Shown here piece after piece: positions 1-64,000 of a DNA stretch of 64,000 nucleotides. Where the stretch lies: positions 132,215 to 196,214 of the forward strand of contig JBPXJS010000011.1 in assembly GCA_051715425.1 (NCBI GenBank), in the 5' to 3' direction. How positions within the stretch are numbered: the stretch's first letter is position 1; each line of letters starts with the position of its first letter. The notes beneath the pieces are model-generated. The model was not told the DNA's origin. It searched no databases and saw only the letters and a list, made by a program, of their open reading frames with translations. A program made the translations under genes and the position numbers. Source of the DNA: Bacteroidota bacterium. Its GTDB lineage: Bacteria > Bacteroidota > Bacteroidia > UKL13-3.

Positions 1-1932
1 AAAGAAAGCCAGGAAGTGTATGATTTCCTTGCTTCTGTATCCAATAAATATGGAATTGGTTTCTGGAAGCCAGGTGCAGGTATTATTCACCAGGTAGTGC
101 TGGAGAATTATGCTTTCCCGGGCGGAATGATGATTGGAACCGACTCCCACACCGTAAATGCAGGTGGATTGGGAATGGTGGCCATTGGTGTTGGTGGAGC
201 TGATGCCTGCGATGTAATGGCAGGTTTACCATGGGAGCTTAAATTCCCTAAACTGATAGGGATAAAACTAACCGGTAAATTAAATGGCTGGACCTCTGCA
301 AAAGATGTGATTCTGAAAGTAGCAGGTATTCTTACCGTAAAAGGCGGAACCGGTGCCATTGTTGAATATTTTGGTGAAGGTGCTACCAGCATGAGTTGTA
401 CCGGAAAAGGAACCATTTGTAATATGGGTGCCGAAATCGGAGCAACCACTTCTACTTTCGGATATGATGAAAGCATGGAGCGCTACCTGAGAGCTACCGG
501 CCGCAGCGCAGTGGCTGATCTGGCCAATGGCATTAAGCACCATTTAACTGCAGATGCAGAAGTATATGCCAACCCTGAATTGTATTTTGATCAGATAATT
601 GAAATAAACCTGAATGAACTGGAGCCGCATATTAACGGACCATTCTCTCCGGATCTGGCTACGCCTGTAAGCAAAATGAAAGAAGCTGCTGCAGCCAACG
701 GATGGCCAACCAAAGTAGAAGTGGGTTTAATTGGTTCATGTACCAACTCTTCCTACGAAGATATTTCGCGTGCGGCTTCTCTTGCACGTCAGGTGGCTGC
801 CAAACATCTGAAAACAAAAGCAGAGTTTACCATTACACCGGGATCTGAGCAGGTGCGATATACCATCGAGCGTGATGGATTTATCAGCACATTCGATCAG
901 ATTGGTGCCAAGGTATTTGCCAATGCATGCGGACCATGTATTGGTATGTGGAGCAGGGTTGGTGCTGATAAAAAAGAAAAAAACACCATCGTGCATTCGT
1001 TTAACAGAAACTTTCAGGCACGTCAGGATGGAAATCCAAATACCTATGCCTTTGTTGCTTCTCCTGAATTAACAACAGCATTGGCCATTGCAGGAGATCT
1101 TACTTTTAATCCTCTTACCGATTCGCTGCTGAATGAAAAAGGCGAAATGGTAAAACTTGATCCGCCAACAGGTGATGAGTTGCCTACCAAAGGATTTGAT
1201 GTGGCTGATCCGGGTTATCAGGCTCCTGCTGAAGATGGTTCTAAAGTAACGGTTGCAGTAAGCGAAACATCAAGCCGACTGCAATTGCTCGATCCGTTTA
1301 AGGCCTGGGAGGGAACAGATTTATCTGGTTTAAAACTCTTAATTAAAGCCAAGGGAAAATGTACAACAGATCATATTTCACCTGCGGGTAAATGGTTAAT
1401 GTACCGTGGTCACCTCGATAATATTTCCAATAATATGCTCACAGGTGCTACCAATTTCTTTAACGAAAAAATCAACTCGGTTAAAAATCAGTTAACCGGA
1501 GAGTTTGCCGAAGTACCTGCCGTGCAACGTGCATACAAAGCTCAGGGATTGGGTTCTCTGGTGGTGGGTGACGAAAATTATGGCGAAGGTTCTTCACGTG
1601 AGCACGCTGCCATGGAGCCACGTCATTTAGGTGTGCGTGCGGTGCTGGTAAAATCATTTGCACGTATTCATGAAACCAACCTGAAAAAGCAAGGTATGCT
1701 GGCATTAACATTTGCCAATAAAGAAGATTACAATAAAATTCAGGAAGATGATACCATTGATATTATCGGTTTAACATCTTTTGCCCCTGATCAACCCCTT
1801 ACCCTGGTATTCACCCATAAGGACGGAAGTAAAGATCAAATCAATGTAAACCATACTTACAATGCTCAGCAAATAGAATGGTTTAAAGCCGGTGGTGCTT
1901 TAAATATTATTCGTGCCGGTGTTGCAAAATAA
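1..1932 (+). CDS. acnA: aconitate hydratase (aconitase A family), 5'-truncated at window edge
   Basis: Frame is open from base 1. Translation carries aconitase hallmarks (IGTDSHT, GSCTNSS, Fe-S cluster-binding Cys motifs, C-terminal swivel domain). Followed by a hairpin terminator. Confidence 0.9.
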
Positions 1933-1954
1933 TTCACATTTATAATCAGATAAA

Positions 1955-1987
1955 GGAAAGCAGCTTTCGGGCTGCTTTCCTTTATTT
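1955..1987 (+). terminator. rho-independent terminator after acnA
   Basis: 10-bp stem ggaaagcagc/gctgctttcc, 6-nt loop, then TTTATTT. Confidence 0.7.
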
Positions 1988-2049
1988 GAAATATTTTTGT
2001 TGGAAAAGTAAATTATGATTTTAACTTTGTATCGCAAAGTACTTTTAAA

Positions 2050-2673
2050 ATGAACAAAGAATCAAACTTCGAAAACGACCTGGCATCCATCCGTCATATC
2101 ATGGAGCGCTCTACCAGGTTTATATCGCTTAGCGGTATATCAGGTGTGTTGGCAGGGGTTTATGCCCTTATTGGTTCGGTAGTAGGGTACATGCTTATTT
2201 ATTATCCCAATTCACCTTTCGGGTACAGGTTTTATTATGTAAATGAGCGGCTCGCTTTATTTTATCTGTTGCTCACCGCAGTTTTGGTTTTATTTTTTTC
2301 TATCTCAACTGGTTTATTCTTTACCATCCGGAAAGCAAAAAAATCAGGCCAACACTATTGGGACAATAATGCCAGGCGTTTTTTTATCAATGCATTTATA
2401 CCGCTGTTTGCCGGAGGAATTTTTATTTTGATACTTATTTTCAGAGGCTACCTTGGAATAGTAGCGCCATCGTGTTTGTTGTTTTATGGAATTGCTTTAC
2501 TAAATGCCAGCAGTTATACACTCAGCGATATCCGTTACCTTGGTTTGTGTGAAATAGCTTTAGGTTTATTGTGTGCTTTTTTCCCTGGTTATGGTCTTAT
2601 ATTCTGGGCAACCGGTTTTGGTATATTACATATTGTTTACGGCCTTATGATGCATAACAAATACGACAAGTGA
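2050..2673 (+). CDS. hypothetical multi-pass membrane protein
   Basis: 207-aa ORF with several hydrophobic helices. 4-bp overlap (ATGA) with the downstream regulator suggests an operon. Confidence 0.55.
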   Translation: MNKESNFENDLASIRHIMERSTRFISLSGISGVLAGVYALIGSVVGYMLIYYPNSPFGYRFYYVNERLALFYLLLTAVLVLFFSISTGLFFTIRKAKKSGQHYWDNNARRFFINAFIPLFAGGIFILILIFRGYLGIVAPSCLLFYGIALLNASSYTLSDIRYLGLCEIALGLLCAFFPGYGLIFWATGFGILHIVYGLMMHNKYDK

Positions 2674-2972
2674 AAGACGAGTTCGCAAATTTTGATAAGG
2701 CATTTGAAAATAAAATAAGGCTGCAAATTATGTCGGTGCTTGTTGTGAATGAGTATTATGAATTTAATACCTTAAAGGAATTGCTGCAGGTAACAGACGG
2801 AAACCTGGCATCGCACCTCAAAGCATTGGAGAAAGAAGGATATATTAATGTAGTGAAGGGTTATAACGGACGCAAACCCAATACAAAATACCTGGCCACC
2901 AAATCTGGCAGGCAGGCTTTTATAAAGCACCTTGATACATTAGAAAAATTAATAAAAATAAAGAGACCATAA
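2670..2972 (+). CDS. small winged-helix transcriptional regulator (ArsR/MarR/PadR-like fold)
   Basis: 100 aa with a wHTH-like core (LKELLQVTDGNLASHLKALEKEGYI). Translationally coupled to the upstream membrane protein. Confidence 0.5.
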   Translation: MKDEFANFDKAFENKIRLQIMSVLVVNEYYEFNTLKELLQVTDGNLASHLKALEKEGYINVVKGYNGRKPNTKYLATKSGRQAFIKHLDTLEKLIKIKRP

Positions 2973-3015
2973 TTTTTTTGTCTAATCACTTTGAAATGCA
3001 AAGTACTTTTTAAAT

Positions 3016-4383
3016 ATGAATAATTCAAATACATCTCTGCTCGACCGCATGAATAACTGGCTCCGGGAGTCGGTTATGGTCAAAGTAGTATCCATCGGGA
3101 TACTCGTTCTTATTTTACTTATTCCTAAAACATGGGTAAACTCCATTTTAGATGAAAGGGAGTGGCGTGCTTCAGAAGCTATCAATGAGGTTTCGCAAAA
3201 ATGGTCGGGCACACAGAACTTAACAGGTCCGGTGTTGGTAATACCTTATAAGAAAAAAGTGGTAAGGCAAATCACTACCGCTGATAAAAGGATTGTGGAG
3301 CGCATTGATACCACCATATCGGAAGCTTACTTTTTGCCGCATGAGCTAAATATAAAAGGAGAACTAAATCCACAGAACCTGCACCGGGGAATTTTTGATG
3401 TAGTGGTATACCATTCTTCTATCATGATGGATGGGTACTTTGAGAAACCCAATATAGAAGCCCTTGGTTTAAAAAATCAGGATATGTTATGGAGTGAGGC
3501 TTATCTGATTAACGGATTAAGTGATTTAAGGGGAATAGGAGAGAACCCTCAGATAAAATGGAACAACCAGGTTTATCATGCAGAACCTGTAAACAAAGAA
3601 GGCAATGAAGGGCTGTTCAACAAAAATATTGCAGTTAAGATAAAAATTAATCCGGAAGATAGTATGGTTCCATTCTCAACCTCCCTGTCGTTAAAAGGTA
3701 GCAGCCATTTGTATTTTTATCCCTTGGGGAAAACCACAAAGGTGAGCTTAAAAGGTACCTGGGGTAATCCAAGTTTTGATGGTTTTTATCTTCCCGAAAC
3801 AAGAAACGTAGATGCAGATCTTTTTTCTTCTACATGGAAAATACTCAGTTTTAACCGCCCTTTCCCGCAGCAATGGGCTGATCAGGTTTCAGGAGTGGAG
3901 GGTACGGCATTTGGGGTAAACCTCCTGATGCCGGTTGATCAATACCAAAAAAGTATCCGCACATCAAAGTATGGCATACTCATTATCGTACTCACTTTTG
4001 TATCTCTTTTATTAATGGAAATTATTGTAAAAATACGCATCCATCCTTTCCAATATACCCTCATTGGTGCTGCATTAATTATCTACTATACGCTGCTCCT
4101 TTCTTTCTCCGAACATATCGGATTTAACCTGGCTTATCTTATTTCCGCTGTGGCCGTGGTGGTATTAATCAGTTTATATTCTCTTACCTTTTTCAGGAAA
4201 ATAAAAGTTGCAGGCCTGCTCGCATTTTTACTTACCTTATTTTATGCATACATATTTGTGATTACCCAACAACAGGATTATGCCTTGCTGCTGGGTAGTA
4301 TTGGTTTGTTCCTCATTATTTCTGTTTTAATGTATGTATCAAGGAAAATAAACTGGTACGGACAATCACATCAACCCGAATAA
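3016..4383 (+). CDS. creD: cell envelope integrity inner-membrane protein CreD family
   Basis: 455 aa. N-terminal TM, periplasmic domain with the conserved LIPxxWVNSILDEREWRxxEAINEVSQKWSGxQNLTGPVLVIPY block, and a C-terminal cluster of TM helices typical of CreD. Confidence 0.75.
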   Translation: MNNSNTSLLDRMNNWLRESVMVKVVSIGILVLILLIPKTWVNSILDEREWRASEAINEVSQKWSGTQNLTGPVLVIPYKKKVVRQITTADKRIVERIDTTISEAYFLPHELNIKGELNPQNLHRGIFDVVVYHSSIMMDGYFEKPNIEALGLKNQDMLWSEAYLINGLSDLRGIGENPQIKWNNQVYHAEPVNKEGNEGLFNKNIAVKIKINPEDSMVPFSTSLSLKGSSHLYFYPLGKTTKVSLKGTWGNPSFDGFYLPETRNVDADLFSSTWKILSFNRPFPQQWADQVSGVEGTAFGVNLLMPVDQYQKSIRTSKYGILIIVLTFVSLLLMEIIVKIRIHPFQYTLIGAALIIYYTLLLSFSEHIGFNLAYLISAVAVVVLISLYSLTFFRKIKVAGLLAFLLTLFYAYIFVITQQQDYALLLGSIGLFLIISVLMYVSRKINWYGQSHQPE

Positions 4384-4390
4384 AAAACAA

Positions 4391-4436
4391 AGGGCAGGGT
4401 GATTATTGAATTCCCTGCCCTTCTCTATATTTTTAC
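4391..4436 (+). terminator. hairpin terminator after the creD-like gene
   Basis: agggcaggg...ccctgccct stem with a long loop, followed by a T-rich run. Confidence 0.45.
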
Positions 4437-4453
4437 TCTTTAATTAAACAATC

Positions 4454-4963
4454 ATGAAAGCAGCACAAGAAGTATATATTAAAAAAATCAGGCTATGGAT
4501 TTTGTTTTTTATTGTAGGTCTGGTATTAAGTGGTATAACAGCTTTTCCGCTAACTGCAGAACTAAAAGTGCTGGTGCAATACACCTCCTGGTTACCTGAA
4601 TCAATAGCCATATTTATTAAGCATGTTTATGAAGTTTTATTGTTGGTAGATACACAATATCCGTTTCTGGCTTATGGCACAGACTGGCTGGCTTTTGCTC
4701 ATATCGTTATTGCCATTGCTTTTTACGGGCCTTACAAAGATCCTGTTAAAAATATCTGGGTTATAGAATTTGGGATGATCAGTTGTGTGCTTATTATTCC
4801 GCTCGCATTCATCTGCGGACCCATCAGGCAAATCCCTTTTTACTGGCAACTCATTGATTGTTCTTTTGGGGTGTTCGGTATTTTGCCTTTGTATTATGTA
4901 CACAAACAAATTAAAAAACTAGAATTACTGATTCATCAGCAACAACACCATGAAGTTAACTGA
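4454..4963 (+). CDS. hypothetical membrane protein
   Basis: 169-aa ORF with 4 predicted TM helices. Overlaps the next ORF by 14 bp, suggesting an operon. Confidence 0.5.
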   Translation: MKAAQEVYIKKIRLWILFFIVGLVLSGITAFPLTAELKVLVQYTSWLPESIAIFIKHVYEVLLLVDTQYPFLAYGTDWLAFAHIVIAIAFYGPYKDPVKNIWVIEFGMISCVLIIPLAFICGPIRQIPFYWQLIDCSFGVFGILPLYYVHKQIKKLELLIHQQQHHEVN

Positions 4964-5648
4964 AAGGGGTATTTACCTGAATATATTACATGTTGTTGTT
5001 TTCAGCATCGCTATGGGGTTTCTGGAAACAGCAGTGGTGGTTTACCTGCGTAAAATATATTATCCGGAGGGTTTTTCTTTCCCTCTCAAACAGATGTCAA
5101 CCGATATTGTGATTACCGAATTGCTGCGTGAAGCGGCTACCATCGTTATGCTTCTGTATATTGGTTTTTTCTGCGGTAAAACATTTATACAACGGTTTGC
5201 TTTTTTTCTGCTGAGTTTTGCCGTATGGGATATTTTTTATTATGTATTTCTTAAACTGCTGCTCAATTGGCCACTCACTTTTTTTGAATGGGATATCCTG
5301 TTTCTTATTCCCTTACCCTGGCTTGGCCCGGTATTGGCCCCATGCATTATATCTGCTACCATGATATTGCTGGCGGTATTTATTCTCACTCAACAAAAAT
5401 GTCCGGTTAAACTGAAACATACAGATTGGTTGCTCTTGATTCTCGTAAGCTTATTATACATCTACACCTTTGTTAAAGATCAGTTTCATTTGCTTGAGCA
5501 AAAAAACGGGTCGGATATTTCGGGAGTGTATGTGCCTCAGTCCTTCGACTGGCCTTTTTTTATGATACCTCTTACCCTTTTTGCTCTTTGGTTTATTGTT
5601 TTTGTGAAACGGGAATTAAAACGGGAAACCAACACAGCGGTTGGATAA
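4950..5648 (+). CDS. hypothetical multi-pass membrane protein
   Basis: 232 aa and highly hydrophobic. Confidence 0.5.
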   Translation: MKLTERGIYLNILHVVVFSIAMGFLETAVVVYLRKIYYPEGFSFPLKQMSTDIVITELLREAATIVMLLYIGFFCGKTFIQRFAFFLLSFAVWDIFYYVFLKLLLNWPLTFFEWDILFLIPLPWLGPVLAPCIISATMILLAVFILTQQKCPVKLKHTDWLLLILVSLLYIYTFVKDQFHLLEQKNGSDISGVYVPQSFDWPFFMIPLTLFALWFIVFVKRELKRETNTAVG

Positions 5649-5701
5649 CAATAATACCGGTTTGTTTGTGGTTCACCCATATTATTTCATTTCTTTGAAG
5701 C

Positions 5702-7126
5702 ATGAATTTTTTCAAACCGGTTTTATATTTTCTGTTTATTGTAATAGCGTTTACTGCCTGCCGCACCACCAAGGTTAATCCTGCGTATACACCCGTATCT
5801 GACGATTCTGCTTATGTAAAACCTGTTTCCATTATTGCCGTGCCTGTTCAACTGGATTATAAAACACTGGAAAGAACCATCCACTACCAGTTGTCGCCCG
5901 TATTATACGAAGACCTGAGTTACGAGAATAACAATACCGATGATTTAATGATTCGTATTACCAGAAAAGATACCATTCGGGTTGACGGGCAAGGCAACAG
6001 GCTGAGGTTACAGGCGCCCCTTCACCTCTGGATAAAATACCGTTTCAGAAAAAAAATACTGGGCATCAACCTGGAAGAGCAAATTGAAAAAGACCTCGAT
6101 GTGTTTACCATCATTCAGTCTCAGCTTTCGGTAAACAACAAATGGCAACTTACCGGAAATACACAAACCAGTATTGATACCCGCTTATTACCCGCTATTA
6201 ATATGCCTGGTTTTGTTATTGATTTAAACAACCTGCTTACACCGGTAATACGTGCGCAGGAGAAAAAAGTATCTAAACTGATTGATGAAGGATTACCCAA
6301 ATGGGTTGACCTGAGAACGCTGGTGAATAAACAATGGATGGCTTTGCAAAATCCGCTTTCTCTTGATACGGCTTATAAGGCATGGCTCATTGTGCAACCG
6401 GATATGATCACCATGTCGGATATAACGTTTGCTCCTGACCATGCGAAGTTTGGTTTCAACTTTTTACTTTCAGGAGAAATAAGAACAAGCGAGGGTATTC
6501 CATATGTAAGTAAAAAAATGCTGCCTGATTTGCAAAGAACCCAGGGAATCAATAACGGGTTCAATATTATTATGCCGGTAAGGTTATTATACAAACAGCT
6601 TACCCAAAACTTAAACGCCCAGCTGGCCAATAAGCTTTATACTTTTGAAAACAACAAACACCAGATATTTATTGAGCAGGTACTCGTTTTTCCTGATAAG
6701 GGCAAGTTGGGTGTAGCAGTTGATTTTCATGGGTTATCTGAAACGGGTGTGATGAAGAAAAAACTAAAAGGCAAACTCATTTTAACCTGCGAACCCAAAT
6801 ACGATGCTTCTACCAAAACCCTGCGGTTTCAGCATTTGGAATACAGCGTGGCCACCAGGGATATTTTGCTTAAAACAGCTTCGTGGTTATTACAGGGAAA
6901 AGAGTTTAAACAAAACCTGGAACAAAAATTAGTGCTGCCTTTGGGCAATCAGCTAAGCCAGTTGCGCGAGCTGGCGGGTAAAGCCATCAATACCCAACCG
7001 GCAAAAGATATTTATCTGCAGGGCGATGTAACGGCTGTGGATATAGACGATATCCGTTTGCTAAACGAGTCATGCATTGTGTATCTAAGGGCAAAGGGAA
7101 AAGTGCATTTGTTTTTTAGGCAATAA
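5702..7126 (+). CDS. hypothetical lipoprotein (DUF4403-like)
   Basis: 474 aa. Signal peptide with a lipobox-like FTAC. No catalytic motif recognised. Confidence 0.6.
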   Translation: MNFFKPVLYFLFIVIAFTACRTTKVNPAYTPVSDDSAYVKPVSIIAVPVQLDYKTLERTIHYQLSPVLYEDLSYENNNTDDLMIRITRKDTIRVDGQGNRLRLQAPLHLWIKYRFRKKILGINLEEQIEKDLDVFTIIQSQLSVNNKWQLTGNTQTSIDTRLLPAINMPGFVIDLNNLLTPVIRAQEKKVSKLIDEGLPKWVDLRTLVNKQWMALQNPLSLDTAYKAWLIVQPDMITMSDITFAPDHAKFGFNFLLSGEIRTSEGIPYVSKKMLPDLQRTQGINNGFNIIMPVRLLYKQLTQNLNAQLANKLYTFENNKHQIFIEQVLVFPDKGKLGVAVDFHGLSETGVMKKKLKGKLILTCEPKYDASTKTLRFQHLEYSVATRDILLKTASWLLQGKEFKQNLEQKLVLPLGNQLSQLRELAGKAINTQPAKDIYLQGDVTAVDIDDIRLLNESCIVYLRAKGKVHLFFRQ

Positions 7127-7143
7127 TCATCGATTATAGTAAA

Positions 7144-7794
7144 ATGAATTTTACTACTGCCTCCTCGCTTGTGCGCAGGTCTTTTAAAGAGAACCTGTTG
7201 CTTAAAATTTACCTCGTTGTTTTTGCCATCTGCTGGGTTGTTACTTATATCAATACCACCGATATGGCTAACTGGTGGACAGAAAATGCCCTTACCATTT
7301 TATTTCTGGTTGGTATTACCACTACTTATCGCAAGTTTAAATTCAGCGACCTGAGTTATTCCTTTATTTTTGTGTATATCCTGCTGCATATTTATGGTGC
7401 CGAGTATACTTATGCCGAAAACCCTTTTGGCTACTGGCTTAAAGATGCCCTGCACCTGGAGCGCAACCAATACGACCGGATTGTTCATTTTAGTTTTGGC
7501 TTTATGCTCGCCTATCCCATGCGCGATTATTTTAAGAACTGGTTTCAATGGCCTGTTTGGGTATGTTGGGTGCTTCCCTGCGAAATTACCCTCTCTTTTA
7601 GCGGCATGTATGAATTAATAGAGTGGGGGGTGGCCGATATTTTCTTCCCTGCTCAGGGGCATGCTTACCTCGGTTCTCAGGGTGATGTATGGGATGCACA
7701 AAAAGATATGGGACTTGCTTTTCTTGGTGCCGTATTAATTATGCTTTTGGCATCAACAGTTAAAAGGATGTTTGATAAAAGAAACCTCGCCTGA
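7144..7794 (+). CDS. hypothetical membrane protein (DUF2238/YjdF-like)
   Basis: 216 aa, multiple TM helices, rich in aromatic residues. Confidence 0.5.
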   Translation: MNFTTASSLVRRSFKENLLLKIYLVVFAICWVVTYINTTDMANWWTENALTILFLVGITTTYRKFKFSDLSYSFIFVYILLHIYGAEYTYAENPFGYWLKDALHLERNQYDRIVHFSFGFMLAYPMRDYFKNWFQWPVWVCWVLPCEITLSFSGMYELIEWGVADIFFPAQGHAYLGSQGDVWDAQKDMGLAFLGAVLIMLLASTVKRMFDKRNLA

Positions 7795-7807
7795 GCGAAA
7801 CAGGTTG

Positions 7808-8038
7808 TTAGTGATAAATCAGTTTTATTTTTCCAAGGATCTCGTCTAATCCGTTTATTTTAATATCATAAACCGTTTCCACCATCATACCCAGTTTCCC
7901 GCTGGGGAATCCTTTTCGTTTAAACCATTCGAGGTATGAAACTGGAAGATCGCATATAAGGGTACCTTTGTATTTGCCAAAGGGCATTTTGGTGTTTACC
8001 GTGGCTTTTAGTATTTCCGGATCGGGCTGTTGTTGCAT
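7808..8038 (-). CDS. DUF3820-family small protein
   Basis: 76 aa with the conserved MPFGKYKG...L..LP..YLEWF motif. ATGA overlap with the upstream CvfB-like gene. Confidence 0.6.
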   Translation of the reverse strand: MQQQPDPEILKATVNTKMPFGKYKGTLICDLPVSYLEWFKRKGFPSGKLGMMVETVYDIKINGLDEILGKIKLIYH

Positions 8039-8865
8039 CAGTTTAGCTTAATTCCTTCAGGCGTAATGCTTATCTTTTTTTGCCTGTACAAATTACCAAT
8101 ACTCATTTTAAAGGTTTTTTTGCTGATGCCAAATGCCTTGTAAATTTCATCTGCCGGTGTTTTATCATGATAGGGAAGAAAACCTTTGTGCTCCTTCAGC
8201 ATCAGGATGATTTTATCCGTTTCATCAGCTGCTTTTACATGTCCGGGTTTTCCGGGCATAATATCCAGCTTGTGGTCTTCTTTTATTTTTTTTACAAAAC
8301 CGGTAAGCTCATCTCCGGGGAAATATTCTCTAAAAATTTCATTGTGGTGAATCAACCCCAGGTGTTTGCCATTTACCACCACCTGATAACCCAAATCTGT
8401 ATTGCGGTATATGATGAGCTTTACCAGTTCCATTTCTTTTACCGTAAGCTCTTCATTATTTAACTCATCATCCAGCTTCTCTTTAGCCAGCTCGCGCCCG
8501 GTTACCGGATCGTGAATGATTTTTACAAAACAGGTATCTCCCACTTCAGGGTCGGGAAAATGAAGCGAGCGGGGCATAAACAGATCTTTGGCAATACCCC
8601 AATCCAGAAATACCCCGTGTGGTGTAATATCTATTACTTTTAAGGTGGTTAACTCACCCACACAACCTTTGGCTTTTTTAGTGGTGGCTACTACCTGTTC
8701 ATTATTATCGTGATAAAGAAAAACAAGGAGATCAGACCCTCTCAATATATTGGCAGGTGCTTCTTTGCGTGGCAGCCATACCCCGTCACCACCAGCATCA
8801 AGCATAATGGCGCTTTCTGTTATTTCTTTTACCTTAAGTGTGTGATATGTACCTGTTTGGATCAT
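8038..8865 (-). CDS. cvfB: S1-like RNA-binding protein, CvfB family
   Basis: 275 aa. N-terminal tandem S1-like domains (GxYxxLKV..., GVFLDWGIxKDLF) and a C-terminal winged-helix region. Confidence 0.7.
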   Translation of the reverse strand: MIQTGTYHTLKVKEITESAIMLDAGGDGVWLPRKEAPANILRGSDLLVFLYHDNNEQVVATTKKAKGCVGELTTLKVIDITPHGVFLDWGIAKDLFMPRSLHFPDPEVGDTCFVKIIHDPVTGRELAKEKLDDELNNEELTVKEMELVKLIIYRNTDLGYQVVVNGKHLGLIHHNEIFREYFPGDELTGFVKKIKEDHKLDIMPGKPGHVKAADETDKIILMLKEHKGFLPYHDKTPADEIYKAFGISKKTFKMSIGNLYRQKKISITPEGIKLN

Positions 8866-8973
8866 AAGCTGAGATCACGTTGAACAAACAAAGGTAATAC
8901 AGGAACTACAGCTTTGTGTATTCCTGATTATTTTAAGGGAATTATTAAATTAATTTTCTCTTAAAGGGCAGGT

Positions 8974-10365
8974 CTATATCTCCTTTTCCCACTTGGCTAT
9001 CACGTAGGTGGCCAGGCAATTACCAATCAGGTTCACCGAGGTACGACCCATATCCATAATGGCATCAATAGCCAGTATAGCAAATGCCTTTTGCGGATCC
9101 AAACCCAACGAAGCAACAGTACCTACCAGAATTAAAAACGAGGCACCCCGCACTCCGGCTACCCCTTTTGAAGTAAGCATCAGGATTAAACACATCTGAA
9201 TCTGCTCACCCAAACTTAAATCTACCCCGCATACCTGCGCCACAAACACCGATGCCAGCGAAAGGTAAAGCGTAGTGCCATCCAGGTTAAAACTATATCC
9301 TGTTGGCAATACAAAAGAAACCACCTTACGTGGGATACCCATTTTTTCCAGGTTCTCCATGGCTTTGGGCAAGGCCGCTTCTGAACTTGCCGTAGCAAAT
9401 GCTATAGATAAAGGTTCTGAGATATGTTGTATAAATGTTCGGAACGGTAGCTTTACCAGCAAACCTATAGGAACCAATACCAGCAATATAAAAGCAAACA
9501 AGGCAGCGTATAAAGTAACAACAAGCTTAAGCAGGTTTTGCAATACCCCGTAACCCATGGTGGCAATGGCATAACCAATGGCTCCCCCCACAGCAAGCGG
9601 TGCCATATACATCACCAGGTTGGTAAATTTAAACATCACCTGAGCCAGCCCTTCAATAGCATCCACCATTTTATCCTTTCTTTCGCCCTTTACCTGAGCC
9701 AGCCCTATGCCAAATAAAATACTAAACACCACAATCTGCAGAATCTGATTATCGGCCACTGATTTGGCAATATTTTCCGGAAAAATATCAAGTATCACGT
9801 TATGTGTATGTTTTTGCTCCAGCAACTGTGCGGCCTTCTCTACCTGCGCCTGCCCGGCCTGAAACTCAGCACCCACACCCGCCTGCGATAAGTTAATGGC
9901 CACCAATCCTATAACCAGAGCTACAGTGGTTACCAGCTCAAAATAAATAATGGATTTTAAACCCATACGCCCTACCTGTTTTAAATCGGAATGACCCGCA
10001 ATGCCCACCACCAAAGTAGAGAAGAGCAGGGGAGCAATAATGGTTTTAATCAGGCGCAGAAAAATATCACTGAAAACTTTTAACTCTTTGGCCGCAGCCG
10101 GAAACCACTCAGCCACCTCAATACCCAAAAACATGCACAATAAAATAGAAGCCGTAAGCGATTTTAACCTCCAGGTATAAACACCCATTAAGATGATAAA
10201 TGCCCAGCGAACCAGGTGCAGCAACACAGAAGGAAAAGTGGTTATTTCCATCCACTGCATCACATGCAGGGAAGAATCGAGAAAAAATACGCCTAAAACG
10301 GCAAACAACAGGTTACGGTTTTCTTTCATGCCGCTCAAACCTAAAACAAAGCAAGGTAAAAACAA
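8974..10365 (-). CDS. dicarboxylate/amino acid:cation (Na+/H+) symporter, DAACS family
   Basis: 463 aa with ~8–10 TM segments and GltP/DctA-like signature blocks (LPTGYSFNLDG, MLTSKGVAGV). Confidence 0.85.
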   Translation of the reverse strand: MFLPCFVLGLSGMKENRNLLFAVLGVFFLDSSLHVMQWMEITTFPSVLLHLVRWAFIILMGVYTWRLKSLTASILLCMFLGIEVAEWFPAAAKELKVFSDIFLRLIKTIIAPLLFSTLVVGIAGHSDLKQVGRMGLKSIIYFELVTTVALVIGLVAINLSQAGVGAEFQAGQAQVEKAAQLLEQKHTHNVILDIFPENIAKSVADNQILQIVVFSILFGIGLAQVKGERKDKMVDAIEGLAQVMFKFTNLVMYMAPLAVGGAIGYAIATMGYGVLQNLLKLVVTLYAALFAFILLVLVPIGLLVKLPFRTFIQHISEPLSIAFATASSEAALPKAMENLEKMGIPRKVVSFVLPTGYSFNLDGTTLYLSLASVFVAQVCGVDLSLGEQIQMCLILMLTSKGVAGVRGASFLILVGTVASLGLDPQKAFAILAIDAIMDMGRTSVNLIGNCLATYVIAKWEKEI

Positions 10366-10389
10366 AGAGAATGTGCAGATGTGCAGATG

Positions 10390-10760
10390 TTGAGAAGACT
10401 TGCGGGTTAGCCACGAATGACCACGAATTTATTTATTGAGAAGACTTCCGCGTATTGCCACACGCGTCAAGCCGCAGGCATGAGATTTCACAGATATACT
10501 TTTGAGAAGACTTCTGAGAGTAGTAGCTGCGCCTGTCAAGCTGCAGGCATGAAATTTCCACGAATTTTATTTTAAGACTTTTGCTCCCACTATGGCGGGT
10601 CTATAACCAATGTCTAATGTCCATTGACCAAACCAAGCCGCGCCTGTCAAGCCGCAGGCATGAAATTTCCACAAATTGTATTCACGAATTTTATTTAAGA
10701 TATTAACGCCCGCAATGGACAAGCGAGCCTTGACTCTCGAATTGCCGTACAGGGATGACA
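10390..10760. repeat. cluster of 'E' interspersed repeat units (left island boundary)
   Basis: 3–4 units of ttgagaagactt(c/g)cg...cgcctgtcaagccgcaggcatgaaattt(c)cacgaatt, each with an 8-bp-stem hairpin (catgcctg/caggcgtg). Reverse-complement copies at 31100–31560 and 63220–63372. Confidence 0.85.
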
Positions 10761-10785
10761 ACACTCTCATTCAACATTTCCTCAA

Positions 10786-11608
10786 CTTCGAACTTCCAAA
10801 CCAATAAAACTCCGGGAAACGCAATATCCTAACTTAACATTTAAAATTTAACATTTAAAACTCAGCATTCAACATTTCAATAACTTCGAACTATTGAACT
10901 TCGAATATCTTAAATAATATGATGTTTTCTTAATTAGAAAGCCCTGAGTCGTTTTGCTCACAGATTTCACAGATTTGCACAGACCCCTTAGCCAAACCCG
11001 GCAAACAGAAAAATAAAACTTCCTAACTTCGAACTACCCAACTTCGAACTTCTTAACTTAACGCAAAGGGCGCAACGGTTTCGCAAGGAACGCAAAGAAA
11101 TATCGGTTGTAAACCAGATTTTCCGCTATGCGCAACTTCCCAACTCAACATTTAAAATTTAACATTCAAAATTTCGAAATCTTCGAACTCCCAAACCAAT
11201 AAGATTCCGGGAAGCGCATCATCCCAACTTAACACTTAAAATTTAACATTTAAAATTCAGCATTCAACATTCAGCATTCAACATTTCAAAAACTTCGAAC
11301 TTCCAAACCAATAAGATTCCGGGAAGCGCAACACCCCAACTTAACATTTAAAATTCAACATTTAAAACTAAAAGATCCGCATTCAGCATTCAACATTTCA
11401 AAATCTTCGAACTTCCAAACCAATAAGATTCCGGGAAGCGCATCATCCCAACTTAACACTTAAAATTTAACATTTAAAATTCAGCATTCAACATTCAACA
11501 TTTCAAAAACTTCGAACTTCCAAACCAATAAGATTCCGGGAAGCGCAATATCCTAACTTAACACTTAAAATTTAACATTCAAAACTCAACATTCAGCATT
11601 CAACATTT
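10786..11608. repeat. 'F' tandem minisatellite (about 105–112-bp unit)
   Basis: Four near-perfect units beginning cttcgaacttccaaaccaataagattccgggaagcgca at 11181, 11293, 11405 and 11510. Degenerate copies from 10786. One inverted copy at 30978–31071. Confidence 0.9.
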
Positions 11609-12148
11609 TCATCCCATTTCATTTTCCAGTAACGAAAAAAGAATCGAATCTTCATAATTGCCAGCAGTATAAACGTGTTGTCTTAGTATGCCTTCTTTGG
11701 TAAAGTGGTTGTTTTGCAGGATGCTGATGGATGCGATATTATCAGTTGCGGTGATGGCTTCTATTCTGTGCAGTTTTAATTCGTTGAAACCGTAAGCGAT
11801 GATGGCTTTAACGGCTTCGGACATTAATCCTTTTCTTTTATAGGAATCTTCGTGCATGATATAGCCTATTTCTGCGCGGTGGTGGTCTTTGTTCCAGTTG
11901 TGCAGGCCGCAGCGACCAATAATGCGGCCGGATTCTTTATCTGTGAGCAGAAATAATAAAAAGCTGCGGTTATAGGCAGCATATCCGTTCAGGTGTTTGT
12001 ATTCTTCGTTGCGGTATTCTTCTTCGGAGCGGTGACCCAATACTTTTTTAATTTCTTCTTTGGGGAGGGTGGTAAAAATGGTATTGATATCAGCAGGCGA
12101 AAGTCCTGTGAGAAAGAGTCTGTTGGTTTCGAGGGTTACAAGGTTCAT
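11609..12148 (-). CDS. GNAT family N-acetyltransferase (RimJ/RimL-like)
   Basis: 179 aa with acetyl-CoA binding motifs (RGKGLMSEAVKAII, HRIEAITATDNIASISIL). Confidence 0.8.
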   Translation of the reverse strand: MNLVTLETNRLFLTGLSPADINTIFTTLPKEEIKKVLGHRSEEEYRNEEYKHLNGYAAYNRSFLLFLLTDKESGRIIGRCGLHNWNKDHHRAEIGYIMHEDSYKRKGLMSEAVKAIIAYGFNELKLHRIEAITATDNIASISILQNNHFTKEGILRQHVYTAGNYEDSILFSLLENEMG

Positions 12149-12197
12149 TGGGGGAAGGATGTTATGTTGAAATTGGTGTTTTTTTATTCAAATATGC

Positions 12198-13079
12198 TTA
12201 CTTTTTAAAATACTTGTAGTCATAACTAAAAGCTTGTTCAAAAACAGGTTCACCGGAAGTGTTGATGAGAAAATGCTTTTCTGATAGGATATTACCAAAA
12301 TGATCAAATTCGCAAAAGATACGTTCAGCATGTATGTAATGATTGTTATTTTTATTCCTAAATGCATACCGGTTTACAGTAACTGATTTGTAATCTCTGC
12401 TATAATGATACGTTGTAACCCACTTAACAGGTATACTGCCAACTGTTCTTGTTATCCAGCGATTTATTATTCCCCTTTCTGTTTTAGTATGTTTCACAAG
12501 ATAACCCAAACTATCAAAGATATATTGCTCTTGTGAGTAGCGTGTTTTAATCGTTTTCTTAGGTTCATGGGAAGTTGTTTTTTTTGCGATATCAGGTTGT
12601 TTGCTGCAATCTAAAAAAATTGTATCAGGGTTTATTGCGGCATATGAAAACCAACCGATCTCCGGGTTTATTTTTTTAATAAATCCGTCCGGACTATAAT
12701 AGATTTCGCGCCATAAAAATGAGTCGTTAGCCATTTTCGAGTGGTATATGAATAGTTCTTTTATGCCTTGTTTTCGAATGCGGCATATATTAAAAGTGTC
12801 TATAATAACTGAATGCGGAGGCTTCATGTTTTTATTATTCCGGTCAATAACCAACGTATAAATTTCATACCGGCAGTTGAAAATAGGATTGGTTTTGTCT
12901 GTTTCTATGATGGCGTGTTGGCTCTTTAATTGCTTTGGAAGGAGAAATAGAACCAAAGATAAAATCAATACAGTGTGCGCTCTTGCAATCACATAATATA
13001 TCTGAGATTTGGTAGGTAAACTCTTCAATTTGATCAAATCATACATAAACGTTATTTCGCTAATCAGTTTTTTTAACAC
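12198..13079 (-). CDS. hypothetical protein with YD/MORN-variant (YwqK-like) repeats
   Basis: 293 aa. N-terminal hydrophobic segment, then repeated YxxDxxGxL-type motifs. Resembles the neighbouring 14075–15259 protein. Confidence 0.45.
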   Translation of the reverse strand: MLKKLISEITFMYDLIKLKSLPTKSQIYYVIARAHTVLILSLVLFLLPKQLKSQHAIIETDKTNPIFNCRYEIYTLVIDRNNKNMKPPHSVIIDTFNICRIRKQGIKELFIYHSKMANDSFLWREIYYSPDGFIKKINPEIGWFSYAAINPDTIFLDCSKQPDIAKKTTSHEPKKTIKTRYSQEQYIFDSLGYLVKHTKTERGIINRWITRTVGSIPVKWVTTYHYSRDYKSVTVNRYAFRNKNNNHYIHAERIFCEFDHFGNILSEKHFLINTSGEPVFEQAFSYDYKYFKK

Positions 13080-13103
13080 CTATAAGTTCTGATGAGTTAA
13101 TTC

Positions 13104-13778
13104 TTACTGAAACCTAAAAACAATAGGTACTATAAGGCAGAAACTTTGGGGTATTCCATTGAGCTTAGGCGGACTTGAAAACTTCATTTTTCTAAGGACC
13201 CTTGCTGCTTCTTTATTCAGGGAAACATGATCTCCTTTTATAATGGCTATTTTTTCCATGGTTCCATTAACACTTAAGGTACATGATAAGATAACTCGCC
13301 CCTCAATACCATTTTCTCTGGCATAAACCGGATAATTTAATTTTCCGGACAAATATTCGCTAAATTTTTTTTCACCACCTGCCAAAACGGGTGCTGTATA
13401 TCCTAAAGAATCATTATCTTCAAATGTATTCACATATCCTGCATTAAATCGGTTAGCATTACAAGCGGTGTCCTTATAGTTCAACTCAAAATCAAAGTTC
13501 AGTTTTTCCAGCCCAAAGTTTGTTTCAATGTACCAGATGCCGAAAGGTTCACCATAATTATCCTCACATCTAATCGTGATATCTTTTTTAATATCCCGAA
13601 TTTCATTAAGGGTTCTTCCATCAAGCAGCTTGGTGGTGGTAAGGGAATAACTGGCTTTTTCTGCAGTTGTTTCTTTTCTCAGGTATTGGTCCTTATAATA
13701 AGTAGTTGTTTGGGCATAAACATGGAAACTAAATATAAACAGTAGAGCAATAAGGAATAGTTTGTTCATGTTTGGCAT
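13104..13778 (-). CDS. secreted protein with C-terminal TonB-C-like domain
   Basis: 224 aa. Signal peptide (…HVYAQ). C-terminal ENGIEGRVILSCTLSVNGTM...IIKG motif typical of the TonB C-terminal domain. Confidence 0.55.
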   Translation of the reverse strand: MPNMNKLFLIALLFIFSFHVYAQTTTYYKDQYLRKETTAEKASYSLTTTKLLDGRTLNEIRDIKKDITIRCEDNYGEPFGIWYIETNFGLEKLNFDFELNYKDTACNANRFNAGYVNTFEDNDSLGYTAPVLAGGEKKFSEYLSGKLNYPVYARENGIEGRVILSCTLSVNGTMEKIAIIKGDHVSLNKEAARVLRKMKFSSPPKLNGIPQSFCLIVPIVFRFQ

Positions 13779-14074
13779 GTTATGCTAATGGTTGATATTA
13801 ATAGAAAGGTAAAATTAAGGAAATGGGTTTGGGAAACAAAGAGGGATAACCAAAATCAAACCCTTAAACCGATGCAGAAAAGGACGCACCTGAAATTGAA
13901 AACCCATAAGGGATAACTGGAAAAGTCTTTCACCCAAAAAGCAACCGAAACACCCCGAAATATAACCAGATATGCATCCCGCTGCTTAAGCAGGATTCGT
14001 TTAAACCTTATGTGTTGGCGGCAGTTTTGCTTTCACCACGAAGCTGTCTCGGTTCAATTTTGAAGAGATGCTTA

Positions 14075-15259
14075 TTAATAGTAGTATCTAGTTAGTTGGG
14101 TAATTTTGTTGTTGTAAATTACTTTGCTCTCATACAGTAGTCCCTTTAAATTGTAACGGAAATAAGTTTCTGATTTGTTGTTCTTATTGTCAACTGAAAT
14201 TTCAGAAGTCAATTTCTCTTTTTCGTAAGTATAAAAGTAGTTGGTGCATGTTTCTGATGAATTCCTTATGGAGCATTCACTTGTGATTTGGTTTTTGCTA
14301 TTAAACTTTGTAACGATTTTATTTGTGCTGCTTCCAAATCTTGCTTCGGTATTATATATATTTGTTACGACTTTTCCCGAATCAGAATATTCAAATATTG
14401 TTGTAGATTCCCAGTAAGGAAGAATGGTCGTGAAATACCAACCAGTTGAATCAACTTGCTTAATTAAATTTCCGATGTTGTCGTAGTAATAATATTTTTT
14501 GGAATGAACTTTGCCTTCTTTTGTATACCAAATCCATGTTCTCACTTTCCCGTTTTCGTAATAAGTGTAATCATCGTTTAAATATCTTGGGTCACAATAG
14601 ATACACTTAACTGAACCTGTGTCGGGTTTGTAACTGCTGGTTGGTAAATACCTCGTGCTGTCTCTTGTGAAGTAGCGACTAATCTTCTGTCCTTTCTCAT
14701 TGTAATAGGTTTCGTAAATCTCAGCTTTTACTGAACGAAAATGGAAAGTGTCCTTTGTGTATTTTGAAATTGATATGTAGTCATCAAAATATTGAAAGCA
14801 ATCATAAGTTTGGTTTCCTAAGCTGTCATATTTGTATGTTGTAATGTTCTGATAAATGTTGTATCGAAGTGAACCATATTCTTTTCTTTTCTCTATGCCT
14901 AATGGGCTGTCAATGTCAATAACAACCCTTCCGTTTTTGTCATAGTAAGTTTGAAAGGAATACCAGGTCAAATATGAAGGTCCATGTGATTGAAAAACTC
15001 TATTGTATTTCTTGCCTGAAACTTTGCTACTATCTTTATCAAACACCTGTCTGTAAAGAAGTAAACTATCTTTTGAAACTTTGCCGTTCTTTTTTATTTG
15101 ATAGGAGTATGCCTCAATTTTCTTCACATTGTTTTTGATAAAGTCCTGATAAGTCCAACCCTGAAACTCGTCACCACTGAAACTGAAAATGGTATTGCTC
15201 ATTTGTCCGAACAGGTATGTTGTTGTCAGTGTCAATATGCTTGCTAAAATTAATTTCAA
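14075..15259 (-). CDS. MORN-variant repeat protein (YwqK-family antitoxin/immunity-like)
   Basis: 394 aa. Signal peptide, then Tyr-rich repeats of the YYENGKV / YYDKNGRV / YYYDNIGNL type. Confidence 0.5.
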   Translation of the reverse strand: MKLILASILTLTTTYLFGQMSNTIFSFSGDEFQGWTYQDFIKNNVKKIEAYSYQIKKNGKVSKDSLLLYRQVFDKDSSKVSGKKYNRVFQSHGPSYLTWYSFQTYYDKNGRVVIDIDSPLGIEKRKEYGSLRYNIYQNITTYKYDSLGNQTYDCFQYFDDYISISKYTKDTFHFRSVKAEIYETYYNEKGQKISRYFTRDSTRYLPTSSYKPDTGSVKCIYCDPRYLNDDYTYYENGKVRTWIWYTKEGKVHSKKYYYYDNIGNLIKQVDSTGWYFTTILPYWESTTIFEYSDSGKVVTNIYNTEARFGSSTNKIVTKFNSKNQITSECSIRNSSETCTNYFYTYEKEKLTSEISVDNKNNKSETYFRYNLKGLLYESKVIYNNKITQLTRYYY

Positions 15260-15472
15260 TGTCTGTCTGTTTTATGCAGTCCGTTCAGTGTTTGCAGGAC
15301 GCCCAAAAAATTGCAACCAATCGGGTCAGGCCGGGGAATTTCACCCTTACCTTCCAACGGGGGATGACTACGTCCGCGACAACTGGGGCAAGCCAAGTTG
15401 CTTTGTCAAGGTCGTTTTCAGTCGCAAGATTTTTATAATATCGTTTTAGTCCTCTTTGCTTCTTCATTAAAG

Positions 15473-15817
15473 TCAAATTTGATAACTGATTTTCAAAGTA
15501 TCATTTATTTTGTCCGTTAGCATTTCAACTAGTTCTTCATTCATAAATTCATAGTCGTCCGCAATATTTAGAATTTCAATTATTGGCAACTCCAAATGTT
15601 TGTAAAGCCCCCAAATTTTTGCTCGTTGTCCCGGTTCCATTACAAAAACCAAGTCAGCCCAATTCAAATCATTCTCTGATATTTTCCTATCACTTTTTGG
15701 GCTAAGTCCAGCTGAACGAATATTGAAACGATTGTCATTTTTAAAAATGTGTTCCGCTGTCCTGCTACGCTTTTTATTTCGTCCACAAACTACAAGTATG
15801 TTAGGTCTTTCTGTCAT
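15473..15817 (-). CDS. low-molecular-weight protein-tyrosine-phosphatase / ArsC-like family protein
   Basis: CX5R(S) P-loop (VCGRNKKRS) near the N-terminus. Start chosen at MTERPNILVV; the ORF track extends to 15856. Confidence 0.6.
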   Translation of the reverse strand: MTERPNILVVCGRNKKRSRTAEHIFKNDNRFNIRSAGLSPKSDRKISENDLNWADLVFVMEPGQRAKIWGLYKHLELPIIEILNIADDYEFMNEELVEMLTDKINDTLKISYQI

Positions 15818-15979
15818 TGTTGTTGGTCGTCTTAAAATTGGGCATAACGGTGGCAATATGGCCTGAAAGGGATTGCGGAGAACGTCCCTATCAACTTACA
15901 ACGAAATTGATGCGGCTGATGAGCTTCGCATACCACTAAAGCCCTTTTGGGCTATATTGCATGTTGTACACCATTTATT

Positions 15980-16483
15980 TTATACTATTTTTCCTACTTT
16001 CTTTAAATAAATAATCAATCCACCAAGTAAAATGCCTAGGCCAATAAAAAAGTATCCACCATTTTTATCTTTACAACCGCGCATAAAATAGGGTTTCCCA
16101 TCTTTATCAATGAATTGGATCAGTCTATTCAATCTATTATCTGTCTCTTTTGGATCTTCATCAAAATACACAACAATCTCATCTCCAACTTTCAAATCAT
16201 CTATTTTTTCTAAATGTGGTTTAAAATCACCAAAATCCTTTCCAACAAATATTGTAAAAACCTTGGAGTAATTATCAATTAATAAATATCTAAATTTACC
16301 AATATGTCGTAATGGCAATTCTTCGAAAGTCTTATCGAGAAAGACTATCCTACCTGTCAACTGGTTAAATTCAGTTTTATCTTTTGTCCCACGAATCATA
16401 ATAATGGAACCTAAAATCAAGATTGTAATTATACCAGCTATCGATTTTTTAAATATTGGATATTGTCGCTTTGTATTCATCAA
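15980..16483 (-). CDS. hypothetical membrane protein
   Basis: 167 aa with N- and C-terminal TM helices. Confidence 0.45.
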   Translation of the reverse strand: MMNTKRQYPIFKKSIAGIITILILGSIIMIRGTKDKTEFNQLTGRIVFLDKTFEELPLRHIGKFRYLLIDNYSKVFTIFVGKDFGDFKPHLEKIDDLKVGDEIVVYFDEDPKETDNRLNRLIQFIDKDGKPYFMRGCKDKNGGYFFIGLGILLGGLIIYLKKVGKIV

Positions 16484-16787
16484 TCAAATATTTTTCTTAT
16501 TAGTACGCTGAGTTCTTTTTTAAATGGTGTACAACGGCAGACTCCCGCAATCATGCGGGACAAGTTGTGAAATAAGCTATCCACAGCCCTGTATGTAAAT
16601 GTTGGAATAAAACGTCACAAATGCAAGATAAAAAAGCATCACCTTAGATTGAAAACCATAAGAAATAACTGGAAAAGTCTTTCACCTAAAAAAGCAGCCG
16701 AAACTTCCCTGCATGTTGCTGGGCGGGCATCAAACATAGCTCAAATCGAAGTAAAACTTCGTTTGAACCTTATTTGTTGCAGTTTTG

Positions 16788-17558
16788 TTATTCGCCATTA
16801 TCGTCATCATTATATTCGTCAACATTATTTTGGTTTTTGAAACCAATTATTTTTGTCAAGCCATTATTTTTTACGTTGAAAGTCTTAAATTCGATTTTAT
16901 CCAGTTCATTTATTTTTAAATTTAATTGCTCCTTTGTCAAGAGTTTAAGGTTGTAAAGCCAGACCAAATTATTATACAGTTGGTCGTAGGGCAAGTATTC
17001 ATTAAGGGTGGAGTATTTGCCAACTAGATATTTATCGCGTCTTTGTAACAATTCTTTTATAAATTCATCAACACTTTGTTTGTATCGCTTCGTCCCGATA
17101 AATTCTATTGCATTTGTATTATCTGATTGTGTAAGATGAATAGTGTTTTTCTTTGTTATCAGATATACAATTAAAAAAAATACACTTGTTGTTAAGTGAA
17201 ATATTTCAGCGCCATTTCCCACGTGTCCACCATCAAGTCTTTTAAAAAAAACTGAAATAGCAATGATTAGAAATAAAAGGGATATAACTAACCAGAGTAG
17301 CTTTCGTGATTTTTCAATAATAATTTTTGAACCTATGTCTTCAAAATCAACAAAAGTATCAGAGCTTGAAGCTATTCTTTTCTTAATAAGCCTTAATCCA
17401 GTGTCTTCAATTATATATTTGAATCTATCGAAATTTGTGTCAAACTGTTTGAATTCCATATTTGAAGGTGTCATTAAAATTGCAACTAACGTCAGACGGT
17501 GAAATAAACTATCCACAACCTTGTTTGTAAATGTTGCAATAAAACCCCAAAAATGCAA
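16788..17558 (-). CDS. hypothetical membrane protein
   Basis: 256 aa with two central TM helices and an acidic C-terminus. The first ~25 codons overlap repeat D, so the true start may be the internal Met near 17474. Confidence 0.45.
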   Translation of the reverse strand: MHFWGFIATFTNKVVDSLFHRLTLVAILMTPSNMEFKQFDTNFDRFKYIIEDTGLRLIKKRIASSSDTFVDFEDIGSKIIIEKSRKLLWLVISLLFLIIAISVFFKRLDGGHVGNGAEIFHLTTSVFFLIVYLITKKNTIHLTQSDNTNAIEFIGTKRYKQSVDEFIKELLQRRDKYLVGKYSTLNEYLPYDQLYNNLVWLYNLKLLTKEQLNLKINELDKIEFKTFNVKNNGLTKIIGFKNQNNVDEYNDDDNGE

Positions 17559-17647
17559 GTGAAGGCAGGATTAAGTTTCCTGTAATCTCAGATTGAGTTA
17601 AACAAGACAATACTGTAACTTACCCTATCCCACTCTGTTCGAGCATT

Positions 17648-17860
17648 TCACTTTTTATGCAGCTCAACATTTTCAATATCTGCTGTCGTTAAGTGTTCGT
17701 TGTCTAAAAGAATAAGATATGTTGAATTAACAACTCGTCTGTCCGTTAAAACTTGTCCATTTTTAAGGGTAACATTTACTACTTGGTAACCCATACCTTG
17801 TTCAGGTAAATCAGCAAGTTTGTCAATTAAGTTTGTTGGTAATTCAACTTTTTCAGTCAT
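17648..17860 (-). CDS. small 'GMGYQ'-domain protein
   Basis: Start taken at MTEKVELPTNLIDKLADLPEQGMGYQ..., which sits 1 nt after the stop of the upstream paralogous gene. The ORF track gives a longer 17648–17959 ORF. Confidence 0.45.
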   Translation of the reverse strand: MTEKVELPTNLIDKLADLPEQGMGYQVVNVTLKNGQVLTDRRVVNSTYLILLDNEHLTTADIENVELHKK

Positions 17861-17861
17861 A

Positions 17862-18548
17862 CTAATATGGTTTTCGTTCAATGTAAGTTCCATCTGAAGT
17901 TCCGTTGTCAAAAAGTGCTTCAATGCCACCACCGTTATGATTGTTGGCTGGTTGAACAATCCCAGATTTGTATTTGTCGTAAGATTTTGGTTTTACAAAA
18001 AATGCCCACTTAATCGTCTCATCGTTTGGCAATGCATATCTGTCAATAGGGTCATCGTTGTATCTTTTACAAGCGAGATAGTCTGCTTCGGTGGTAGTAT
18101 AAGTTCCATCTTTCAATCTCATTTTCACGAAGTCAATTCTTTTATCGTCAGCATACGCTGAAAGCCGAACAAAAAGGTCTGTCCCGTTTGCATAGATTGG
18201 AGCATTGTCAACAGCACCAGTACCGCCAGAGTGTCTCCCCTTGGTGTTCATATTACTTTCCGACAACATTCGCACATTGCTTAATGCAGAACGTCTTACT
18301 AAAGTTGGGCTTTCCAAAGTAATGAAATCTGATTGGCTGAACATTCTTGTGTAGCTCTCATTAACAATTTGTTTTTTGTATGAGGCAAAATTGCTGTCAT
18401 AGTCAACAATTAGTTCGCTGTTGTAAACAATGAACCTGTCAGTTGTATAACGTCCTTGTCTTTTAGCGTCAATAATTTGGTAACCCATTCCTGACTCAGG
18501 TAATGAGAGAAGCGATTGTGTAAATTGCGATTGTGCTTTAAAAATCAT
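17862..18548 (-). CDS. hypothetical protein with N-terminal 'LPExGMGYQ' domain
   Basis: 228 aa. The N-terminal ~50 aa are paralogous to the downstream small protein (LPESGMGYQIIDAKRQGRYTTDRFIV vs LPEQGMGYQVVNVTLKNGQVLTDRRVV). Confidence 0.55.
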   Translation of the reverse strand: MIFKAQSQFTQSLLSLPESGMGYQIIDAKRQGRYTTDRFIVYNSELIVDYDSNFASYKKQIVNESYTRMFSQSDFITLESPTLVRRSALSNVRMLSESNMNTKGRHSGGTGAVDNAPIYANGTDLFVRLSAYADDKRIDFVKMRLKDGTYTTTEADYLACKRYNDDPIDRYALPNDETIKWAFFVKPKSYDKYKSGIVQPANNHNGGGIEALFDNGTSDGTYIERKPY

Positions 18549-18756
18549 TTTTCTATTTTTTAATTGTTACTAATTTTTTGTCCGTTTTCCTTATTGTGCT
18601 GTGTCGTAGTAGCCTTGCCGCCAACGTCAGACTGTGAAAATACTAAAAAACTAACCCTTTAGAATCGAATATTCGAAAAATCTTCAGATGGGTATCCGAA
18701 TATATCAGCATGGAATTCTAGTTTTTTCACAACCTAACGTTTTGCAGCTACCCGAA

Positions 18757-18870
18757 GGTGGCGATTTCGAAGCACTTCACTGTCAACCAAGCACAAGCTT
18801 TGATAGATGCACAAAGCTTCATTTAACCACTGAACCGCCACTTTTGGGTAGGTGCTGTTATAAGCCGTTT
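18757..18870. repeat. repeat B copy (3'-of-gene module)
   Basis: ggtggcgatttcgaagcac...gcacaaagcttcatttaaccactgaaccgcc. Homologous copies at 22170–22272, 24030–24150, 28001–28125 and 29410–29530. Confidence 0.8.
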
Positions 18871-19830
18871 TTATTTGTTGAATTGTGGGTCGAAATTGTC
18901 ATAAAAATGAGAGCAAATGCCAGATTTGTTTATGATTTTAAGAACTTTCATCATTCTAACATGATGGTCATGGTCGTGGTCATGTTGTCCAAGAGTCATT
19001 TCTTTTTCTGCGTCAACCGACAGAATTGAATGCAACGAATGTGGTGCTGGATGTCCTGGCATATCTCCAAGCCATTTTCCAATCCATTGAATTTCACCAA
19101 CAACATTATTTGCTACTTTCCAATCTTCAATTCTGTCGTCTACCCATCCGTGTAATTTCCAAAAAGTCGGATGAACATGGCTTGAATATGTGTCACCAAG
19201 CCAGTCATAATTTGGGTCGTCCCATTTAGGGTCAATGTTTGTTGAAAATTCGTCTGGGTCAGGTCTGATTTCGTCTATCTGTGAACAAAATCTCATATGC
19301 AACCAGTTGTGAATTGTAAATTCTAGTCTAGCACCCAATTCGCCTAATGACACCGTCTTCAAATAGCCTTTGTCGGTAAATTGAGTTTCTAACGGTTTAA
19401 TCCTTTGATTATAAAAGTCATCTGATTTTACATTTCTCAAATAATCATTTAAACCTTGGTCACCTGTTTCCCAAGTTGGAGGAACAGGATATTCACTATC
19501 ATTAGGAGTAGGAATTGATTTCCATCCTTCAACTTTTGGATAGGTTGCATCTCCAATTTCTCGAAGTCTTTGATTAACACTTGCAATCATAACTCTGTGC
19601 ATATATAAAAAATCTTCCCCCGAGTTGTTAGATACATCTAGTTGTCTCGGATTTGAGTTTCTTACATAAGCAGGTCTTGGCGGCTCCCAACCTAGCTGTC
19701 TAATTTGATTTCTTTCACTGTCGGAATATAGCCACCAGCTATTTCTTACTTGATGCCATAGGTAGTGATGAAGTCTGTGGTCGTGTGACGCCATCATCGT
19801 AATAATATGTCTTGGTAATTTGTTGCTCAT
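18871..19830 (-). CDS. hypothetical His/Trp-rich protein
   Basis: 319 aa with HDHRLHHYLWH and HDHDHDHH motifs. 25 bp downstream of the Fic gene. Confidence 0.55.
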   Translation of the reverse strand: MSNKLPRHIITMMASHDHRLHHYLWHQVRNSWWLYSDSERNQIRQLGWEPPRPAYVRNSNPRQLDVSNNSGEDFLYMHRVMIASVNQRLREIGDATYPKVEGWKSIPTPNDSEYPVPPTWETGDQGLNDYLRNVKSDDFYNQRIKPLETQFTDKGYLKTVSLGELGARLEFTIHNWLHMRFCSQIDEIRPDPDEFSTNIDPKWDDPNYDWLGDTYSSHVHPTFWKLHGWVDDRIEDWKVANNVVGEIQWIGKWLGDMPGHPAPHSLHSILSVDAEKEMTLGQHDHDHDHHVRMMKVLKIINKSGICSHFYDNFDPQFNK

Positions 19831-19854
19831 ATTCTTCTGATTTTTGTAGATTTT

Positions 19855-20955
19855 TTATTCCCTGATAAGTGCTGTGAAAATGTCATTAAGGCTTTTTCCA
19901 TTTCCTTGTCGTGCAGTTTGTAATGCTTTGTAGTATTCTATTCGTTCAATTTTTTCAAATGTAACGTCTTTGTCAAGCAAGTCTTTAAATTGAATTGAAG
20001 CTAAAACTCTTGCTATTCTTCCGTTGCCGTCTAAGAATGGATGTATTGTTAAAAACTTCTCGTGAAATGTTGCAATTGCAGTTATTTTATTGTCATCCGA
20101 ACCATAAGCTACCTTCATAAATTCATTTCTCCACCATTCTAATAATTCAAAAGTTAAAGAAGGAACGTCTGCTGGTGATACTGGAACAAAGTCTGCACTT
20201 TCCTTTTCTTGACCAGGACTACCAATCCAAACATCTAATTTTCTAAAGCCTAAGAGACTATGATATTCTTGCCCTTGGGTTTCCATTAAAATTGTCTTGT
20301 GAAGAACAAGGAGGTCTTCAATTGATAGTCTAGATGAAAATTTCACACCCGCAATAGGTAACGAGGATAATTTAGAATAACCAAAGTCACGCGAATAAAT
20401 TTGTCCTGCGAGCTTATTTGTTACCTTGTTTAATTCTGCAAGTGCATTTTTAATTTCATCGAAGTTTTGCTTTAAGTCGAGATGAGAACTTAAAAAAGAT
20501 ATTTGTTCTGCTTTATTTAGTTCAATACCTAAATATTCTAGTCTTACACCATAGCCTTTGGGGCTGTCAAGAATACCACAAACACTTTCTCCGTGTAGGA
20601 TTACTGTTTTGAATGTTCTATTTTGACAAAGAGTGATTCTTTCACCGGGCGTAATTTTTTGATTTGTAACAAAAACGAAACCTTGAGCATTATTTTTAGT
20701 CACGCCCAAAATGTCTCTTTCAAATTTTTCTTGAATGTCTTTAAACTCCTTTTGTCCATTTGGGAAATAACAGCCAACAACAAATTTTTCTCCTTCTTTA
20801 TAACAGATAATATCTTTTGTTCCATCAGGTCCACCCACAGGACTTTGAGGGTCAATTTCTTGGTAACCTTCAATTCCAATTACTTTAGCAGCCATTCTTT
20901 CCGCAAATGCCTGTCCTTTGTCCCAGTTGATTAATATTTGATATGTATTTGTCAT
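19855..20955 (-). CDS. Fic/DOC family protein
   Basis: Canonical Fic motif HPFLDGNGRIAR in the C-terminal half. ~200-aa N-terminal extension. Confidence 0.85.
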   Translation of the reverse strand: MTNTYQILINWDKGQAFAERMAAKVIGIEGYQEIDPQSPVGGPDGTKDIICYKEGEKFVVGCYFPNGQKEFKDIQEKFERDILGVTKNNAQGFVFVTNQKITPGERITLCQNRTFKTVILHGESVCGILDSPKGYGVRLEYLGIELNKAEQISFLSSHLDLKQNFDEIKNALAELNKVTNKLAGQIYSRDFGYSKLSSLPIAGVKFSSRLSIEDLLVLHKTILMETQGQEYHSLLGFRKLDVWIGSPGQEKESADFVPVSPADVPSLTFELLEWWRNEFMKVAYGSDDNKITAIATFHEKFLTIHPFLDGNGRIARVLASIQFKDLLDKDVTFEKIERIEYYKALQTARQGNGKSLNDIFTALIRE

Positions 20956-21208
20956 TAGTTACGGTGTCTCTTTAAAATGGCTTATAACTCATAAATATAC
21001 GCAATGCACAATTTAGTATTCGCACAAATTCAGTAAGTTATCTATTGCGCTTTTTTAATATTTATTTTCCTTCACAAACGTGTATAAACATTTATACCCG
21101 TTTATACCCATTTGAACACGTGTACACCTCCACGACCTTCCCTAACCTCCTCATCAAAATCAAAAGAGCGAAATACTCTATTTTCGTGGTATGGTATAGG
21201 AATTATAT

Positions 21209-21532
21209 TTATGTTATTCGCATTTTGTCTGTTAACTCTCGAATAGCGAAGTTAATGTTGTCCATATATTGTCTGTCATTGTTATCTATTGCCATTATCT
21301 GCAATCGCTGTAGGATACTGATTGCAATAAAATCAGGCTCTACGTACCATGTTGGATTTCCACCCAGACTCGGATAACCAATACCATCCTCTCCATTCCA
21401 ACGTGCACCTAAAGCTCCTGCACTTTCAAATTGTCCCCAAATGAAAGAATATTCTCCATCATCATACAGTATTCGTATGGGGTAGTTTTCATTTTGGAGC
21501 CACTTCTGTGGCCTCACGTTAATCGCTTTCAT
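21209..21532 (-). CDS. hypothetical protein
   Basis: 107-aa ORF immediately downstream of a short Pro-rich ORF. Confidence 0.45.
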   Translation of the reverse strand: MKAINVRPQKWLQNENYPIRILYDDGEYSFIWGQFESAGALGARWNGEDGIGYPSLGGNPTWYVEPDFIAISILQRLQIMAIDNNDRQYMDNINFAIRELTDKMRIT

Positions 21533-21548
21533 ATTTAGCTTATTTCTT

Positions 21549-21684
21549 TTTAGGTGATGGTGAAGGAACTATTGGCTTAGTAGGAGTTGTCTTTGGTGGA
21601 TTGTTTCCTCTACCTGGCCCCGAGGGTTGTCCTGGATTTTTGCTTGGAAAATTCGGGTTTGGAGATGGTGCTTTTTTGCTCATG
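21549..21684 (-). CDS. possible small Pro/Lys-rich peptide
   Basis: ATG at 21684 to TAA at ~21549. Reads MSKKAPSPNPNFPSKNPGQPSGPGRGNNPPKTTPTKPIVPSPSPKKK and ends 17 bp before the next start. Low-complexity sequence, so uncertain. Confidence 0.25.
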
Positions 21685-21799
21685 ATATTGTTTGTTTAAT
21701 TAGTTTTTGTTTGCAGCTTGAAGAATTTGCCTTCATTTCAAATGAGATTATAAGTTTTTAATTATTATGGATAAAAAGTTATTGCCTCCTCAATTATCT

Positions 21800-22100
21800 A
21801 CCTACCACAAACCTCCCCAACCTTCCCATCAAAATCAAGAGTGAAAACACTCTTTTTTCATAGGGAAAACATTCTTTTTTTTGGAAGTGCCTAACGGGTG
21901 TTTGGCGGCTGTAAGTATTGTATTTATTAGCAAATAGGGCAAAATGGAGGCAAATGGCCAATTTTTTTTCCGAAACCCCTGTTTTAGTTTGTGAAAGGGG
22001 AGAAAGGGTTTGCTAAGGTGAAAATTGGAAGAAAATTTGGTGGTGCTTTTAAGGAGATTTGGGAGCATAAAATGATCTGTTTATATGTCGGTATTTGAGG
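21800..22100. repeat. repeat A copy 1 (~300-bp 5'-of-gene module)
   Basis: acaaacctccccaacc(c/t)tcccatcaaaatcaagagtgaaaacactcttttttcataggg...ggcaaaatgg...gtgaaaggggaga... Contains hairpin aagagtg-aaaa-cactctt followed by a T-run. Other copies at 27680–27990 and 30735–30895 (truncated), plus a degenerate copy at 21120–21200. Confidence 0.85.
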
Positions 22101-22169
22101 TCAAAGCTTACGCGGATGATATGTCTTTAGGTACGACTTTAAACTATTTGGATAGTTGCAATGAGAGAA

Positions 22170-22272
22170 ACTTACAAGCACTGTACTTTATACGAAGCAC
22201 AAATGTTCATTTAATCACTGAACCGCCAATTTCTTGTAAGTTCAGTTAGCTGCTGTGGTTCTATCTCGTGTC
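22170..22272. repeat. repeat B copy
   Basis: ...tacgaagcacaaatgttcatttaatcactgaaccgcc...agctgctgtggttc. Directly 3' of the stop of gene 22276–23994. Confidence 0.8.
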
Positions 22273-22275
22273 ATT

Positions 22276-23994
22276 TTATGCGTCAATTTCTTCATCTGTT
22301 TCTATTGTTACTGGGTCAATTTGCAGTTGATGTTGTTCCCATTCAAGTTGTTTTTGCTTGTCGTTTGAGATAGCTTGTTCAATAGCTAAACTTTCTCTGT
22401 AATGTCGTGCCTCTGCCACCATTGTCCACTTTGCGTTAATGTTCATACTCTCTACTTCCGCTTTAATGTCTGCAAGTGTTACTTTGAAAAATTCTTTTCG
22501 CGGGTTTACTTTATTCATTTGTAGTCGCAGGAATTTCTTGTGTAATTCTCTTTCAAGTCCTGGAGCATTGTCGCTAAATATCATTGAATGGACATCAAAC
22601 TCAAATGGAACGCTCGCATCTCCTAATTCTTTCACTCTGTCAAGAGGTTCAAGTCGTCTTGTCATTCCGATTTTATAAACGTTTTCCCCGAAAGAACCAA
22701 TGTTAGAAATAATATAAACGTTTCCAGATTTTGTCTGTTGTGCCATTGATATTGCTCGTTGATTTTTGTCTTCCGCAATTTTTAATTTTCCTTCAAGTTC
22801 TCTTAATTTTTCTTCGTATTTAGATTTTTGGTCTTCGCTTGCTTGTGCTACTTCTTTTTGAACTTTTTCAATCAGTTTCTTTAAAGTTTCTTCTTCTTTT
22901 TGAGCTTCTTTTATTGCTCTTTCAAAATCTCTTCGGGCTTTTTCTTCTTCTCTGATTTGTTCTTTTATTCTTCTTTGTTCTTCTTGTTCTTCCCATTTTA
23001 ATTCTTGGGCAATAACAGCCCATTTCAATTCGTCTATTCTTGCGTTTAAATATTCTTGTGTTATGATTGCATTACGAAACGCTTTACCATTATTGTTTAC
23101 AACTTGGTAAGCATCTTTAATTTTTTGTTCTAATGTTCCGTAATTGTCTTTTTTTACTTTTGAAAGTATGGAGTCAACTTTACCATTAAATGCGTCAAGG
23201 ATAAAATTGATTGCAGTTTCTTTTCGATTTGCTTCTACATAATCACATTTGGCAGATGTCCCGTTTTTAATCATTAAACGAGTTTTTTCTCTTGAAAATT
23301 TTAATTTTTCTCCTGCTTCCGTATGTCTAAATTCTTCTGCTAAATCGTCAAGTAGACTGTAAGTTGGGATTAAGTATCTGTCGCCATAACCCTCAATAAT
23401 ATTCTTCATTGCCTTTGCAGTTTTTTCTAGTTCAGTTGCATTTTGCATTGCTTTGTATGCATCACCTGCAATTTCTTGTGCTTTCTTGTCTGCTCGTTCA
23501 ATAATTAGTTTAGCTTCTTTCGTAGCATTGTCTAATTGTGCAACTGCATTTTGTTTAAATGCAGTTGCATCAATATTTGCTTGTGTCTTAATTGTATTTG
23601 CTGAAATAGAAGCTTGGTCAAGTTCTTTCTGTGCTTGCAATTTTAGTTCATTGGCTTCTGAAGTTGCAGTGTCGAGTTGTTGTTTAGCGTTATCAATAAT
23701 TGAGTTTGCATTTTTTTCTGCATCTGAAAGAATTTCCTTTGCTTTCAGTTCTGTGTCAACAATACCTTGATATTTATTTAATGCTGCATTTTTTTGTTCA
23801 AGGTCTGAAACTTGCCCAATTAGAACAATACTATTTTGTTTTAGGTCTGTAAGTTGGTCGGATAAATTTTTTCTTTCCTTTTCATTAAAAGCCAAACTGT
23901 TTGTCAAGTCGTTAATAATAGTTTGTAGTTTCTTGCGGTTTGTAAGCCAAAGAATAGCTAAAATGATTATTACTATAATTAAAATTGCAGTCAT
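22276..23994 (-). CDS. DUF4041 domain protein with C-terminal T5orf172 (GIY-YIG-like) domain
   Basis: 572 aa. N-terminal TM helix, long coiled-coil, then GNVYIISNIGSFGENVYKIGMTRRLEPLDRVKELGDASVPFEFDVH, characteristic of T5orf172/MUG113. Confidence 0.75.
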   Translation of the reverse strand: MTAILIIVIIILAILWLTNRKKLQTIINDLTNSLAFNEKERKNLSDQLTDLKQNSIVLIGQVSDLEQKNAALNKYQGIVDTELKAKEILSDAEKNANSIIDNAKQQLDTATSEANELKLQAQKELDQASISANTIKTQANIDATAFKQNAVAQLDNATKEAKLIIERADKKAQEIAGDAYKAMQNATELEKTAKAMKNIIEGYGDRYLIPTYSLLDDLAEEFRHTEAGEKLKFSREKTRLMIKNGTSAKCDYVEANRKETAINFILDAFNGKVDSILSKVKKDNYGTLEQKIKDAYQVVNNNGKAFRNAIITQEYLNARIDELKWAVIAQELKWEEQEEQRRIKEQIREEEKARRDFERAIKEAQKEEETLKKLIEKVQKEVAQASEDQKSKYEEKLRELEGKLKIAEDKNQRAISMAQQTKSGNVYIISNIGSFGENVYKIGMTRRLEPLDRVKELGDASVPFEFDVHSMIFSDNAPGLERELHKKFLRLQMNKVNPRKEFFKVTLADIKAEVESMNINAKWTMVAEARHYRESLAIEQAISNDKQKQLEWEQHQLQIDPVTIETDEEIDA

Positions 23995-24029
23995 ATTCTG
24001 AGATGTTTCGTTATGTTTCCTGTTGAGTT

Positions 24030-24150
24030 TTGCAGTCTGCTACTATGCAACTTTTATTTTAATGAGGTGGTGATTTCGGAACGCCATACTTGATACGAAG
24101 TAAAATGCTCATTTAAACACTGCACTGGCTATTTCTTCTGTCTATAAGAT
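24030..24150. repeat. repeat B copy
   Basis: ggtgatttcggaacgccatacttgatacgaagtaaaatgctcatttaaacactgcactggc. Confidence 0.75.
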
Positions 24151-24163
24151 TTTGAGTTGTAAT

Positions 24164-25180
24164 TTACACTGTTAGGTTTATTTTGTGCCGTTTCCCGTTT
24201 AGTAAAAAGTCAATTTGTATTTTGTTGTGAAGTATAATTTCAAGATGTCCAAAGTCAAACTCTTTATGATGATTTGGACAAAGTAAAATTATGTTCTCAG
24301 GTGTTTCTCGTCCTTTTAAGTATTTGGCTTTTATGTGTGCAGCTTCAATATACTTGCTTCCGTTTTTTTTCATTATTGTAGTAGAACAAATTTGGCATTT
24401 AAAGTCCCGGAGAATTTTTATTTGTGTTATTGTTTTGTTGTCGCGTTTATATCTTTTGTGATTGACAATAATTTCTTCAGGGTCGTTGTCCTTTAGATTC
24501 TTTAGGTCTTTTAGAATGTCTGCCTTTGATTTATTCTTTTTGAAGTATATTTCAAGTTCGATTTGTTCCTTTTCGTCATTTGAAACAAAGGTCAATTGAA
24601 ACTTTTTACCTGTATAGTATTCATAAATAGATAAAAGTTTCTTAAAATCTATTTCGTTTGTTCCAACTTTCGATAATTCAGTTAATTCGTCAAAAAGTAT
24701 ATGTTCAGCGAATTTATCATCTTTATAGGTGAAACCAATTTGCCCAACCATTCTTTCACTTGAATTGTCTTTGTAATTGTTCGCGTCAAGTGGTAAAGGA
24801 AATAAAATTGAAAAATCCCTTTCGGCCTTGATGTTTGCCCAATAAGCATTCTTTTGAAATGCAGTCGGAAGTTTTCTTGCTTCATTAAACGTTTCCGCTT
24901 TGCCATATACTCCAACAATTTGTCCTTTGTTTTCGTCAGTGTTCCTTGTGTAAAATATTATGAGTCCGCCCTTTTCGAATTTCACTGGAGCATTTTTCCA
25001 TTTAACGAAACCGTTTATAAACTTTTCGGTGTCAACTGCTTTTTTGTTGAAGTTGAAATTTAATGATTCACCACCAACATTGTCTTGAGCGTATTTATGC
25101 CCTGCTTTAGGATTTATATAGCTGTTGTTTCTCCAACCAAATGGATTCCAAGTAATGTTTGCGATTATTATTTTACTCAT
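24164..25180 (-). CDS. HNH endonuclease with N-terminal PUA/EVE-like domain (putative modification-dependent restriction enzyme)
   Basis: C-terminal HNH (CQIC...AHIKAK...LLCPNHHKEFDFGH). N-terminal beta-barrel-like signature GGLIIFYTRN...GQIVGVYGKAE resembling EVE/PUA. Confidence 0.6.
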   Translation of the reverse strand: MSKIIIANITWNPFGWRNNSYINPKAGHKYAQDNVGGESLNFNFNKKAVDTEKFINGFVKWKNAPVKFEKGGLIIFYTRNTDENKGQIVGVYGKAETFNEARKLPTAFQKNAYWANIKAERDFSILFPLPLDANNYKDNSSERMVGQIGFTYKDDKFAEHILFDELTELSKVGTNEIDFKKLLSIYEYYTGKKFQLTFVSNDEKEQIELEIYFKKNKSKADILKDLKNLKDNDPEEIIVNHKRYKRDNKTITQIKILRDFKCQICSTTIMKKNGSKYIEAAHIKAKYLKGRETPENIILLCPNHHKEFDFGHLEIILHNKIQIDFLLNGKRHKINLTV

Positions 25181-25184
25181 TTCG

Positions 25185-26378
25185 TTAATTTTGTGTTGCT
25201 ACAATAGTTAATGTTGTTCGCTGGAGTTTTGCCAAATCGTTCATTGTTTGAGTAAATACTGTACGTGCATGTTCATAATTGTAGTTACACAACAAAAGAA
25301 TAACGGGACCTTTTCCTTGCCATATCTCAGAGTACTGTGAAACCTGTCCTTTTGCTCGTTGAATTGCTCCCGCACTTGAATCTCTTTTCATCTCTATCAA
25401 AATGGTGTCATTCACTACAATATCTGCTCGTCCTCTGCCTGCCTTATCAGCAATAGGGTACTCTAATTCAATTGATGCACCTGGCAAATGCTTTTTCAAA
25501 TGGCGGTATAACCTGTCTTGATACTCGTACTCGTAGTATGCTCCTTTGGGATGCCAATTTTGTAAAGCAATCACAAAGTCATTAAAGAGGTTTGAATTGC
25601 TTTTTGCAATAACAGCACTTACTTGTTCCTCTTGTTTTGCATTAATGACTAATTCACTTTCCACTTGAGTTTGGATAGTTGCAGCTTGGTTAGTGTATTT
25701 TGAATCCGCTTTATTTTTATAATCAAAAAGTTGTCGCAGTTCTGATTTGATTCGTATAAATATCTGTTGATCTCTTTTGTAGAGATAAAATAAGATTGCT
25801 ACACCAAACAGAATAGCAACCCAGTAGTAGTGGTTTGTAAATCTTTCGAACTCACGGAAAGATGAAAGTCGTATGTTGAACAAATTTTCAATCGGCTTGC
25901 GAACAAAAACAGATAAATTTTGAAACGCTTTCCAACTGATACCACCAACAAATAAAACTCGTCCAATTTTGTAGATGTTCTCATTTTGTCCGTTTTTCTT
26001 GGTTACTTCAATTTCATCTTTCATTATTTCGTAGTAAGTTAATAATCTAGATTTTGCTCTTTCCCAAGTCCAGTTGCCTTTGTCGTCACGCCATGAACCT
26101 ATAAAAGCAAGAACAATTACTAAGGTGAAAAGGAGAAAGATTAATGTTGAATAGTAGGTCAGTCGATCAGAGTCAACACCGAGTAGCTCGTCAAGAAGCG
26201 GTGCAATTATTAAAACCCATACGCTACCCCAAATAGAAAATTTTATACGTTTGCCATAAAGTTTACGATCTATGTTATCAACTGTATCAAATAGTTTAGT
26301 AACGGCAGTCTGAGTCTGCACTAAGGTTAAGTTTAAATAATCTTTAGCCCCTTTTTGTTGTTCGGTCATATTGTCCAT
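25185..26378 (-). CDS. membrane-anchored protein with C-terminal PD-(D/E)xK (Mrr-like) nuclease domain
   Basis: 397 aa with 3–4 TM helices in the N-terminal half. C-terminal ...RADIVVNDTILIEMKRD... (D...E-x-K). Ends 5 bp before the EVE–HNH gene. Confidence 0.5.
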   Translation of the reverse strand: MDNMTEQQKGAKDYLNLTLVQTQTAVTKLFDTVDNIDRKLYGKRIKFSIWGSVWVLIIAPLLDELLGVDSDRLTYYSTLIFLLFTLVIVLAFIGSWRDDKGNWTWERAKSRLLTYYEIMKDEIEVTKKNGQNENIYKIGRVLFVGGISWKAFQNLSVFVRKPIENLFNIRLSSFREFERFTNHYYWVAILFGVAILFYLYKRDQQIFIRIKSELRQLFDYKNKADSKYTNQAATIQTQVESELVINAKQEEQVSAVIAKSNSNLFNDFVIALQNWHPKGAYYEYEYQDRLYRHLKKHLPGASIELEYPIADKAGRGRADIVVNDTILIEMKRDSSAGAIQRAKGQVSQYSEIWQGKGPVILLLCNYNYEHARTVFTQTMNDLAKLQRTTLTIVATQN

Positions 26379-26552
26379 TTTAAAATTGTTTATTTGAGCT
26401 TGTTGTATGATGTAAGCACAGCAGTCAATGCTTTCATTATAGCTTGAGGTCTTTCAACACTGAAGTTTTGTTTATAATGGTTTGCCTGAAAGGCGCTGAC
26501 CCAGCTGTAGCGAATTACTTCCTTAAGATGGTTTACATTGCTCAGTCATTTG

Positions 26553-27581
26553 TCAGCCAGTTATTTTTTTTAACTCGTCCACCAATAGTTTACTTTCCAT
26601 TTTAGATAGATAAGGTGTCTTTAAGGTTCTTGCCCAAAAGAATCCGTGCTCCAATAATTCTGTCACTTTGTAGAATGGCAGATAGTTTGTAATTCCATTT
26701 TCTTTGCTTGGGGGTTTTGTAAGCCATTTAACACTAACAAAACCTTCGTCATCGTCTAAGTCCTCATTGTATTCTTCTTTAGTATTAGTGAGCACTTCAC
26801 CTGCAGCGATAATTCCATGATGTTTATGAGAAAGGAAAACAATGTCCCCCTTTTTTAAATAGTAAGCAAAGTATGCTTGTCCTCCATAGGCTGAAGCTCT
26901 TTTTTTATTAAGCATATCCCATACACAGTCTTCGTTGTAAGTTCTATTTGTATCTAGGATTACGCCTTTTTGTTGGTTTGGATTAATGTGTGTATCGTGA
27001 GGTTTCGCGAAGAATTCAAAGTATAATTCATTACCAAGACTATAAATCCTATAAGGAATGAACTCAACTGAAAGTCCTTTAGTTTTCCAATATGTCAAAG
27101 ATTTTGCTAACGTCTCGTTAGCGGCACTTCCAACAACATAAAGATGTTGGTTTCTGTTAAACTCTGCTGGAGTTAATGCCCTGTCAAGTTGGAAGTCCTC
27201 TTTGTGAGCATCCAAAAGCTCCTTTTCAGGATTTTGTTTTTTGAAATAGTAATTTAATTTGTCATAACCCCATTGCCCAGCGGTTTGTGTATAACGTAAA
27301 ATTTGAACCATAGCATCGTCACCAACTACACCACGCTTTAATTCAAAAATTACAAGGTCTCCCTTTTCTGTAACTGCATAGATGTCCGCTTCGCCTTGAA
27401 AACTTCTTTCTTGGTGGATTGGCATTAATGCGTTGTCTTCGAAAAGTTTATTCAATAAATTATTAGCAAGTAGATTTTCTAGATCCTTTTCGATTTTGCT
27501 TAACTGGGAAAAGTCGTAAAACGGCAGTGGCTCCAGCCCGTTAGGGGTATTGTTGTTTTCAAGTGATAATTTGTATAGCAT
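26553..27581 (-). CDS. PD-(D/E)xK nuclease fused to C-terminal EVE domain (putative type IV restriction endonuclease)
   Basis: N-terminal GEADIYAV...GDLVIFELKRG (D...ExK). C-terminal KKGDIVFLSHKHHGIIAAGEV matches the EVE GDLVFFYHS...GIVGIAEV core. Confidence 0.6.
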   Translation of the reverse strand: MLYKLSLENNNTPNGLEPLPFYDFSQLSKIEKDLENLLANNLLNKLFEDNALMPIHQERSFQGEADIYAVTEKGDLVIFELKRGVVGDDAMVQILRYTQTAGQWGYDKLNYYFKKQNPEKELLDAHKEDFQLDRALTPAEFNRNQHLYVVGSAANETLAKSLTYWKTKGLSVEFIPYRIYSLGNELYFEFFAKPHDTHINPNQQKGVILDTNRTYNEDCVWDMLNKKRASAYGGQAYFAYYLKKGDIVFLSHKHHGIIAAGEVLTNTKEEYNEDLDDDEGFVSVKWLTKPPSKENGITNYLPFYKVTELLEHGFFWARTLKTPYLSKMESKLLVDELKKITG

Positions 27582-27679
27582 AGTGTTTTTGTCTTTAAGT
27601 TGCTAAAAACTAGTTATATATTCTCCACATATACACCTTTCCTTTATCCGCCTGCATAGATTTACATCAGGATCCAGTT

Positions 27680-27990
27680 ACCTCCACAAACCTCCCCAAC
27701 CCTCCCATCAAAATCAAGAGTGAAAACACTCTTTTTTCATAGGGAAAACATTCTCTTTTTTGGAGTGCCTAACGGGCGTTTGGCGGCTGTAAGCCATGTA
27801 TTTATTAGCAAATAGGGCAAAATGGTGGTAAATGGCCAATTTTTTTTCTGAAACCCCGGTTTTAGTTTGTGAAAGGGGAGAATGGGTTTGTTAAGGTGAA
27901 AATTAGAGGAAAATATGGTGGTGCTTTTAAGGGATCAGGGAGCATAAAAGATCTGTTTATATGCCGGTATTAGTTGTCAGAGCTCAACGT
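27680..27990. repeat. repeat A copy 2
   Basis: About 88–90% identical to 21800–22100 by inspection. Immediately upstream (5') of gene 26553–27581. Confidence 0.85.
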
Positions 27991-28000
27991 TTCTGGGGTT

Positions 28001-28125
28001 TAATAAGTTGGCAATTTCGGAGACAAAAACTGTCTGCCAGTAATAGACTTGATACTAAGCACAAAGCTTCATTTAAGTACTGAGCCCGCTTTTTTGCCTA
28101 ACCCGTGTTAGCTGCTTGTGCTTCT
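28001..28125. repeat. repeat B copy
   Basis: ggcaatttcggagacaaaaactgtctgccag...ctaagcacaaagcttcatttaagtactgagcccgc...agctgcttgtgcttctgtc. Confidence 0.8.
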
Positions 28126-28131
28126 GTCACG

Positions 28132-29043
28132 TTAAAAGAATTGGAGGAATGTGGTACTAAACTTTACTGTTATCGTTCCACCGTATTCCACTTTATTAAA
28201 GTCATCTGTGCCTGCGGTTCTAATGCTCATAAAAGGGGTAACTCCAATCTTTCCATTGGGATTGTCTTTGACTAGTGGATAAAAAAACACCCAGCTTTCA
28301 AGTCGTAATCTATTCAAATTGTCAAACGGATTGTTAGTGCCTTTTTTGCCAGTGAAGTCATAATATACTGTTGGTGAATAACTAAAACTACCTTTTCCTG
28401 AATAGATTTGTAATGAGAAAGCAGGTGAGAATGTTGGTTTGACACTTGGTGCATCTATTGTCATGTTGATAGTAGTAACCACTCCGTTACTATTTGGAGG
28501 GTTCACAACTCCAACCTCATTTGCCGCTTTCCAATCGTATGAATACCTTAGTCTAAATTGAGGAGAAAATTGTTTAGCCTCATTCGCACCTTTTGTGAAG
28601 AAACCAATATATTTTAATTCGAATGCGTATGAACTCTCAGTATTTTTAAGTTCGTTTGTTTTTGAACCTGAGGGATAATATTTAAACTCACTTGAGCCAT
28701 ATTCAAATTGTGCTCCTATGGAATGTCTTGCAATTCCACCAGTCTCAGCAGTATTGTCTTTGGTGTATTGAATAGCAAGTATGCCCCGCCAAGTAGATGA
28801 AAACCTATCTAATTGTAAAACATTGTCGGACTTTGATGTCAATGGCATCCTTACTGTTGGTCTTAAAATAAATGTATTTCCTTTCTCAACCTTTTCCCAG
28901 TTGAGTTCGGGTCCAGCTTCAATTTGTCCATCTTTTATTGAAGTTGTTCCATTAATGAATGGAAGTATTTTGAATTTTGTGTCTTGAGCAAATCCAATTG
29001 TTGGCAGAAGCATTAAAATGCTATAAACTAATTTCAGTTTCAT
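28132..29043 (-). CDS. putative outer-membrane beta-barrel protein
   Basis: 303 aa. Signal peptide (…IGFAQ), alternating amphipathic beta-strand pattern, C-terminal aromatic residue (…LQFF). Confidence 0.55.
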   Translation of the reverse strand: MKLKLVYSILMLLPTIGFAQDTKFKILPFINGTTSIKDGQIEAGPELNWEKVEKGNTFILRPTVRMPLTSKSDNVLQLDRFSSTWRGILAIQYTKDNTAETGGIARHSIGAQFEYGSSEFKYYPSGSKTNELKNTESSYAFELKYIGFFTKGANEAKQFSPQFRLRYSYDWKAANEVGVVNPPNSNGVVTTINMTIDAPSVKPTFSPAFSLQIYSGKGSFSYSPTVYYDFTGKKGTNNPFDNLNRLRLESWVFFYPLVKDNPNGKIGVTPFMSIRTAGTDDFNKVEYGGTITVKFSTTFLQFF

Positions 29044-29335
29044 AATATCCTCCTTGTAGTTTTAAAGTTAAACTTTGGTCGTCTGCCGTTCCTGGCAAGT
29101 CAATACCAAATTTGAAAGAAGCGTTGTCAATTCCAACGACCCTAATTTTTAAGCGAACTTGTGCATCAGGAATTTTTCCTGTCCAAGTTCTTTTCTTTGT
29201 TCCGTCTGATTGAATTACCTTAACTCCATTTACAAATGCATAAAACATAGTCAGACTACCAGTAACTGGTTCAAGTGTCAATGTAAAGTCTCTTGTAGCT
29301 TCCATTGAGAGTGTAACATTTTTTTTCTTCGCCAT
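29021..29335 (-). CDS. hypothetical protein
   Basis: 104 aa. 23-bp overlap with the downstream OM protein gene. Confidence 0.45.
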   Translation of the reverse strand: MAKKKNVTLSMEATRDFTLTLEPVTGSLTMFYAFVNGVKVIQSDGTKKRTWTGKIPDAQVRLKIRVVGIDNASFKFGIDLPGTADDQSLTLKLQGGYYETEISL

Positions 29336-29409
29336 TTTATTATTTGTTTAAATAGTTTTTATGAGGTTTGATAGCATAGCAGCTAACGGTTTGCAACTAC
29401 AAGAAGTTG

Positions 29410-29530
29410 GTGATTCCGGAGCACAAAACTGTCTACCAGCACCAAGCTTGTTACGAAGTACAATACTTCATTTAACCACTGACCCGTGAATTTCTTGTAG
29501 GTGCTTTTAGCTGTAGTGCTTCTTCTCATT
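29410..29530. repeat. repeat B copy
   Basis: ggtgattccggagcacaaaactgtctaccag...ttacGAAGTAcaaTACTTCatttaaccactgacccgtg...agctgtagtgcttcttctc. Confidence 0.8.
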
Positions 29531-29541
29531 GTCGACTAAGT

Positions 29542-29781
29542 TTAGTTTTTAGCAAGAGTAACCTTTACTTTGTCAATAATGGTTTGCTTTTTGTCGCCAG
29601 CCGATATTCTTTTTACCATTACTATAAAACTGTCAACTTCTGTTTGGAACTTTTCTGCTGAAACACTAACTCGCTTTAAGATGGCATCTCTGTTAGTATT
29701 AGTCCAAGGCATTTGAGATTGAAGTTCCCAAATGTCGTCTGTGGCAAGCTCTTTAGAATTGTTGTTGTAACCCAAAGCCAT
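29542..29781 (-). CDS. hypothetical protein (possibly a 3' fragment of an interrupted gene)
   Basis: 79 aa. An upstream in-frame 18-codon ORF (ATG 29928) ends at a TAG and the frame then continues into this ORF. Confidence 0.35.
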   Translation of the reverse strand: MALGYNNNSKELATDDIWELQSQMPWTNTNRDAILKRVSVSAEKFQTEVDSFIVMVKRISAGDKKQTIIDKVKVTLAKN

Positions 29782-29929
29782 AATGTCGCTAAGAAAACTA
29801 TCAATAGCCTCAAACTTTGCAACACCTCTTTCCTTAATATCTGTGTCGTTAAGTTTTGATGAAATGCTGTCCTAAATTAACTCTTTAACAGTAGTTTCAA
29901 CTTCTTGTCTTTCTTGTTGTGAAATCATT

Positions 29930-30544
29930 TTATCTTATTTTTCGTTTGTGATTAGTTCCTGTCAACTTGCTTAATTTTGATATGGATGTTTCCAAATGCT
30001 TTTTTAGGATTCTTTTTAGTTCTTTTATTTCTTCAATGTCATTCACATTATTAAGTGATATTATTTCATCAAAATTTATTCCGTGTCTATATGTCCTCGC
30101 TGAAATTGGACCTTGTATTAAAAAGAGGAATTGACAATATGGAAAAATGGTTTTTATCATTTCTGCTTTTTGAGAATAGGTCAGAATTTCATGTGTGTTA
30201 GGCTGTCCTTTTTTAACTTCAAGTATTACAAATGGAAGTCCAACATGGTGTGAATTTTGTCCACTATCTTTTTCGAGTATTACATCAATAATTGTGTGTT
30301 CTTCTTTAGAAATTCGGCTGTCTTTTTGCTTTACTGTTTTGTCAAATAGAACTTTATAAATAGTAATATCTTGTTTGAAACACCATAATTCAAGTTTTGT
30401 GTTATTGTCTGTCGGGATATAGATGTGTTTGTAGGGAACCGGAACCTCCGTGCCAATTTGATACGGAAATTTTACAACGTCTTTAAGTTGCTCAATTAGT
30501 CTATCTCTAAGTTCTGTTTCTGTCAAATGTTGTGTTGTCGTCAT
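29930..30544 (-). CDS. hypothetical protein with PD-(D/E)xK-like motif
   Basis: 204 aa. ...HHVGLPFVILEVKKGQ... resembles a restriction-endonuclease-fold E-x-K motif. Confidence 0.45.
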   Translation of the reverse strand: MTTTQHLTETELRDRLIEQLKDVVKFPYQIGTEVPVPYKHIYIPTDNNTKLELWCFKQDITIYKVLFDKTVKQKDSRISKEEHTIIDVILEKDSGQNSHHVGLPFVILEVKKGQPNTHEILTYSQKAEMIKTIFPYCQFLFLIQGPISARTYRHGINFDEIISLNNVNDIEEIKELKRILKKHLETSISKLSKLTGTNHKRKIR

Positions 30545-30734
30545 ACGTTATTTTTAGCAATATTGATTTTATTTTGCACCGTCACCATAGCATTACAGCC
30601 AACTCATAAATATAAGCAACACATAATTTTGTATCTTTACATATTCACTAAGTTACCTATTGTACTTTTTAATATTTATTTCTCTTCATAAATTGAACAA
30701 ACCTTTATAACCGTTTCTGACAATTCATACCTGT

Positions 30735-30895
30735 TTGCAAACACAATACAAACCTCCCCAACCCTCCCATCAAAATCAAGAGTGAAAACACTCTTTTTTC
30801 ATAGGGAAAACATTCTTTTTTTTTACAGAGCCTAACAAGCGTTTGATGGCTGTAAGCATTGATTTTATTAGAAAGCAGGGCAAAATGGGAGCAAA
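30735..30895. repeat. repeat A copy 3 (truncated)
   Basis: The first ~160 bp match the other copies (caaacctccccaaccctcccatcaaaatcaagagtgaaaacactc...) and then diverge. Confidence 0.8.
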
Positions 30896-30977
30896 CGATG
30901 AATAGACATTCTTAAATGGTATAATTTATTACCACCCCATAACTGGTTTTTAGTGCTCAGTGCTTGGTGCACGGTGG

Positions 30978-31071
30978 GAATGGAATGTTGAATGCTGAAT
31001 TTTGAATGTTAAATTTTAAATGTTAAGTTAGGATATTGCGCTTCCCGGAATTTTATTGGTTTGGAAGTTTA
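30978..31071. repeat. single inverted 'F' unit (right island boundary)
   Basis: Reverse complement of the 11181–11608 unit (…gaatgttgaatgctgaattttgaatgttaaattttaaatgttaagttaggatattgcgcttcccggaattttattggtttggaagtt). Confidence 0.85.
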
Positions 31072-31099
31072 TTTTCATAGTTCTACTTCATTCTACCTG

Positions 31100-31560
31100 C
31101 GCCTCAACCTTTGCGTCTTATGCGTCTCTGCGAGAGTCATTGCCTGTTCCGCAACGCAAGAGTCAAGGCTCGCTTGTCCATTGCAGGCGTTAATATCTTA
31201 AACAAAATTCGTGAATACAATTTGTGGAAATTTCATGCCTTCGGCTTGACAGGCGCGGCTTGGTTTGGTCATTGGTCATTGCCTGTCTCGCTATTGCGGG
31301 AGTCATTAGTCAATGCCTGCTTTGCTATTGCTGGAATCATTTTAAAATAAATCTGTGGCTAACCCGCGCAAGTCTTCTCAAAAAATCATCTGTGGAATCT
31401 CATGCCTTCGGCTTGACGCGTGTGGCTTGATTTGGTCATTTGTCAATGGGCATTGGTCATTGGACAATGGTTAATGATTAGTTTTTCTCGCAAGTCTTCT
31501 CAATAAATAAATTCGTGTTCATTTCATGCCTGCGGCTTGACAGGCGTGGCTTATTAGTGG
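31100..31560. repeat. cluster of inverted 'E' repeat units (right island boundary)
   Basis: Three units of gcaagtcttctcaa...aattcgtg...atttcatgcct(g/t)cggcttgacaggcg(t/c)ggc. 31140–31270 is a near-exact reverse complement of 10620–10750. Confidence 0.85.
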
Positions 31561-31596
31561 GTATTACCTAAGCACTGTGCACCACGCACTAAGCAC

Positions 31597-32142
31597 TCAT
31601 TTAACAGTAGTGGAGTCTTTCTTTTTGAAGTCGAGGGAGAGGGAGTTTACGCAGTAGCGGAGTCCGGTTTTATCTTGTGGGCCATCGTTGAATACGTGTC
31701 CGAGGTGGCCTCCGCATTTGGTGCATGTAATTTCTATGCGGGTCATGCCGTGGCTGTTGTCCATTTTTTCGGTGATTTTGGTTTTATCCAGGGCTTCATA
31801 AAAACTGGGCCATCCACATCCTGCATCAAACTTGGTGGCCGATTGAAACAACTCATTACCACAGCCTGCACAGGTATAAACACCCGGTTCCCAGTGGTCT
31901 TCAAACTTACCGGTAAAGGGACGTTCTGTTCCTTTCTCGCGTAATACGGCATATTGTTCTGGTGTGAGTTGTTTTTTCCAGTCGTCTTCGCTTTTTACTA
32001 TTTCAAATTCAGCCATGGTATCAGTTTTTAATGAGTTTGGTGTTTTTGCTGTTTCCGCTGGCTGATTTGATTTGCAGCCAGTATAAGCCAGGGTGCAGAT
32101 GCCCAAGGCCAGTAATAATAATTTCGTTTTTAGTTGTTTCAT
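31597..32142 (-). CDS. msrB: peptide-methionine (R)-S-oxide reductase MsrB
   Basis: Two CxxC zinc motifs, the catalytic Cys and the GTERPF/HLGHVF signatures. The ORF-track start encodes a lipoprotein-like signal peptide but overlaps the upstream gene by 122 bp. The alternative ATG at 32016 (MAEFEIV...) would give a cytoplasmic form. Confidence 0.85.
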   Translation of the reverse strand: MKQLKTKLLLLALGICTLAYTGCKSNQPAETAKTPNSLKTDTMAEFEIVKSEDDWKKQLTPEQYAVLREKGTERPFTGKFEDHWEPGVYTCAGCGNELFQSATKFDAGCGWPSFYEALDKTKITEKMDNSHGMTRIEITCTKCGGHLGHVFNDGPQDKTGLRYCVNSLSLDFKKKDSTTVK

Positions 32143-34120
32143 ATTCGTATTGTTTTAGCAACACTTTTCCGCTCATATCATAAAGGGTAATCTCCAGCGG
32201 TTGGGTTTGTGTGCTGAAAGATATACGCAGGTTATTGCTAAACGGATTTGGGGAAAGCTGAAAAATGTCTTCAGGCAAATGTCCAATGCCGGTATTGGTG
32301 CTAATGGTTTCTGTATCGCTGAAACTAAAAGCCCCGTCAACATCCAACTGTTTAATGCGGTAATATAAAGTGCCTGAAAGGTTGGGATTGTTTTTTAATG
32401 TATCATCCGAAAACACATACTGCTTAGGGGTATTGCTGTTTCCTGCACCGGCTACTTCACCAACTTTTTCAAAGTTCAGTTGGTTTACGCTGCGTTCAAT
32501 ATCAAAATGGTGGTTGTTTAATTCGCTTGCAGTTTGCCATTGTAAGGTGATCTGCTTATCCAATTCTTTGGTGGCCGTAAACCCCATCCACTCCACAGGC
32601 AGGGTAGAAGAGTTGCTGCTTAAGGCTCCGGTGGTTTGATAATTGGAGGTAGAGTACCATCCGTTGTATTCATAAACAGTGATGGTATAATTTACACCCA
32701 TGGTAAGTCCGGTAACAGTTACCGTGCTTCCGGAACCATTGTAGATCACGTAATTTCCTGCTCCTGTTTGAGAGCCGCTGCCAAAAACGGTATTGGCAAT
32801 ATAACGTGTACTGTCGGCAGGAGGAACTGCGGTGGTAGTGGATGCCCTCATTACCACCAATCTGTTGGAACCATTGCCACTTGCCCAGTTGATTTGCATA
32901 GAGGTATTGGTTTTATTGCTAAAGCTTAATGAAATGGCGCTTACAGTTGGTTCGGCAGGAATTGCTCCTCCCCATATTTTTTTAACAAACTGAGGGCTGT
33001 CAATAAAAGGGTTTCTGTTGTTTTGCAAAGCATAAATGGCATTGTTTCGTTTAATCTCTTTATCGCTTACCGGATCAAGATTATGCCAGGTGATAAGCAG
33101 GTTTAAAAACCATGCATCGTAAGCCGGAAAGGTGGTGCCATCAAGTACATTATCAGCAGTGGCATTGGGTTGCCAGGAAGCAATTACATTATCGTATCGG
33201 GTAGCCATATATAACTGTGCCCTTGCCACATCGCCTTTATATTCATCAACCGGTTCAAATACGGTTCCTGTATATGATCCGCTGGTATTAGGTCCGCGTT
33301 TGCCACCAATGGAAGAAGTCCAGTTGGGAGTGGAAACAGTGCCATACGGTAAATCCCCTCTCTGGCCATTTACATATTTATCTGTAGCAAAAACATGGTG
33401 CATATCGGAAACCATAGGTGAGCTGGATCCGAACCAGCTTTGAGGAAAAGAATGTTCGCGGTTGTATTTCTGGCCTTCGGAAGAGCCACCGGAACCATTG
33501 TCCTGATCGGTAACCAAGGTAAACTCGTAAGGCGATGCTGTTTCAAAACGGGTGGAATAGATATCCCATACTTTTCCGTTTGGTTGAATATCGGTGGTGG
33601 CAAATGCATTCCATACACCGGGCGTATAACCCTGTGCTGAATGTCCGGTAATTTTATTGTACAAGGCTGTTTTTAAACTTGCGCCTGTTCCTGTTGCCGT
33701 GTTATAATAATTAGATGGGGAGGTGGGAATGGCCCAGTTTATTCCCGTGCCGCTTACGGCTATGTTTTGTGAAGTTGATCCTGTGCTGCTGTTTACCACA
33801 TTGCTGCTAAAGCTGCCGGTGGCCGATGGACTGAAACGGATATAAACCGTGGTGGTGGTAATATTACCGGAAACAGGAACAAGGGTAACAGATGAAGAAT
33901 AACGTTGTTTGTATTCAAGAGAAACTTCAAATCCGTTTGGTGCGGTAATCAACAGGTTGGCTGTAAGTGCTGTGGCAGAAACAGTATAACGTTGTGCCGT
34001 AGAGCTATGAAAAGGATAGCAGTTGCCAAACGAAGATATACTGCCTGAACCGATGGTAATGGTTCCACCAATACAGGTATGGGAGATGGCTGATAAAAGG
34101 AGTAATATGATAATACGCAT
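32021..34120 (-). CDS. secreted endonuclease I-family nuclease with T9SS C-terminal sorting domain
   Basis: Signal peptide. Endonuclease_1 signature (KYNREHSFPQSWF...DMHHVFATD). Ig/Fn3-like region and a C-terminal Por-secretion tail (...LYWLQIKSASGNSKNTKLIKN). Confidence 0.7.
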   Translation of the reverse strand: MRIIILLLLSAISHTCIGGTITIGSGSISSFGNCYPFHSSTAQRYTVSATALTANLLITAPNGFEVSLEYKQRYSSSVTLVPVSGNITTTTVYIRFSPSATGSFSSNVVNSSTGSTSQNIAVSGTGINWAIPTSPSNYYNTATGTGASLKTALYNKITGHSAQGYTPGVWNAFATTDIQPNGKVWDIYSTRFETASPYEFTLVTDQDNGSGGSSEGQKYNREHSFPQSWFGSSSPMVSDMHHVFATDKYVNGQRGDLPYGTVSTPNWTSSIGGKRGPNTSGSYTGTVFEPVDEYKGDVARAQLYMATRYDNVIASWQPNATADNVLDGTTFPAYDAWFLNLLITWHNLDPVSDKEIKRNNAIYALQNNRNPFIDSPQFVKKIWGGAIPAEPTVSAISLSFSNKTNTSMQINWASGNGSNRLVVMRASTTTAVPPADSTRYIANTVFGSGSQTGAGNYVIYNGSGSTVTVTGLTMGVNYTITVYEYNGWYSTSNYQTTGALSSNSSTLPVEWMGFTATKELDKQITLQWQTASELNNHHFDIERSVNQLNFEKVGEVAGAGNSNTPKQYVFSDDTLKNNPNLSGTLYYRIKQLDVDGAFSFSDTETISTNTGIGHLPEDIFQLSPNPFSNNLRISFSTQTQPLEITLYDMSGKVLLKQYEYETTKNEIIITGLGHLHPGLYWLQIKSASGNSKNTKLIKN

Positions 34121-34153
34121 ATAAACAAAAGTAGGGGTTTAATATGAACTTAA

Positions 34154-35731
34154 TTATTTAGACCATTGGTGCTGAGAAAGGCTGATTTTTTCTGCGCAGC
34201 GCTCCCCGTCAATAGCAGCACTGATAATACCTCCCGCATAACCAGCGCCTTCCCCACATGGGTACAGTCCTTTGATCTGTGTATGTTGAAGGGTTTCTTT
34301 ATCACGCGGTATTCTCACAGGGGAGGAGGTACGCGATTCTGTTGCCACCATTACGGCATCATTGCTTACATAACCTTGCAATTTTTTGCCAAATACGGTA
34401 AGTGCATCTCTCAGGGAGTTGCTTACAAACGGAGGCAGCACTTCATACAAATCGTGGCTTTGAATACCCGGAATATAAGAGCAATCGGGCAACATGGCCG
34501 ATTCTTTTTTATTTACAAAATCGAGTACCCGCTGTGCAGGAGCTTTGAGTGAGTTTGTTTTTTGAAAAGCCGTTTGCTCTACCTGCGCCTGAAAAAACAT
34601 GCCGGCCAGTGCACCATATTTTTCGTAAGGTTTAAAGTCGGCAAGCTCAATGGAAACCACCAGTCCGGAGTTTGCAAAGGCATTGTTTCTTTTGCTGGGA
34701 CTCCAGCCGTTTACCACAATTTCTCCCGGTGCTGTAGCTGCAGGTGCAATAATTCCACCCGGGCACATACAAAAAGAAAATACTCCTCTGCCCAATGATT
34801 GATTAACCACCGAGTAGGAAGCAGGAGGTAAAAACTCCCCTCTGCTATCGCATTTGTATTGAATGGAATCGATCAGTTCCTGTGGATGTTCAATGCGCAC
34901 ACCAAGGGCAAATGGTTTGGCTTCAATTAAAATGCCTTTGCGGTGCAGGAGTTCAAATATATCGCGGGCAGAGTGTCCGGTGGCAAGTATAAGGGCCGAA
35001 GTGTTGATGGTGTTTTCAGCAGGACTCAATGTGTTTCCTGTAGTTACTTTTACACCTTTTACCTCCCCGTTTTCAATAATGATATCGGTAAGTTTTGTAT
35101 TAAAATGAACCTCACCACCGCAATCAATAATGGTTTGTCTGATATTGGTGATAATGCCCGGTAACTTATTGGTACCAATATGCGGATGAGCCTCGTAAAG
35201 AATTTGATCCTGGGCCCCATGTTTTACCAGCAGTTTTAATATACGTCCCACATCTCCTCTTTTGGTGGAGCGGGTATATAATTTACCATCGCTGTATGTG
35301 CCGGCACCACCTTCACCAAAACAATAGTTCGACTCCGGATTTACGGTATTGTGTCTGGTAATAAGAGCCAGATCGCGCCTGCGTTCTTTTACATCTTTTC
35401 CCCGCTCAATAATCACGGGTTTAATTCCTTTTTCAATGAGTTTAAGTGCGGCAAATAAACCGGCCGGACCCGCACCCACCACTATAGCATGCGGAGCCTG
35501 ATGCACATCTTTGAAATCAAAGTCAAAACTGTTTTCAGCAGGAGTTTCATCCATATAAATTTCCAGTTGCAGGTTATATCGGATGGGTTTTCGTCTGGCA
35601 TCAAGGGATTTGCGCAGAATCTGTACACCGGAAAGTTTGCCCTGGCCCAGTTGGCGTTCTGTGTAAAACTTTACCAGTTCGGCAGTGGCGCACTGCTCTG
35701 GCAGCAGGCTTATTTCAATGAGTTTATGCAT
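34154..35731 (-). CDS. NAD(FAD)-utilizing dehydrogenase family protein (COG2509-like)
   Basis: 525 aa with an FAD Rossmann motif (VVGAGPAGLFAALKL) and a conserved C-terminal GEGAGYAGGI. Confidence 0.75.
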   Translation of the reverse strand: MHKLIEISLLPEQCATAELVKFYTERQLGQGKLSGVQILRKSLDARRKPIRYNLQLEIYMDETPAENSFDFDFKDVHQAPHAIVVGAGPAGLFAALKLIEKGIKPVIIERGKDVKERRRDLALITRHNTVNPESNYCFGEGGAGTYSDGKLYTRSTKRGDVGRILKLLVKHGAQDQILYEAHPHIGTNKLPGIITNIRQTIIDCGGEVHFNTKLTDIIIENGEVKGVKVTTGNTLSPAENTINTSALILATGHSARDIFELLHRKGILIEAKPFALGVRIEHPQELIDSIQYKCDSRGEFLPPASYSVVNQSLGRGVFSFCMCPGGIIAPAATAPGEIVVNGWSPSKRNNAFANSGLVVSIELADFKPYEKYGALAGMFFQAQVEQTAFQKTNSLKAPAQRVLDFVNKKESAMLPDCSYIPGIQSHDLYEVLPPFVSNSLRDALTVFGKKLQGYVSNDAVMVATESRTSSPVRIPRDKETLQHTQIKGLYPCGEGAGYAGGIISAAIDGERCAEKISLSQHQWSK

Positions 35732-35832
35732 GGTTAGGTACTTATCCTAAAATTGTGGGAAACAAAAGTCTTAAAAATTTGGCTCATTTTTTACTTTTGA
35801 CCATCATTCTACTACAATAATTTTATTCCAAC

Positions 35833-36681
35833 ATGCCTGATATCAATAAATTAAATCAGCTTTCTTCACAAATCCGCAGAGACATTTTACGCATGGTACA
35901 CGGCTGCAAGTCAGGCCATCCGGGAGGTTCCCTGGGTTGTGCTGATTTTTTTGCCGCCCTCTTTTTTGAGGTAATGGATCACAATCCCGCGTTTCATATG
36001 GATGCCAAAGGAGAGGATTTATTTTTCCTTTCAAACGGACATATTTCACCGGTTTATTACAGCACCCTTGCCCGTGCAGGGTATTTTCCGGTAGAAGAGT
36101 TAAAAACATTCCGCAGGCTAAACTCCCGCCTGCAGGGGCACCCGGCCACGCATGAGCATTTGCCAGGTATCCGTATTGCCACCGGATCGCTTGGGCAGGG
36201 ATTATCGGTTGCTGTAGGTGCGGCTTTGGCCAAAAAGATGAATAAAGACAGCAAGATGGTTTATGCATTGATGGGTGATGGGGAGATACAGGAAGGACAA
36301 TGCTGGGAGGCGCTGATGTTTGCTTCGCATCATAAAGTAGATAACCTTATCGTTACCATAGATAGCAACGGGCAGCAGATTGATGGTTCTACCAGAGAGG
36401 TGGCCGGAATAGGCGGAGATGATATTGAGGCGAAGGTTAGGGCATTTGGCTGGGAAATATTAAAAATGAACGGGCATGATATGCAGGATATACTGGATAC
36501 CATGGCCAAAGCAAAAACACTGGCCGGAAAAGGCAAACCTGTTTTCATTATTATGAAAACGGAAATGGGATATCCGGTTGATTTTATGATGGGATCGCAT
36601 AAATGGCATGGGGTTGCTCCTAATGATGCTGAATTGGAAAAGGCCCTTGCTCAGTTGCCTCAAACACTTGGAGATTATTAA
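35833..36681 (+). CDS. transketolase, N-terminal (TPP-binding) subunit
   Basis: 282 aa with GHPGGSLGCADF and GDGEIQEGQCWEA TPP-binding motifs. Split transketolase architecture. Confidence 0.85.
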   Translation: MPDINKLNQLSSQIRRDILRMVHGCKSGHPGGSLGCADFFAALFFEVMDHNPAFHMDAKGEDLFFLSNGHISPVYYSTLARAGYFPVEELKTFRRLNSRLQGHPATHEHLPGIRIATGSLGQGLSVAVGAALAKKMNKDSKMVYALMGDGEIQEGQCWEALMFASHHKVDNLIVTIDSNGQQIDGSTREVAGIGGDDIEAKVRAFGWEILKMNGHDMQDILDTMAKAKTLAGKGKPVFIIMKTEMGYPVDFMMGSHKWHGVAPNDAELEKALAQLPQTLGDY

Positions 36682-36682
36682 T

Positions 36683-38071
36683 TTGGTATTTCGCACCACA
36701 TATCGCGCTTTCTTTATTTTTTGTTTCTTATTCCTTGTTGCGGGTAAAACCACCTTGTTTGCCCAACAGGAAAAAGTAAAAACAAGAATCCTTTTTTTGT
36801 TTGATGCTTCAGGCAGCATGTATGCGGTAATGGAAAATGATAACCGGATAAGTGTGGCCAGAAGGATTTTAACCAAACTGATGGACAGCCTTGAAAAAGC
36901 CAAAGGGGTAGAGGTGGCGCTAAGGGTGTACGGCCATACCAGCCCTCCGGCAAAAAGAGATTGTAAGGATACCAGGCTTGAGGTGCCGTTTAAGCCAAAG
37001 AACCACGATGAGATTAAGAAAAAAGTAGCATCAATAAGTCCTAAAGGAACCACCTTGATTGCATACTCCATGCAGCAGGCCGCAGGCGATTTTCCAAAAG
37101 AACCGGGCGTGCGCAATGTGGTGGTGTTAATTACCGATGGTATAGAAGAGTGCCAGGGCGATCCTTGTGCGGTATCCGAAGCATTGCAAAGCAGCGGTGT
37201 TATACTGAGGCCATTTATTATTGGTTTAGGTGGAACAGAAGATTTTCGTAAAGCGTTTGAGTGTGTGGGCAGGTATTACAATGCGGCCACAGAAGCGGAT
37301 TTTGATCTGGTATTGAACGTGGTAATCAGTCAGGCCATAAACAATACCACTGCACAGGTTAATTTGCTTGATGTATATAGCAAGCCTACAGAATCGAACG
37401 TGGATATGACATTTTACGATATGCACTCAGGGCAAATGATCTATAATTTTGTGCATACCATTAACGAAAAAGGTGTGCCTGATACGTTGTTGCTTGATCC
37501 GATTTATAAATACCGCATGGTGGTGCACACCATTCCTCCGGTAGAAAAAACAAATATTGAAATTACACCCGGCAAACATACCACCATTGGTGTTGATGCT
37601 CCGCAGGGTTCATTAGTTCTCAAAACCCAGGGACTTACCAATTACGATCGCTTGCATTTTATTGTACGCAAACAAAATGATGGAAAAACATTACACGTGC
37701 AGGATGCCAATACCACAGAAAAATATTTGGTAGGTAAATACGATATAGAAATTCTTTCCCTTCCACGCATACATCAGAAAGGGGTGGAGATTAAACAAAG
37801 TTATACCACCGCCATTGAGATTCCGCAACCCGGAAGATTAACGGTGATGGCCGTTACACAAAACTATTATGCAGATATATACCAGATGAACCGCAATGAG
37901 CTGGTTTGGATATATAAGATACCAACCGAGGTAAGGATGCAAAATATCCTGATGCAACCGGGTAAGTATAAAATCATTTATCGCGCAAAAAATTCATATC
38001 GTTCAGGACAAACATTTGAACGGGAGTTTGAAATAAAATCTGGCGCAACCACCAACTTTAATTTGAATTAA
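36683..38071 (+). CDS. secreted von Willebrand factor type A (vWA) domain protein
   Basis: vWA MIDAS motif (LFLFDASGSM...T..., ITDGIEE). Signal peptide ...TTLFAQQ. Probable TTG start at 36683 directly after the transketolase stop. The ORF track shows an overlapping frame from 36608 with no ATG in the signal-peptide region. Confidence 0.65.
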   Translation: MVFRTTYRAFFIFCFLFLVAGKTTLFAQQEKVKTRILFLFDASGSMYAVMENDNRISVARRILTKLMDSLEKAKGVEVALRVYGHTSPPAKRDCKDTRLEVPFKPKNHDEIKKKVASISPKGTTLIAYSMQQAAGDFPKEPGVRNVVVLITDGIEECQGDPCAVSEALQSSGVILRPFIIGLGGTEDFRKAFECVGRYYNAATEADFDLVLNVVISQAINNTTAQVNLLDVYSKPTESNVDMTFYDMHSGQMIYNFVHTINEKGVPDTLLLDPIYKYRMVVHTIPPVEKTNIEITPGKHTTIGVDAPQGSLVLKTQGLTNYDRLHFIVRKQNDGKTLHVQDANTTEKYLVGKYDIEILSLPRIHQKGVEIKQSYTTAIEIPQPGRLTVMAVTQNYYADIYQMNRNELVWIYKIPTEVRMQNILMQPGKYKIIYRAKNSYRSGQTFEREFEIKSGATTNFNLN

Positions 38072-38081
38072 TTTTATCTCC

Positions 38082-39035
38082 ATGAAAAAATTTGATATAC
38101 AAAATACAAAAGACACCAGATCCGGTTTTGGAGCAGGTTTACATGAACTGGGAAAACGCAATGAAAACGTTGTTGCCTTATGTGCCGATCTCACGGGATC
38201 ACTTAAGATGGATGCATTTCAGAAAGATTTTCCTGAACGTTTTATTCAGGTGGGTATAGCAGAAGCCAATATGATAGGACTGGCAGCAGGTTTAACCATT
38301 GGAGGTAAAATACCATTCACGGGTACGTTTGCCAACTTCAGCACAGGCCGCGTGTATGATCAGATCCGTCAGTCAGTGGCATACTCCGGAAAAAATGTAA
38401 AAATTTGTGCATCGCATGCAGGTTTAACCCTGGGTGAAGACGGAGCCACACACCAGATATTGGAAGATATAGGCCTGATGAAAATGTTGCCTGGTATGAC
38501 GGTGATTAATCCATGCGATTATAACCAAACCAAGGCCGCAACTATAGCTATTGCAGATTATAACGGCCCTGTTTACCTGCGTTTTGGCCGCCCTGCTGTT
38601 CCTAATTTTACACAGGAAGATCAGGTGTTTCAAATTGGCAAAGCACTGATGTTAAACGAAGGAACCGATGTAAGTATTTTTGCTACCGGGCACTTGGTAT
38701 GGAAAGCCATTGAGGCCGGCCATATGCTTGCAGAAAAAGGAATCAATGCAGAGATTATTAATATACATACCATTAAACCTCTTGATGCAGCAGCGGTGCT
38801 GGAATCGGTACGTAAAACACGTTGTGTGGTAACGGCCGAGGAGCACCAGATGAATGGCGGACTCGGTGATAGCATTGCTCAACTGCTTTCAAGGAACCTG
38901 CCTGTACCTCTGGAAATGGTAGCTGTAAATGATAGTTTTGGTGAAAGCGGAACACCGGATGACCTGATGAAAAAATACGGACTGGAAGCGGCCAATATTG
39001 TAACAGCCGCAGAAAAAGTGATTAAAAGAAAATAA
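38082..39035 (+). CDS. transketolase, C-terminal (pyrimidine-binding) subunit
   Basis: 317 aa with Pyr-binding and C-terminal transketolase domains (GIAEANMIGLAAGL, GEDGATHQ). Confidence 0.85.
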   Translation: MKKFDIQNTKDTRSGFGAGLHELGKRNENVVALCADLTGSLKMDAFQKDFPERFIQVGIAEANMIGLAAGLTIGGKIPFTGTFANFSTGRVYDQIRQSVAYSGKNVKICASHAGLTLGEDGATHQILEDIGLMKMLPGMTVINPCDYNQTKAATIAIADYNGPVYLRFGRPAVPNFTQEDQVFQIGKALMLNEGTDVSIFATGHLVWKAIEAGHMLAEKGINAEIINIHTIKPLDAAAVLESVRKTRCVVTAEEHQMNGGLGDSIAQLLSRNLPVPLEMVAVNDSFGESGTPDDLMKKYGLEAANIVTAAEKVIKRK

Positions 39036-39053
39036 GTACAAGGTGTTATAAAC

Positions 39054-39089
39054 AAAAAAGAGGCTGCCTTAAAAGCAGCCTCTTTTTTT
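39054..39089. terminator. bidirectional rho-independent terminator
   Basis: aaaaaag-aggctgc-cttaaaa-gcagcct-ctttttt between convergent genes. Confidence 0.75.
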
Positions 39090-39110
39090 ATGTGAGGTTT
39101 TTACCTCTGA

Positions 39111-40721
39111 TTATTTTTTTGTACTTCTCTCTTCTGCCAGTTTAATGGCCGTGTAAGCATTTACAATAGCGCCTGTGCGGCATAGTTCAGTCATTTTTAT
39201 TTTCTTCTTTTTCTCTCCCGGAATAATTACTTTTTTCTTTACCGGAATAGCCGAAGTAAGGATAATATCCTTTACCTGTGCTGCAGTAAATTGCGGATAA
39301 TAAGACCTTATCAATGCAGCAACACCGGCAGTTACCGGAGAAGCCATACTGGTACCATCATAACTTGCATACGATGATACAGGAATACAGGAGTAAATAT
39401 CTACACCGGGTGCAAATACATCCACATTTGTTTTACCATAGTTAGAGAAGGTAGCAGTAATATGTTTACCGGTTTTCCATGAAGAGGCTCCAACCTCAAT
39501 CCATGTTTTAGATTCGGCACCTGTTTCATACACATCTCTTGGGAAATTATTGGTTGTATCAGAATTTTTGCTGTCATTTCCTGCTGCATGAATCATTAAA
39601 ACGTCTTTGCTTTCTGCGTATTTAATAGCCTCATCAACCGCCTTTTTGTATGGAGAGAATGATTTTCCGAAACTCATATTAATTACAGAAGCCCCGTTAT
39701 CTGCTGCATAGCGGATGGCATTGGCTACGTCTTTATCACGCTCATCACCATCAGGTACCACACGCAATACCATAATGCGAACATTATCGGCAACACCATT
39801 CATCCCTGTATTGTTATTTCTTACCGCGCCAATAATTCCGGCAACATGTGTTCCATGCTCGCCTTTTGGTCCGCTCACATAGTTGCTGCCATAATACCTT
39901 TCGTCCACATTGGTATAATTATCTCCAACCAGTACACGTGGATCAAATGAAGTATTGTAACCGTATTTTAATCCTTTGCCATAATGATCAACAGCTCCCT
40001 GCAACTGATCTGCAACTGTTGAAAGCGGAACCTTCTTTTTTGAAAGTCCTTCAATGGTTTTAAGGGCAATTGCTTCCACAGATGTGGTTGGAATCATTGA
40101 TTTAACCTGTTCCGGTGTGGGTGTTTCTGTACCAAATTGTTTAATAACGCGGTTAATGGTTTGAGAAAACGTATTATAAATATCAAACATTTTTTTGCTT
40201 TCGTTATATTTTTCCTCAAATAGTTTTTTGGCCTCATTAAACATTTCGTACTCCTTTTTTTCCTCAGCGTTTAATGCAGCCGGGTTTGCATTTTCGTACT
40301 TGGTTTTAAACGATGCATAAACCCTGGTCAGTTCATAAGAATCTTCTACCACGTTGGTGTCTTTGCCTCCAATAAAACTCCAGCCATTGATATCATCCAC
40401 ATAGCCGTTTTTATCATCATCAATTCCGTTTCCTGCCACTTCTTTAGGGTTTACCCAGATCACCGTTTTCAGGTCTTCATGGTTTACTTCGGTTCCACCG
40501 TCTATTACCGCAACAACAACTGTTTTAGACGTTTTGCCTTTTAGCAGCTCGTTGTATGCTTTTTCGGTACTTACACCGGGAACTCCGTTGTCTTTTGCAT
40601 CCAGGTTAAACCAGTTTGGCGGAGCGGTTTTTTGCGCAAAAGAGTAAACAAATGTCAGCGTTAACAATACGCTAAGGAATGATTTTTTAATAGTCATAAA
40701 ATAGTTATCTGTAAATATCAA
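39111..40721 (-). CDS. S8 family serine peptidase (subtilisin-like)
   Basis: D/H/S triad motifs (VAVIDGG, HGTHVAGIIGA, GTSMASPVTAG) and an N-terminal signal peptide. Confidence 0.85.
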   Translation of the reverse strand: MIFTDNYFMTIKKSFLSVLLTLTFVYSFAQKTAPPNWFNLDAKDNGVPGVSTEKAYNELLKGKTSKTVVVAVIDGGTEVNHEDLKTVIWVNPKEVAGNGIDDDKNGYVDDINGWSFIGGKDTNVVEDSYELTRVYASFKTKYENANPAALNAEEKKEYEMFNEAKKLFEEKYNESKKMFDIYNTFSQTINRVIKQFGTETPTPEQVKSMIPTTSVEAIALKTIEGLSKKKVPLSTVADQLQGAVDHYGKGLKYGYNTSFDPRVLVGDNYTNVDERYYGSNYVSGPKGEHGTHVAGIIGAVRNNNTGMNGVADNVRIMVLRVVPDGDERDKDVANAIRYAADNGASVINMSFGKSFSPYKKAVDEAIKYAESKDVLMIHAAGNDSKNSDTTNNFPRDVYETGAESKTWIEVGASSWKTGKHITATFSNYGKTNVDVFAPGVDIYSCIPVSSYASYDGTSMASPVTAGVAALIRSYYPQFTAAQVKDIILTSAIPVKKKVIIPGEKKKKIKMTELCRTGAIVNAYTAIKLAEERSTKK

Positions 40722-40775
40722 ATGTAAGAATATTGATTACTTAATCCACCCTACACTTACATAAAAGGTTAAATT

Positions 40776-41129
40776 TCAGGTTAACTGAAGAATTTCATGG
40801 ATGGTTTCGGCATCTCGGGTTATCCAGGCCTTATCGCCTTTAATAACAATCGGGCGTTCAATTAATTCGGGGTACGTTATCATGGCCTCAATTATTTGCC
40901 GGTCGGTTAAGTTTTTGCCTTCATACAGGGCCTGAAAAACCGGTTCTTTTTTGCGCAATAGTTCTTCCGGCCTCTTGTTAAGTTTTTTTAAGAGGGCAAG
41001 CAACTCTGCTGCATCAGGCTTTGTATTCAGGTAATCTATTATATGAATTTCTTCACCCGAAGAAATCAGGCTATCCAGAGCAGCTTTGCTTTTGCTGCAG
41101 GTAGGGTGGTGGTAGATGGTAAAAGCCAT
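40776..41129 (-). CDS. ArsC/Spx family protein (glutaredoxin-like arsenate reductase fold, YffB-like)
   Basis: 117 aa. N-terminal IYHHPTCSKS redox Cys. Confidence 0.7.
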   Translation of the reverse strand: MAFTIYHHPTCSKSKAALDSLISSGEEIHIIDYLNTKPDAAELLALLKKLNKRPEELLRKKEPVFQALYEGKNLTDRQIIEAMITYPELIERPIVIKGDKAWITRDAETIHEILQLT

Positions 41130-41192
41130 GCAGCAATAATAAAAAAAGCACGGAGAATAATTTCCGTGCTTTTAGAATAAAATATACCTGCG

Positions 41193-42083
41193 TTATCGGA
41201 TCATTATTTTCCGTGCCTGGTTTTTATCTCCCTCACTGATCATCAGCACATACATTCCTTTATTCAGGTGAGAAATATCTATACCGGTTTTGTTAAAACC
41301 CTGTATGGTGGCTACGTTTTTGCCAGTAATATCAGCAAGTGTGGCTGTAAATTTTCCTTCCAGCTCAATGTAAAGCATATCATCAGCCGGGTTCGGATAA
41401 ACAACAAAAGGGGTTGATAGCTGGTGTTTGATACCTGTATTTACCGATCCGCTTTGGCTTACCGTAATGGCTACAGAAGCACTGGTATTGGTGCTGTCAA
41501 CAGTAACCGAACGTGGTGCCGGATCTACTGTATTCACGATATCTGTACGAATCTGGTAAGTGCCCACAGGCAGGGATGTAGCATTAAATTTACCCGAATC
41601 ATTGGTATTGAGCATTTTAATCAGCACGGAATTGTTATATAACAATACCCTAACATTTTTTAACGGATCGCCCTCGCCTTTTAATAAACCTTCGGTTAAA
41701 GTGCCCGAAATGGAACAGGGGCCCATAGCTGCTGGATTTGGCAGCAGGCCTTCGTTGGAAAGAAATGAATCAGTATTGTTCAGGTTTATATCGGCTGCAT
41801 TCTCCCATAATTCTTTGCGTGGATGCCAGGTAGGCAGGTATTTATTATAGCGTGGATCAACATGAACACGGTAAATACCGGAAGAAAGGCTGTCGAATAA
41901 ATAGGTGCCCGTGTTTACAGTTCCCGTTTCTACAGATTGAAAAGTACTGTCGGCCTGTTTTTTATAGAGGGTAAAATCCATTAAGGTACCTCCAACGGCT
42001 GTTTCAACACGAATAAATTTTGTTTGGGCAAAAGCGCCAAAAGCGAAAGTGGTAAGGCAAAGAGAGAGTAGTGTTTTTTTCAT
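41193..42083 (-). CDS. T9SS C-terminal-target-domain secreted protein
   Basis: Signal peptide plus C-terminal Por sorting domain (VYPNPADDMLYIEL...GMYVLMI...KIMIR). Confidence 0.65.
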   Translation of the reverse strand: MKKTLLSLCLTTFAFGAFAQTKFIRVETAVGGTLMDFTLYKKQADSTFQSVETGTVNTGTYLFDSLSSGIYRVHVDPRYNKYLPTWHPRKELWENAADINLNNTDSFLSNEGLLPNPAAMGPCSISGTLTEGLLKGEGDPLKNVRVLLYNNSVLIKMLNTNDSGKFNATSLPVGTYQIRTDIVNTVDPAPRSVTVDSTNTSASVAITVSQSGSVNTGIKHQLSTPFVVYPNPADDMLYIELEGKFTATLADITGKNVATIQGFNKTGIDISHLNKGMYVLMISEGDKNQARKIMIR

Positions 42084-42161
42084 ACAAGGATTAATTTAAA
42101 GTTTTCGAAGTTAATCCTGCCTGGAAAAAGAGGCAATACGTTATAAAACGTATAAAAATAC

Positions 42162-42185
42162 AAAACCCCCGCTCCCGGGGGTTTT
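42162..42185 (-). terminator. GC-rich palindromic terminator (copy 1 of a duplicated ~80-bp segment)
   Basis: aaaaccccc-gctccc-gggggtttt. Second copy at 42366–42385 (ccccccc-gctccc-ggggggg). Both are followed by T-runs on the minus strand, downstream of the RND operon. Confidence 0.6.
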
Positions 42186-42571
42186 GCTACCCTATGAAAC
42201 ATTGCACCCCTACTCAAAAGGCGCAAAATCTTTATGCGATTGTTTTGATACTACATTGACAAGATTTGAGTCAATCCCGTTGCATGGAGTTCATTTTTTA
42301 TTTTTTTTTAAGAATTGAGGTTTCAAAAAAGGTAATAAATGTTGGTTACCCGACTAAAAAATGAACCCCCCCGCTCCCGGGGGGGTCACCTAGCCTATGA
42401 AACAATTGCACCTCTACTCATTGATGCAATATCTTAATTCAGTTGATCAAACGAATAACACTGCAAATGTATTGTGTTTTCTGTTAACTCACTATTAAAT
42501 GATTCAATTTTTGACTTAATAGTTGCTTAAAGTTTTTAAGTAATCTTAAGTTGTTTATTTCAATCTGTAAA

Positions 42572-45500
42572 TCAGTGAGAAGTTTTTATACCCAGTTTCG
42601 ATTTTAATTTCTCAGTAAGGTATAACATAACAGGCACCAGTATTAAAGTTAAGAACGTTGCAAATCCCAATCCGAATATCATGGTCCAGGATAATGGTCC
42701 CCAGAAGGCAACACTATCACCACCAAAGAAAATATGCGGATTACCTTCGGCAAATAATTTCACAAAATCGATGTTCAGTCCAACAGCCAGTGGCACAAGG
42801 CCTAAAATAGTTGCTGTTGCTGTAAGCAATACCGGTGTCATACGTGTACGTCCGGCTTCCACAATAGCCTCTCTTAAAGGCATTCCCTGTTTCATCAAAA
42901 TTTCAGTGAACTCTACCAGTAATATACCATTACGAACTACGATACCGGCCAATGCCACAATACCAACTCCGGTCATAATGATTGATATTTCCATTTTAAA
43001 GATGGAGAAGCCTAACAATACCCCTATGAGTGATAATAAAATTTCACTTAAAATAATGATAGGCTTTGATACAGAGTTGAATTGAGTTACCAGAATAAGG
43101 AAAATAAGTCCGAGTGAAACCAATAATGCTTTACCCAGGAAAGATCCTGTTTCTGCCTGTTCTTCCTGTTCTCCACCCATTTTAGTGCTTACACCAACAG
43201 GGAGGGGATAACGTTTTACGAGCTTATCAATTTTACCTACAATCTCATTGGCATTGTATCCGGATAAAACATTGGATGCTAAAGTAATAATTGGTTTTTC
43301 GTCAAGCCTTTTAATACCGCCAAATGTATTGCCGTATTGAATAGACGCTACTGAAGAAAGAGGTATTTGCCTGATTTGTCCACCCATATTCATATCACGG
43401 AAAGTGATTTTTAAGTTCATTAGCGCATCAATATTATTACGCTGATGTTCTTTATAACGGATTTGAATAGGATAATCATCATTGGCATCTTTAAATTTGG
43501 ATGCTTCAACACCAAACACTGCTCCGCGTAATGCCTGACCAACCTGAGCAGTAGAAATTCCTTCCCTGTTTGCACGTTCTCTGTCAACCACCACCAACAC
43601 TTCAGGTTTGTTTGATTGCACATCGGATTTTAACTCTTCTACTCCGGGAATTTGCAGCGAGTCGAGGTACCTTTTCAGATTACCTGCTGTGCTGGTAAGT
43701 TCATCAATATCATCACCACGTATTTCAATAGCAATTGGTTTACCGGTAGGAGGTCCGCCTTGTTCCTGTTCTACTGTAATTTCAGCACCGGGAACTCCCT
43801 TTACCGATTCACGGATAAGATCCAGGTATTTAGCGGTTGATTCTCCATTCCTCTTGGCAAATTCTACAAAAGCAACAGTAACTTTACCTAAATGCGGATT
43901 TGTATTAAAATTATTTTCAAACTGAGAAGGATCACCCGCACCCACGGCAACGTTGGAGATAATGGATTCCACTATCGGGTTACGTTCACCCACCACTTTA
44001 TATACACGGTCTTCTACAATTTTTGTGATAGAGTCTGTATAAGCCTGATCTGTTCCTATAGGTAAAGTGATATAGGTAAACACAAAGTTTGGATCGGCCT
44101 GAGGGAAGAATACCACTTTAGGGGCCCTTACGGCTGTAAAGAAAATGGTAAATATAAATAACCCAACGGTTCCTAAAATAAGCCATACCGGCCTGCGTTT
44201 GTGCAGCGACCATTCAATAATGGATTTATATTTATCCTGAACCTTTGGCCATGTTTTATTCTGAAACGTTTGAATCCATTTGTATAATACAAACCTGTTT
44301 AATGCATACAATCCAAATAAAGTAATGGCAAAATTGCCAAGGCCAAAGTTTCCACTCAGGTAAGATAATAGGGTAATCACTCCAAAAATGATGGCGGTGA
44401 ACCTGAATTTTTTTGTATTTTTTCTTTGGCGTTCTTCTTCTTCATGGGTTTTCATAAAATCAACAGCAAACACCGGGTTGATAATATAAGCCACCACAAG
44501 AGAGGCCAGCAAGGTTACAATTAAAGTTACCGGAAGAAAAAACATAAACTTACCAATTACACCTTGCCAGAATGCTAAAGGAATAAAAGGAGCAAGGGTG
44601 GTGAGTGTTCCTGAAAGTACCGGAAGAAATACTTCTCCCGCTGCCAGTTTTGCCGCCTTCTTAATTGGCATTTTTCCATTCCCGAAAATCCGGTGTGTAT
44701 TTTCAATTACCACAATGGCATCATCAACTACAATACCCAGTGCCAGCAGGAAAGAGAATAATACGATAAAGTTTAATTTAAAACCAATAACCGGAAATAC
44801 AAGGAAGGCTACAGCACAGGATAATGGAACCGACATAGCCACAAAAATGGCGTTGGTTGTTCCCATAAAAAACATCAGGATAAGTGTTACCAGTACAAAA
44901 CCAATAATAATGGTATTGATCAGGTCGTGCAGGGTTACACGCGTTTTTTCAGATTGATCTCCTGTAACCGTTACTTTTAATCCGGGAGGAAAAACTTCTT
45001 TTTCATAACGTTCAGAGATTTCACGGATTTTATCTGAAGCATCCAGCAGGTTTTCACCACTGCGTTTAATTACATTCAGGGTAATTACATTTTTATGATC
45101 GAGGCGGGCATAACTTTCTTTTTCTTCATACCCGTCAACAATATCAGCAATATCTTTTAAGTATACAGTGGCACCTGTAGAACCGCGGATCACGATATCG
45201 CCAATTTTTTTAGCGTCTTTGTACTGACCTATCACATTAATGGAGCGTTTTAGTCCATCCATATTTACAAGTCCGCCAGAGATGGTTACATTTTCACTCG
45301 AAATGGCACCAATAATATCCTGAAATGTAATATTAGCTACTTCCGCTTTATAGATATCCACGTTCACCTGAATTTCGCGTTCCAGTGCACCCACCATATC
45401 GGCACGGGTAATTTCCTTCAAACCTTCCACTTCATCTTTCAGGTCTTCGGCATATTTTTTCATTTTATCCAAGGGCAGGTCACCGGAAATGTGCACGTTC

Positions 45501-45940
45501 ATAATTGGCATTTGAGAAACGTCAATATCAGTTACACCCGGATCATCGGGCAGGTTATTGGGAAGATCGTTTTTTGCTTTATCCACCGCATCTTTTACGC
45601 GTTGAAGGGCAAGGTCCACATTCTGATCCGTATTAAACTCTACGTTAATCAGGGTAAAATCCTGAACGGAATTACTCTTGATCTTTTTAACACCGGTAAT
45701 GGTTTTTAATTGCTTCTCAAGTGGTTTGGTTACCAGTTGCTCCATATCTTTTGGAGAAGTACCAGGGTATACACTGGTAATTAAAATACTCGGAAATTTT
45801 ACTTCCGGGAATTGCTCTTTAGGCAAAGCTATATAGGAGAACAGGCCGGCCAGGGTAATGATAATGGTGAGTATATAAACACTCGTTTTATTATCAATTG
45901 ACCAGCTTGATGGTTTAAATTCTTTTTCCAGGTCTTGCAT
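42572..45940 (-). CDS. efflux RND transporter permease subunit (AcrB/CzcA family)
   Basis: 1122 aa, 12-TM RND architecture with two large periplasmic loops. Confidence 0.9.
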   Translation of the reverse strand: MQDLEKEFKPSSWSIDNKTSVYILTIIITLAGLFSYIALPKEQFPEVKFPSILITSVYPGTSPKDMEQLVTKPLEKQLKTITGVKKIKSNSVQDFTLINVEFNTDQNVDLALQRVKDAVDKAKNDLPNNLPDDPGVTDIDVSQMPIMNVHISGDLPLDKMKKYAEDLKDEVEGLKEITRADMVGALEREIQVNVDIYKAEVANITFQDIIGAISSENVTISGGLVNMDGLKRSINVIGQYKDAKKIGDIVIRGSTGATVYLKDIADIVDGYEEKESYARLDHKNVITLNVIKRSGENLLDASDKIREISERYEKEVFPPGLKVTVTGDQSEKTRVTLHDLINTIIIGFVLVTLILMFFMGTTNAIFVAMSVPLSCAVAFLVFPVIGFKLNFIVLFSFLLALGIVVDDAIVVIENTHRIFGNGKMPIKKAAKLAAGEVFLPVLSGTLTTLAPFIPLAFWQGVIGKFMFFLPVTLIVTLLASLVVAYIINPVFAVDFMKTHEEEERQRKNTKKFRFTAIIFGVITLLSYLSGNFGLGNFAITLFGLYALNRFVLYKWIQTFQNKTWPKVQDKYKSIIEWSLHKRRPVWLILGTVGLFIFTIFFTAVRAPKVVFFPQADPNFVFTYITLPIGTDQAYTDSITKIVEDRVYKVVGERNPIVESIISNVAVGAGDPSQFENNFNTNPHLGKVTVAFVEFAKRNGESTAKYLDLIRESVKGVPGAEITVEQEQGGPPTGKPIAIEIRGDDIDELTSTAGNLKRYLDSLQIPGVEELKSDVQSNKPEVLVVVDRERANREGISTAQVGQALRGAVFGVEASKFKDANDDYPIQIRYKEHQRNNIDALMNLKITFRDMNMGGQIRQIPLSSVASIQYGNTFGGIKRLDEKPIITLASNVLSGYNANEIVGKIDKLVKRYPLPVGVSTKMGGEQEEQAETGSFLGKALLVSLGLIFLILVTQFNSVSKPIIILSEILLSLIGVLLGFSIFKMEISIIMTGVGIVALAGIVVRNGILLVEFTEILMKQGMPLREAIVEAGRTRMTPVLLTATATILGLVPLAVGLNIDFVKLFAEGNPHIFFGGDSVAFWGPLSWTMIFGLGFATFLTLILVPVMLYLTEKLKSKLGIKTSH

Positions 45941-45980
45941 ATCTTTCTTTGTTTAAAATCGTTTAGTAAAAAAGCACATC

Positions 45981-47141
45981 TTAGAATCTTACAGCCTGGT
46001 TTTCGGTAAGGTCCTGAAACCCTGTTGTAATCAATTGTTCTCCCGAAGTAAGTCCGCTTATGATTTCTGCTTTCCCGTTGTACATGGCACCTACAGCAAC
46101 TTCACGTTTTTGAGCCACTTTACCTTTGCCTTTTTCAACCGCAACAAATACCACATCTTTACCATCAATTTTTTGCACGGTATTAATTGGTACCACAATG
46201 CTGTTTGGTTTTTTGTAATCAATTACCCGAACCTGCACCACCATATTGGGGCGGTATACATTTTCTGAAGGAAGGTCTATTTCCACAGCAAATGTGCGTG
46301 TCATCGGATTAATTACTTTGGCAGTATAGCTCACCGATGATTTAACTGATTTGTTGATATCAGGGAATACAAGCAATGTTTCGTCACCTGTTTTGATATT
46401 GCTGGAGTATGATTCCGACACATCGGCTTTTACTTTGAGCTGACCAAAATTAACCACGCGGGCACAAGGCATTCCAGGGCCAACTACCTGTCCGGGTTTA
46501 ATGTTTACCTCATCTACTGTTCCGTTGATAGGAGAAATAATTTTATACATTTTTTCATTCTCCACCAGTTGATTTAGTTTTTGCTCCAATGATTCTTTAT
46601 TGGTTTTGGCTTGTAAAAACTGGATTTCAGTTCCAACTTTTTGTTCCCACAGATTTTTTTGTTTGTTGTAAACTTCTGTTGCCAGTTTCAGGTTGGTTTT
46701 CAGATCAGCAATTTGCGCATCGGTCATTTCATGTTCAACCTCTGCCAGAATTTGACCTTCTCTTACGATGTCGCCAGCTTTTACATTTATTCTGCTGATG
46801 CTGCCACCCATTTTAGCGGTAATGGTTACATTCTCATCACCCTCTACACGTCCCTGCACATCAATGCTGTGTTCAAAAGTTTCTGCGCTTACAGGTGTTA
46901 CTGCAATATATTTTGCTTTGGCATCTTCCGCGGAGGTTGTGTCGCCCGAAGAGGCAATTTCCACTTCCAGGGTTTTAATCTGTTCGGCAATTTCTGCCTG
47001 TTTTGCTTTTAGTTGTTCCAGTTCGGCTTTTTTAGCTTCGATACCTTTATCGCCACCGCATGAAGTGATTGCGGTTAAGATGGCTAATCCGATCATTAAA
47101 TGAATAAGTGTTTTCATATATGTTTTGTTTGTAATTTCCAT
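45981..47141 (-). CDS. efflux RND transporter periplasmic adaptor (MFP) subunit
   Basis: 386 aa. Lipoprotein signal, coiled-coil hairpin, biotinyl/lipoyl-like and beta-barrel domains. Confidence 0.85.
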   Translation of the reverse strand: MEITNKTYMKTLIHLMIGLAILTAITSCGGDKGIEAKKAELEQLKAKQAEIAEQIKTLEVEIASSGDTTSAEDAKAKYIAVTPVSAETFEHSIDVQGRVEGDENVTITAKMGGSISRINVKAGDIVREGQILAEVEHEMTDAQIADLKTNLKLATEVYNKQKNLWEQKVGTEIQFLQAKTNKESLEQKLNQLVENEKMYKIISPINGTVDEVNIKPGQVVGPGMPCARVVNFGQLKVKADVSESYSSNIKTGDETLLVFPDINKSVKSSVSYTAKVINPMTRTFAVEIDLPSENVYRPNMVVQVRVIDYKKPNSIVVPINTVQKIDGKDVVFVAVEKGKGKVAQKREVAVGAMYNGKAEIISGLTSGEQLITTGFQDLTENQAVRF

Positions 47142-47152
47142 AGTTGTTTAGT

Positions 47153-48526
47153 TTATTTAATATTACCTGTTGCCTGTTTTAGTTTTAGTTGAGCCAGAAA
47201 ATAATCATACATGGTGGCTAAATAATTGGTGCGGGCATTGTCCAGGTCATTTTGAGATACAGTTAGTTCCAAACTTGAGCCAACGCCATTGTCAAACTTT
47301 ATTTTGGTACGGTTGTAAATTTCCTGTGCCAGTTGCATATTTTTTTCCTGAATACTCAGTTGCTGTGCCGCTCTTTCCAAAGTGAGTTTTGATTCTAAAA
47401 CTTCCTGATCAATGAGGTTCTCCATTAATTGCATGGTGTTTTCTGTTTTTTTCAGATTAATTTTAACCTGCTGTATTTGCGATGATTTGCGTAGACCATC
47501 AAACACAGGAATACTTAGATTTAATCCCCAAACTGTTCCTGGATACCAGGTTTTACCTAGTTCGCCAAAAGATTGTCCGAATGAATTTTGCTGATGAGAA
47601 ATAAAACCTGCAAATGAGGGTGCATATCCAAACTGATATCTTTTTTTGTTGAGGTTGTGAAGTTTGTATTGTTGCTCGAGCATTTGGTACTCAATCCTGT
47701 TTGAGTAGGCAGTTTTTGTATCAGGTAAAGGTGTTGAAGAAGCAGATTTGTAAAGTTCATCAAGGTTGTCTGTTAAAACAATTGGCTCATTTACGTTCAT
47801 GCCCATTTGAAGCTTAAGAAGCATTTCAATGATTTTTTCCAGGTCAATTATTTTATCTCTTTGCAATTGAAGATTTGATAATTGAAGTGTTAACCTGTCG
47901 AGTTCTGTTTTTTCAACAAAACCGTTTTTATAAAGTTGTTCAACATCTGTTTTGCTTTTAGTGAGCGTAGTGATGTTGCTTTCCATTAGTTGAACATTGG
48001 TTTTGGAAAGTAATGCCAGGTAATATGCTTTACTTACGCTTACCTCAGTTTCAATCTCGGTGCGTTGTGTGTTCAGGCGTGAAAGATTCACGAATTCCCG
48101 GGAGGCTTTTACACCCATCAAAAAACCACCATCAAACAAAAGTTGGGATGCGGTGATACTTCCACTTGCCGAAAATTTCTGTCCAAATTGAGCTTCAATA
48201 ATGTCGGGAATACTGGCTGCAGAAGCTGGATTGGCTGCTACCAGAGAAGGTTTTAAAAAATTGGGTAATACTTGTGTAGGTATCTGTAAATTGTTATTGA
48301 AAGAACCACTTGCATTTACCTGAGGAAGTCCGTTTGCAAGAACTTCATTTACCTGTTTTTGAGCAGACACTATATCCAACTTTCCATTTTTTATATCGGT
48401 ATTGTTCTGTCTCGCAAAAGCTACCGCTTCCTTAAGCGAGAATTTTTTGGGTTCTGATGTGGCTTGTTGAGCTTGTATTGAATAAATACAGCTTGTTACT
48501 AGAATAAAAATGATCAATCTTTTCAT
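47153..48526 (-). CDS. TolC family outer-membrane efflux protein
   Basis: 457 aa. Signal peptide and tandem coiled-coil repeats typical of OEP/TolC. Confidence 0.85.
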   Translation of the reverse strand: MKRLIIFILVTSCIYSIQAQQATSEPKKFSLKEAVAFARQNNTDIKNGKLDIVSAQKQVNEVLANGLPQVNASGSFNNNLQIPTQVLPNFLKPSLVAANPASAASIPDIIEAQFGQKFSASGSITASQLLFDGGFLMGVKASREFVNLSRLNTQRTEIETEVSVSKAYYLALLSKTNVQLMESNITTLTKSKTDVEQLYKNGFVEKTELDRLTLQLSNLQLQRDKIIDLEKIIEMLLKLQMGMNVNEPIVLTDNLDELYKSASSTPLPDTKTAYSNRIEYQMLEQQYKLHNLNKKRYQFGYAPSFAGFISHQQNSFGQSFGELGKTWYPGTVWGLNLSIPVFDGLRKSSQIQQVKINLKKTENTMQLMENLIDQEVLESKLTLERAAQQLSIQEKNMQLAQEIYNRTKIKFDNGVGSSLELTVSQNDLDNARTNYLATMYDYFLAQLKLKQATGNIK

Positions 48527-48538
48527 ATACGTGGTTTT

Positions 48539-49162
48539 TTATTTTCTGTGTTTTAATTTTTCTTCAAGCAGTTCTAATCCTTTTGGTGTACATACCGAGC
48601 GGAGGTGGTATTTAATCATCTCCAGGTGCAGGGTTTTAAAATCCATATCAGCCCTGTCGTAACTTTCCGGGTCGGTAATAAAACCTACCAGATACACATA
48701 CAGGCGCGAAGTCATATCGGTATCAATTTCCTTGCGGTACAATCCTTTCTTTTTACCTGCTTCTATATTTCCTTGTATGGAATTAAAAATAAACTGCCTG
48801 CGGTTGGCTTCCAGTTTATCCCAGTTGGATTTAAAATACTTTTTTAAATCGTACATGGCACTTGGGTTCAGGTTACGTATGGTATTTCCCACAAAATCTG
48901 TAATGGCAAGCATGGCACTTATGGCATCATCACTTTTCTCCATCATCTCATCACAGTTGCAGTTCATGTCGTTAATCTGCTGATCAACGCACTGATCCAC
49001 CAGGTCGTTTTTATCCTGAAAATGCTGGTAGAGTGTTTTTTTGGAAATGCCCAGCTCTCTGGAAATATCGTCCATGGTGATACTCTTGAAACCGTAACGC
49101 ATAAAGAGCATCTTGGCTTCCAGCAGTATTTTTGTTTTAATTTCCTGTTCTTTTTCCATCAT
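48539..49162 (-). CDS. TetR/AcrR family transcriptional regulator
   Basis: N-terminal HTH (FMRYGFKSITMDDISRELGISKKTLYQHF). First gene of the efflux operon. Confidence 0.85.
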   Translation of the reverse strand: MMEKEQEIKTKILLEAKMLFMRYGFKSITMDDISRELGISKKTLYQHFQDKNDLVDQCVDQQINDMNCNCDEMMEKSDDAISAMLAITDFVGNTIRNLNPSAMYDLKKYFKSNWDKLEANRRQFIFNSIQGNIEAGKKKGLYRKEIDTDMTSRLYVYLVGFITDPESYDRADMDFKTLHLEMIKYHLRSVCTPKGLELLEEKLKHRK

Positions 49163-49347
49163 TTCTGATTTTGAGGCGACAAAGGTAGAAACTATTTTCT
49201 ATTTGGAAACTATTTTTGCATCAAAAGTTTCTTGGATGTCAAAAGTTTCGGTAAATCGCCTGAACCTGTCGGTAAGCAGCTTTTTATTACGTTTGAAATT
49301 ATGGACAGAAATGCGCTAATTGCACATCGGATTGAATAACCGGTACG

Positions 49348-49977
49348 ATGCAAAAGAAGCCTTATATAGTTGGAATTACAGGAGGGAGTGCCTCGGGAAA
49401 GACAAGATTTTTAAGGGATCTGGGTGCTTTATTTTCTCAGGATGAGGTATGTATTCTCTCACAGGATAATTATTATAAAACCGCAGATAACCATGTTCGG
49501 GACGAAAACGGACATATTAACTACGATTTACCTGAATGTATTGACCTTGATGCTTTTCAGGAAGATATTACCCGGCTTTCCAAAGGTGAGGTGGTAAAAA
49601 GAAGGGAATACCGGTTTCAACATGAGGAGCAGCAAGGCATGTGGCTGGAGTTTTATCCTGCACCCATTATTATTATCGAAGGGCTTTTTATTTTTTACAG
49701 GGAAGATATTTTTAACCAGTTCGACCTGAAAATATTTATTGATGCCCAGGATGATATTAAACTGAACCGCAGAATCAGCAGGGATACGCTGGAAAGGAAT
49801 ATACCGGCAGATTTTGTTTTATACCAGTGGGAAAACCACGTAATGCCCGCATACAGGCAGTTTTTATTGCCATACCGGGAGAAGGCCGACCTGATTATTA
49901 ATAATAATGAGCACTTTAATAATAGCCTGAAAGTGATTGAAGATTATTTCAAATTCAGGCTTCATTCGGGTGTTTAA
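49348..49977 (+). CDS. udk: uridine kinase
   Basis: P-loop IVGITGGSASGKT. ~209 aa PRK/uridine kinase fold. Confidence 0.8.
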   Translation: MQKKPYIVGITGGSASGKTRFLRDLGALFSQDEVCILSQDNYYKTADNHVRDENGHINYDLPECIDLDAFQEDITRLSKGEVVKRREYRFQHEEQQGMWLEFYPAPIIIIEGLFIFYREDIFNQFDLKIFIDAQDDIKLNRRISRDTLERNIPADFVLYQWENHVMPAYRQFLLPYREKADLIINNNEHFNNSLKVIEDYFKFRLHSGV

Positions 49978-50120
49978 ATCATAATAAACTCATTATCAGT
50001 GCCGAGGCTAATAATTACTTGGCATTGCAAAATCTTACCTCATCCCTTATATTTGCCCGCTTTGTAAATTTTGAAATAGAAATATTTAAACAGCATATAG
50101 TTAATAATTAGAAATAGCAA

Positions 50121-53060
50121 ATGAAAAGTAAAGGAGCAGTAAAGTTATTCGCGATTGCATTAGCCGTTGTATCGGTGTTTCAGCTTTCGTTTACCTGGGT
50201 AACTTATCGAATTGAAAAAGAGGCAAAAGAGTTTGCCGGTGGAGATTCCGCAAAAGAAAGAGCATATCTTGACTCTATTGCCCGCGAGCCGGTTTATAAC
50301 CTGGGTTTTGCCGAGTATACTTATCTGCAATGTAAAGAACGGGAATTAAACCTGGGTCTGGATTTGCAAGGTGGTATGAACGTAACCCTGGAAGTATCTC
50401 TCGGAGATATGGTACGCGCATTGGCAAACAACAACCCTGATCCGGCTTTTAATAAAGCCATTGAGCAGGCCAATGAAAAAATGAAAAGCAGCCAGGCCGA
50501 TTTTGTAACCCTGTTTGGTGAGTCGTATAAAGAAACCGCTCCTGAAGGCCGACTGGCAGCTATTTTTGCCAATCAAACCAATAAAGACAGAATTAAAGTA
50601 AGCTCTACCAACGAAGAGGTACTTTCCTACCTGCGTCAGGAAGCCAATCAGGCAATCGATCGTTCATTTCAGATCTTACGTGCCCGTATTGATAAGTTTG
50701 GTGTAACACAACCAAATATTCAGAAACTGGAAGGCAGCGGACGTATTCTGGTGGAGTTACCGGGTGTAGATAATCCTACCCGTGTACGTAAACTCCTGCA
50801 GGGAACAGCCAAGCTCGAGTTCTGGGAAACATTTGATAATGCAGAGGCATACAAATACCTGGAAACAGCCAATCTCACCATGTCTAAATTGCAAAAGGCA
50901 GAAGGAACATCTCCAATGTCGGCTGATACCGCTGCTGCAGATACAACCGAAAGTGCGCTTGCCGGTTTAGCTTCTTCCTCAACTGCAAAACCCGACTCTA
51001 CCAAAAAAGATACAGCAGCCGCAAAAGAAAAAACATTTGAAGAATTCTCAGCAGAGAATCCACTGTTTGCTTACCTGCGCCCTTATGCCGATGAGAACAA
51101 TATGCTTGTAGCCAAAGGTTCTGCCTGCGGTATTGCCATGGTAAAAGATACAGGTAAAGTAAACGCCATTCTTAACCGTCCGGAAATTAAAGCGGCATTG
51201 CCATCAACCATTAAGTTCTTCTGGGCTTATAAAGGTTTTGGTAACAACAACGAAGCCGTAATTCTTCACGCCATTAAGGCTTCTAAAGATGGTAAGCCAG
51301 CTCTTGAAGGAGATAAAATTACAGATGCCCGCGGAGATATTTCTCAAACAGGAGAAATCGAAGTGGCCATGAATATGAATGCAGAAGGTGCACATGTATG
51401 GAAAAACCTTACCCGCCAGAATATCGGAAAAAGTGTTTCTATTGTGTTGGATGATGTAGTGTATTCTTCACCAACTGTTCAAAATGAAATTCCTAACGGA
51501 CGCTCTTCCATTACCGGAAGCTTTACCAATGAAGAAGCATCCGATTTGGCCAATATCTTAAAATCGGGAAAACTGCCTGCTCCTACACGTATTGTAGAAG
51601 AAGCTGTGGTTGGTCCCACATTGGGTCAGGAAGCCATTAATCAGGGTTTGTTATCCATGATTATTGCTACCATCGTTATTCTTATATTCATGGTTGTTTA
51701 TTACAACAACTCCGGATACATCGCTGATATAGCAGTGGTAATAAACGTATTCTTTATCATTGGTGTATTGGCCTCTCTGGGTGCGGCACTTACCTTACCT
51801 GGTATTGCAGGTATTGTGCTTACCATTGGTATGGCGGTAGATGCCAACGTACTGATTAATGAGCGTATAAAAGATGAACTGCAAAATGCAAGAAGCATTA
51901 AAAATGCAGTTTCAGACGGATACGCCCATGCCAACTCTTCCATTATAGATGCCAACTTAACTACGTTGTTAGCCGGTTTCGTACTTTATGCATTTGGAAC
52001 TGGTCCGGTACAAGGATTTGCCATTACCCTTATTATTGGTATTCTTTCTTCCATGTTTACTGCGGTATTGCTTTCAAGGGTAATGACAGAGTGGAGAATT
52101 GAAAAAGGACAAATTGTAAAATATGCCCGTTCATTCTCTGAAAAAGCTTTCCAGAATATCAGCTACGATTGGGTAGGTAAAAGAAAAATATTCTACCTCT
52201 TCTCTTCTACCATTATTGTAATAGGCTTAATCTCTATGTTTACCAAAGGATTTAGCCTTGGTGTAGATTTTAAAGGTGGTTGGACCTATGTGGTGCAGTT
52301 TGATGGCGATCAGACAAGTGATGGAATCCGCGAAAAACTTACACCAACATTTGGCACTGCACCAGAAGTGAAAACTTTTGGATCAGGTAATAAATTCAAA
52401 GTTACTACCACCTACATGATTAATGAAACATCAGAAGGTGCAAGTGATATGGTGGAAACCAAACTAAAGGAAGGTTTAGCCGGAATGGGTAATGCCCAAA
52501 TCCTGAGCTCTGCAAAAGTGGGTCCTACCATTGCAAACGATATTAAAGTGGCTTCAGTTTGGGCGGGTATTATAGCCCTTCTGGGTATCGGATTGTACAT
52601 CCTTATCCGTTTCCGCAAATGGCAGTATGCTTTAGGTGCAATTATTGCCCTGGCGCATGACGTGTTGATGATGATGAGTTTCTACTCTTTACTGGATGGT
52701 ATTTTACCATTTGCTATGGAAGTAGATCAGAACTTTATTGCTGCGGTGCTTACCATTATTGGTTTCTCCATTAATGATACCGTGGTTGTGTTCGACCGTA
52801 TCCGTGAGTTCCTAGGAACACACCACCATGAAAACAACAAGAAAATGGTTATCAATAACGCCTTGAATAATACCCTGAACAGAACAATTATTACCTCATT
52901 AACCGTATTTATGGTTACGTTGGTATTGTTCCTTTTCGGTGGTGAGGTAATTAAAGGATTTACCTTTGCCCTGTTGGTAGGTATAGTATTTGGTACATAC
53001 TCATCAATAGCAATTGCAACTCCAATTGTAATTGACTTTGATAAAAAGAACAAAGAGTAA
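50121..53060 (+). CDS. secDF: protein translocase subunit SecDF (fused)
   Basis: 979 aa. SecD periplasmic domain plus two 6-TM SecD/SecF bundles. Confidence 0.9.
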   Translation: MKSKGAVKLFAIALAVVSVFQLSFTWVTYRIEKEAKEFAGGDSAKERAYLDSIAREPVYNLGFAEYTYLQCKERELNLGLDLQGGMNVTLEVSLGDMVRALANNNPDPAFNKAIEQANEKMKSSQADFVTLFGESYKETAPEGRLAAIFANQTNKDRIKVSSTNEEVLSYLRQEANQAIDRSFQILRARIDKFGVTQPNIQKLEGSGRILVELPGVDNPTRVRKLLQGTAKLEFWETFDNAEAYKYLETANLTMSKLQKAEGTSPMSADTAAADTTESALAGLASSSTAKPDSTKKDTAAAKEKTFEEFSAENPLFAYLRPYADENNMLVAKGSACGIAMVKDTGKVNAILNRPEIKAALPSTIKFFWAYKGFGNNNEAVILHAIKASKDGKPALEGDKITDARGDISQTGEIEVAMNMNAEGAHVWKNLTRQNIGKSVSIVLDDVVYSSPTVQNEIPNGRSSITGSFTNEEASDLANILKSGKLPAPTRIVEEAVVGPTLGQEAINQGLLSMIIATIVILIFMVVYYNNSGYIADIAVVINVFFIIGVLASLGAALTLPGIAGIVLTIGMAVDANVLINERIKDELQNARSIKNAVSDGYAHANSSIIDANLTTLLAGFVLYAFGTGPVQGFAITLIIGILSSMFTAVLLSRVMTEWRIEKGQIVKYARSFSEKAFQNISYDWVGKRKIFYLFSSTIIVIGLISMFTKGFSLGVDFKGGWTYVVQFDGDQTSDGIREKLTPTFGTAPEVKTFGSGNKFKVTTTYMINETSEGASDMVETKLKEGLAGMGNAQILSSAKVGPTIANDIKVASVWAGIIALLGIGLYILIRFRKWQYALGAIIALAHDVLMMMSFYSLLDGILPFAMEVDQNFIAAVLTIIGFSINDTVVVFDRIREFLGTHHHENNKKMVINNALNNTLNRTIITSLTVFMVTLVLFLFGGEVIKGFTFALLVGIVFGTYSSIAIATPIVIDFDKKNKE

Positions 53061-53080
53061 GTAATTACAGGCAATATATT

Positions 53081-53118
53081 CAACAAAGGCTGCTCTCAGG
53101 GCAGCCTTTGTTGTTTCC
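53081..53118 (+). terminator. hairpin terminator after secDF
   Basis: 13-bp stem caacaaaggctgc/gcagcctttgttg with loop tctcagg. Weak U-tract. Confidence 0.55.
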
Positions 53119-53191
53119 ACAGGTGTGCAGAACTATTTAAAAATTCGTTCTGTATCTGCTCTAATCTTGAAATACTTATAATCAAGTATCT

Positions 53192-53866
53192 ATGACCAAT
53201 ATGCTATTACAGGCAACCGTGCAGGTTGTACCATCAGATCAGGAAGGACTTTCGGTATTAGGATTAATTTTAAAGGGGGGCCTTATTATGGTGCCTATTC
53301 TGCTTTTGTCGTTAATCTCCGTTTTTCTCATGATTGAAAGGAGCTTGTTTATCAGCAAGGCCAGTAAAATAGATGCCAACCTGGTAAACAATGTGAAAGA
53401 TTTGTTGCATAAAGAAGACATTAAAGGGGCACTTACCTATTGCGAGCGCATTGGTTCTCCTTTTGCCACCATCGTTCATAAAGGCTTATCCCGCCTTGGT
53501 TCTCCAATACGAGATATAGAAAGCGCTATAGAAAATACGGCAAGGGTAGAGGTTTATAAAATGGAAAAAAATGTGAACCTGCTGGCTGCTATTGCCGCGC
53601 TGGCTCCAATGTTTGGCTTCTTGGGTACCGTTATCGGAATGATACGTGCTTTCTACGATATTTCTCTTGCTGATAATATCAGTATCGGTGTTATTTCAAG
53701 CGGTATTTATGTAAAGATGATTACTTCTGCTGCCGGACTTATTGTTGGTGTGGTGGCATACATTTTTTATACTTACCTCAACACAAGAATTGAACGGGTG
53801 GTAAATAAAATGGAAGTAACCGCTATTGAGTTTATGGATATTCTATATAAACCGGTTGTAAAATGA
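53192..53866 (+). CDS. MotA/TolQ/ExbB proton-channel family protein
   Basis: 224 aa, 3 TM helices and a conserved C-terminal TM pair. Confidence 0.8.
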   Translation: MTNMLLQATVQVVPSDQEGLSVLGLILKGGLIMVPILLLSLISVFLMIERSLFISKASKIDANLVNNVKDLLHKEDIKGALTYCERIGSPFATIVHKGLSRLGSPIRDIESAIENTARVEVYKMEKNVNLLAAIAALAPMFGFLGTVIGMIRAFYDISLADNISIGVISSGIYVKMITSAAGLIVGVVAYIFYTYLNTRIERVVNKMEVTAIEFMDILYKPVVK

Positions 53867-54270
53867 ATTTCAGAAAAAAGAAATATGTTCATGCAGAAGT
53901 TCAGGCAGGAGCCTTATCGGATATCCTGTTTTTTCTCATGCTGTTCTTTCTGATTATCTCTACGCTGGCAAGCCCAAATGCCATTAAGCTGCTATTGCCT
54001 AAAGCACAAACTGGTAAATCAATACCTAATCAGGTAATCAATGTTTCTGTTTCGGCCGACCTGAAATATTATATTGATAAGGGTGAAGTAACACTGGGAC
54101 AACTGGAAACATCTATTCTTTCCAAAGCATCCACACTCCAAAATCCTTCTATTGTATTGCGCATGGATAAAAGCATTTCAGTAGAAAGTATGGTTTATGT
54201 GATTGATGTGCTCAACAGGGCTAAAGTGCCTGTTGTAATTGCAGTTGATAAACCATCGGCAGGCCAATAA
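53863..54270 (+). CDS. ExbD/TolR biopolymer transport protein
   Basis: 135 aa, single N-terminal TM. ATGA overlap with the upstream gene. Confidence 0.8.
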   Translation: MNFRKKKYVHAEVQAGALSDILFFLMLFFLIISTLASPNAIKLLLPKAQTGKSIPNQVINVSVSADLKYYIDKGEVTLGQLETSILSKASTLQNPSIVLRMDKSISVESMVYVIDVLNRAKVPVVIAVDKPSAGQ

Positions 54271-54373
54271 TCCGGCTGTTCTAAAAGTTGTACAATCTGA
54301 TTTCATTCTTAATAAGTAAACCTTTTACAACATGAGGCAGTTGCTGAAATTTGTCAGCTAAACAAGTCGTGTT

Positions 54374-55357
54374 ATGAGAAGATATATTTATGCCATATTG
54401 GTGGTTTTAATGGCAAGTGCCAATGCCTTTGCGCAGTTGGATCCGAAATCGCCTTATGATGAACCGAAAAGTTTTTCAGAGAAATCATACAATTTCTTTT
54501 TATCAAAAAGGCTGAAAAGATCCATCCATCAGCGCGACTCTCTCAACGATCTGGTAATTGCTTTTAATAAAGATACAGCTGAAAGAGGCCGCAATTACAG
54601 GTATCTCGATTCCCTCTTCAGGGCCTTAACATCGAAGTTTAACGAATGCACGGAAAAAAATAATGCATTAAAAGGCCAGTATGCCGAGCTGAATGCACGC
54701 TATAATGAGTTAATGAAAAAGAGCCTCACCGAGGCAGAACGGTTGAACAATGCACTGAAAATAAAATCGGAAGAATTAACGGCAAAATCAGAAGAACTCG
54801 ATAAACAAAGCAAGTTGCTGGAAGAAAGGGAAAGAAGGCTGGCAGAACTCGAAGCAACCCTGCGTGCCAAAGATTCCATTACCAATGCTATAAATGATCT
54901 GGTGAAAAAAGCGCTTTTGGGCTTTAATTCAGATGAAATTTCTGTTGAAATGAAAAACGGAAAAGTATATGTTTCCTTAAGCGATAAACTATTGTTTAAA
55001 TCAGGAAGTGCGGATGTGGAAGACAAAGGAAAACAGGCTTTGAAAAAACTATCAGAGGTGCTTAATAAAAACGGAGAAATTGATGTGGAGATTGAAGGGC
55101 ATACGGATAATGTTCCCATTAAAACAGCCAGGTACGAAGATAACTGGGATCTGAGTGTGCACAGGGCCACCAATATTGTGAGGATTCTGGAACAGGAATA
55201 CCATGTAAATGCAAAACGATTAACTGCTGCCGGAAAAGGAGAGTTTGTGCCTAAAGCAAGTAATGAAACAGCTGAAGGACGCGCCAAAAACCGCAGAACG
55301 GAAATTGTATTGTCGCCTAAGCTGGATGAATTGTTTAAGCTTATTAATAAAAGATAA
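54374..55357 (+). CDS. OmpA-family protein with N-terminal coiled-coil
   Basis: Signal peptide, long coiled-coil, C-terminal OmpA/MotB peptidoglycan-binding domain (GHTDN...NRRTEIVL). Confidence 0.75.
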   Translation: MRRYIYAILVVLMASANAFAQLDPKSPYDEPKSFSEKSYNFFLSKRLKRSIHQRDSLNDLVIAFNKDTAERGRNYRYLDSLFRALTSKFNECTEKNNALKGQYAELNARYNELMKKSLTEAERLNNALKIKSEELTAKSEELDKQSKLLEERERRLAELEATLRAKDSITNAINDLVKKALLGFNSDEISVEMKNGKVYVSLSDKLLFKSGSADVEDKGKQALKKLSEVLNKNGEIDVEIEGHTDNVPIKTARYEDNWDLSVHRATNIVRILEQEYHVNAKRLTAAGKGEFVPKASNETAEGRAKNRRTEIVLSPKLDELFKLINKR

Positions 55358-55375
55358 TATACAAGGAATTGGCAA

Positions 55376-55410
55376 AAGAAAAGGGAACCTGTATATGGTT
55401 CCCTTTTTTG
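55376..55410. terminator. bidirectional terminator
   Basis: aagggaacc-tgtatat-ggttccctt-ttttg between convergent genes. Confidence 0.7.
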
Positions 55411-55456
55411 TAATCATCAAACGTAATCCCTTAATTTATTACATATACATGAATGC

Positions 55457-55855
55457 TTACTTATGATCCTTGCTGATAATGGCAATCAGCTTATCTATCA
55501 GATCAAGAATATGTTTGTTTTGCTCCCTGGTTACCTCCATGGATTTGGTATGTTTTTTCTCAAAATCGTTTAATAACTTAAAAAATAGCTCAGAGTCTAT
55601 ATGATAAACTCCGCGATCGTTGGGGTCAATCATGTCTTCATAAACAGTTCCCCTCAATACGGAGTTCAGGTTTGTTTTATAAGTCTTGCACAGGTTTTGA
55701 AGATTGGATAAGTTGGGAACAGCTATATCGGCCTCCCATTTGCTTAAAGTGGGCTGGCTTACATCGAGCGCTATCACTGCAGTTTGCTGACTAAAATTGG
55801 CTATTTCGCGCGCATGTTTTAGTTTTTCTCCTAATGTTTTATAAGTTGGTTTCAC
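55457..55855 (-). CDS. XRE-family helix-turn-helix transcriptional regulator
   Basis: N-terminal HTH_XRE (LGEKLKHAREIANFSQQTAVIALDVSQPTLSKWE). Confidence 0.7.
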   Translation of the reverse strand: MKPTYKTLGEKLKHAREIANFSQQTAVIALDVSQPTLSKWEADIAVPNLSNLQNLCKTYKTNLNSVLRGTVYEDMIDPNDRGVYHIDSELFFKLLNDFEKKHTKSMEVTREQNKHILDLIDKLIAIISKDHK

Positions 55856-56201
55856 GGGATTTATTTTTATGTTAAACTGTAACCTGATACATTCTCCCCC
55901 CAGGGGAATTGGGGGTTTTCTTTCTTTGGTTGGTTATTGGTGGTTTTCTAAACTTTTTGCTTTCCACAAATTAATCTTAAAATACTCATGTATTTGTCAA
56001 TTATGCTTAAAGTAATAACAACCAAAAAAAGCGAATAATGAAGGTTTAAGTTGCTTGCCCTCAGTGTTAAAGCCCGAATAAATGGGTGAGAAGGGGTAGG
56101 ATTAATGCATAAAATATAGTTAAATGCCTTAAAAAGGGGAGCCAAAGCAACATTTGGAGCCCTGGTTTTTAATATGCCTCCATTCGTTTATTTTTGCTGG
56201 T

Positions 56202-57440
56202 ATGAATACCACTATGCCACTATCAAAAACACAATACTTTATCGACCTTGAAGACCAGTTTGGAGCTCATAATTATCATCCGCTTCCGGTGGTGCTCGAT
56301 AGGGCAGAAGGCATATACATGTGGGATGTGGAGGGAAAACAATACGTTGACTTTTTATCGGCATACAGCGCGGTAAACCAGGGGCACTGCCACCCACGTA
56401 TTGTGAGCGCCCTTACCCGCCAGGCTCAAAAACTTACCTTAACCAGCCGTGCTTTTCACAACAACCTGCTGGGCGAGTACGAACATTACATCACCAGTTA
56501 TTTTGGCTATGATAAGGTGTTGCCCATGAATACGGGGGTTGAAGGAGGGGAAACCGCAATAAAACTGGCAAGGCGCTGGGGTTACATGGTAAAAGGAATT
56601 CCGGAAAACGAGGCCGAAGTGGTATTTGTGGAGGGTAATTTCTGGGGGCGTACGATGGCAGCTATTTCATCATCAACAGATCCCAGTAGTTTCAAAGGTT
56701 TTGGGCCATTTATGCCAGGGTTTAAACTGGTTCCTTATAATTCTCTGGAGGCTATAGAAACATTGTTTAAGGCCAATAGAAATATAGCTGCATTTATGTT
56801 TGAGCCCGTGCAGGGTGAAGCCGGTGTGGTTATTCCTGATGAGGGTTATCTCAAAGGGGTGAGGGCACTTTGTGATCAGTATAATGTGCTGATGATAGCA
56901 GATGAGGTACAAACAGGTTTATGCCGTACCGGAAAAATGCTGGCCTGCGATCATGAGTCGGTAAGGCCCGATTTGCTTATTCTGGGAAAAGCCCTTTCGG
57001 GGGGTATATTGCCTGTATCGGCAGTTTTGGCTGATAATGAAGTAATGTTAACCATAAAACCCGGAGAACATGGCTCAACTTACGGAGGAAATCCGTTGGC
57101 ATGCGCTGTGGCTATGGAAGCTTTGGCTGTATTAAAGGATGAAAACCTGGCTGAAAATGCGGAGGCTATGGGCAAAATTTTCAGAAGCAGAATGAATGCC
57201 ATAAACTCTCCACTAATTACAGAGGTGCGTGGCAAGGGCTTATTAAATGCTATTGTTATCAAACCTTTTGGAGATGGCAAGACAGCTTATGATGTTTGTT
57301 TGGCATTGAAGGAACAAGGGCTGCTGGCAAAACAAACACATGGTGATATTATCCGTTTTGCGCCTCCACTTGTTATCACTGCAGATCAGATGCATGAGGC
57401 CTGTGATATTATTGAGCGTACAATCAAATCACTGGTGTAA
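56202..57440 (+). CDS. rocD: ornithine--oxo-acid aminotransferase
   Basis: Class-III aminotransferase with OAT-specific motifs ([34 protein letters not shown]-binding Lys context). Start chosen at the internal Met; the ORF-track start is 56154. Confidence 0.8.
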
Positions 57441-57463
57441 ACGTTATTATAAAAAGAACGATA

Positions 57464-57487
57464 AGCCGGTTCAGCCGGCTTTTTTTG
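57464..57487 (+). terminator. rho-independent terminator after rocD
   Basis: agccgg-ttcag-ccggct-ttttttt. Confidence 0.6.
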
Positions 57488-57496
57488 TCAAAAATC

Positions 57497-58864
57497 ATGA
57501 TACCATACCAATCCGTTAATCCATATACAGAAGAGGTTTTTGCTTCATTTGAAACAGACAGCTCAGAAGCCCTTTTTAACAAGCTAAGCCTTGCGCACAA
57601 GCAATTTCCTGTCTGGAAAAACCTGACATTTTCAACCAGAGGAGATTTAATGAAACGCCTTGCAGGATTAATCAGTTCACATGCGGATTCACTTGCTGAA
57701 ATGGCCAGTATGGAAATGGGAAAACCCCTCCATGAAGCAAAACACGAAGTACTTAAATGTTTAACAGCTTGTGATTATTATGCATCAGAAGCAGGCCGCA
57801 TTCTTGAACCTCTGCTCACCCGCCTGGATGACGGACGCTCAGTGGAACAAAGGCACGAACCATTGGGAGTGATTATGGGTGTTTTTCCCTGGAATTTTCC
57901 TTACTGGCAGATCATCCGCAGTGCAGTACCCGTGCTTATGGCCGGCAATACCATGCTTGTAAAACCAGCCCCCAATGTGCCTCAGTGTGCGTTATTGTTA
58001 TTAAAGCTATTTGCTGAAGCCGGTTTTCCCGATGGTGTTATTCAAGGCATTTTTGCAGATGATAAGCAGGTTGCAACACTTATTGCAGACGACCGGGTAA
58101 AAGCCTGCACCCTTACTGGTAGCGAAAAAGCAGGTTCTGCCGTGGCTTCCCAGGCGGCAAAGTTTATTAAAAAAGCGGTATTGGAACTTGGCGGCAGTGA
58201 TCCGTTTCTGGTATTAGCAGATGCAGATTTGGACGCAGCAGTGAAGGTGGCTATTACTTCCAGGTTTCAAAACAACGGACAAAGTTGTATCAGTGCCAAA
58301 CGCTTTATTGTTCACCAGGAGATTGCAAACACCTTTGCTCAGAAATTAACTCATGCTGTTGCCGGCTTAAAGTTGGGTAATCCGCTTCATCCAGATACCC
58401 ATATTGGTCCGTTGGCCAGAAAAGACCTGAAAGAAAAACTCTCCAATCAGGTAAATAACGCATTGGAACATGGTGCAGCAATCATGTGGCAACAAGATGC
58501 CGTGCCTGATAAAGGATACTTTTTCCCCCCAACTATTTTAGGTGGAGTTACACCGGAAATGAGTGCATTTACGGAGGAGTTATTTGGGCCGGTTATCAGT
58601 TTTTATATATGTAAAAATGAAGAAGAGATGATCACACTTGCCAATGCTACCTCATTTGGTTTAGGGGGATCGGTATGGAGTTCGGGTATAGAAAAGGCTA
58701 AAAATATAGCTGCTCAGATAGAATCGGGTCAGGTTTTTATCAATAACCTGGTGCGTTCGGATACTCGTTTTCCCTTTGGAGGCGTTAAGAAATCAGGTTT
58801 TGGAAGAGAACTGGGGGAGCAGGGAATTAAAGAGTTTACATATCTTAAAACTGTTTGGTGGTAA
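57497..58864 (+). CDS. NAD(P)-dependent aldehyde dehydrogenase family (succinate-semialdehyde-dehydrogenase-like)
   Basis: ALDH catalytic motifs (ELGGSDP, GQSCISAKR). ATG at 57497. The ORF-track start at 57485 is a TTG inside the terminator. Confidence 0.75.
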   Translation: MIPYQSVNPYTEEVFASFETDSSEALFNKLSLAHKQFPVWKNLTFSTRGDLMKRLAGLISSHADSLAEMASMEMGKPLHEAKHEVLKCLTACDYYASEAGRILEPLLTRLDDGRSVEQRHEPLGVIMGVFPWNFPYWQIIRSAVPVLMAGNTMLVKPAPNVPQCALLLLKLFAEAGFPDGVIQGIFADDKQVATLIADDRVKACTLTGSEKAGSAVASQAAKFIKKAVLELGGSDPFLVLADADLDAAVKVAITSRFQNNGQSCISAKRFIVHQEIANTFAQKLTHAVAGLKLGNPLHPDTHIGPLARKDLKEKLSNQVNNALEHGAAIMWQQDAVPDKGYFFPPTILGGVTPEMSAFTEELFGPVISFYICKNEEEMITLANATSFGLGGSVWSSGIEKAKNIAAQIESGQVFINNLVRSDTRFPFGGVKKSGFGRELGEQGIKEFTYLKTVWW

Positions 58865-58890
58865 CAATAATTATTAGTTGATTTGAGTAT

Positions 58891-59271
58891 ATGGATATTC
58901 CTAAAAAGATATTGCTTGTAGAGGATGATGCGGTTGGCCGTAAGCTGATATCTATTTACCTGAGGGGTATCTGTGATGTTGATTTTGCAGATGACCTGGA
59001 GCAGGGAATTGAAAAACTTTCGGAGCATGATTACGATATGGTAATTACCGATATGAACCTGGGGATGGAAATTAATAACAGTGATGGAATGAAACTGTTA
59101 AAATATGTAAGAAATAAACCAGGTATGGAAAAAAAACCGGTGGTGGGCATCACAGCTCATATGATCATGGCCGATCTTGATTACTACCGGGAGCTGGGGT
59201 TTAATGATTTTATGAAAAAACCCATTTTTAAGCAGGAGTTTATTCATCAGGTAAAAGAGTTGCTGGTTTAA
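58891..59271 (+). CDS. stand-alone response-regulator receiver domain protein
   Basis: CheY-like REC domain (LLVEDD...VITDMNLG...K). Confidence 0.75.
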   Translation: MDIPKKILLVEDDAVGRKLISIYLRGICDVDFADDLEQGIEKLSEHDYDMVITDMNLGMEINNSDGMKLLKYVRNKPGMEKKPVVGITAHMIMADLDYYRELGFNDFMKKPIFKQEFIHQVKELLV

Positions 59272-59618
59272 AATACCACTTCAATCAGGCTCTTGTTATA
59301 CCAAAGGTCGAGATAAAACAAAAACAATACGAAAATCAGAATCACAAAAGCAAGGAGGGTACCTGTAATTTTTCCTGCTGCATTTTTTCCTGCATTAAAA
59401 TAACGTTTGGTTACTTTCTCACTAAAATCATCGAGCCAGTTATATGCCGGATATAAAACAAATACCATAATTACCATTCCCAGAAGCGTGGCTTTTGCCG
59501 GATGCATGGTGTATTTATACCTGAGCAACCAGTTGGTAATTTTATCGGTAAGCAGGTTTACTATAAGAATAGAGACAATAAAAATGAGCAGGTTTACAAA
59601 CTTCCTGTATGTAAACAT
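59268..59618 (-). CDS. hypothetical small membrane protein
   Basis: 116 aa, 3 TM helices. Confidence 0.45.
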   Translation of the reverse strand: MFTYRKFVNLLIFIVSILIVNLLTDKITNWLLRYKYTMHPAKATLLGMVIMVFVLYPAYNWLDDFSEKVTKRYFNAGKNAAGKITGTLLAFVILIFVLFLFYLDLWYNKSLIEVVF

Positions 59619-59619
59619 A

Positions 59620-62241
59620 TCAGGTATTGTTTTGCTTGAATCCGATTGTTCTCGACTCGCTTTGAGCAGCGCTGAAATCTATCTTAAACTCTTCCACGTC
59701 TTCGAACTTTAATTCATGAATCATATCGGTATTGCGTTCAGATGGATCAAGTTTGGCCAAACGCAGGTGTTGATTTTTGATAGCCTCTTCAATTACCTTA
59801 CGCACATTTCTGGCGTTTCCAAAAAAACGGTTTCTGGTTTTATGTAAAAACTCCATGTACTCCCGCAAGTGTTTAGATGCTTTTTCCTCCGCTTTAATAC
59901 TGTTGTTTTCCAGCATTCTGATAGAAATATCAAACAACTGCTCTGAAGAATAATCCTGAAAAAGAAATTCGCGGTCGAAACGTGAGTGTAATCCGGGATT
60001 TGACTCGAGGAACCTGCGCATATTATCCGTATAGCCCGCAACAATCACCACAAATTCACCACGGCTGTCTTCCATTCTTTTGAGGATGGTTTCAATAGCT
60101 TCTTTCCCGTAATCATTTTCTCCACCTTCAGAAAGGGCATAGGCTTCGTCAATAAATAAAACGCCACCCATGGCTTTGTTTAATATTTCAGTGGTTTTAA
60201 GGGCTGTCTGGCCAACATATCCGCCCACCAAAGCCTGTCTGTCACATTCCACCAGGTTGCCCCGCTCAAGTATGCCCAATGCTTTGTATACCTGAGCCAG
60301 CAAACGCGCAACTGTTGTTTTTCCTGTTCCGGGATTGCCAATAAATACAGAATGCAGGGAGAATGTTTGCCTGATATCTTTTCCAATTTCTTTATAAAAA
60401 CGTACCAGCTTCACCAGTTCATCAATTTCGTTTTTGATATTGCCAAGCCCGATCATTCCATGAAGTGCGTTGAGTGAAGACCGCAGCAACTCTTCATCTA
60501 CAGGAATATCTGCAATATTTCTGCTTTTTGCTCCAAAAATTTTCAGAATATCTTCAGAACTGATGGTTGATAGTTGCTCCTTGGAAAGATCTCCCGGATT
60601 GCCACCCTGCATAATGCGCAGCCCCATATTCATTTTACTTTCGTCAATAAGGGAGTTTACATAACGCGCGTTACCAAAGGTTTTATCGCGTTCCCTGTAT
60701 GAATCAACCAGCTTTTTATAAAGGGTATCTCTTGCATCTGCACTGAAAGATATGGCTCTTTTGGCTGCGGTATAATCGGCAATCTGCATCAGTTCCTGAG
60801 GGGTATAATCCGGAAACTCATAATGCATGCTAAAACGTGATTTTAAACCCGGATTTGACTCCAGAAAACTGTTCATCTCTTCCGGATAACCGGCAACAAT
60901 AATAGCCAAATCACCTTCACCGTCACTCATTTCCTTTAGCAGAATTTCTATTGCTTCTTTTCCGAAATCTTTAGAGTCGTCATTTTTACGGGCCAGTGCA
61001 TAAGCCTCATCAATAAAAAGAATTCCGCCCTTGGCTTTTTTTATCGCCTCTTTGGTTTTTGGAGCCGTTTGCCCGATATATTCTGCCACCAGATCTGAAC
61101 GGTCGGCTTCAATCACATGTCCTTTGCTTAATAAACCCAGTTCATGATAAATTTTACCCAGCATTTTGGCAACGGTGGTTTTACCTGTTCCGGGATTGCC
61201 TGTAAAAACGGCATGCAGGTTAATTTTATCTGTATCCTCAAACCCTTTTTCTTTGCGCAGCTTAATAAAATTAAGGTAAGTGGTATACTCCTTTACTTTT
61301 TTCTTGATGGAATCGAGGCCAATTAAATCATCCAGTTCCTTTAATACACCAGCTACGGTAGCATCATCAGCAGGTTTTGTTTTTTCAACAGGTTTAGCTT
61401 TTGCTTTAGGCTGCACAGGTCTTGATGTTTCTTTTTCATCAACAAAGGCTTCTCCCACTTCAAAAGGAATAGATGCAATAATCTGATCCATAAATACCGC
61501 ATCCACAGAGTAAATATCGTTCCCCCAGGTTCCTTTCTGGTCAGCTCCCCATCCAATACTGCATTCAAAGCTGGTATCTGTGCCGTTTACAAAAAATATT
61601 TTATCAATGGAGCCCTTTAACTGCCCGCTATGTGTGCGGAAATTAAAAAACATTTCACAGGCCCAGCTTTCCTTATTCTTCAGCAGGTTTTCTGCGTTTA
61701 CTTCTACCCATACATAACGGGTTTCCCGGCCCTCAAAAGAAACAAGGTATTTACGATCCTTACGTGGCACATTAGAGTCGGGGCCCTCATACAAACGTAC
61801 CGATTGCAGCGTAAAATAAGGGTTGCTGGTATCCGTAACTACTCCCTGCTCTTCAATATAAAATACTTTTTCTGCCACAAAAACATTGTCAATCCAGGCC
61901 TCCCAGCGGTAGTTGCCAGGTTTCCAGTATGCTCCGGGGGTTTTTACTCCCCACCCTTCACGCACATAAACAATATTCTCGTCTTTGCGGATAGACCGGT
62001 CGGCCACCAGGTTACAAATTTCGCTGCCATCAATATTGTTTACACATTTGAGGTTTATACGCACGTCCCAGTCTTCTTCATCAAACAGTTTGTTGAAGAA
62101 GGAAAGCTCACAATATATAAAGGTACATTCGGCTTCATCGTACACCAGCCGGTATTTCTTTTCATTATTGGCCAGCCATTCAGTGGAACCGAAAACTTTC
62201 AGGTCCCTGAATTTATAGTGGGTTGGTTTTTCTTTGGCCAT
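59620..62241 (-). CDS. AAA+ ATPase with two CbbX/SpoVK-type modules and a ~280-aa N-terminal domain of unknown function
   Basis: Two Walker A motifs (GNPGTGKTTVAKML and GNPGTGKTTVARLL), each followed by Walker B (ILFIDEAY/VLFIDEAY). Confidence 0.8.
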   Translation of the reverse strand: MAKEKPTHYKFRDLKVFGSTEWLANNEKKYRLVYDEAECTFIYCELSFFNKLFDEEDWDVRINLKCVNNIDGSEICNLVADRSIRKDENIVYVREGWGVKTPGAYWKPGNYRWEAWIDNVFVAEKVFYIEEQGVVTDTSNPYFTLQSVRLYEGPDSNVPRKDRKYLVSFEGRETRYVWVEVNAENLLKNKESWACEMFFNFRTHSGQLKGSIDKIFFVNGTDTSFECSIGWGADQKGTWGNDIYSVDAVFMDQIIASIPFEVGEAFVDEKETSRPVQPKAKAKPVEKTKPADDATVAGVLKELDDLIGLDSIKKKVKEYTTYLNFIKLRKEKGFEDTDKINLHAVFTGNPGTGKTTVAKMLGKIYHELGLLSKGHVIEADRSDLVAEYIGQTAPKTKEAIKKAKGGILFIDEAYALARKNDDSKDFGKEAIEILLKEMSDGEGDLAIIVAGYPEEMNSFLESNPGLKSRFSMHYEFPDYTPQELMQIADYTAAKRAISFSADARDTLYKKLVDSYRERDKTFGNARYVNSLIDESKMNMGLRIMQGGNPGDLSKEQLSTISSEDILKIFGAKSRNIADIPVDEELLRSSLNALHGMIGLGNIKNEIDELVKLVRFYKEIGKDIRQTFSLHSVFIGNPGTGKTTVARLLAQVYKALGILERGNLVECDRQALVGGYVGQTALKTTEILNKAMGGVLFIDEAYALSEGGENDYGKEAIETILKRMEDSRGEFVVIVAGYTDNMRRFLESNPGLHSRFDREFLFQDYSSEQLFDISIRMLENNSIKAEEKASKHLREYMEFLHKTRNRFFGNARNVRKVIEEAIKNQHLRLAKLDPSERNTDMIHELKFEDVEEFKIDFSAAQSESRTIGFKQNNT

Positions 62242-62462
62242 AGTTTAACGTTTAAATAGATTACGTTGCTAATTTCTTATAAGATTCAGTAATTTTAGCG
62301 TTGGTTTCTAATCAGAACGTAAAATTCATGTTTTCAAACGTATATGTTTTGCACAATTTAAACTAGCTTTTAAGCACTTGTATAAAAAAGTAAAAAAGAC
62401 ATTTAATTTTCTTGCGTTTTTCAGGTAAACACATAGCTTTGCAGTCCCTTCAAAAAAACAAA

Positions 62463-62552
62463 GGAGAGATGGGTGAGTGGCTGAAACCACCGGTTTGCTA
62501 AACCGACATACGCTGTTTAGGTGTATCGAGGGTTCGAATCCCTCTCTCTCCG
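62463..62552 (+). tRNA. tRNA-Ser (anticodon GCU)
   Basis: Manual fold: acceptor GGAGAGA/TCTCTCC, anticodon loop uuGCUaa, long variable arm, T-arm GAGGG-TTCGAAT-CCCTC. Confidence 0.8.
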
Positions 62553-62585
62553 CGTAATTTTCAGGGATATACGCAAAACGTATAT

Positions 62586-62659
62586 TACGGGGTGTAGCGT
62601 AGCCTGGTATCGCGCCACATTTGGGATGTGGAGGTCGTAGGTTCGAATCCTGCCACCCC
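62586..62659 (+). tRNA. tRNA-Pro (anticodon UGG)
   Basis: Manual fold: acceptor CGGGGTG/CACCCCG, anticodon stem CCACA/TGTGG with loop uuUGGga, T-arm GTAGG-TTCGAAT-CCTGC, discriminator A. Confidence 0.8.
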
Positions 62660-62700
62660 GACAAAAGAAGGTTGTTCTCGCAGTTTGCGGGACTGACACC

Positions 62701-62733
62701 TAAAAAAGCCTGACTTAAGAGTCAGGCTTTTTT
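62701..62733 (+). terminator. rho-independent terminator after tRNA-Pro
   Basis: gcctgact-taag-agtcaggc followed by TTTTTTT. Confidence 0.7.
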
Positions 62734-62734
62734 T

Positions 62735-62980
62735 ATGATGTATCAGGTATATATCTTATATAGCTCAAAACTGGATAAATATTATGTTGGATTTACGGTA
62801 GATATCAATCACCGTTTGGTTCAGCACAATGCCGGAATAAGTACGTTTACATCGCGGGGCATTCCCTGGGTATTGGTGCATTGCTTTGAAGTTGCAACAG
62901 AACATGAGGCGAGGTTACTTGAGAAAACGATAAAAGGTCGCGGTATAAAAAGGTATCTCAATGACAAAGGAATTAAATAA
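62735..62980 (+). CDS. GIY-YIG nuclease-domain small protein
   Basis: 81 aa with YxVYILxS...YYVGFT...R..QHN and E....RE...K motifs of the GIY-YIG fold. Confidence 0.7.
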   Translation: MMYQVYILYSSKLDKYYVGFTVDINHRLVQHNAGISTFTSRGIPWVLVHCFEVATEHEARLLEKTIKGRGIKRYLNDKGIK

Positions 62981-62984
62981 AGGG

Positions 62985-63068
62985 ATGTGGAGGTCGTATC
63001 CCGCATGCTGCGGGACTGCCACCCCGACAAAAGAAGGTTGTTCTCGCAGTTTGCGGGACTGCCACCCA
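62985..63068 (+). repeat. direct repeat of tRNA-Pro 3' end plus downstream flank
   Basis: gatgtggaggtcgta...gcgggactgccaccccgacaaaagaaggttgttctcgcagtttgcgggactgccaccc duplicates 62625–62700 (tRNA-Pro 3' half and the following ~40 bp). Confidence 0.75.
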
Positions 63069-63219
63069 AAAAGAGGCTGTCTCAAAAGGTGAAACAGCCT
63101 CTTTTTTATTTGGAGGGGTATCTGAGAAAAAATCTTTTATTCAATTCTAAAGCCCTTCAATTTGACTTTTGAGACAGCCTCTTTTTGTTTATCTGATTCC
63201 GAAAAAAATCACATGAAAG

Positions 63220-63372
63220 AATTTCGTGAAAATTCACGGAAGTCTTCTCAATTAAGTTAATCTGTGCAATCTCATGCCTTCGGCTTGACAAGTGTGGCAA
63301 TCCAACGCAAGTCATCTCAAAAAATCATTCGTGCGAATTTCATGCCTTTGGCTTGACAGGCGTGGCTTTAAT
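63220..63372. repeat. two 'E' repeat units (third locus)
   Basis: ggaagtcttctcaa...ctcatgccttcggcttgacaagtgtggc and gcaagtcatctcaa...aatttcatgcctttggcttgacaggcgtggc. Confidence 0.8.
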
Positions 63373-63376
63373 GGCA

Positions 63377-63613
63377 TTAATAGAGTCTGTCTAATGCTTC
63401 CGCGAGTTTTCTGTCTTTATCGGTAATGGTATTGCCTGCATCGTGTGTGCATAAAGAAACGTGCACCTTATTATACACATTGCTCCACTCCGGGTGGTGG
63501 TTCATTTTTTCAATAATAAATGCGGCTTTTACCATCCATGCAAGCGCATCTGTAAAGGTGTTAAATACAAAGGTTTTTTGTAGTTTGTTATTTTCTTCTT
63601 TCCAGGTATCCAT
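63377..63613 (-). CDS. phhB: 4a-hydroxytetrahydrobiopterin dehydratase (PCD/DCoH)
   Basis: 78 aa with the conserved (E/D)xxxHHPxWxNxYNxVxVxLxTHD motif. Confidence 0.8.
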   Translation of the reverse strand: MDTWKEENNKLQKTFVFNTFTDALAWMVKAAFIIEKMNHHPEWSNVYNKVHVSLCTHDAGNTITDKDRKLAEALDRLY

Positions 63614-63942
63614 TACCCAAAAATATCAATCATTCCGGCAAACACCAACAATATTCCCAATGTGGTAAATCCATAGAGCGAAATATGGTAATTAAAATTC
63701 TCATTGCTAAAACATAAGGTACACAAACAACCTGCACCTAAAAACAATACGCCAACGGTAATTAATGAAAGGCCACGGTTTACACGTTTGTTGCCTCTTA
63801 ACCGTTTTACTTCCTGCATCACCACCTGTATGGTAGATTCATCTGCCCCCTCACTCAGCAGGTGTTGTTCAATATCATGATGGCCAAATTGATCCTCCAA
63901 CATGGTTCTGGCTTTTTTCAGATAGTCGTCCATTGTTTTCAT
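63613..63942 (-). CDS. hypothetical membrane protein
   Basis: 109 aa with two C-terminal TM helices. ATGA overlap with phhB. Confidence 0.45.
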   Translation of the reverse strand: MKTMDDYLKKARTMLEDQFGHHDIEQHLLSEGADESTIQVVMQEVKRLRGNKRVNRGLSLITVGVLFLGAGCLCTLCFSNENFNYHISLYGFTTLGILLVFAGMIDIFG

Positions 63943-64000
63943 AGCGTTTCAATTAATAGAATAACTAAATTAATAAATGGGTTTGACAAATACCAACAAG

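Follow-up and report, generated by a model that had tools for sequence, protein, structure and literature searches.

The closest described relative of the gene analysed here is PD-λ-1, which defends Escherichia coli against phages (Vassallo et al. 2022, PMC9519451) and is now known as SNIPE, an inner-membrane nuclease cleaving siphovirus DNA during injection (Saxton et al., Nature 2026, PMC13190303). The preliminary description of this locus had called the underlying protein architecture functionally uncharacterised, a statement that these two reports, on defence in 2022 and on mechanism in 2026, have made out of date. In E. coli, SNIPE is localised to the membrane, the E414A substitution and the deletion of DUF4041 each abolish defence, and activity is seen on siphoviruses only (PMC13190303). 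A transmembrane (TM) helix within the first 70 residues targets the protein to the membrane, one TM helix is present in 59% of 474 homologues, and the N-terminal region has been described as hypervariable (PMC13190303).

The second system of relevance is the integron. The sedentary chromosomal integrons of Vibrio have been presented as defence 'biobanks' (Darracq et al., bioRxiv 10.1101/2024.07.02.601686). An attC site was taken here to be an imperfect palindrome, 57-141 nt long, that follows the ORF of a cassette on its 3' side and contains an L box, an unpaired spacer and the two boxes R'' (...AAC) and R' (GTT...). Core Bacteroidota have been reported to be without integrons, with next to none recorded by standard integron tools or in reviews. 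A described cassette system of the Bacteroidota was not found in the literature searched, most subscription journals being outside its scope, and an earlier description is therefore possible. Here, a single gene and its surroundings were analysed in a 64-kb stretch of a Bacteroidota genome, referred to as the window.

Results

The gene occupies positions 22276..23994 on the minus strand, starts with ATG and encodes 572 aa, exactly as first described. The product matched the PADLOC PD-Lambda-1 profile PDLC03976 with 379 bits (E=7.2e-114; aa 112-550 against profile positions 38-484 of 491) and, as a second match, PDLC03977 (E=1.7e-112), with aa 1-111 falling outside the profile match, and Pfam recognised both DUF4041 and T5orf172/MUG113. 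NCBIfam has no model for a SNIPE-family protein. Judged by its sequence, the gene product is a Flavobacteriales member of the SNIPE (PD-λ-1) family, and all functional elements are conserved.

These elements follow one another along the protein in the order first described, namely a TM helix, a helical region, DUF4041 and a GIY-YIG-like T5orf172 domain. The N-terminal TM anchor (aa 2-19, 23938..23991, minus strand) is followed by NRKK, and aa 1-19 make up the sole hydrophobic segment of the protein, with a 19-residue mean Kyte-Doolittle hydropathy of 2.66, no other segment exceeding 1.6. The variable N-terminal helical 'adaptor' region (aa 20-186, 23437..23937, minus strand) lies within the long helices that AlphaFold2 modelled at aa 2-75 and 81-184. 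The DUF4041 core (PF13250; aa 264-319, 23038..23205, minus strand) was matched at 55.3 bits (cutoff 27; E=6e-15; profile positions 2-56 of 56). Columns F269 and N270-V273, among others, are invariant in close homologues, F269 also in relatives of 29-63% identity. A long charged linker helix (aa 313-421, 22732..23058, minus strand; modelled as aa 313-384 and 387-421) leads from DUF4041 to the nuclease and corresponds to the 'downstream α-helix' of SNIPE (PMC13190303). The C-terminal GIY-YIG-type nuclease domain (aa 425-517, 22444..22722, minus strand) was matched by T5orf172 (57.8 bits, E=1.7e-15) and by MUG113 (65.3 bits, 7.5e-18). It is the best-conserved part of the protein and its catalytic residues are intact; Y427, K441-G443, T445, R446, R447, E481 (codon 22552-22554) and N494 are all kept in relatives of 29-63% identity.

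The AlphaFold2 model gave the secondary-structure order TM-helices, DUF4041, long helix and a β-β-α-β-α nuclease, the last at low confidence (pLDDT about 40-60). A Foldseek search of the PDB with the full-length model returned insignificant coiled-coil matches only, and the nuclease domain was too poorly modelled for use. Of the roughly 350 aa of coiled-coil that had been proposed, the long helices at aa 2-75, 81-184 and 313-421 are borne out, but aa ~187-312 form the folded DUF4041 domain.

The layout is shared with E. coli SNIPE, whose N-terminus, as encoded by primers oDS30 and oDS47, reads MTQT-TM-KRIKK: there too a single TM helix lies a few residues from the start and basic residues come after it. 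In both proteins DUF4041 occupies the centre, a long helix comes next and the GIY-YIG nuclease, with its catalytic Glu, forms the C-terminus; both are one-gene systems. The E. coli sequence '...APSL[E414]KKLH' (primers oDS92/93) aligns with 'APGL[E481]RELH', which equates E414 with E481. In contrast, the protein here has about 80 additional residues, which all fall in the N-terminal helical region, a part without sequence relationship to that of E. coli SNIPE, and its gene is carried in an integron-like array. Compared with the GIY-YIG superfamily at large, the C-terminal domain retains the signature positions (GIY, YIG, Arg, Glu and Asn) and matches both Pfam models, but where most members are soluble it is predicted to be membrane-tethered by way of about 400 aa of helices and DUF4041.

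The gene lies inside a low-GC run of about 13-20 kb of co-oriented accessory and defence genes. An association of this architecture with defence genes had been suggested, and it holds both in the window, where SoFic-like, HNH and PDC-S11-like genes are neighbours, and elsewhere, where homologues adjoin SMODS/SLATT, TIR/SEFIR and DUF4365-Piwi genes. The neighbourhoods of close homologues, which the preliminary description had proposed as a check, are often defence-rich, though unrelated to one another, indicating a stand-alone one-gene system. A joint system with the adjacent HNH, 397-aa and PDC-S11-like genes was ruled out, the neighbours of close homologues being entirely different.

Two repeats, A and B, surround the gene. 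Both had been noted before and are real, with B on both sides of the gene and A downstream. Repeat B, of about 145 nt, is present in five copies in the window, all in one orientation (nhmmer E 4e-43 to 7e-10). Three are intact. The first, c18 (18731..18881, minus strand; 128-136 bits), ends a cassette made up of the Fic gene and a gene for a 319-aa protein; its hairpin, folded as the plus strand, scored z=-3.8, and its R'' is GGCTTATAAC. The other two are c28 (27982..28131, minus strand; 114-127 bits) and c29 (29370..29534, minus strand; 142 bits), the latter forming a long imperfect hairpin (z=-2.7). The complement of the R'' of c28, GTTAGCTGCT, equals the R' of c29 in 10 of 10 positions. Of the five copies, the two bracketing SNIPE have degenerated most. 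On the immediate 3' side of the gene, c22 (22124..22273, minus strand; 85-114 bits, HMM positions 7-127 of 174) retains R'' box, 5' arm and centre, but its 3' arm is lost in the alignment and its fold is no better than that of shuffles (z=-1.2). Directly 5' of the gene, between it and the HNH gene, c24 (24042..24162, minus strand; 34-71 bits) is strongly degenerate and without stable fold. The R'' of c22 is not complementary to the R' of c24.

The cassette ending in c18 starts at a site of another kind (20976..21053, minus strand; ...cattgcgtatatttatga|GTTATAAGCC), which exactly complements the R'' of c18 (10/10), the pair being listed as inverted repeat I12. This attI-like site fitted a model of such sites (E=6e-6; see below) and is identical in about 22 of 24 positions to the recombinase-adjoining site of another locus (L090). 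Neither a recombinase gene nor a remnant of one was found in the 64-kb window by tblastn with eight array recombinases or by a box-II motif scan.

Repeat A, of about 305 nt, has one copy downstream of SNIPE, where the next cassette-like unit has its 5' end (21801..22108, minus strand), a second, 92% identical to the first, beginning right after the R' of c28 (27680..27984, minus strand), and partial copies at 30748-30895 and 21126-21185. It was absent from all 119 B loci of other genomes and was ruled out as part of a conserved system, being strain-specific. In an Rfam search of 10-33 kb (E<=1), neither repeat A nor repeat B matched a family.

Repeat B is more than a local repeat. It is most probably an attC-like recombination site, and it is conserved across the Bacteroidota, where it occurs just 3' of genes in co-oriented arrays, all copies within a locus having one orientation. 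A stop codon lies at a median distance of 7 nt in 95 of 133 sites, compared to 7 of 133 in the other orientation. The site measures about 140 nt from R'' to R', has TAAC...GTTA ends and consists of an arm of 20 bp that covaries and whose mismatches are conserved, and a 2-nt/5-nt internal loop, enclosing a centre of about 70 nt that is nearly invariant in sequence. The stem covaries, with 91% of cells paired against 71% in shuffles, and none of 500 shuffles reached 91%. Among 64 adjacent pairs, the R'' of a copy complements the R' of the copy upstream of it in 62.5% (p=2e-18), while the corresponding values were 1.8% for a copy's own ends, 0% for the n+1 copy and 2% for random pairs. Complementarity was scored as a run of at least 9 nt at alignment-anchored positions; regex anchors under-counted it (34%).

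A recombinase was found at the upstream end of the array in 11 of 11 loci identified from B and, conversely, in 9 of 9 B-positive loci identified from the recombinase. These are IntI/XerA-like tyrosine recombinases without the IntI insertion, matching TIGR02249 at 179-209 bits (cutoff 265) in two pieces that skip profile positions ~180-238; the best model was XerA/integron integrase at 184-213 bits (cutoff 220). The recombinase is co-oriented with the cassettes in 9 of 11 loci. In 10 of 11 loci (3-4% in controls), the stretch separating the recombinase from the first B contains a sequence complementary to the R'' of the first cassette, and this attI-like boundary always lies 3' of a small hairpin. 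Cultured strains with both recombinase and array include Pedobacter glucosidilyticus DSM 23534 and Arundinibacter roseus.

Discussion

It is highly probable that the gene encodes a SNIPE-family antiviral nuclease with an E. coli-like mechanism, and that it resides inside an orphan array of an integron-like cassette system in which repeat B serves as the attC-like site. What the protein does in its Flavobacteriales host, how it is oriented in the membrane and which phages it acts on are inferred from E. coli. [quoted passage not shown] As the genome of a long-tailed phage is injected, DUF4041 would bind the incoming DNA together with the tape-measure/injection apparatus, and the nuclease, with E481 as the predicted catalytic residue, would cut the phage DNA at the entry point. 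The outcome would be direct immunity and not abortive infection. The long, poorly conserved N-terminal helices (aa 20-186) would serve as a host- or phage-specific adaptor. Since Bacteroidota, including the Flavobacteriales host, lack ManYZ, the partner used for λ in E. coli, such an entry-site adaptor must differ from the ManYZ-binding region of the E. coli protein.

An abortive-infection or toxic effector, whose nuclease is released or activated on infection to degrade host and phage DNA and kill the infected cell, would act in a mode common to many defence nucleases and would agree with the absence of an adjoining immunity gene and with the observation that E. coli SNIPE without its TM helix is highly toxic and cuts host DNA (PMC13190303). 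It is nevertheless improbable, since E. coli cells infected in the presence of SNIPE survive and divide, radiolabelled phage DNA is cut during injection and host DNA brought to the membrane adds no toxicity (PMC13190303), and all SNIPE functional elements are kept here. The names given by JGI to homologues ('DivIVA', 'chromosome segregation ATPase', 'YoxC') and the DivIVA and ATP-synt_B matches in the N-terminal region suggest a coiled-coil protein of the membrane with a structural role, comparable to DivIVA, SMC or ATP-synthase b, that carries a degenerate, inactive nuclease-like domain. Such a protein is scarcely credible in this case, as these matches are sub-threshold and confined to low-complexity helices, the nuclease domain is the most conserved and catalytically intact, and the gene is accessory and situated in a low-GC island. 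T5orf172 is named after an ORF of phage T5, GIY-YIG domains occur in homing endonucleases and the gene lies within a mobile-cassette context, all of which could point to a selfish, homing-type endonuclease or to a cassette-stabilising 'addiction' nuclease maintaining or spreading the array with no role against phages. This too is very unlikely, although less so than the structural protein: neither a TM anchor nor DUF4041 is characteristic of homing endonucleases, no host gene is interrupted, homologues occur in many non-array contexts and the tested family member is a defence protein.

For repeat B itself, the alternative to a recombination site is a transcribed 3'-UTR/terminator RNA element or a MITE preferring intergenic DNA. 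The position immediately 3' of stop codons, the long hairpin with its nearly invariant centre of about 70 nt and a window devoid of recombinase would all be in keeping with it. We give it little credence, however, because the bases before TAAC complement those after GTTA of the upstream copy and not the copy's own (62.5% against 1.8%), a tyrosine recombinase stands at the upstream array end, the partner sequence of the first cassette is found in a distinct, recombinase-adjoining hairpin site in 10 of 11 loci, and copies keep a single orientation per locus and match no Rfam family.

The integron-like reading is preferred, and in its full extent we put it at about an even chance: the insertion-less IntI/XerA-like recombinase would, with repeat B and the attI-like hairpin site, constitute an undescribed gene-capture system, widespread in the Bacteroidota (Flavobacteriales, Chitinophagales, Sphingobacteriales, Cytophagales and Bacteroidales) and stockpiling anti-phage genes in the manner of the Vibrio superintegrons. 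On the same even footing, the SNIPE, SoFic-like, HNH and PDC-S11-like genes would be the cargo stockpiled in the window. As in the Vibrio integrons, most of the genes are short, they have accessory or defence roles and run in one direction, and behind each of them comes a palindromic site that folds and has AAC...GTT at its ends. A cassette also brings with it the distal half of the site upstream of it, and a tyrosine recombinase and a distinct primary site head the array in both systems. Measured against the definition of an integron, complementarity of R''(n) to R'(n-1) was found in most adjacent pairs, though not at the sites flanking SNIPE, and a primary attI-like site next to the integrase was present (10/11 loci), while an IntI integrase with the IntI-specific insertion (sensu IntegronFinder) was not. 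The recombinase differs from those of classical integrons in lacking this insertion and in scoring below the integron-integrase cutoffs, and it is usually co-oriented with the cassettes instead of divergent. The site also differs from attC, whose terminal structure is variable, in its 20-bp arm with mismatches that are conserved and in the near invariance of its ~70-nt centre, and its complementary R box is of about 10 nt compared to 7. Like integrons, the system would probably act on single-stranded sites in folded form, though its integrase is built differently and the centre of its site is conserved in sequence. The window resembles the system of PMC4889954 (2016) in having five sites and one attI-like site and no recombinase in 64 kb, but its sites belong to the B type of the Bacteroidota and not to canonical attC, and two of the five are decayed.

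Bracketing by repeats had led to the proposal that SNIPE behaves as a cassette. It does form a cassette-like unit, but the flanking B sites are decayed, their boundaries are not complementary, and B-derived flanks were found in only three of eight contexts of close homologues, the other five having no B. The SNIPE gene is therefore not intrinsically a B cassette, and because both flanking sites have decayed the present copy is probably no longer mobile as one. In a relative 90% identical, homology is confined to the ORF (-3 to +23 nt) and ends at R''; movement of SNIPE as an intact cassette between the window and this relative was accordingly ruled out.

If confirmed, the integron-like platform would add a major phylum to those with integron-type gene capture and show that the IntI insertion is dispensable for such recombination, and the ~145-nt site would offer a simple sequence handle with which genomes and metagenomes of the Bacteroidota could be searched for accessory and defence cargo. 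To the SNIPE family the gene adds a distant, TM-anchored Flavobacteriales member; a host without ManYZ and a long unrelated N-terminal adaptor make it a useful test of whether the N-terminus and DUF4041 set phage specificity. The family counts 3182 representatives at 50% identity. PF13250 is now labelled 'SNIPE' in the Pfam labels of the protein collection.

Membership of the window protein in the SNIPE family

The gene lies on the minus strand at 22276..23994 and encodes 572 aa, exactly as in the preliminary description. The architecture proposed there is borne out by Pfam domains and hydropathy: DUF4041 (PF13250) is found at aa 264-319 (E=6e-15), T5orf172 and MUG113 matches that overlap each other at aa 425-517 (E=1.7e-15 and 7.5e-18), and the sole hydrophobic segment at aa 1-19 (mean Kyte-Doolittle hydropathy 2.66), followed by NRKK. 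In the AlphaFold2 model (mean pLDDT 70.9), aa 2-75 and 81-184 are helical, aa 187-312 form a mixed helical domain, aa 313-421 a single very long helix and aa 426-491 a β-β-α-β-α core. The ~350 aa of coiled coil described earlier is only partly correct since, long helices notwithstanding, the middle of this stretch is the folded DUF4041 domain.

PD-λ-1, a membrane-anchored anti-phage nuclease, was isolated by functional screening in the E. coli pangenome and was renamed SNIPE in 2026 (PMC13190303). E. coli SNIPE spans the inner membrane once, with its N-terminus outside and its C-terminus inside; it cleaves phage DNA during injection, acts on siphoviruses only and does not affect plasmid transformation (PMC13190303). 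Its DUF4041 domain binds DNA and probably the tape-measure protein, defence is lost with E414A and likewise with ΔDUF4041, and without the TM segment the protein becomes a toxic nuclease cutting the chromosome (PMC13190303).

Both PADLOC PD-Lambda-1 profiles match the window protein over almost their whole length (E=7e-114; aa 112-550 on profile positions 38-484 of 491). E. coli peptides were read from the mutagenic and ΔTM primers published in PMC13190303; the encoded ...MIYSEDAPSL[E414]KKLHDVF... aligns with ...MIFSDNAPGL[E481]RELHKKF... of the window protein, and the E. coli TM segment, beginning ~4 residues from the N-terminus and followed by KRIKK, has the same layout. Y427, K441-I442-G443, T445, R446, R447, E481, N494 and the KEFF motif are conserved among 39 relatives of 29-63% identity. 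The family comprises 3182 representatives at 50% identity, and PF13250 is already labelled 'SNIPE' in the protein collection's own Pfam labels. As all sequence-testable defining features are present, the window protein is, judged by its sequence, a previously unreported member of the known and mechanistically characterised SNIPE/PD-λ-1 family, and its earlier designation as functionally uncharacterised is outdated (PMC13190303).

Compared with E. coli SNIPE the window protein is ~80 aa longer, and this extra length and all of aa 1-111 fall outside the PADLOC match; DivIVA and ATP-synt_B matches to the N-terminal region are sub-threshold only. [quoted passage not shown] The window encodes T9SS-tailed proteins, and MBU3660377.1 is a near-identical cluster member. 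The host is a Flavobacteriales bacterium, from which we infer that any inner-membrane partner must differ from ManYZ.

Gene neighbourhoods

Neighbours of close homologues (69-90% identity) are unrelated from one context to the next: SMODS and SLATT_4 within a run of small co-oriented genes (P0002), housekeeping genes (P0013), PD-(D/E)xK, IS21 and GmrSD/HNH (P0008), TIR/SEFIR, DUF4365-Piwi and JAB/ThiF (P0012) or a serine recombinase (P0049). SNIPE is accordingly a stand-alone system in variable, defence-rich contexts, and the suspected link to defence holds. The P0049 homologue (L134-L136; 463 aa, 85% identical) is truncated inside the nuclease domain and overlaps at its 3' end with a convergent gene for a large serine recombinase, which suggests insertion of a mobile element into the SNIPE gene.

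In the window, SNIPE is accompanied by an HNH protein, a 397-aa membrane protein, a PDC-S11-like protein and a SoFic-like Fic protein, in an accessory stretch with a GC content of 0.32-0.38 versus 0.40-0.45, flanked by an SDF symporter gene and msrB. Three co-oriented minus-strand genes at 24164-27581 encode the PDC-S11-like protein (E=3.8e-20), the 397-aa protein with a weak HSDR_N_2 (PD-(D/E)xK-like) C-terminus and, beginning 5 nt past the stop of the latter, a 338-aa HNH_2 protein; they are a possible three-gene defence system.

Repeat B as a probable attC-like site

The repeats reported beside the gene are real. Repeat B occurs as five ~145-nt copies in a single shared orientation (c18, c22, c24, c28 and c29; span 18731-29534), and the separate repeat A as two ~305-nt copies (21801-22108 and 27680-27984; 92% identity) and two partial ones (30748-30895 and 21126-21185). 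When 185,579 species genomes were scanned for the 18-base core ACAANNNTTCATTTAANNACTGA, at least 119 loci were recovered, nearly all in Bacteroidota and in many families, against an estimate of ~17 chance matches. An HMM derived from the window's five copies recognised full-length repeat B in 118 of these 119, in many cases with scores over 100 bits, and in every multi-copy locus the orientation was uniform and the spacing ~0.6-2.5 kb. The stop of an opposite-strand ORF lay a median of 7 nt from repeat B in 95 of 133 copies and the reverse arrangement was seen in only 7, a polarity which defines the unit as ORF, stop, B and next ORF.

In gene sense the consensus reads N6-TAAC, AG and a 20-nt arm, a nearly invariant centre of ~70 nt (TTCAGTGGTTAAATGAAGCTTTGTGCTTCG...), the second 20-nt arm, AAAAC and GTTA-N6. 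The arms exist in at least four alternative sequence versions, each pairing with its own partner, with double compensatory changes at 11 of 16 predicted pairs. Pairing was found in 91.2% of stem cells versus 70.8% when shuffled (0 of 500 shuffles as high), double-change cells numbered 231 versus 77, and pairing in any slid register was at most 41%.

The end boxes, R'' (10 nt ending AAC) and R' (10 nt from GTT), were anchored by alignment and scored as complementary at a run of at least 9 nt. R'' of copy n was complementary to R' of copy n-1 in 62.5% of 64 adjacent pairs, compared with 1.8% for its own R', 0% for R' of copy n+1 and 2% for random pairs (p=2e-18, Mann-Whitney). Such a rule would be expected of units excising and inserting as circles with crossover at G|TTA, like integron cassettes. 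Repeat B, conserved across Bacteroidota and with a covarying 20-bp stem and an integron-type boundary rule, is probably an attC-like site.

The recombinase and comparison with integrons

The dominant recurrent family among all clustered ORFs of the 119 loci is a tyrosine recombinase (Phage_integrase and Phage_int_SAM_4) present in 11 loci, at the upstream end of the array in all 11 and co-oriented with the cassettes in 9. Its best NCBIfam model is 'XerA / integron integrase' (184-213 bits, cutoff 220); 'integron integrase' TIGR02249 scores 179-209 bits (cutoff 265) and matches in two pieces, skipping profile positions ~180-238, which we take to be the IntI-specific insertion. A complement of the first cassette's R'' lies between recombinase and first B in 10 of 11 loci, versus 3-4% in two controls, and in every case a small hairpin and an AT-rich spacer lie immediately 5' of it; this combination beside the recombinase points to an attI-like site. 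Reciprocally, a metagenome scan starting from the recombinase placed it at the array head, by side and strand, in all nine B-positive loci, five with arrays co-oriented downstream and four divergent upstream. One metagenome locus (L145, Ga0075163_10001521) carries co-oriented B on both sides of the recombinase, three upstream and two downstream, and could represent two tandem arrays or a recombinase gene itself inside an array.

By analogy, the platform would work like an integron. It differs in that its recombinase falls short on one defining feature, the IntI insertion, and is mostly co-oriented with the cassettes. Its site is atypical too: the centre is conserved, the R box measures 10 nt, and conserved mismatches stand in place of bulges. 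For the integron-like subgroup, a tyrosine recombinase classification states that the insertion 'is not fully conserved'. IntegronFinder 2.0 recorded only In0 elements and one Salinibacter integron in Bacteroidetes, Bacteroidota are among the clades 'previously found without any integrons' (Darracq et al., 10.1101/2024.07.02.601686), and Vibrio integron cassettes are known to carry defence genes (10.1101/2024.07.02.601686). No description of the repeat B site or array was found in the literature searched, the coverage of which excluded most subscription journals, and we consider the chances about even that both are previously undescribed. Apparently, this is a so far unrecognised, Bacteroidota-wide integron-like cassette system, which makes the flanking repeat B a far more interesting lead than the window protein, itself a modest one.

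SNIPE in the window array

Read in gene sense, from high to low coordinates, the array comprises ORFs of 204 and 79 aa, c29, ORFs of 104 and 303 aa, c28, repeat A with the PDC-S11-like, 397-aa and HNH genes, c24, SNIPE, c22, repeat A with small ORFs and a 107-aa ORF, an attI-like site, the Fic and 319-aa genes, c18, and a 228-aa ORF onwards. The boundary rule is obeyed from c29 to c28 (GTTAGCTGCT, 10/10) and from the attI-like site to c18 (GTTATAAGCC, 10/10). The attI-like site (21053-20976) is identical at ~22 of 24 positions to the recombinase-adjacent site of another array locus, L090. No recombinase gene or remnant was found in the whole 64-kb window, and the array is locally orphan and CALIN-like.

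The decayed sites are c22 and c24, the very pair bracketing SNIPE. In c22, R'', 5' arm and centre are retained and the 3' arm is gone; c24 reaches no more than 34-71 bits; the fold of neither site surpasses that of shuffled sequence, and R'' of c22 does not complement R' of c24, so that the boundary rule fails across SNIPE. Homology with a 90%-identical relative sets in 3 nt ahead of the ATG, continues for 23 nt past the stop and ends exactly at the start of R'', and B-derived flanks were seen in only 3 of 8 contexts of SNIPE homologues. The decayed sites, the ORF-limited homology and these contexts argue that SNIPE is cargo of the platform here and not intrinsically tied to it. The earlier cassette idea was right, with SNIPE here probably a fossilised cassette.

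The minus-strand cassette at 18871-20955, whose exact boundaries are the attI-like site and c18, holds two genes, one for a SoFic-like Fic-domain protein (E=3.4e-21) and one for a 319-aa His-rich protein (HDHDHDHH) without a family match.

Repeat A and other minor observations

Repeat A, which none of the 119 other loci contains, is strain-specific. Three cassette-like units carry it at their 5' end, in one starting right after R' of c28. In gene sense it closes with a hairpin resembling a terminator (AGAGTG-TTTT-CACTCT), then TTGATTTTG and a G-rich tail. It may serve as a promoter or leader carried by the cassettes, or represent a small RNA gene or a small mobile element.

At its upstream edge, adjoining msrB (31000-31600), the low-GC island is non-coding. 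Three imperfect repeats of ~150 nt there share '(T/C)TCATGCCT(T/G)CGGCTTGAC...GGCTT' and bear no relation to repeats A and B; the stretch also has short tandem arrays with units of 7, 14 and 34 nt. Downstream of c18 a low-GC run of small co-oriented minus-strand genes continues (11609-18548; GNAT, TonB_C, LMWPc-like and several unknowns), which may be older cassettes with decayed sites; two of the small minus-strand genes flank a weak remnant of repeat B, from its 3' half (15832-15914, E=0.018). In several terminal B copies from unrelated genomes (L032, L088, L009, L093 and L043) a similar tail, GT(C/T)AG(N)CTGTNNAAAAACTC, replaces the variable R'; the tail of c18 (18731-18760) reads GTTAGGTTGTGAAAAAACT. 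Such tails may mark the end of an array or a chromosomal target, as a conserved sequence.

Follow-up and report, generated by a model that had tools for sequence, protein, structure and literature searches.

Two adjacent nuclease genes in the genome of a Bacteroidota bacterium, here called A and B, are likely to be two autonomous single-gene cassettes that became neighbours through a decaying integron-type array in a chromosomal defence island, rather than the parts of one system. The window, that is, the whole 64-kb stretch of DNA that was analysed, carries both ORFs on the minus strand at the positions given by the initial annotation, and the motifs quoted there were found in the translations of 397 aa (A) and 338 aa (B).

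25185–26378, minus strand: gene A, predicted polytopic membrane domain and C-terminal PD-(D/E)xK nuclease; a single-gene cassette in other genomes
25181–25184, minus strand: A–B junction of 4 nt (cgaa), read from the sequence, without a recombination site
24164–25180, minus strand: gene B, predicted PUA-like reader, helical linker and HNH domain; candidate type IV enzyme and a single-gene cassette in other genomes

A and B are separate genes joined at a fused junction

The spacer between the two genes is 4 nt long and not 5 bp, as had been claimed: the TAA stop codon of A (25187–25185) is followed by cgaa (25184–25181) and then by the ATG of B at 25180. An attC-like profile search between A and B returned no match, even at E ≤ 50. 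Homology to the window ends at this junction from either side, as stand-alone B loci match the window only over 25182/25192–24132 and a stand-alone A locus matches it only over 26433–25184. The 4-nt spacing results from the absence of the ~220 nt that normally separate two cassettes; the missing stretch would comprise a 3' tail, an attC-like site of ~145 nt and a 5' leader. A and B are probably co-transcribed in this strain, and neither probably requires the other.

Co-occurrence was examined in 39 loci with a full B homologue (27 of them with at least 1.3 kb of upstream sequence) and in 28 A loci (18 with at least 1.1 kb downstream). Results showed that an A-family ORF was present in none of the 39 B loci, and a B-family ORF in none of the 28 A loci. 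The proposal of a coupled two-gene defence module thus failed the co-occurrence check that had been set for it beforehand. The separation held for the closest relatives of either protein, a B homologue of 90% identity in Rhodonellum psychrophilum (L001) and an A homologue of 83% identity (L080). The sole repeat of the pair was found on a 5.9-kb metagenome contig (L103), where it was 100% identical. The two families were also unequal in size (683 vs 121 word-indexed hits). PUA–HNH enzymes are known as self-sufficient, modification-dependent single proteins (PMC6765204, PMC7897488), and single-protein membrane-bound nucleases are proven defences (PMC10270631, PMC13190303, bioRxiv 10.1101/2024.07.02.601686). 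Since both kinds of protein are self-sufficient elsewhere, the pairing of A and B requires no new system.

Other Bacteroidota carry A and B as separate cassettes with attC-like boundaries

A and B are each carried by other Bacteroidota as a single-gene cassette bounded by an attC-like element of ~145 nt. A search for near-perfect palindromes missed these sites because their stems are bulged, and a profile search (nhmmer) recovered them. The fetched sequences contained 57 occurrences of the element, all in the same orientation as the genes; it flanked A in L081 and L082 and B in L001, L104 and L105. Its TAAC...GTTA cores are invariant, its spacer is asymmetric, its 17-bp stem is bulged and its loop varies.

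In an alignment of 34 copies, AAC and GTT were invariant throughout and 15 of the 17 stem pairs showed compensatory changes. Pairing was seen in 93.4% of stem cells vs 69.3% in shuffles (0 of 500 shuffles reached 93.4%), fell to 27–45% with the partners slid, and gave a covariation score of 0.554 vs 0.148 in shuffles. The element therefore has the R''(..AAC)-L''...L'-R'(GTT..) organization of an attC site, an imperfect palindrome with conserved structure and bulges.

The 6 nt after the 5'-boundary GTT were fully complementary to the 6 nt before the AAC of the cassette's own 3' element in 19 of 22 cassettes, compared with 6 of 20 for the same-element control and 11% for random pairing; among the fully complementary (6/6) cases are the A cassettes of L081 and L082 and the B cassettes of L001, L104 and L105. 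The cassette 5' end TTNNNNNN is accordingly complementary to the R'' of its own 3' element, and this own-5'/3' complementarity is the G|TT crossover signature of integron cassettes. The same attC-like family marks arrays in Rhodonellum, Pedobacter, Flavobacterium, Sphingobacteriaceae and Cytophagaceae.

The window holds a decayed cassette array

Only three attC-like elements are intact in the window; around A and B they are either truncated or missing altogether, and neither gene has a functional attC on both of its sides. The following elements and genes surround the pair.

27986–28123, minus strand: intact attC-like element upstream of the four-gene block, R' GTTGAGC (nhmmer E 2e-27; alignment)
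26553–27581, minus strand: PDC-S11-like candidate defence protein with a NucS-like PD-(D/E)xK N-terminal domain, upstream of A (PADLOC PDC-S11 E 3.8e-20)
24075–24138, minus strand: attC-like remnant between B and the next gene, central part only, R'' and R' cores missing (nhmmer E 9.5e-5, model 34–98 of ~157)
22276–23994, minus strand: PD-Lambda-1/SNIPE-type membrane-bound nuclease, downstream of B (PADLOC PD-Lambda-1 E 7e-114; Pfam DUF4041, T5orf172, MUG113)
22169–22264, minus strand: truncated attC-like element, 5' two-thirds, R'' GCAGCTAAC, directly after the PD-Lambda-1 stop codon (nhmmer E 4e-15, model 6–105)

The gap between the PDC-S11-like gene and A measures 174 nt, and the profile search detected no attC-like element there. 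Residues 26–100 of the PDC-S11-like protein match NCBIfam NucS with an E value of 1.8e-8, which falls short of the family's cutoff. The PD-Lambda-1/SNIPE-type protein is composed of an N-terminal hydrophobic segment, DUF4041 and a T5orf172/GIY-YIG part. Together with SoFic, PDC-S11 and PD-Lambda-1 are the PADLOC defence families immediately neighbouring the pair; the SoFic-like two-gene cassette in the window bears the crossover signature. An R'' GAGCTCAAC matching the cassette that begins after 27986 was not found.

The profiled ORFs contained no Phage_integrase domain, and a tyrosine-recombinase motif was found in none of the frames of the window. No intI, attI or Pc, and hence no complete integron, was found in the 64 kb. 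A cluster of attC sites lacking an integrase is termed a CALIN (PMC8618304), and the window holds a decayed cassette array without a detected integrase that is at best CALIN-like. Loss or truncation of the sites around A and B leaves a frozen block of four nuclease genes. This block, between 22169 and 27986, has lost its functional sites and is bracketed by two copies of the same terminator-like hairpin. A scan of 21.5–28.3 kb for sigma-70 promoters and terminators, with a model that suits Bacteroidota promoters poorly, performed no better than on shuffles.

The precise 4-nt junction could be selected for co-expression, which leaves room for strain-specific cooperation. In such a case, the attC site would have been deleted recently and the junction kept for synergistic co-expression, giving a layered defence on one transcript in which each protein still works alone. 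The unusually clean succession of stop, 4 nt and start fits this scenario, as does the union of four nuclease genes (22169–27986) without functional sites into one block between twin terminator-like hairpins. We nevertheless regard it as unlikely, since drift alone is expected to erase attC sites in an integrase-less array, the adjacent junctions have decayed as well without acquiring tight spacing, and a single lineage provides no evidence of selection.

B is a candidate stand-alone type IV restriction enzyme

The reading of two autonomous cassettes is consistent with the predicted nature of either protein. B is divided as follows.

24722–25180, minus strand: PUA-superfamily (EVE/ASCH/YTH-like) beta-barrel, residues 1–~153
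24176–24475, minus strand: HNH domain (beta-beta-alpha-metal), residues ~236–335, with a CxxC...CxxH zinc site and H282/N296/H305 (Pfam HNH_2, profiles, invariant residues)

The initial annotation saw in B a PUA/EVE-like domain fused to HNH, and in the pair a resemblance to modification-dependent (type IV) restriction. The fold, the HNH domain and, for B, the resemblance were borne out, but at the level of family profiles the reader domain had no match at E ≤ 0.1 to Pfam EVE (PF01878), ASCH, PUA, SRA or YTH. In the structural model (pLDDT 87.1) the N-terminal domain adopts a PUA-superfamily (EVE/SRA/YTH/ASCH) fold, in which the loop of residues 11–40 is strongly conserved, yet of low model confidence. 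Residues 262–313 match Pfam HNH_2 (E 5e-9), and C262, C265, H282, N296, C301, N303, H304 and H305 are invariant across 33 homologues, so that the catalytic residues and zinc ligands of the HNH domain are intact. Profile matches were obtained to TagI (4e-9) and EcoKMcrA (2e-8), and to NCBIfam PT-DNA_restrict with an E value of 5e-13, which falls short of that family's cutoff. No methyltransferase lies next to B, whose direct surroundings are the PDC-S11-like gene, A and PD-Lambda-1, and no such domain was found in the profiled ORFs of the island.

B has the known architecture, and is predicted to have the activity, of modification-dependent (type IV) restriction enzymes that consist of one protein, such as VcaM4I or TagI. 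It would act as a stand-alone enzyme: the PUA-like domain would read a modified DNA base, probably flipped into its pocket, and the C-terminal HNH domain would cut close to that base, making a methyltransferase partner unnecessary. Its nearest kin are the PUA-superfamily–HNH type IV enzymes VcaM4I/TspA15I (EVE–HNH) and TagI and, more distantly, EcoKMcrA and ScoMcrA. B represents a new sequence family of a PUA-like reader fused to HNH. Its reader domain is matched by no profile, and the family would therefore escape searches for type IV enzymes that rely on known domains.

Other assignments were considered for B. A match to Zorya ZorE covers the HNH domain only, and no ZorAB genes were seen. 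Profile comparison shows no relation between B and its PDC-S11-like neighbour. A word-indexed search with the N-terminal 170 aa alone yielded just 12 proteins, most of them short or incomplete (99–284 aa), and no new fusion partners. B matches the phage collection via its HNH domain only, and the sole near-full-length match in the plasmid collection is 22% identical.

A is a predicted polytopic membrane nuclease

Two regions were delimited in A.

25773–26249, minus strand: membrane region, residues ~44–202, ~4 helices (hydropathy, model helices, conserved residues)
25197–25649, minus strand: PD-(D/E)xK domain, residues ~244–394, putative catalytic residues E283, D319, E329 and K331

The suggested 3–4 N-terminal TM helices ahead of a nuclease core agree well with hydropathy and the structural model, which give ~4 helices followed by a canonical PD-(D/E)xK core. 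Hydropathy resolves two strong hydrophobic segments (~47–66 and ~74–95) and two weaker ones (~136–155 and ~183–202), and the AlphaFold model (pLDDT 84.0) contains long helices at H44–66, H69–94, H131–167 and H172–202. The C-terminal core of the model is alpha-beta-beta-beta-alpha-beta, with D319 on the second strand and E329-x-K331 on the third, which is the core fold and the placement of D and (D/E)xK that define the PD-(D/E)xK superfamily. E283, E306, D319, E329, K331 and Q345 are invariant across 34 homologues with identity down to 31%. In the membrane region D34, D37, Y41, G42, P60, R97, D98, G101 and W103 are invariant or nearly so, and two motifs surround it, FFDxxDxIDRKLYG before TM1 and WRDDxGNWTW after TM2. 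The positive-inside rule points to an N-in/C-in topology.

Family assignment gave a different picture from the one expected. The label 'Mrr-like' did not hold, as the anticipated Mrr_cat was not matched in Pfam at E ≤ 0.1; the best Pfam matches were below cutoff (HSDR_N_2, E 0.0036; PDDEXK_3, E 0.031), with MmeI_N also sub-threshold. No family in Pfam, NCBIfam or PADLOC covers A, and none in PADLOC matches it at E ≤ 0.1; among ten distant relatives, one had a lone weak N-terminal PADLOC match (PDC-S64, E 0.0036). Foldseek of the A model against the PDB found nothing at E ≤ 0.001. The only match from sequence and profile searches of PDB chains, AcrIIA4 at E 0.05, is spurious. Mrr, Shedu (SduA) and Shield (ShdA) were rejected as identities of A because none of their Pfam/PADLOC profiles (RmuC and DUF4263 included) matched, and SNIPE/PD-Lambda-1 was rejected because A has no match to DUF4041 and T5orf172. 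A is absent from the phage and plasmid collections.

The A superfamily comprises 282 representative clusters. Of the listed representatives, 104 are at least 300 aa long, and 101 of these have two or more hydrophobic segments. These results indicate that A belongs to a large superfamily of polytopic membrane nucleases, as yet uncharacterised, whose TM-plus-nuclease architecture is, as judged from the sequences, ancient and conserved. We infer, less certainly than for B, a polytopic inner-membrane protein that would hold a cytoplasmic PD-(D/E)xK nuclease at the membrane. As has been proposed for Epona, ShdA and SNIPE, A may be a one-protein defence cutting incoming DNA where it enters, or may be triggered when the envelope is perturbed.

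The surroundings of A homologues vary. Some stand alone among unrelated genes, some lie among housekeeping genes instead of defence genes, and others adjoin methyltransferase-like, HsdR-like (type I restriction), Cas9-like or AAA/OLD-like ORFs, these identities having been assigned by eye from translations.

It is very improbable that neither gene serves defence, B being a mobile HNH homing or repair nuclease and A a DNA uptake or processing nuclease or a cassette-borne toxin. Integron cassettes do carry many functions, some A homologues occur among housekeeping genes, A has no PADLOC match, and neither gene was phage-borne in the phage collection, where B was matched via HNH only. However, the HNH domain of B is closest to TagI, EcoKMcrA, phosphorothioate-dependent McrA-type and SRA–HNH enzymes, not to homing enzymes, and is fused to a modified-base-reader fold; the immediate neighbours belong to PADLOC families PDC-S11, PD-Lambda-1 and SoFic, and other A loci adjoin ORFs that by eye resemble restriction-modification, Cas9 and OLD genes.

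Least probable of all is an obligate two-gene system of a membrane-tethered nuclease (effector or abortive-infection partner) and a modified-base-reading HNH nuclease, for although the genes share a strand at 4 nt with no terminator or recombination site between them (which makes co-transcription likely), form two nucleases within a defence-rich block and have an identical junction in the independent assembly L103, they did not co-occur in 39 B loci and 28 A loci, even among the 90%/83% relatives, elsewhere each lies between matched recombination sites of its own, the families differ in size, and both architectures are known to work alone.

Discussion

As a 'system' the pair of autonomous cassettes is ordinary, and its moderate interest lies in the context and in family A. 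Genes that lie close together in a defence island need not form a system; here the closeness is the scar of a cassette fusion. The large, uncharacterised superfamily of A fits emerging defences that tell self from non-self by membrane location. We put forward tentatively, as a possibility rather than an expectation, that family A is a widespread, uncatalogued single-gene antiphage defence on integron-type cassettes of Bacteroidota, in which a ~4-TM domain with conserved motifs of its own places a PD-(D/E)xK nuclease where DNA enters, or gates it there, and that attC arrays of Bacteroidota are stores of small nuclease-based defence genes. Such stores have so far been demonstrated mainly for Vibrio (bioRxiv 10.1101/2024.07.02.601686). 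The Bacteroidota attC family offers a handle for mining cassette arrays for compact defence genes.

Epona, ShdA and SNIPE are functional analogues of A. Epona, a cassette of the Vibrio cholerae chromosomal integron, combines an Mrr_cat nuclease with a 2-TM holin-like domain and protects against phage (bioRxiv 10.1101/2024.07.02.601686). Like Epona, A is one protein with TM helices and a PD-(D/E)xK-superfamily nuclease on an integron-type cassette; unlike Epona, compared here by description only, it has ~4 helices with conserved motifs and no Mrr_cat match. ShdA of Shield joins an N-terminal membrane anchor to an RmuC-type PD-(D/E)xK nuclease and suffices alone for defence, and its membrane attachment has been proposed to restrain a genotoxic nuclease (PMC10270631). 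A is likewise a predicted membrane-bound PD-(D/E)xK-superfamily nuclease, but it has no RmuC (PF02646) or PADLOC ShdA match, and its membrane domain is polytopic and conserved rather than a single anchor helix. SNIPE/PD-Lambda-1, a membrane-bound nuclease of the GIY-YIG type, cuts phage DNA during injection (PMC13190303). The likeness of A to SNIPE is one of concept, a nuclease kept at the inner membrane, where it would cut DNA only as it enters; the fold of A is PD-(D/E)xK and not T5orf172/GIY-YIG, and DUF4041 and a coiled coil are missing. A true SNIPE homologue is the next gene but one from A (22276–23994).

With integron cassettes and CALINs the array shares co-oriented genes, imperfect-palindrome sites, AAC/GTT cores, bulged stems and cassette-specific boundary complementarity. 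Like that of Vibrio integrons (bioRxiv 10.1101/2024.07.02.601686), its cargo is enriched in small defence genes; unlike them, it resides in a Bacteroidota host, with no intI, attI or Pc found in the window. It also differs from typical cassette arrays in that several sites have decayed and former cassettes are now fixed multi-gene blocks.

A and B do not form a two-gene unit

The initial annotation joined gene A, encoding membrane helices and a PD-(D/E)xK nuclease, and gene B, encoding a PUA-like reader and an HNH nuclease, into one coupled defence module. Both ORFs were present as claimed:

25185-26378, minus strand: gene A, 397 aa ORF
24164-25180, minus strand: gene B, 338 aa ORF

At the junction, the TAA stop of A is followed by cgaa and then by the ATG of B. 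Because only these bases intervene, the spacer is 4 nt; the tight adjacency was borne out, and the reported gap of 5 bp was not. A and B would be co-transcribed in the window.

Co-occurrence of A and B was searched by profile in all six frames. For B, 79 genomic loci (32 full length) were fetched from Bacteroidota, Chlorobiota, Chloroflexota, Spirochaetota, CPR bacteria and archaea; for A, 23 metagenomic loci and five more places around long-contig homologues were used. Among 39 loci encoding a complete B homologue, 27 of which extend at least 1.3 kb upstream, none held an A-family ORF; among 28 A loci, 18 of which extend at least 1.1 kb downstream, none held a B-family ORF. The closest relatives gave the same result: in R. 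psychrophilum and several metagenomes, B occurred at 90% identity with a VbhA/Fic pair or another gene upstream, not A, and A at 83% identity (locus L080) occurred without B. The sole repeat of the pair was a 5.9-kb contig (L103) that is 100% identical to the window. The other neighbours of A varied, being housekeeping genes in some loci and, in others, ORFs judged by eye to resemble a DNA methyltransferase, HsdR, Cas9 or an OLD-type ATPase. These results indicate that the A-B system does not exist as a unit; A and B each represent a new family of a known kind.

In other genomes, A and B are cassettes bounded by attC-like elements

By DNA similarity, stand-alone B loci aligned to the window over 25182/25192-24132 only and the A locus L080 over 26433-25184 only, both with sharp bounds. 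A ~145-nt repeat, the attC-like element, was present in the flanks of stand-alone A and B loci and also in several of the window's intergenic regions. A profile of it recovered 57 copies from the sequences fetched, each oriented as the genes and often arrayed with one gene between successive copies (six copies in L081, four in L001 of Rhodonellum psychrophilum DSM 17998). The TAAC and GTTA cores were invariant in an alignment of 34 copies, which also showed an unpaired, asymmetric spacer, a variable loop and a 17-bp stem with single-base bulges. Compensatory changes were seen in 15 of the 17 stem pairs. Standard pairs filled 93.4% of cells, against 69.3% after shuffling (reached in 0 of 500 shuffles) and 27-45% with slid partners, and the covariation score was 0.554 (shuffled, 0.148).

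Integron cassettes excise and insert by crossover at G|TT. The 6 nt after GTT at the cassette 5' end were fully complementary to the 6 nt before AAC of the cassette's own 3' element in 19 of 22 cassettes, compared with 6 of 20 in the same-element control and 11% under random pairing, and this boundary complementarity is the hallmark of such crossover-mediated excision and insertion. Cassettes with matched ends were found for A in L081 and L082 and for B in L001, L104 and L105. The element family is present in several Bacteroidota genera, with loci including L001, L033, L034, L038, L039 and L081. Short gene calls (55-66 aa) directly 3' of B homologues fall inside the element (L104, 2078-2245; L108, 1162-1362) and are probably annotation artefacts.

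The array in the window is decaying

Profile search of the window identified five attC-like elements:

18733-18876: intact
22169-22264: truncated
24075-24138: central remnant
27986-28123: intact
29375-29527: intact

The same search found no element separating the PDC-S11-like gene from A or A from B, and the window carries unrelated sequence at the position that the upstream GTTAGCGG core occupies in L080-L084. No tyrosine recombinase was found among the profiled ORFs, nor a recombinase motif in any frame of the window. Since the window is without an integrase, its array is CALIN-like (CALINs, PMC8618304); it is decaying, and four former cassettes, encoding the PDC-S11-like nuclease, A, B and the PD-Lambda-1/SNIPE homologue, are now one fixed block. 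The A/B region is low in GC (about 32-38%, against 40-45% outside), and all sizeable ORFs from 11.6 to 30.5 kb lie on the minus strand. Type IX secretion sorting domains are encoded among the flanking genes, and R. psychrophilum is the source of the closest cassette relatives; on both grounds the host would be a Bacteroidota, probably one of the Cyclobacteriaceae. Defence-laden cassette arrays are an established concept in Vibrio (bioRxiv 10.1101/2024.07.02.601686), which the attC family and the defence-laden arrays in Bacteroidota extend.

A 53-aa tyrosine recombinase fragment at the edge of the DSM 17998 array (L001, 1705-1863) could be a remnant of that array's integrase. The island and its margins also contain the following features:

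11122-11607: tandem repeat, four copies of 105-112 nt, 76-87% identical; low-coordinate edge of the island, adjoining a GNAT acetyltransferase gene
29930-30544, minus strand: 204-aa protein, weak HSDR_N (PD-(D/E)xK) match; separate unit of the island
31229-31572: 53-nt repeat (AATTTCATGCCTTCGGCTTGACAGGCG...), three copies, in a ~1-kb non-coding stretch separating the island from msrB; expected attI/integrase position, were the array complete
32021-34120, minus strand: 699-aa secreted Endonuclease I with type IX secretion sorting domain, just beyond the island

A belongs to an uncatalogued superfamily of membrane nucleases

Hydropathy and an AlphaFold model (pLDDT 84.0) placed about four membrane helices in residues 44-202 of A, with conserved motifs flanking TM1 and TM2 in the alignment; the distribution of K and R suggests an N-in/C-in topology. 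The C-terminal 150 residues were modelled as an alpha-beta-beta-beta-alpha-beta fold, and E283, D319 (strand 2) and E329-x-K331 (strand 3) were invariant. The core had been described as Mrr-like, and the Mrr_cat match was absent; Pfam returned only sub-threshold HSDR_N_2, PDDEXK_3 and MmeI_N matches, Foldseek no significant match and PADLOC no model. Exhaustive HMMER scanning with the nuclease domain alone matched 282 representative clusters, and A is part of a sizeable uncatalogued superfamily. Of the 104 listed representatives with 300 aa or more, 101 had at least two hydrophobic segments, located directly N-terminal of the nuclease where domain positions were compared, so the union of membrane and nuclease parts is old and conserved rather than an accident of this locus. 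Longer members have extra N-terminal zinc-ribbon-like regions. By analogy, A is a candidate defence gene: like Epona (an Mrr_cat nuclease with two TM helices, encoded by an integron cassette of Vibrio), ShdA of the Shield system and SNIPE, it may be a nuclease kept at the membrane, where it would attack DNA on entry or from which envelope stress would release it. Family A and the cassette context carry somewhat more interest than the A-B pairing as first stated.

Some A homologues of 610-655 aa (P0150, P0154, P0170, P0186 and others; L086, L092) have an additional N-terminal ~230 aa, opening with a signal-peptide-like segment.

B is a candidate type IV restriction enzyme

Residues 262-313 of B matched HNH_2 (Pfam, E 5e-9), and residues 239-330 matched a phosphorothioate-dependent restriction model (NCBIfam, E 5e-13, under the model's cutoff). 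The only sequence relatives of solved structure were the type IV enzymes TagI (family profile E 4e-9) and EcoKMcrA (2e-8), via the HNH domain. In 33 homologues with identities as low as 50%, the residues of the zinc and catalytic sites (C262, C265, H282, N296, C301, N303, H304 and H305) were invariant. An AlphaFold model built from this alignment (pLDDT 87.1) placed ~70 residues of helical linker between a beta-barrel domain and the HNH domain.

Values for the B reader domain

PH1033 (EVE): 8.9
2ar1: 8.0
ASCH: 7.8
TagI: 7.7
YTH domains: 7.5-6.0
VcaM4I: 7.5
THYN1 with 5mC DNA: 6.9
McrB N-terminal domains: 6.0-5.8

Structure thus supports the PUA/EVE-like reader that had been proposed together with the HNH domain, but no sequence profile does, residues 1-230 matching nothing in profile searches. 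Characterised single-chain modification-dependent restriction enzymes share this architecture of PUA-like reader plus HNH (PMC6765204; PMC7897488). As a type IV candidate, B has a reader domain that current profiles do not detect; on the model of VcaM4I and TagI, its PUA-like domain would read a modified base and its HNH domain would cut.

Some B homologues of 413-495 aa (P0012, P0091, P0117, P0118) carry an additional N-terminal region, with weak HARE-HTH/winged-helix matches in one case. In many Bacteroidota and archaeal genomes (L033-L079), residues ~170-338, comprising the linker and HNH half, reappear at 41-71% identity, preceded by N-terminal domains that are different and shorter; this suggests that reader domains have been exchanged on one shared nuclease module.

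Other units of the island

A genuine two-gene cassette lies in the same array as A and B:

18871-20955: SoFic-like gene and 319-aa partner; boundary sites 20988-20979 and 18866-18857

Its ends are perfectly matched, with GTTATAAGCC at 20988-20979 and the complement GGCTTATAAC at 18866-18857. The Fic protein matched PADLOC SoFic at E 3e-21, and the partner had no Pfam match.

Two further units lie close to A and B:

22276-23994, minus strand: full-length PD-Lambda-1/SNIPE homologue (PADLOC, E 7e-114), with N-terminal hydrophobic segment, DUF4041 and T5orf172
26553-27581, minus strand: PDC-S11-like candidate defence protein, NucS-like PD-(D/E)xK domain N-terminal

The PD-Lambda-1/SNIPE homologue, two genes from A, is likewise a membrane-bound nuclease, but of a different fold. 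The C-terminal half of the PDC-S11-like protein shows by eye a PUA/ASCH-like strand pattern (GDIVFLSHKHHGIIAAGEV); profile comparison detected no relation to the B reader domain.

Immediately downstream of attC-like sites, where the next unit starts at its 5' side, is a second, longer repeat (~300-370 nt; 27680-27985 and 21801-22170, partial at 30742-30895 and 21126-21166). Within this repeat are a hairpin resembling a terminator, AAGAGTG-TTTC-CACTCTT (27716-27733 and 21837-21854), and a 77-aa ORF that looks spurious; the repeat may be either a cassette lacking an ORF or a promoter/terminator module.

Follow-up and report, generated by a model that had tools for sequence, protein, structure and literature searches.

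A NucS-type nuclease joined to an EVE-like domain: a predicted modification-dependent restriction endonuclease in a bacterial defence island

The gene and its neighbourhood

Investigating a stretch of 64,000 nucleotides from a Bacteroidota-type genome (the whole of this stretch is called the window below), we followed up an open reading frame on the minus strand (26553..27581), which runs from an ATG to a stop codon, the latter included in the coordinates, and encodes a protein of 342 amino acids. Among about 5.8 billion proteins searched, 738 homologues were found at E<=1e-3, the majority of them full length (335-345 aa), and the alignment of 33 diverse homologues contains 59 invariant columns at a mean column identity of 60%; given this number of relatives and this conservation, the reading frame is a real gene. 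The identical protein is already recorded at NCBI, and members of the family carry the public names 'hypothetical protein', 'DUF91 domain-containing protein' or 'endonuclease NucS domain-containing protein'. In PADLOC the protein is matched by two models of PDC-S11, a single-gene candidate system: PDLC04916 (E 3.8e-20) covers residues 30-268 and leaves the last 75 residues uncovered, and PDLC04915 follows with an E-value of 5.7e-11. Models of PDC-S02 also match both domains of the protein, but the positions of these matches point to a reversed order of the domains. The AlphaFold model of the protein has a mean pLDDT of 82.

The GC content around the gene is 0.32-0.38, as against about 0.40-0.44 in the flanks. 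Also encoded on the minus strand are a SoFic-like gene (19855-20955), PD-Lambda-1 (22276-23994; PADLOC E 7e-114), a gene with a TagI/McrA-like HNH domain (24164-25180) and a membrane protein with a weak PD-(D/E)xK-like C-terminus (25185-26378); the three genes downstream of 26553-27581 lie on the same strand as the gene itself. A secreted nuclease in the neighbourhood bears a T9SS sorting tail.

The HNH gene deserves a closer look, as the first-pass annotation had counted it as a second, independent EVE-nuclease architecture within 3.5 kb, and this claim is not supported. The model of its product (pLDDT 88) has an HNH domain whose fold matches those of the type IV enzymes TagI, ScoMcrA and EcoKMcrA (E 4e-4 to 1e-3), and an NCBIfam model for restriction of phosphorothioate DNA also matches the HNH part, so that the protein may well be another modification-dependent enzyme. 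The N-terminal, beta-rich domain gives no EVE signal, however, and does not support an EVE-HNH fusion: Pfam EVE matches none of the 32 relatives scanned, the best PUA-like Foldseek match is a YTH structure at E=2.6, and hhalign found no match between this domain and the profile of the putative sensor of 26553-27581 described below.

Upstream of the gene lies an island-specific repeat ('repeat A', 27680..27984, with further copies of 92% identity at 21799-22108 and of 89% at 30748-30888), which stops about 100 nt short of the ATG, much as the first-pass annotation had it, and which has no match in Rfam. At the loci of homologues of 70-93% identity, the DNA match to the window is confined to the reading frame (26548-27598) and the repeat is absent; what moves is therefore the gene itself, 'repeat A' being local to this island. 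Inside the repeat, about 135 nt upstream of the ATG, a consensus scan picked up a terminator-like hairpin with T runs on both strands (27716..27733), a pattern match only, which suggests that the gene may start a new transcription unit. A scan for sigma-70 promoters gave 3 sites against 5.3 expected, its consensus omitting the promoters of a Bacteroidota-type host. The idea of an integron in the window was rejected, since the repeats on either side of the cassette-like genes have neither a conserved hairpin (consensus -4.65 kcal/mol, with unfavourable covariation) nor an Rfam match, and no integrase is present among the island reading frames scanned.

Two domains of the 342-aa protein

The N-terminal part of the protein, residues ~1-195 (26997..27581, minus strand), is a PD-(D/E)xK nuclease domain of the NucS type, recognised by comparison with NCBIfam, Pfam and PDB sequences as well as by fold. 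Its catalytic core spans residues 62-98 (27288..27398, minus strand) and contains D66, E80-L-K82, Q93 and Y97, all five residues D66, E80, K82, Q93 and Y97 being invariant in 33/33 homologues. In the alignment with NucS of P. abyssi (PDB 2vld) these residues correspond to D160, E174, K176, Q187 and Y191, in that order; as in NucS, D66, E80 and K82 constitute the D...ExK triad, and Q93 and Y97 the QxxxY motif. By sequence, 2vld is found in the PDB at E 0.033, and in a Foldseek search with the AlphaFold model at E 1.8e-3 and 20% identity, followed by EndoMS (5gke, E 1.1e-2); the model also matches Shedu SduA and Hachiman HamA in their nuclease domains, which are NucS-like. The NCBIfam model for NucS (NF003270) aligns residues 26-100 with positions 125-197 of its 250 (E 1.8e-8), a partial match only, scoring 33.8 bits against a cut-off of 216, and for this reason the protein is no NucS orthologue. 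The N-terminal DNA-binding domain of NucS is absent here. The first-pass annotation had read a PD-(D/E)xK core from GEADIYAV...GDLVIFELKRG (residues 63-84); these matches by sequence and fold, together with the invariant residues, bear the call out and sharpen it to the NucS type.

The C-terminal part, residues 200-342 (26556..26984, minus strand), is a putative modified-base sensor with an EVE-like (PUA) fold, for which Foldseek, Pfam searches on relatives and a domain profile were brought together. The fold comparison of this domain was run with the whole-protein AlphaFold model only. Its best PDB matches are YTH domains (Mmi1, E 5.7e-4), after which come the EVE proteins 2gbs, 1zce, 1wmm/2hd9 and 2p5d from structural genomics, as well as the restriction enzyme VcaM4I (6yex, E 1.1e-3). 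For all of these (2gbs, 1zce, 1wmm/2hd9, 2p5d, the YTH domain of Mmi1 and VcaM4I) the Foldseek probability is 0.99-1.00; when normalised by the length of the target, the TM-score is 0.44-0.61 for EVE and YTH domains that stand alone and 0.25 for the two-domain VcaM4I. An EVE/PUA fold was thus recovered by structure prediction, as expected from the first-pass annotation.

In Pfam, the query itself does not match EVE (PF01878) even at E<=1, and NucS_C (PF01939) aligns with residues 31-99 at E 0.027 and 14.9 bits, under its gathering cut-off of 24; some homologues do have a precomputed PF01939 match. The EVE signal emerges from the family: an exhaustive HMMER search with the C-terminal domain only gave 157 representatives, from which 46 diverse copies were aligned and each scanned against Pfam, and 28 of these 46 match EVE at E<=1 (best 1.5e-5), the next family reaching 6/46. 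Longer relatives of the domain match EVE at E 3e-4 to 0.05, always around positions 30-85 of the profile. A profile built from the 46 copies and compared with PDB sequences retrieved the EVE proteins 2gbs (E 0.056), 2eve (0.11) and 2g2x (0.37). Fold, family-wide Pfam signal and profile-to-PDB comparison are three independent lines, and they place residues ~200-342, as far as model and sequence comparison can predict, as a divergent member of the EVE branch of the PUA-like superfamily; as a prediction, the EVE domain of the first-pass annotation stands.

The conserved centre of the domain is the EVE core motif KGDIVFLSHKHHGIIAAGEV (residues 244-263; 26793..26852, minus strand), identified from the alignment with 2gbs and 2eve and from conservation counts. 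It had been recognised earlier as KKGDIVFLSHKHHGIIAAGEV (residues 243-263), together with WLTKP (residues 286-290). In the domain-profile alignment, GDxVFxxH...G-I-x-A-G-x-V stands opposite GDRAFYYHSNEGKEIVGIAEI of 2gbs, and the counterpart in 2eve is GDEFFFYHSS...GIAGIGKI; in our protein, GDIVFLSHKHHGIIAAGEV aligns with the core motif GDxxFFYHS ... G-I-x-G-I-x-x-V in 2gbs and 2eve. Within the motif, D246, F249, H252 and G256 are invariant among the close family. A further segment, FYWARTxKxPYL, is strongly conserved as well, but its modelling is of low confidence, with pLDDT <50 at residues 319-323.

In EVE proteins a flipped base can be accommodated by an aromatic pocket, formed by W26 and Y82 in 2eve and by P24, W82 and Y130 in VcaM4I (PMC7897488). 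Position 281 (Phe in our protein, Tyr in most homologues) aligns with Y82 of 2eve, in a weak alignment (E 0.11), and holds Tyr or Phe in 32/33 close and 41/46 distant relatives. At the position of Y232 an aromatic residue is found in all 33 close relatives and in 44 of the 46 distant ones; its pairing with W26 of 2eve was made by eye. Y232 and F281 may therefore be regarded as candidate pocket residues, on the strength of a weak alignment for the one and a pairing by eye for the other.

Taken as a whole, the two-domain architecture of a NucS-type nuclease followed by an EVE-like domain can be assigned with high confidence. Published predictions already cover this class of architecture, and PADLOC lists the family among its candidates, of which our gene is a further member; the part which public annotation has not recorded is the EVE-like domain itself. 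Relatives of this domain stand alone or are joined to HEPN-like domains or an AAA_25 ATPase, the HEPN matches next to them being all sub-threshold (E 0.002-0.07), and one relative has a weak UDG-like match (E 7e-4). That the sensor constitutes a distinct, unnamed EVE-like clade and a portable module, with a ligand beyond 5mC or 5hmC in DNA, perhaps a hypermodified base that known type IV enzymes do not cover, a modified RNA or a nucleotide, is a tentative and rather doubtful proposition.

Distribution and genomic contexts of the family

Relatives were located in 80 loci of GTDB species genomes, scattered very unevenly over the phyla; among the hosts are Ignavibacteriota, Bacteroidota, Acidobacteriota, several proteobacterial classes, Bacillota, Planctomycetota, Verrucomicrobiota, Deinococcota, Fusobacteriota, a CPR bacterium and an archaeon of the Nitrosopumilaceae. 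The flanks of the gene differ between loci even where the homologues are 80-93% identical. All-against-all clustering of the reading frames within 6 kb in these 80 loci revealed no conserved partner gene, the largest neighbour cluster occurring in 8/80. In Vibrio europaeus the homologue forms a one-gene cassette of a chromosomal integron array, with an attC-like repeat on either side and no other gene in between. With no neighbour family in more than 8 of the 80 loci and with this Vibrio cassette, the gene appears to be autonomous and to lack an obligatory cognate methyltransferase.

Some settings of the gene are found repeatedly and are instructive. In seven of the 80 loci the gene is inserted in the order hsdS-[gene]-hsdR with gaps of 4 bp, and hsdM, where present (7 of the 80 loci), is part of a complete type I system; a homologue of 80% identity lies directly 5' of hsdR-hsdM-hsdS. 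An Acidobacteriota homologue begins 4 nt past McrC within a cluster of McrBC and a methyltransferase. Other nearest neighbours are WYL regulators, TIR domains, recombinases and integrases. The family is found in a defence-island or mobile context, to which the window contributes PD-Lambda-1, the HNH gene, the SoFic-like gene and the low GC content, and other genomes contribute McrBC and type I restriction-modification (R-M). On plasmids, two full-length matches occur, both on Caballeronia megaplasmids, and a partial match to the nuclease domain on a Haladaptatus plasmid; no homologues were found in phage genomes, and among viral structures the matches were no more than generic ones, of the ASCH, DUF3850 and Mrr-like kinds.

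Predicted function and related systems

From the domain architecture together with the genomic context, a type IV restriction role is what can best be inferred: the protein is probably a self-contained, single-chain restriction endonuclease that is NTP-independent and modification-dependent (type IV-like). The prediction is sound and testable, and to a specialist it will not be surprising. In the mechanism we infer, which extends to modified-base binding, the DNA target, the identity of the modification, the cleavage geometry and the oligomeric state, the EVE-like C-terminal domain would bind invading DNA and flip out a modified base, which would be held in an aromatic pocket (candidates Y232 and F281), and the NucS-type domain (D66, E80 and K82, with Q93 and Y97) would then cut the DNA nearby; host DNA, being without the modification, would be spared. 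The protein probably acts as a dimer or a higher oligomer. EVE-PD(D/E)XK and EVE-HNH fusions have been catalogued as putative type IV enzymes (PMC7641849), and enzymes combining a domain of the PUA superfamily with HNH have been shown to depend on 5mC or 5hmC (PMC6765204), the sensing domains in that 2019 screen being all N-terminal. VcaM4I flips 5mC or 5hmC into the pocket of its EVE domain, and its crystal structure contains the flipped base there (PMC7897488). Phages whose guanine is modified are restricted by a NucS-like nuclease that is fused to another kind of modified-base sensor (PMC12191111).

The same two domains could be put to other uses. As an effector of the abortive-infection or toxin type, the protein would use its EVE-like domain to detect a cue of infection such as modified RNA or a modified nucleotide in free form, and its nuclease would be released on host and phage nucleic acid alike, leading to cell death rather than to selective cutting of phage DNA. 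Such a role would be in line with the fusion of the sensor clade to HEPN-like and AAA_25 domains and its occurrence alone, with the binding of modified RNA by EVE and YTH domains in other systems, with the RNA targeting predicted for EVE-like domains in CoCoNuT systems (PMC11090510) and with the presence of EVE domains in toxin-antitoxin contexts (PMC7641849). The nuclease of VcaM4I is, moreover, auto-inhibited by its EVE domain and linker (PMC7897488), and the nuclease fold of our protein matches Shedu SduA and Hachiman HamA too. On the other hand, the HEPN matches are without exception sub-threshold (E 0.002-0.07), NucS-type PD-(D/E)xK domains are DNA nucleases, and an antitoxin-like or regulatory partner is not conserved across the 80 loci; the repeated association with McrBC and with type I R-M systems fits DNA restriction, and we consider an abortive-infection role unlikely. 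The public names of the relatives ('endonuclease NucS domain-containing protein' or DUF91), the agreement of the catalytic residues with NucS and the weak UDG-like match of one sensor-clade relative (E 7e-4) could instead suggest a housekeeping repair endonuclease related to NucS/EndoMS, in which the EVE-like domain replaces the N-terminal domain of NucS and reads damaged or mismatched bases. That domain is missing here, however, the NucS equivalog of NCBIfam matches only in part (33.8 bits vs a cut-off of 216), and a patchy distribution across phyla, flanks differing even at 80-93% identity, an integron cassette, a McrBC neighbour, type I R-M operons and a low-GC island are unexpected for a core repair gene, which makes this possibility highly improbable.

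The restriction genes beside some copies also raise the question whether the protein acts on its own, or whether it is a non-autonomous accessory subunit, for specificity or as effector, that depends on a system encoded next to it, for instance type I R-M or McrBC, or in the window the adjacent membrane/PD-(D/E)xK and HNH genes. Co-transcription is suggested by the short spacing, 4 bp to hsdS and hsdR in seven loci and likewise to McrC in one; type I R-M systems are known to have EVE proteins without a fused partner in their company (PMC7641849), and in the window the three genes downstream are on the same strand as the NucS-EVE gene. Yet 73 of the 80 loci are without such a partner and no neighbour family exceeds 8 loci, the Vibrio cassette holds the NucS-EVE gene alone, and the protein itself possesses a complete nuclease active site; a role as a dependent subunit is accordingly very unlikely.

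Among characterised enzymes, the type IV-like endonuclease proposed here resembles the EVE-HNH group of VcaM4I and TspA15I (PDB 6yex) in uniting an EVE-type sensor of PUA fold and a nuclease in one polypeptide with neither an NTPase nor a methyltransferase partner; the resemblance to VcaM4I extends to the Foldseek match (6yex, E 1.1e-3), and a conserved aromatic residue (position 281) may, in the weak alignment mentioned, take the place of a base-stacking pocket residue. It differs from this group in its nuclease, which is of the NucS-type PD-(D/E)xK fold instead of HNH, in the reversed order of domains with the nuclease N-terminal, and in an EVE-like domain that stays below the Pfam EVE threshold. 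In PvuRts1I and AbaSI, which depend on 5hmC or glucosyl-5hmC, a single chain begins with a Vsr-like nuclease of the PD-(D/E)xK superfamily and ends with an SRA-like sensor of the PUA superfamily. Domain order and logic are hence the same as in our protein, but the likeness is one of design only: NucS-like and EVE-like domains are found here, Vsr-like and SRA-like ones there, and neither enzyme matched the 342-aa protein in the PDB sequence or Foldseek searches. With NucS/EndoMS (PDB 2vld, 5gke) the protein shares the catalytic fold and the D...ExK...Q...Y residues, but it has no N-terminal DNA-binding domain, carries an extra EVE-like domain and resides in a mobile, defence-related context. 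The combination of a NucS-like nuclease and a recognition domain for modified bases in one protein is also realised in END(Mag), where the NucS-like PD-(D/E)xK domain is fused to an inactive EndoIII/Ogg1-like sensor and restricts phages with modified guanine (preprint, PMC12191111); that sensor is of the HhH glycosylase type, as opposed to a PUA barrel here.

The putative type IV EVE-PD(D/E)XK fusions of Bell, Wolf and Koonin (2020, PMC7641849), PDC-S11 and PDC-S02 belong to the same class in predicted architecture and are computational candidates; an experimental test of PDC-S11 or the NucS-EVE family was not found in the readable literature. A preprint of September 2026 (10.64898/2026.09.05.749240) has six mentions of 'PDC-S11', four of 'NucS' and one of 'EVE domain', and a term search suggests that 5hmC and T-even phages lie outside its subject.

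If the prediction is true, the family would represent a compact, NTP-independent type IV group of 342-aa proteins, each combining a nuclease of the NucS type with an EVE sensor of divergent sequence, and distributed over many bacterial phyla and some archaea. Enzymes of the same design, MspJI, AbaSI and PvuRts1I, serve as reagents for the mapping of DNA modifications. A new clade of sensors could bring a new specificity and, with it, possible value as a reagent; should the ligand lie beyond 5mC and 5hmC in DNA, this would be a new sensing specificity and not one more enzyme of the 5mC type. Recognition of the sensor domain would also improve the annotation of proteins which now are called hypothetical, DUF91 or 'NucS domain-containing'. 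Finally, to judge from the repeated insertion between hsdS and hsdR, cells seem routinely to pair a defence against modified DNA with one against unmodified DNA.

Defence-related genes next to the nuclease-sensor gene

The 342-aa NucS-like nuclease with a C-terminal EVE-like sensor (window 26553-27581, minus strand) is encoded amongst several defence-type genes, all likewise on the minus strand. Two of these establish the region as a defence island: one encodes a homologue of PD-Lambda-1 with DUF4041 and T5orf172 domains (window 22276-23994, PADLOC E 7e-114), the other a Fic protein of SoFic-like type (window 19855-20955, E 3e-21). Between them and the target gene lies a gene for an HNH protein (window 24164-25180), which in its HNH domain resembles TagI, ScoMcrA and EcoKMcrA, all of them type IV enzymes. 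The first-pass annotation had read the protein as an EVE-HNH fusion, which is not upheld: its N-terminal beta-rich domain is conserved, with N8, N12, P13, W16, H28 and further residues being invariant, but it gives neither an EVE signal nor a family assignment. The product of the neighbouring gene (window 25185-26378) is 397 aa long, is predicted to contain membrane segments and shows weak PD-(D/E)xK-like similarity at its C-terminus (HSDR_N_2, E 0.0036), while PADLOC returned no match for it; since the end of this gene is separated from the start of the HNH gene by 4 nt, the two may be co-transcribed. A 204-aa protein (window 29930-30544), also without a PADLOC match, shows a weak HSDR_N-type PD-(D/E)xK match (E 0.0021).

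Island repeats and a possible insertion hotspot

Two kinds of island-specific intergenic repeats were observed: a module of ~300 nt, with copies 89-92% identical at window 27680-27984, 21799-22108 and 30748-30888, and a unit of ~90 nt at window 28035-28124, 22173-22262, 29434-29523 and 18785-18874, which in every case is positioned immediately 3' of a minus-strand ORF. Four defence-type genes, together spanning 5.9 kb, lie between the two large copies, and a partial copy of the module precedes the gene of the 204-aa protein. The repeats had no match in Rfam, no conserved hairpin was found in them, and they were not found at the loci of target homologues. A TonB_C gene (window 13104-13778) stands at the edge of the low-GC island; at another locus, L086, a TonB_C gene lies two genes away from a 93%-identical target homologue (L086:2146-3171). 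The two places may be one and the same insertion hotspot with differing cargo, here ParB_N and an unknown gene.

The sensor clade, domain order and family coverage

The clade of the EVE-like sensor also occurs as stand-alone proteins of 120-200 aa, as well as fused to HEPN-like domains (sub-threshold), an AAA_25 ATPase or a UDG-like domain (sub-threshold, E 7e-4); proteins carrying it, alone or fused, are P0129-P0139, P0143, P0150, P0171 and P0204, of which P0143 combines it with a NucS-like domain and an additional C-terminal extension. PDLC04824 and PDLC04815 are models of PDC-S02, another PADLOC candidate system; one of them matches the nuclease domain of the target over model positions 181-289, the other its EVE core over model positions 56-120. 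These match positions imply that proteins with the sensor ahead of the nuclease form a separate PADLOC candidate system. Two close homologues of the target, P0004 and P0028, carry a precomputed Pfam match to PF28530.1; as this entry is absent from the Pfam copy used, a family covering the target protein may already be defined in a newer release.

Genomic settings of the homologues

In seven of the 80 GTDB species genomes with a relative of the target, the homologue interrupts a type I R-M operon, sitting between hsdS and hsdR with 4-bp gaps (L045, L047, L067, L070, L071, L072 and L080; gene at ~6001-7005 in most). In the stretch L087:132-7497, a close homologue immediately precedes hsdR-hsdM-hsdS on the 5' side, and an AAA_21 gene comes after hsdS. 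The homologue in Vibrio europaeus (L003:9860-11150, GCA_028447185.1) is the only gene of a cassette bounded by attC-like repeats (TAACAA...GCGTTA), as part of an array of small cassettes all on the same strand, where a RelA_SpoT-domain gene is found two cassettes further on.
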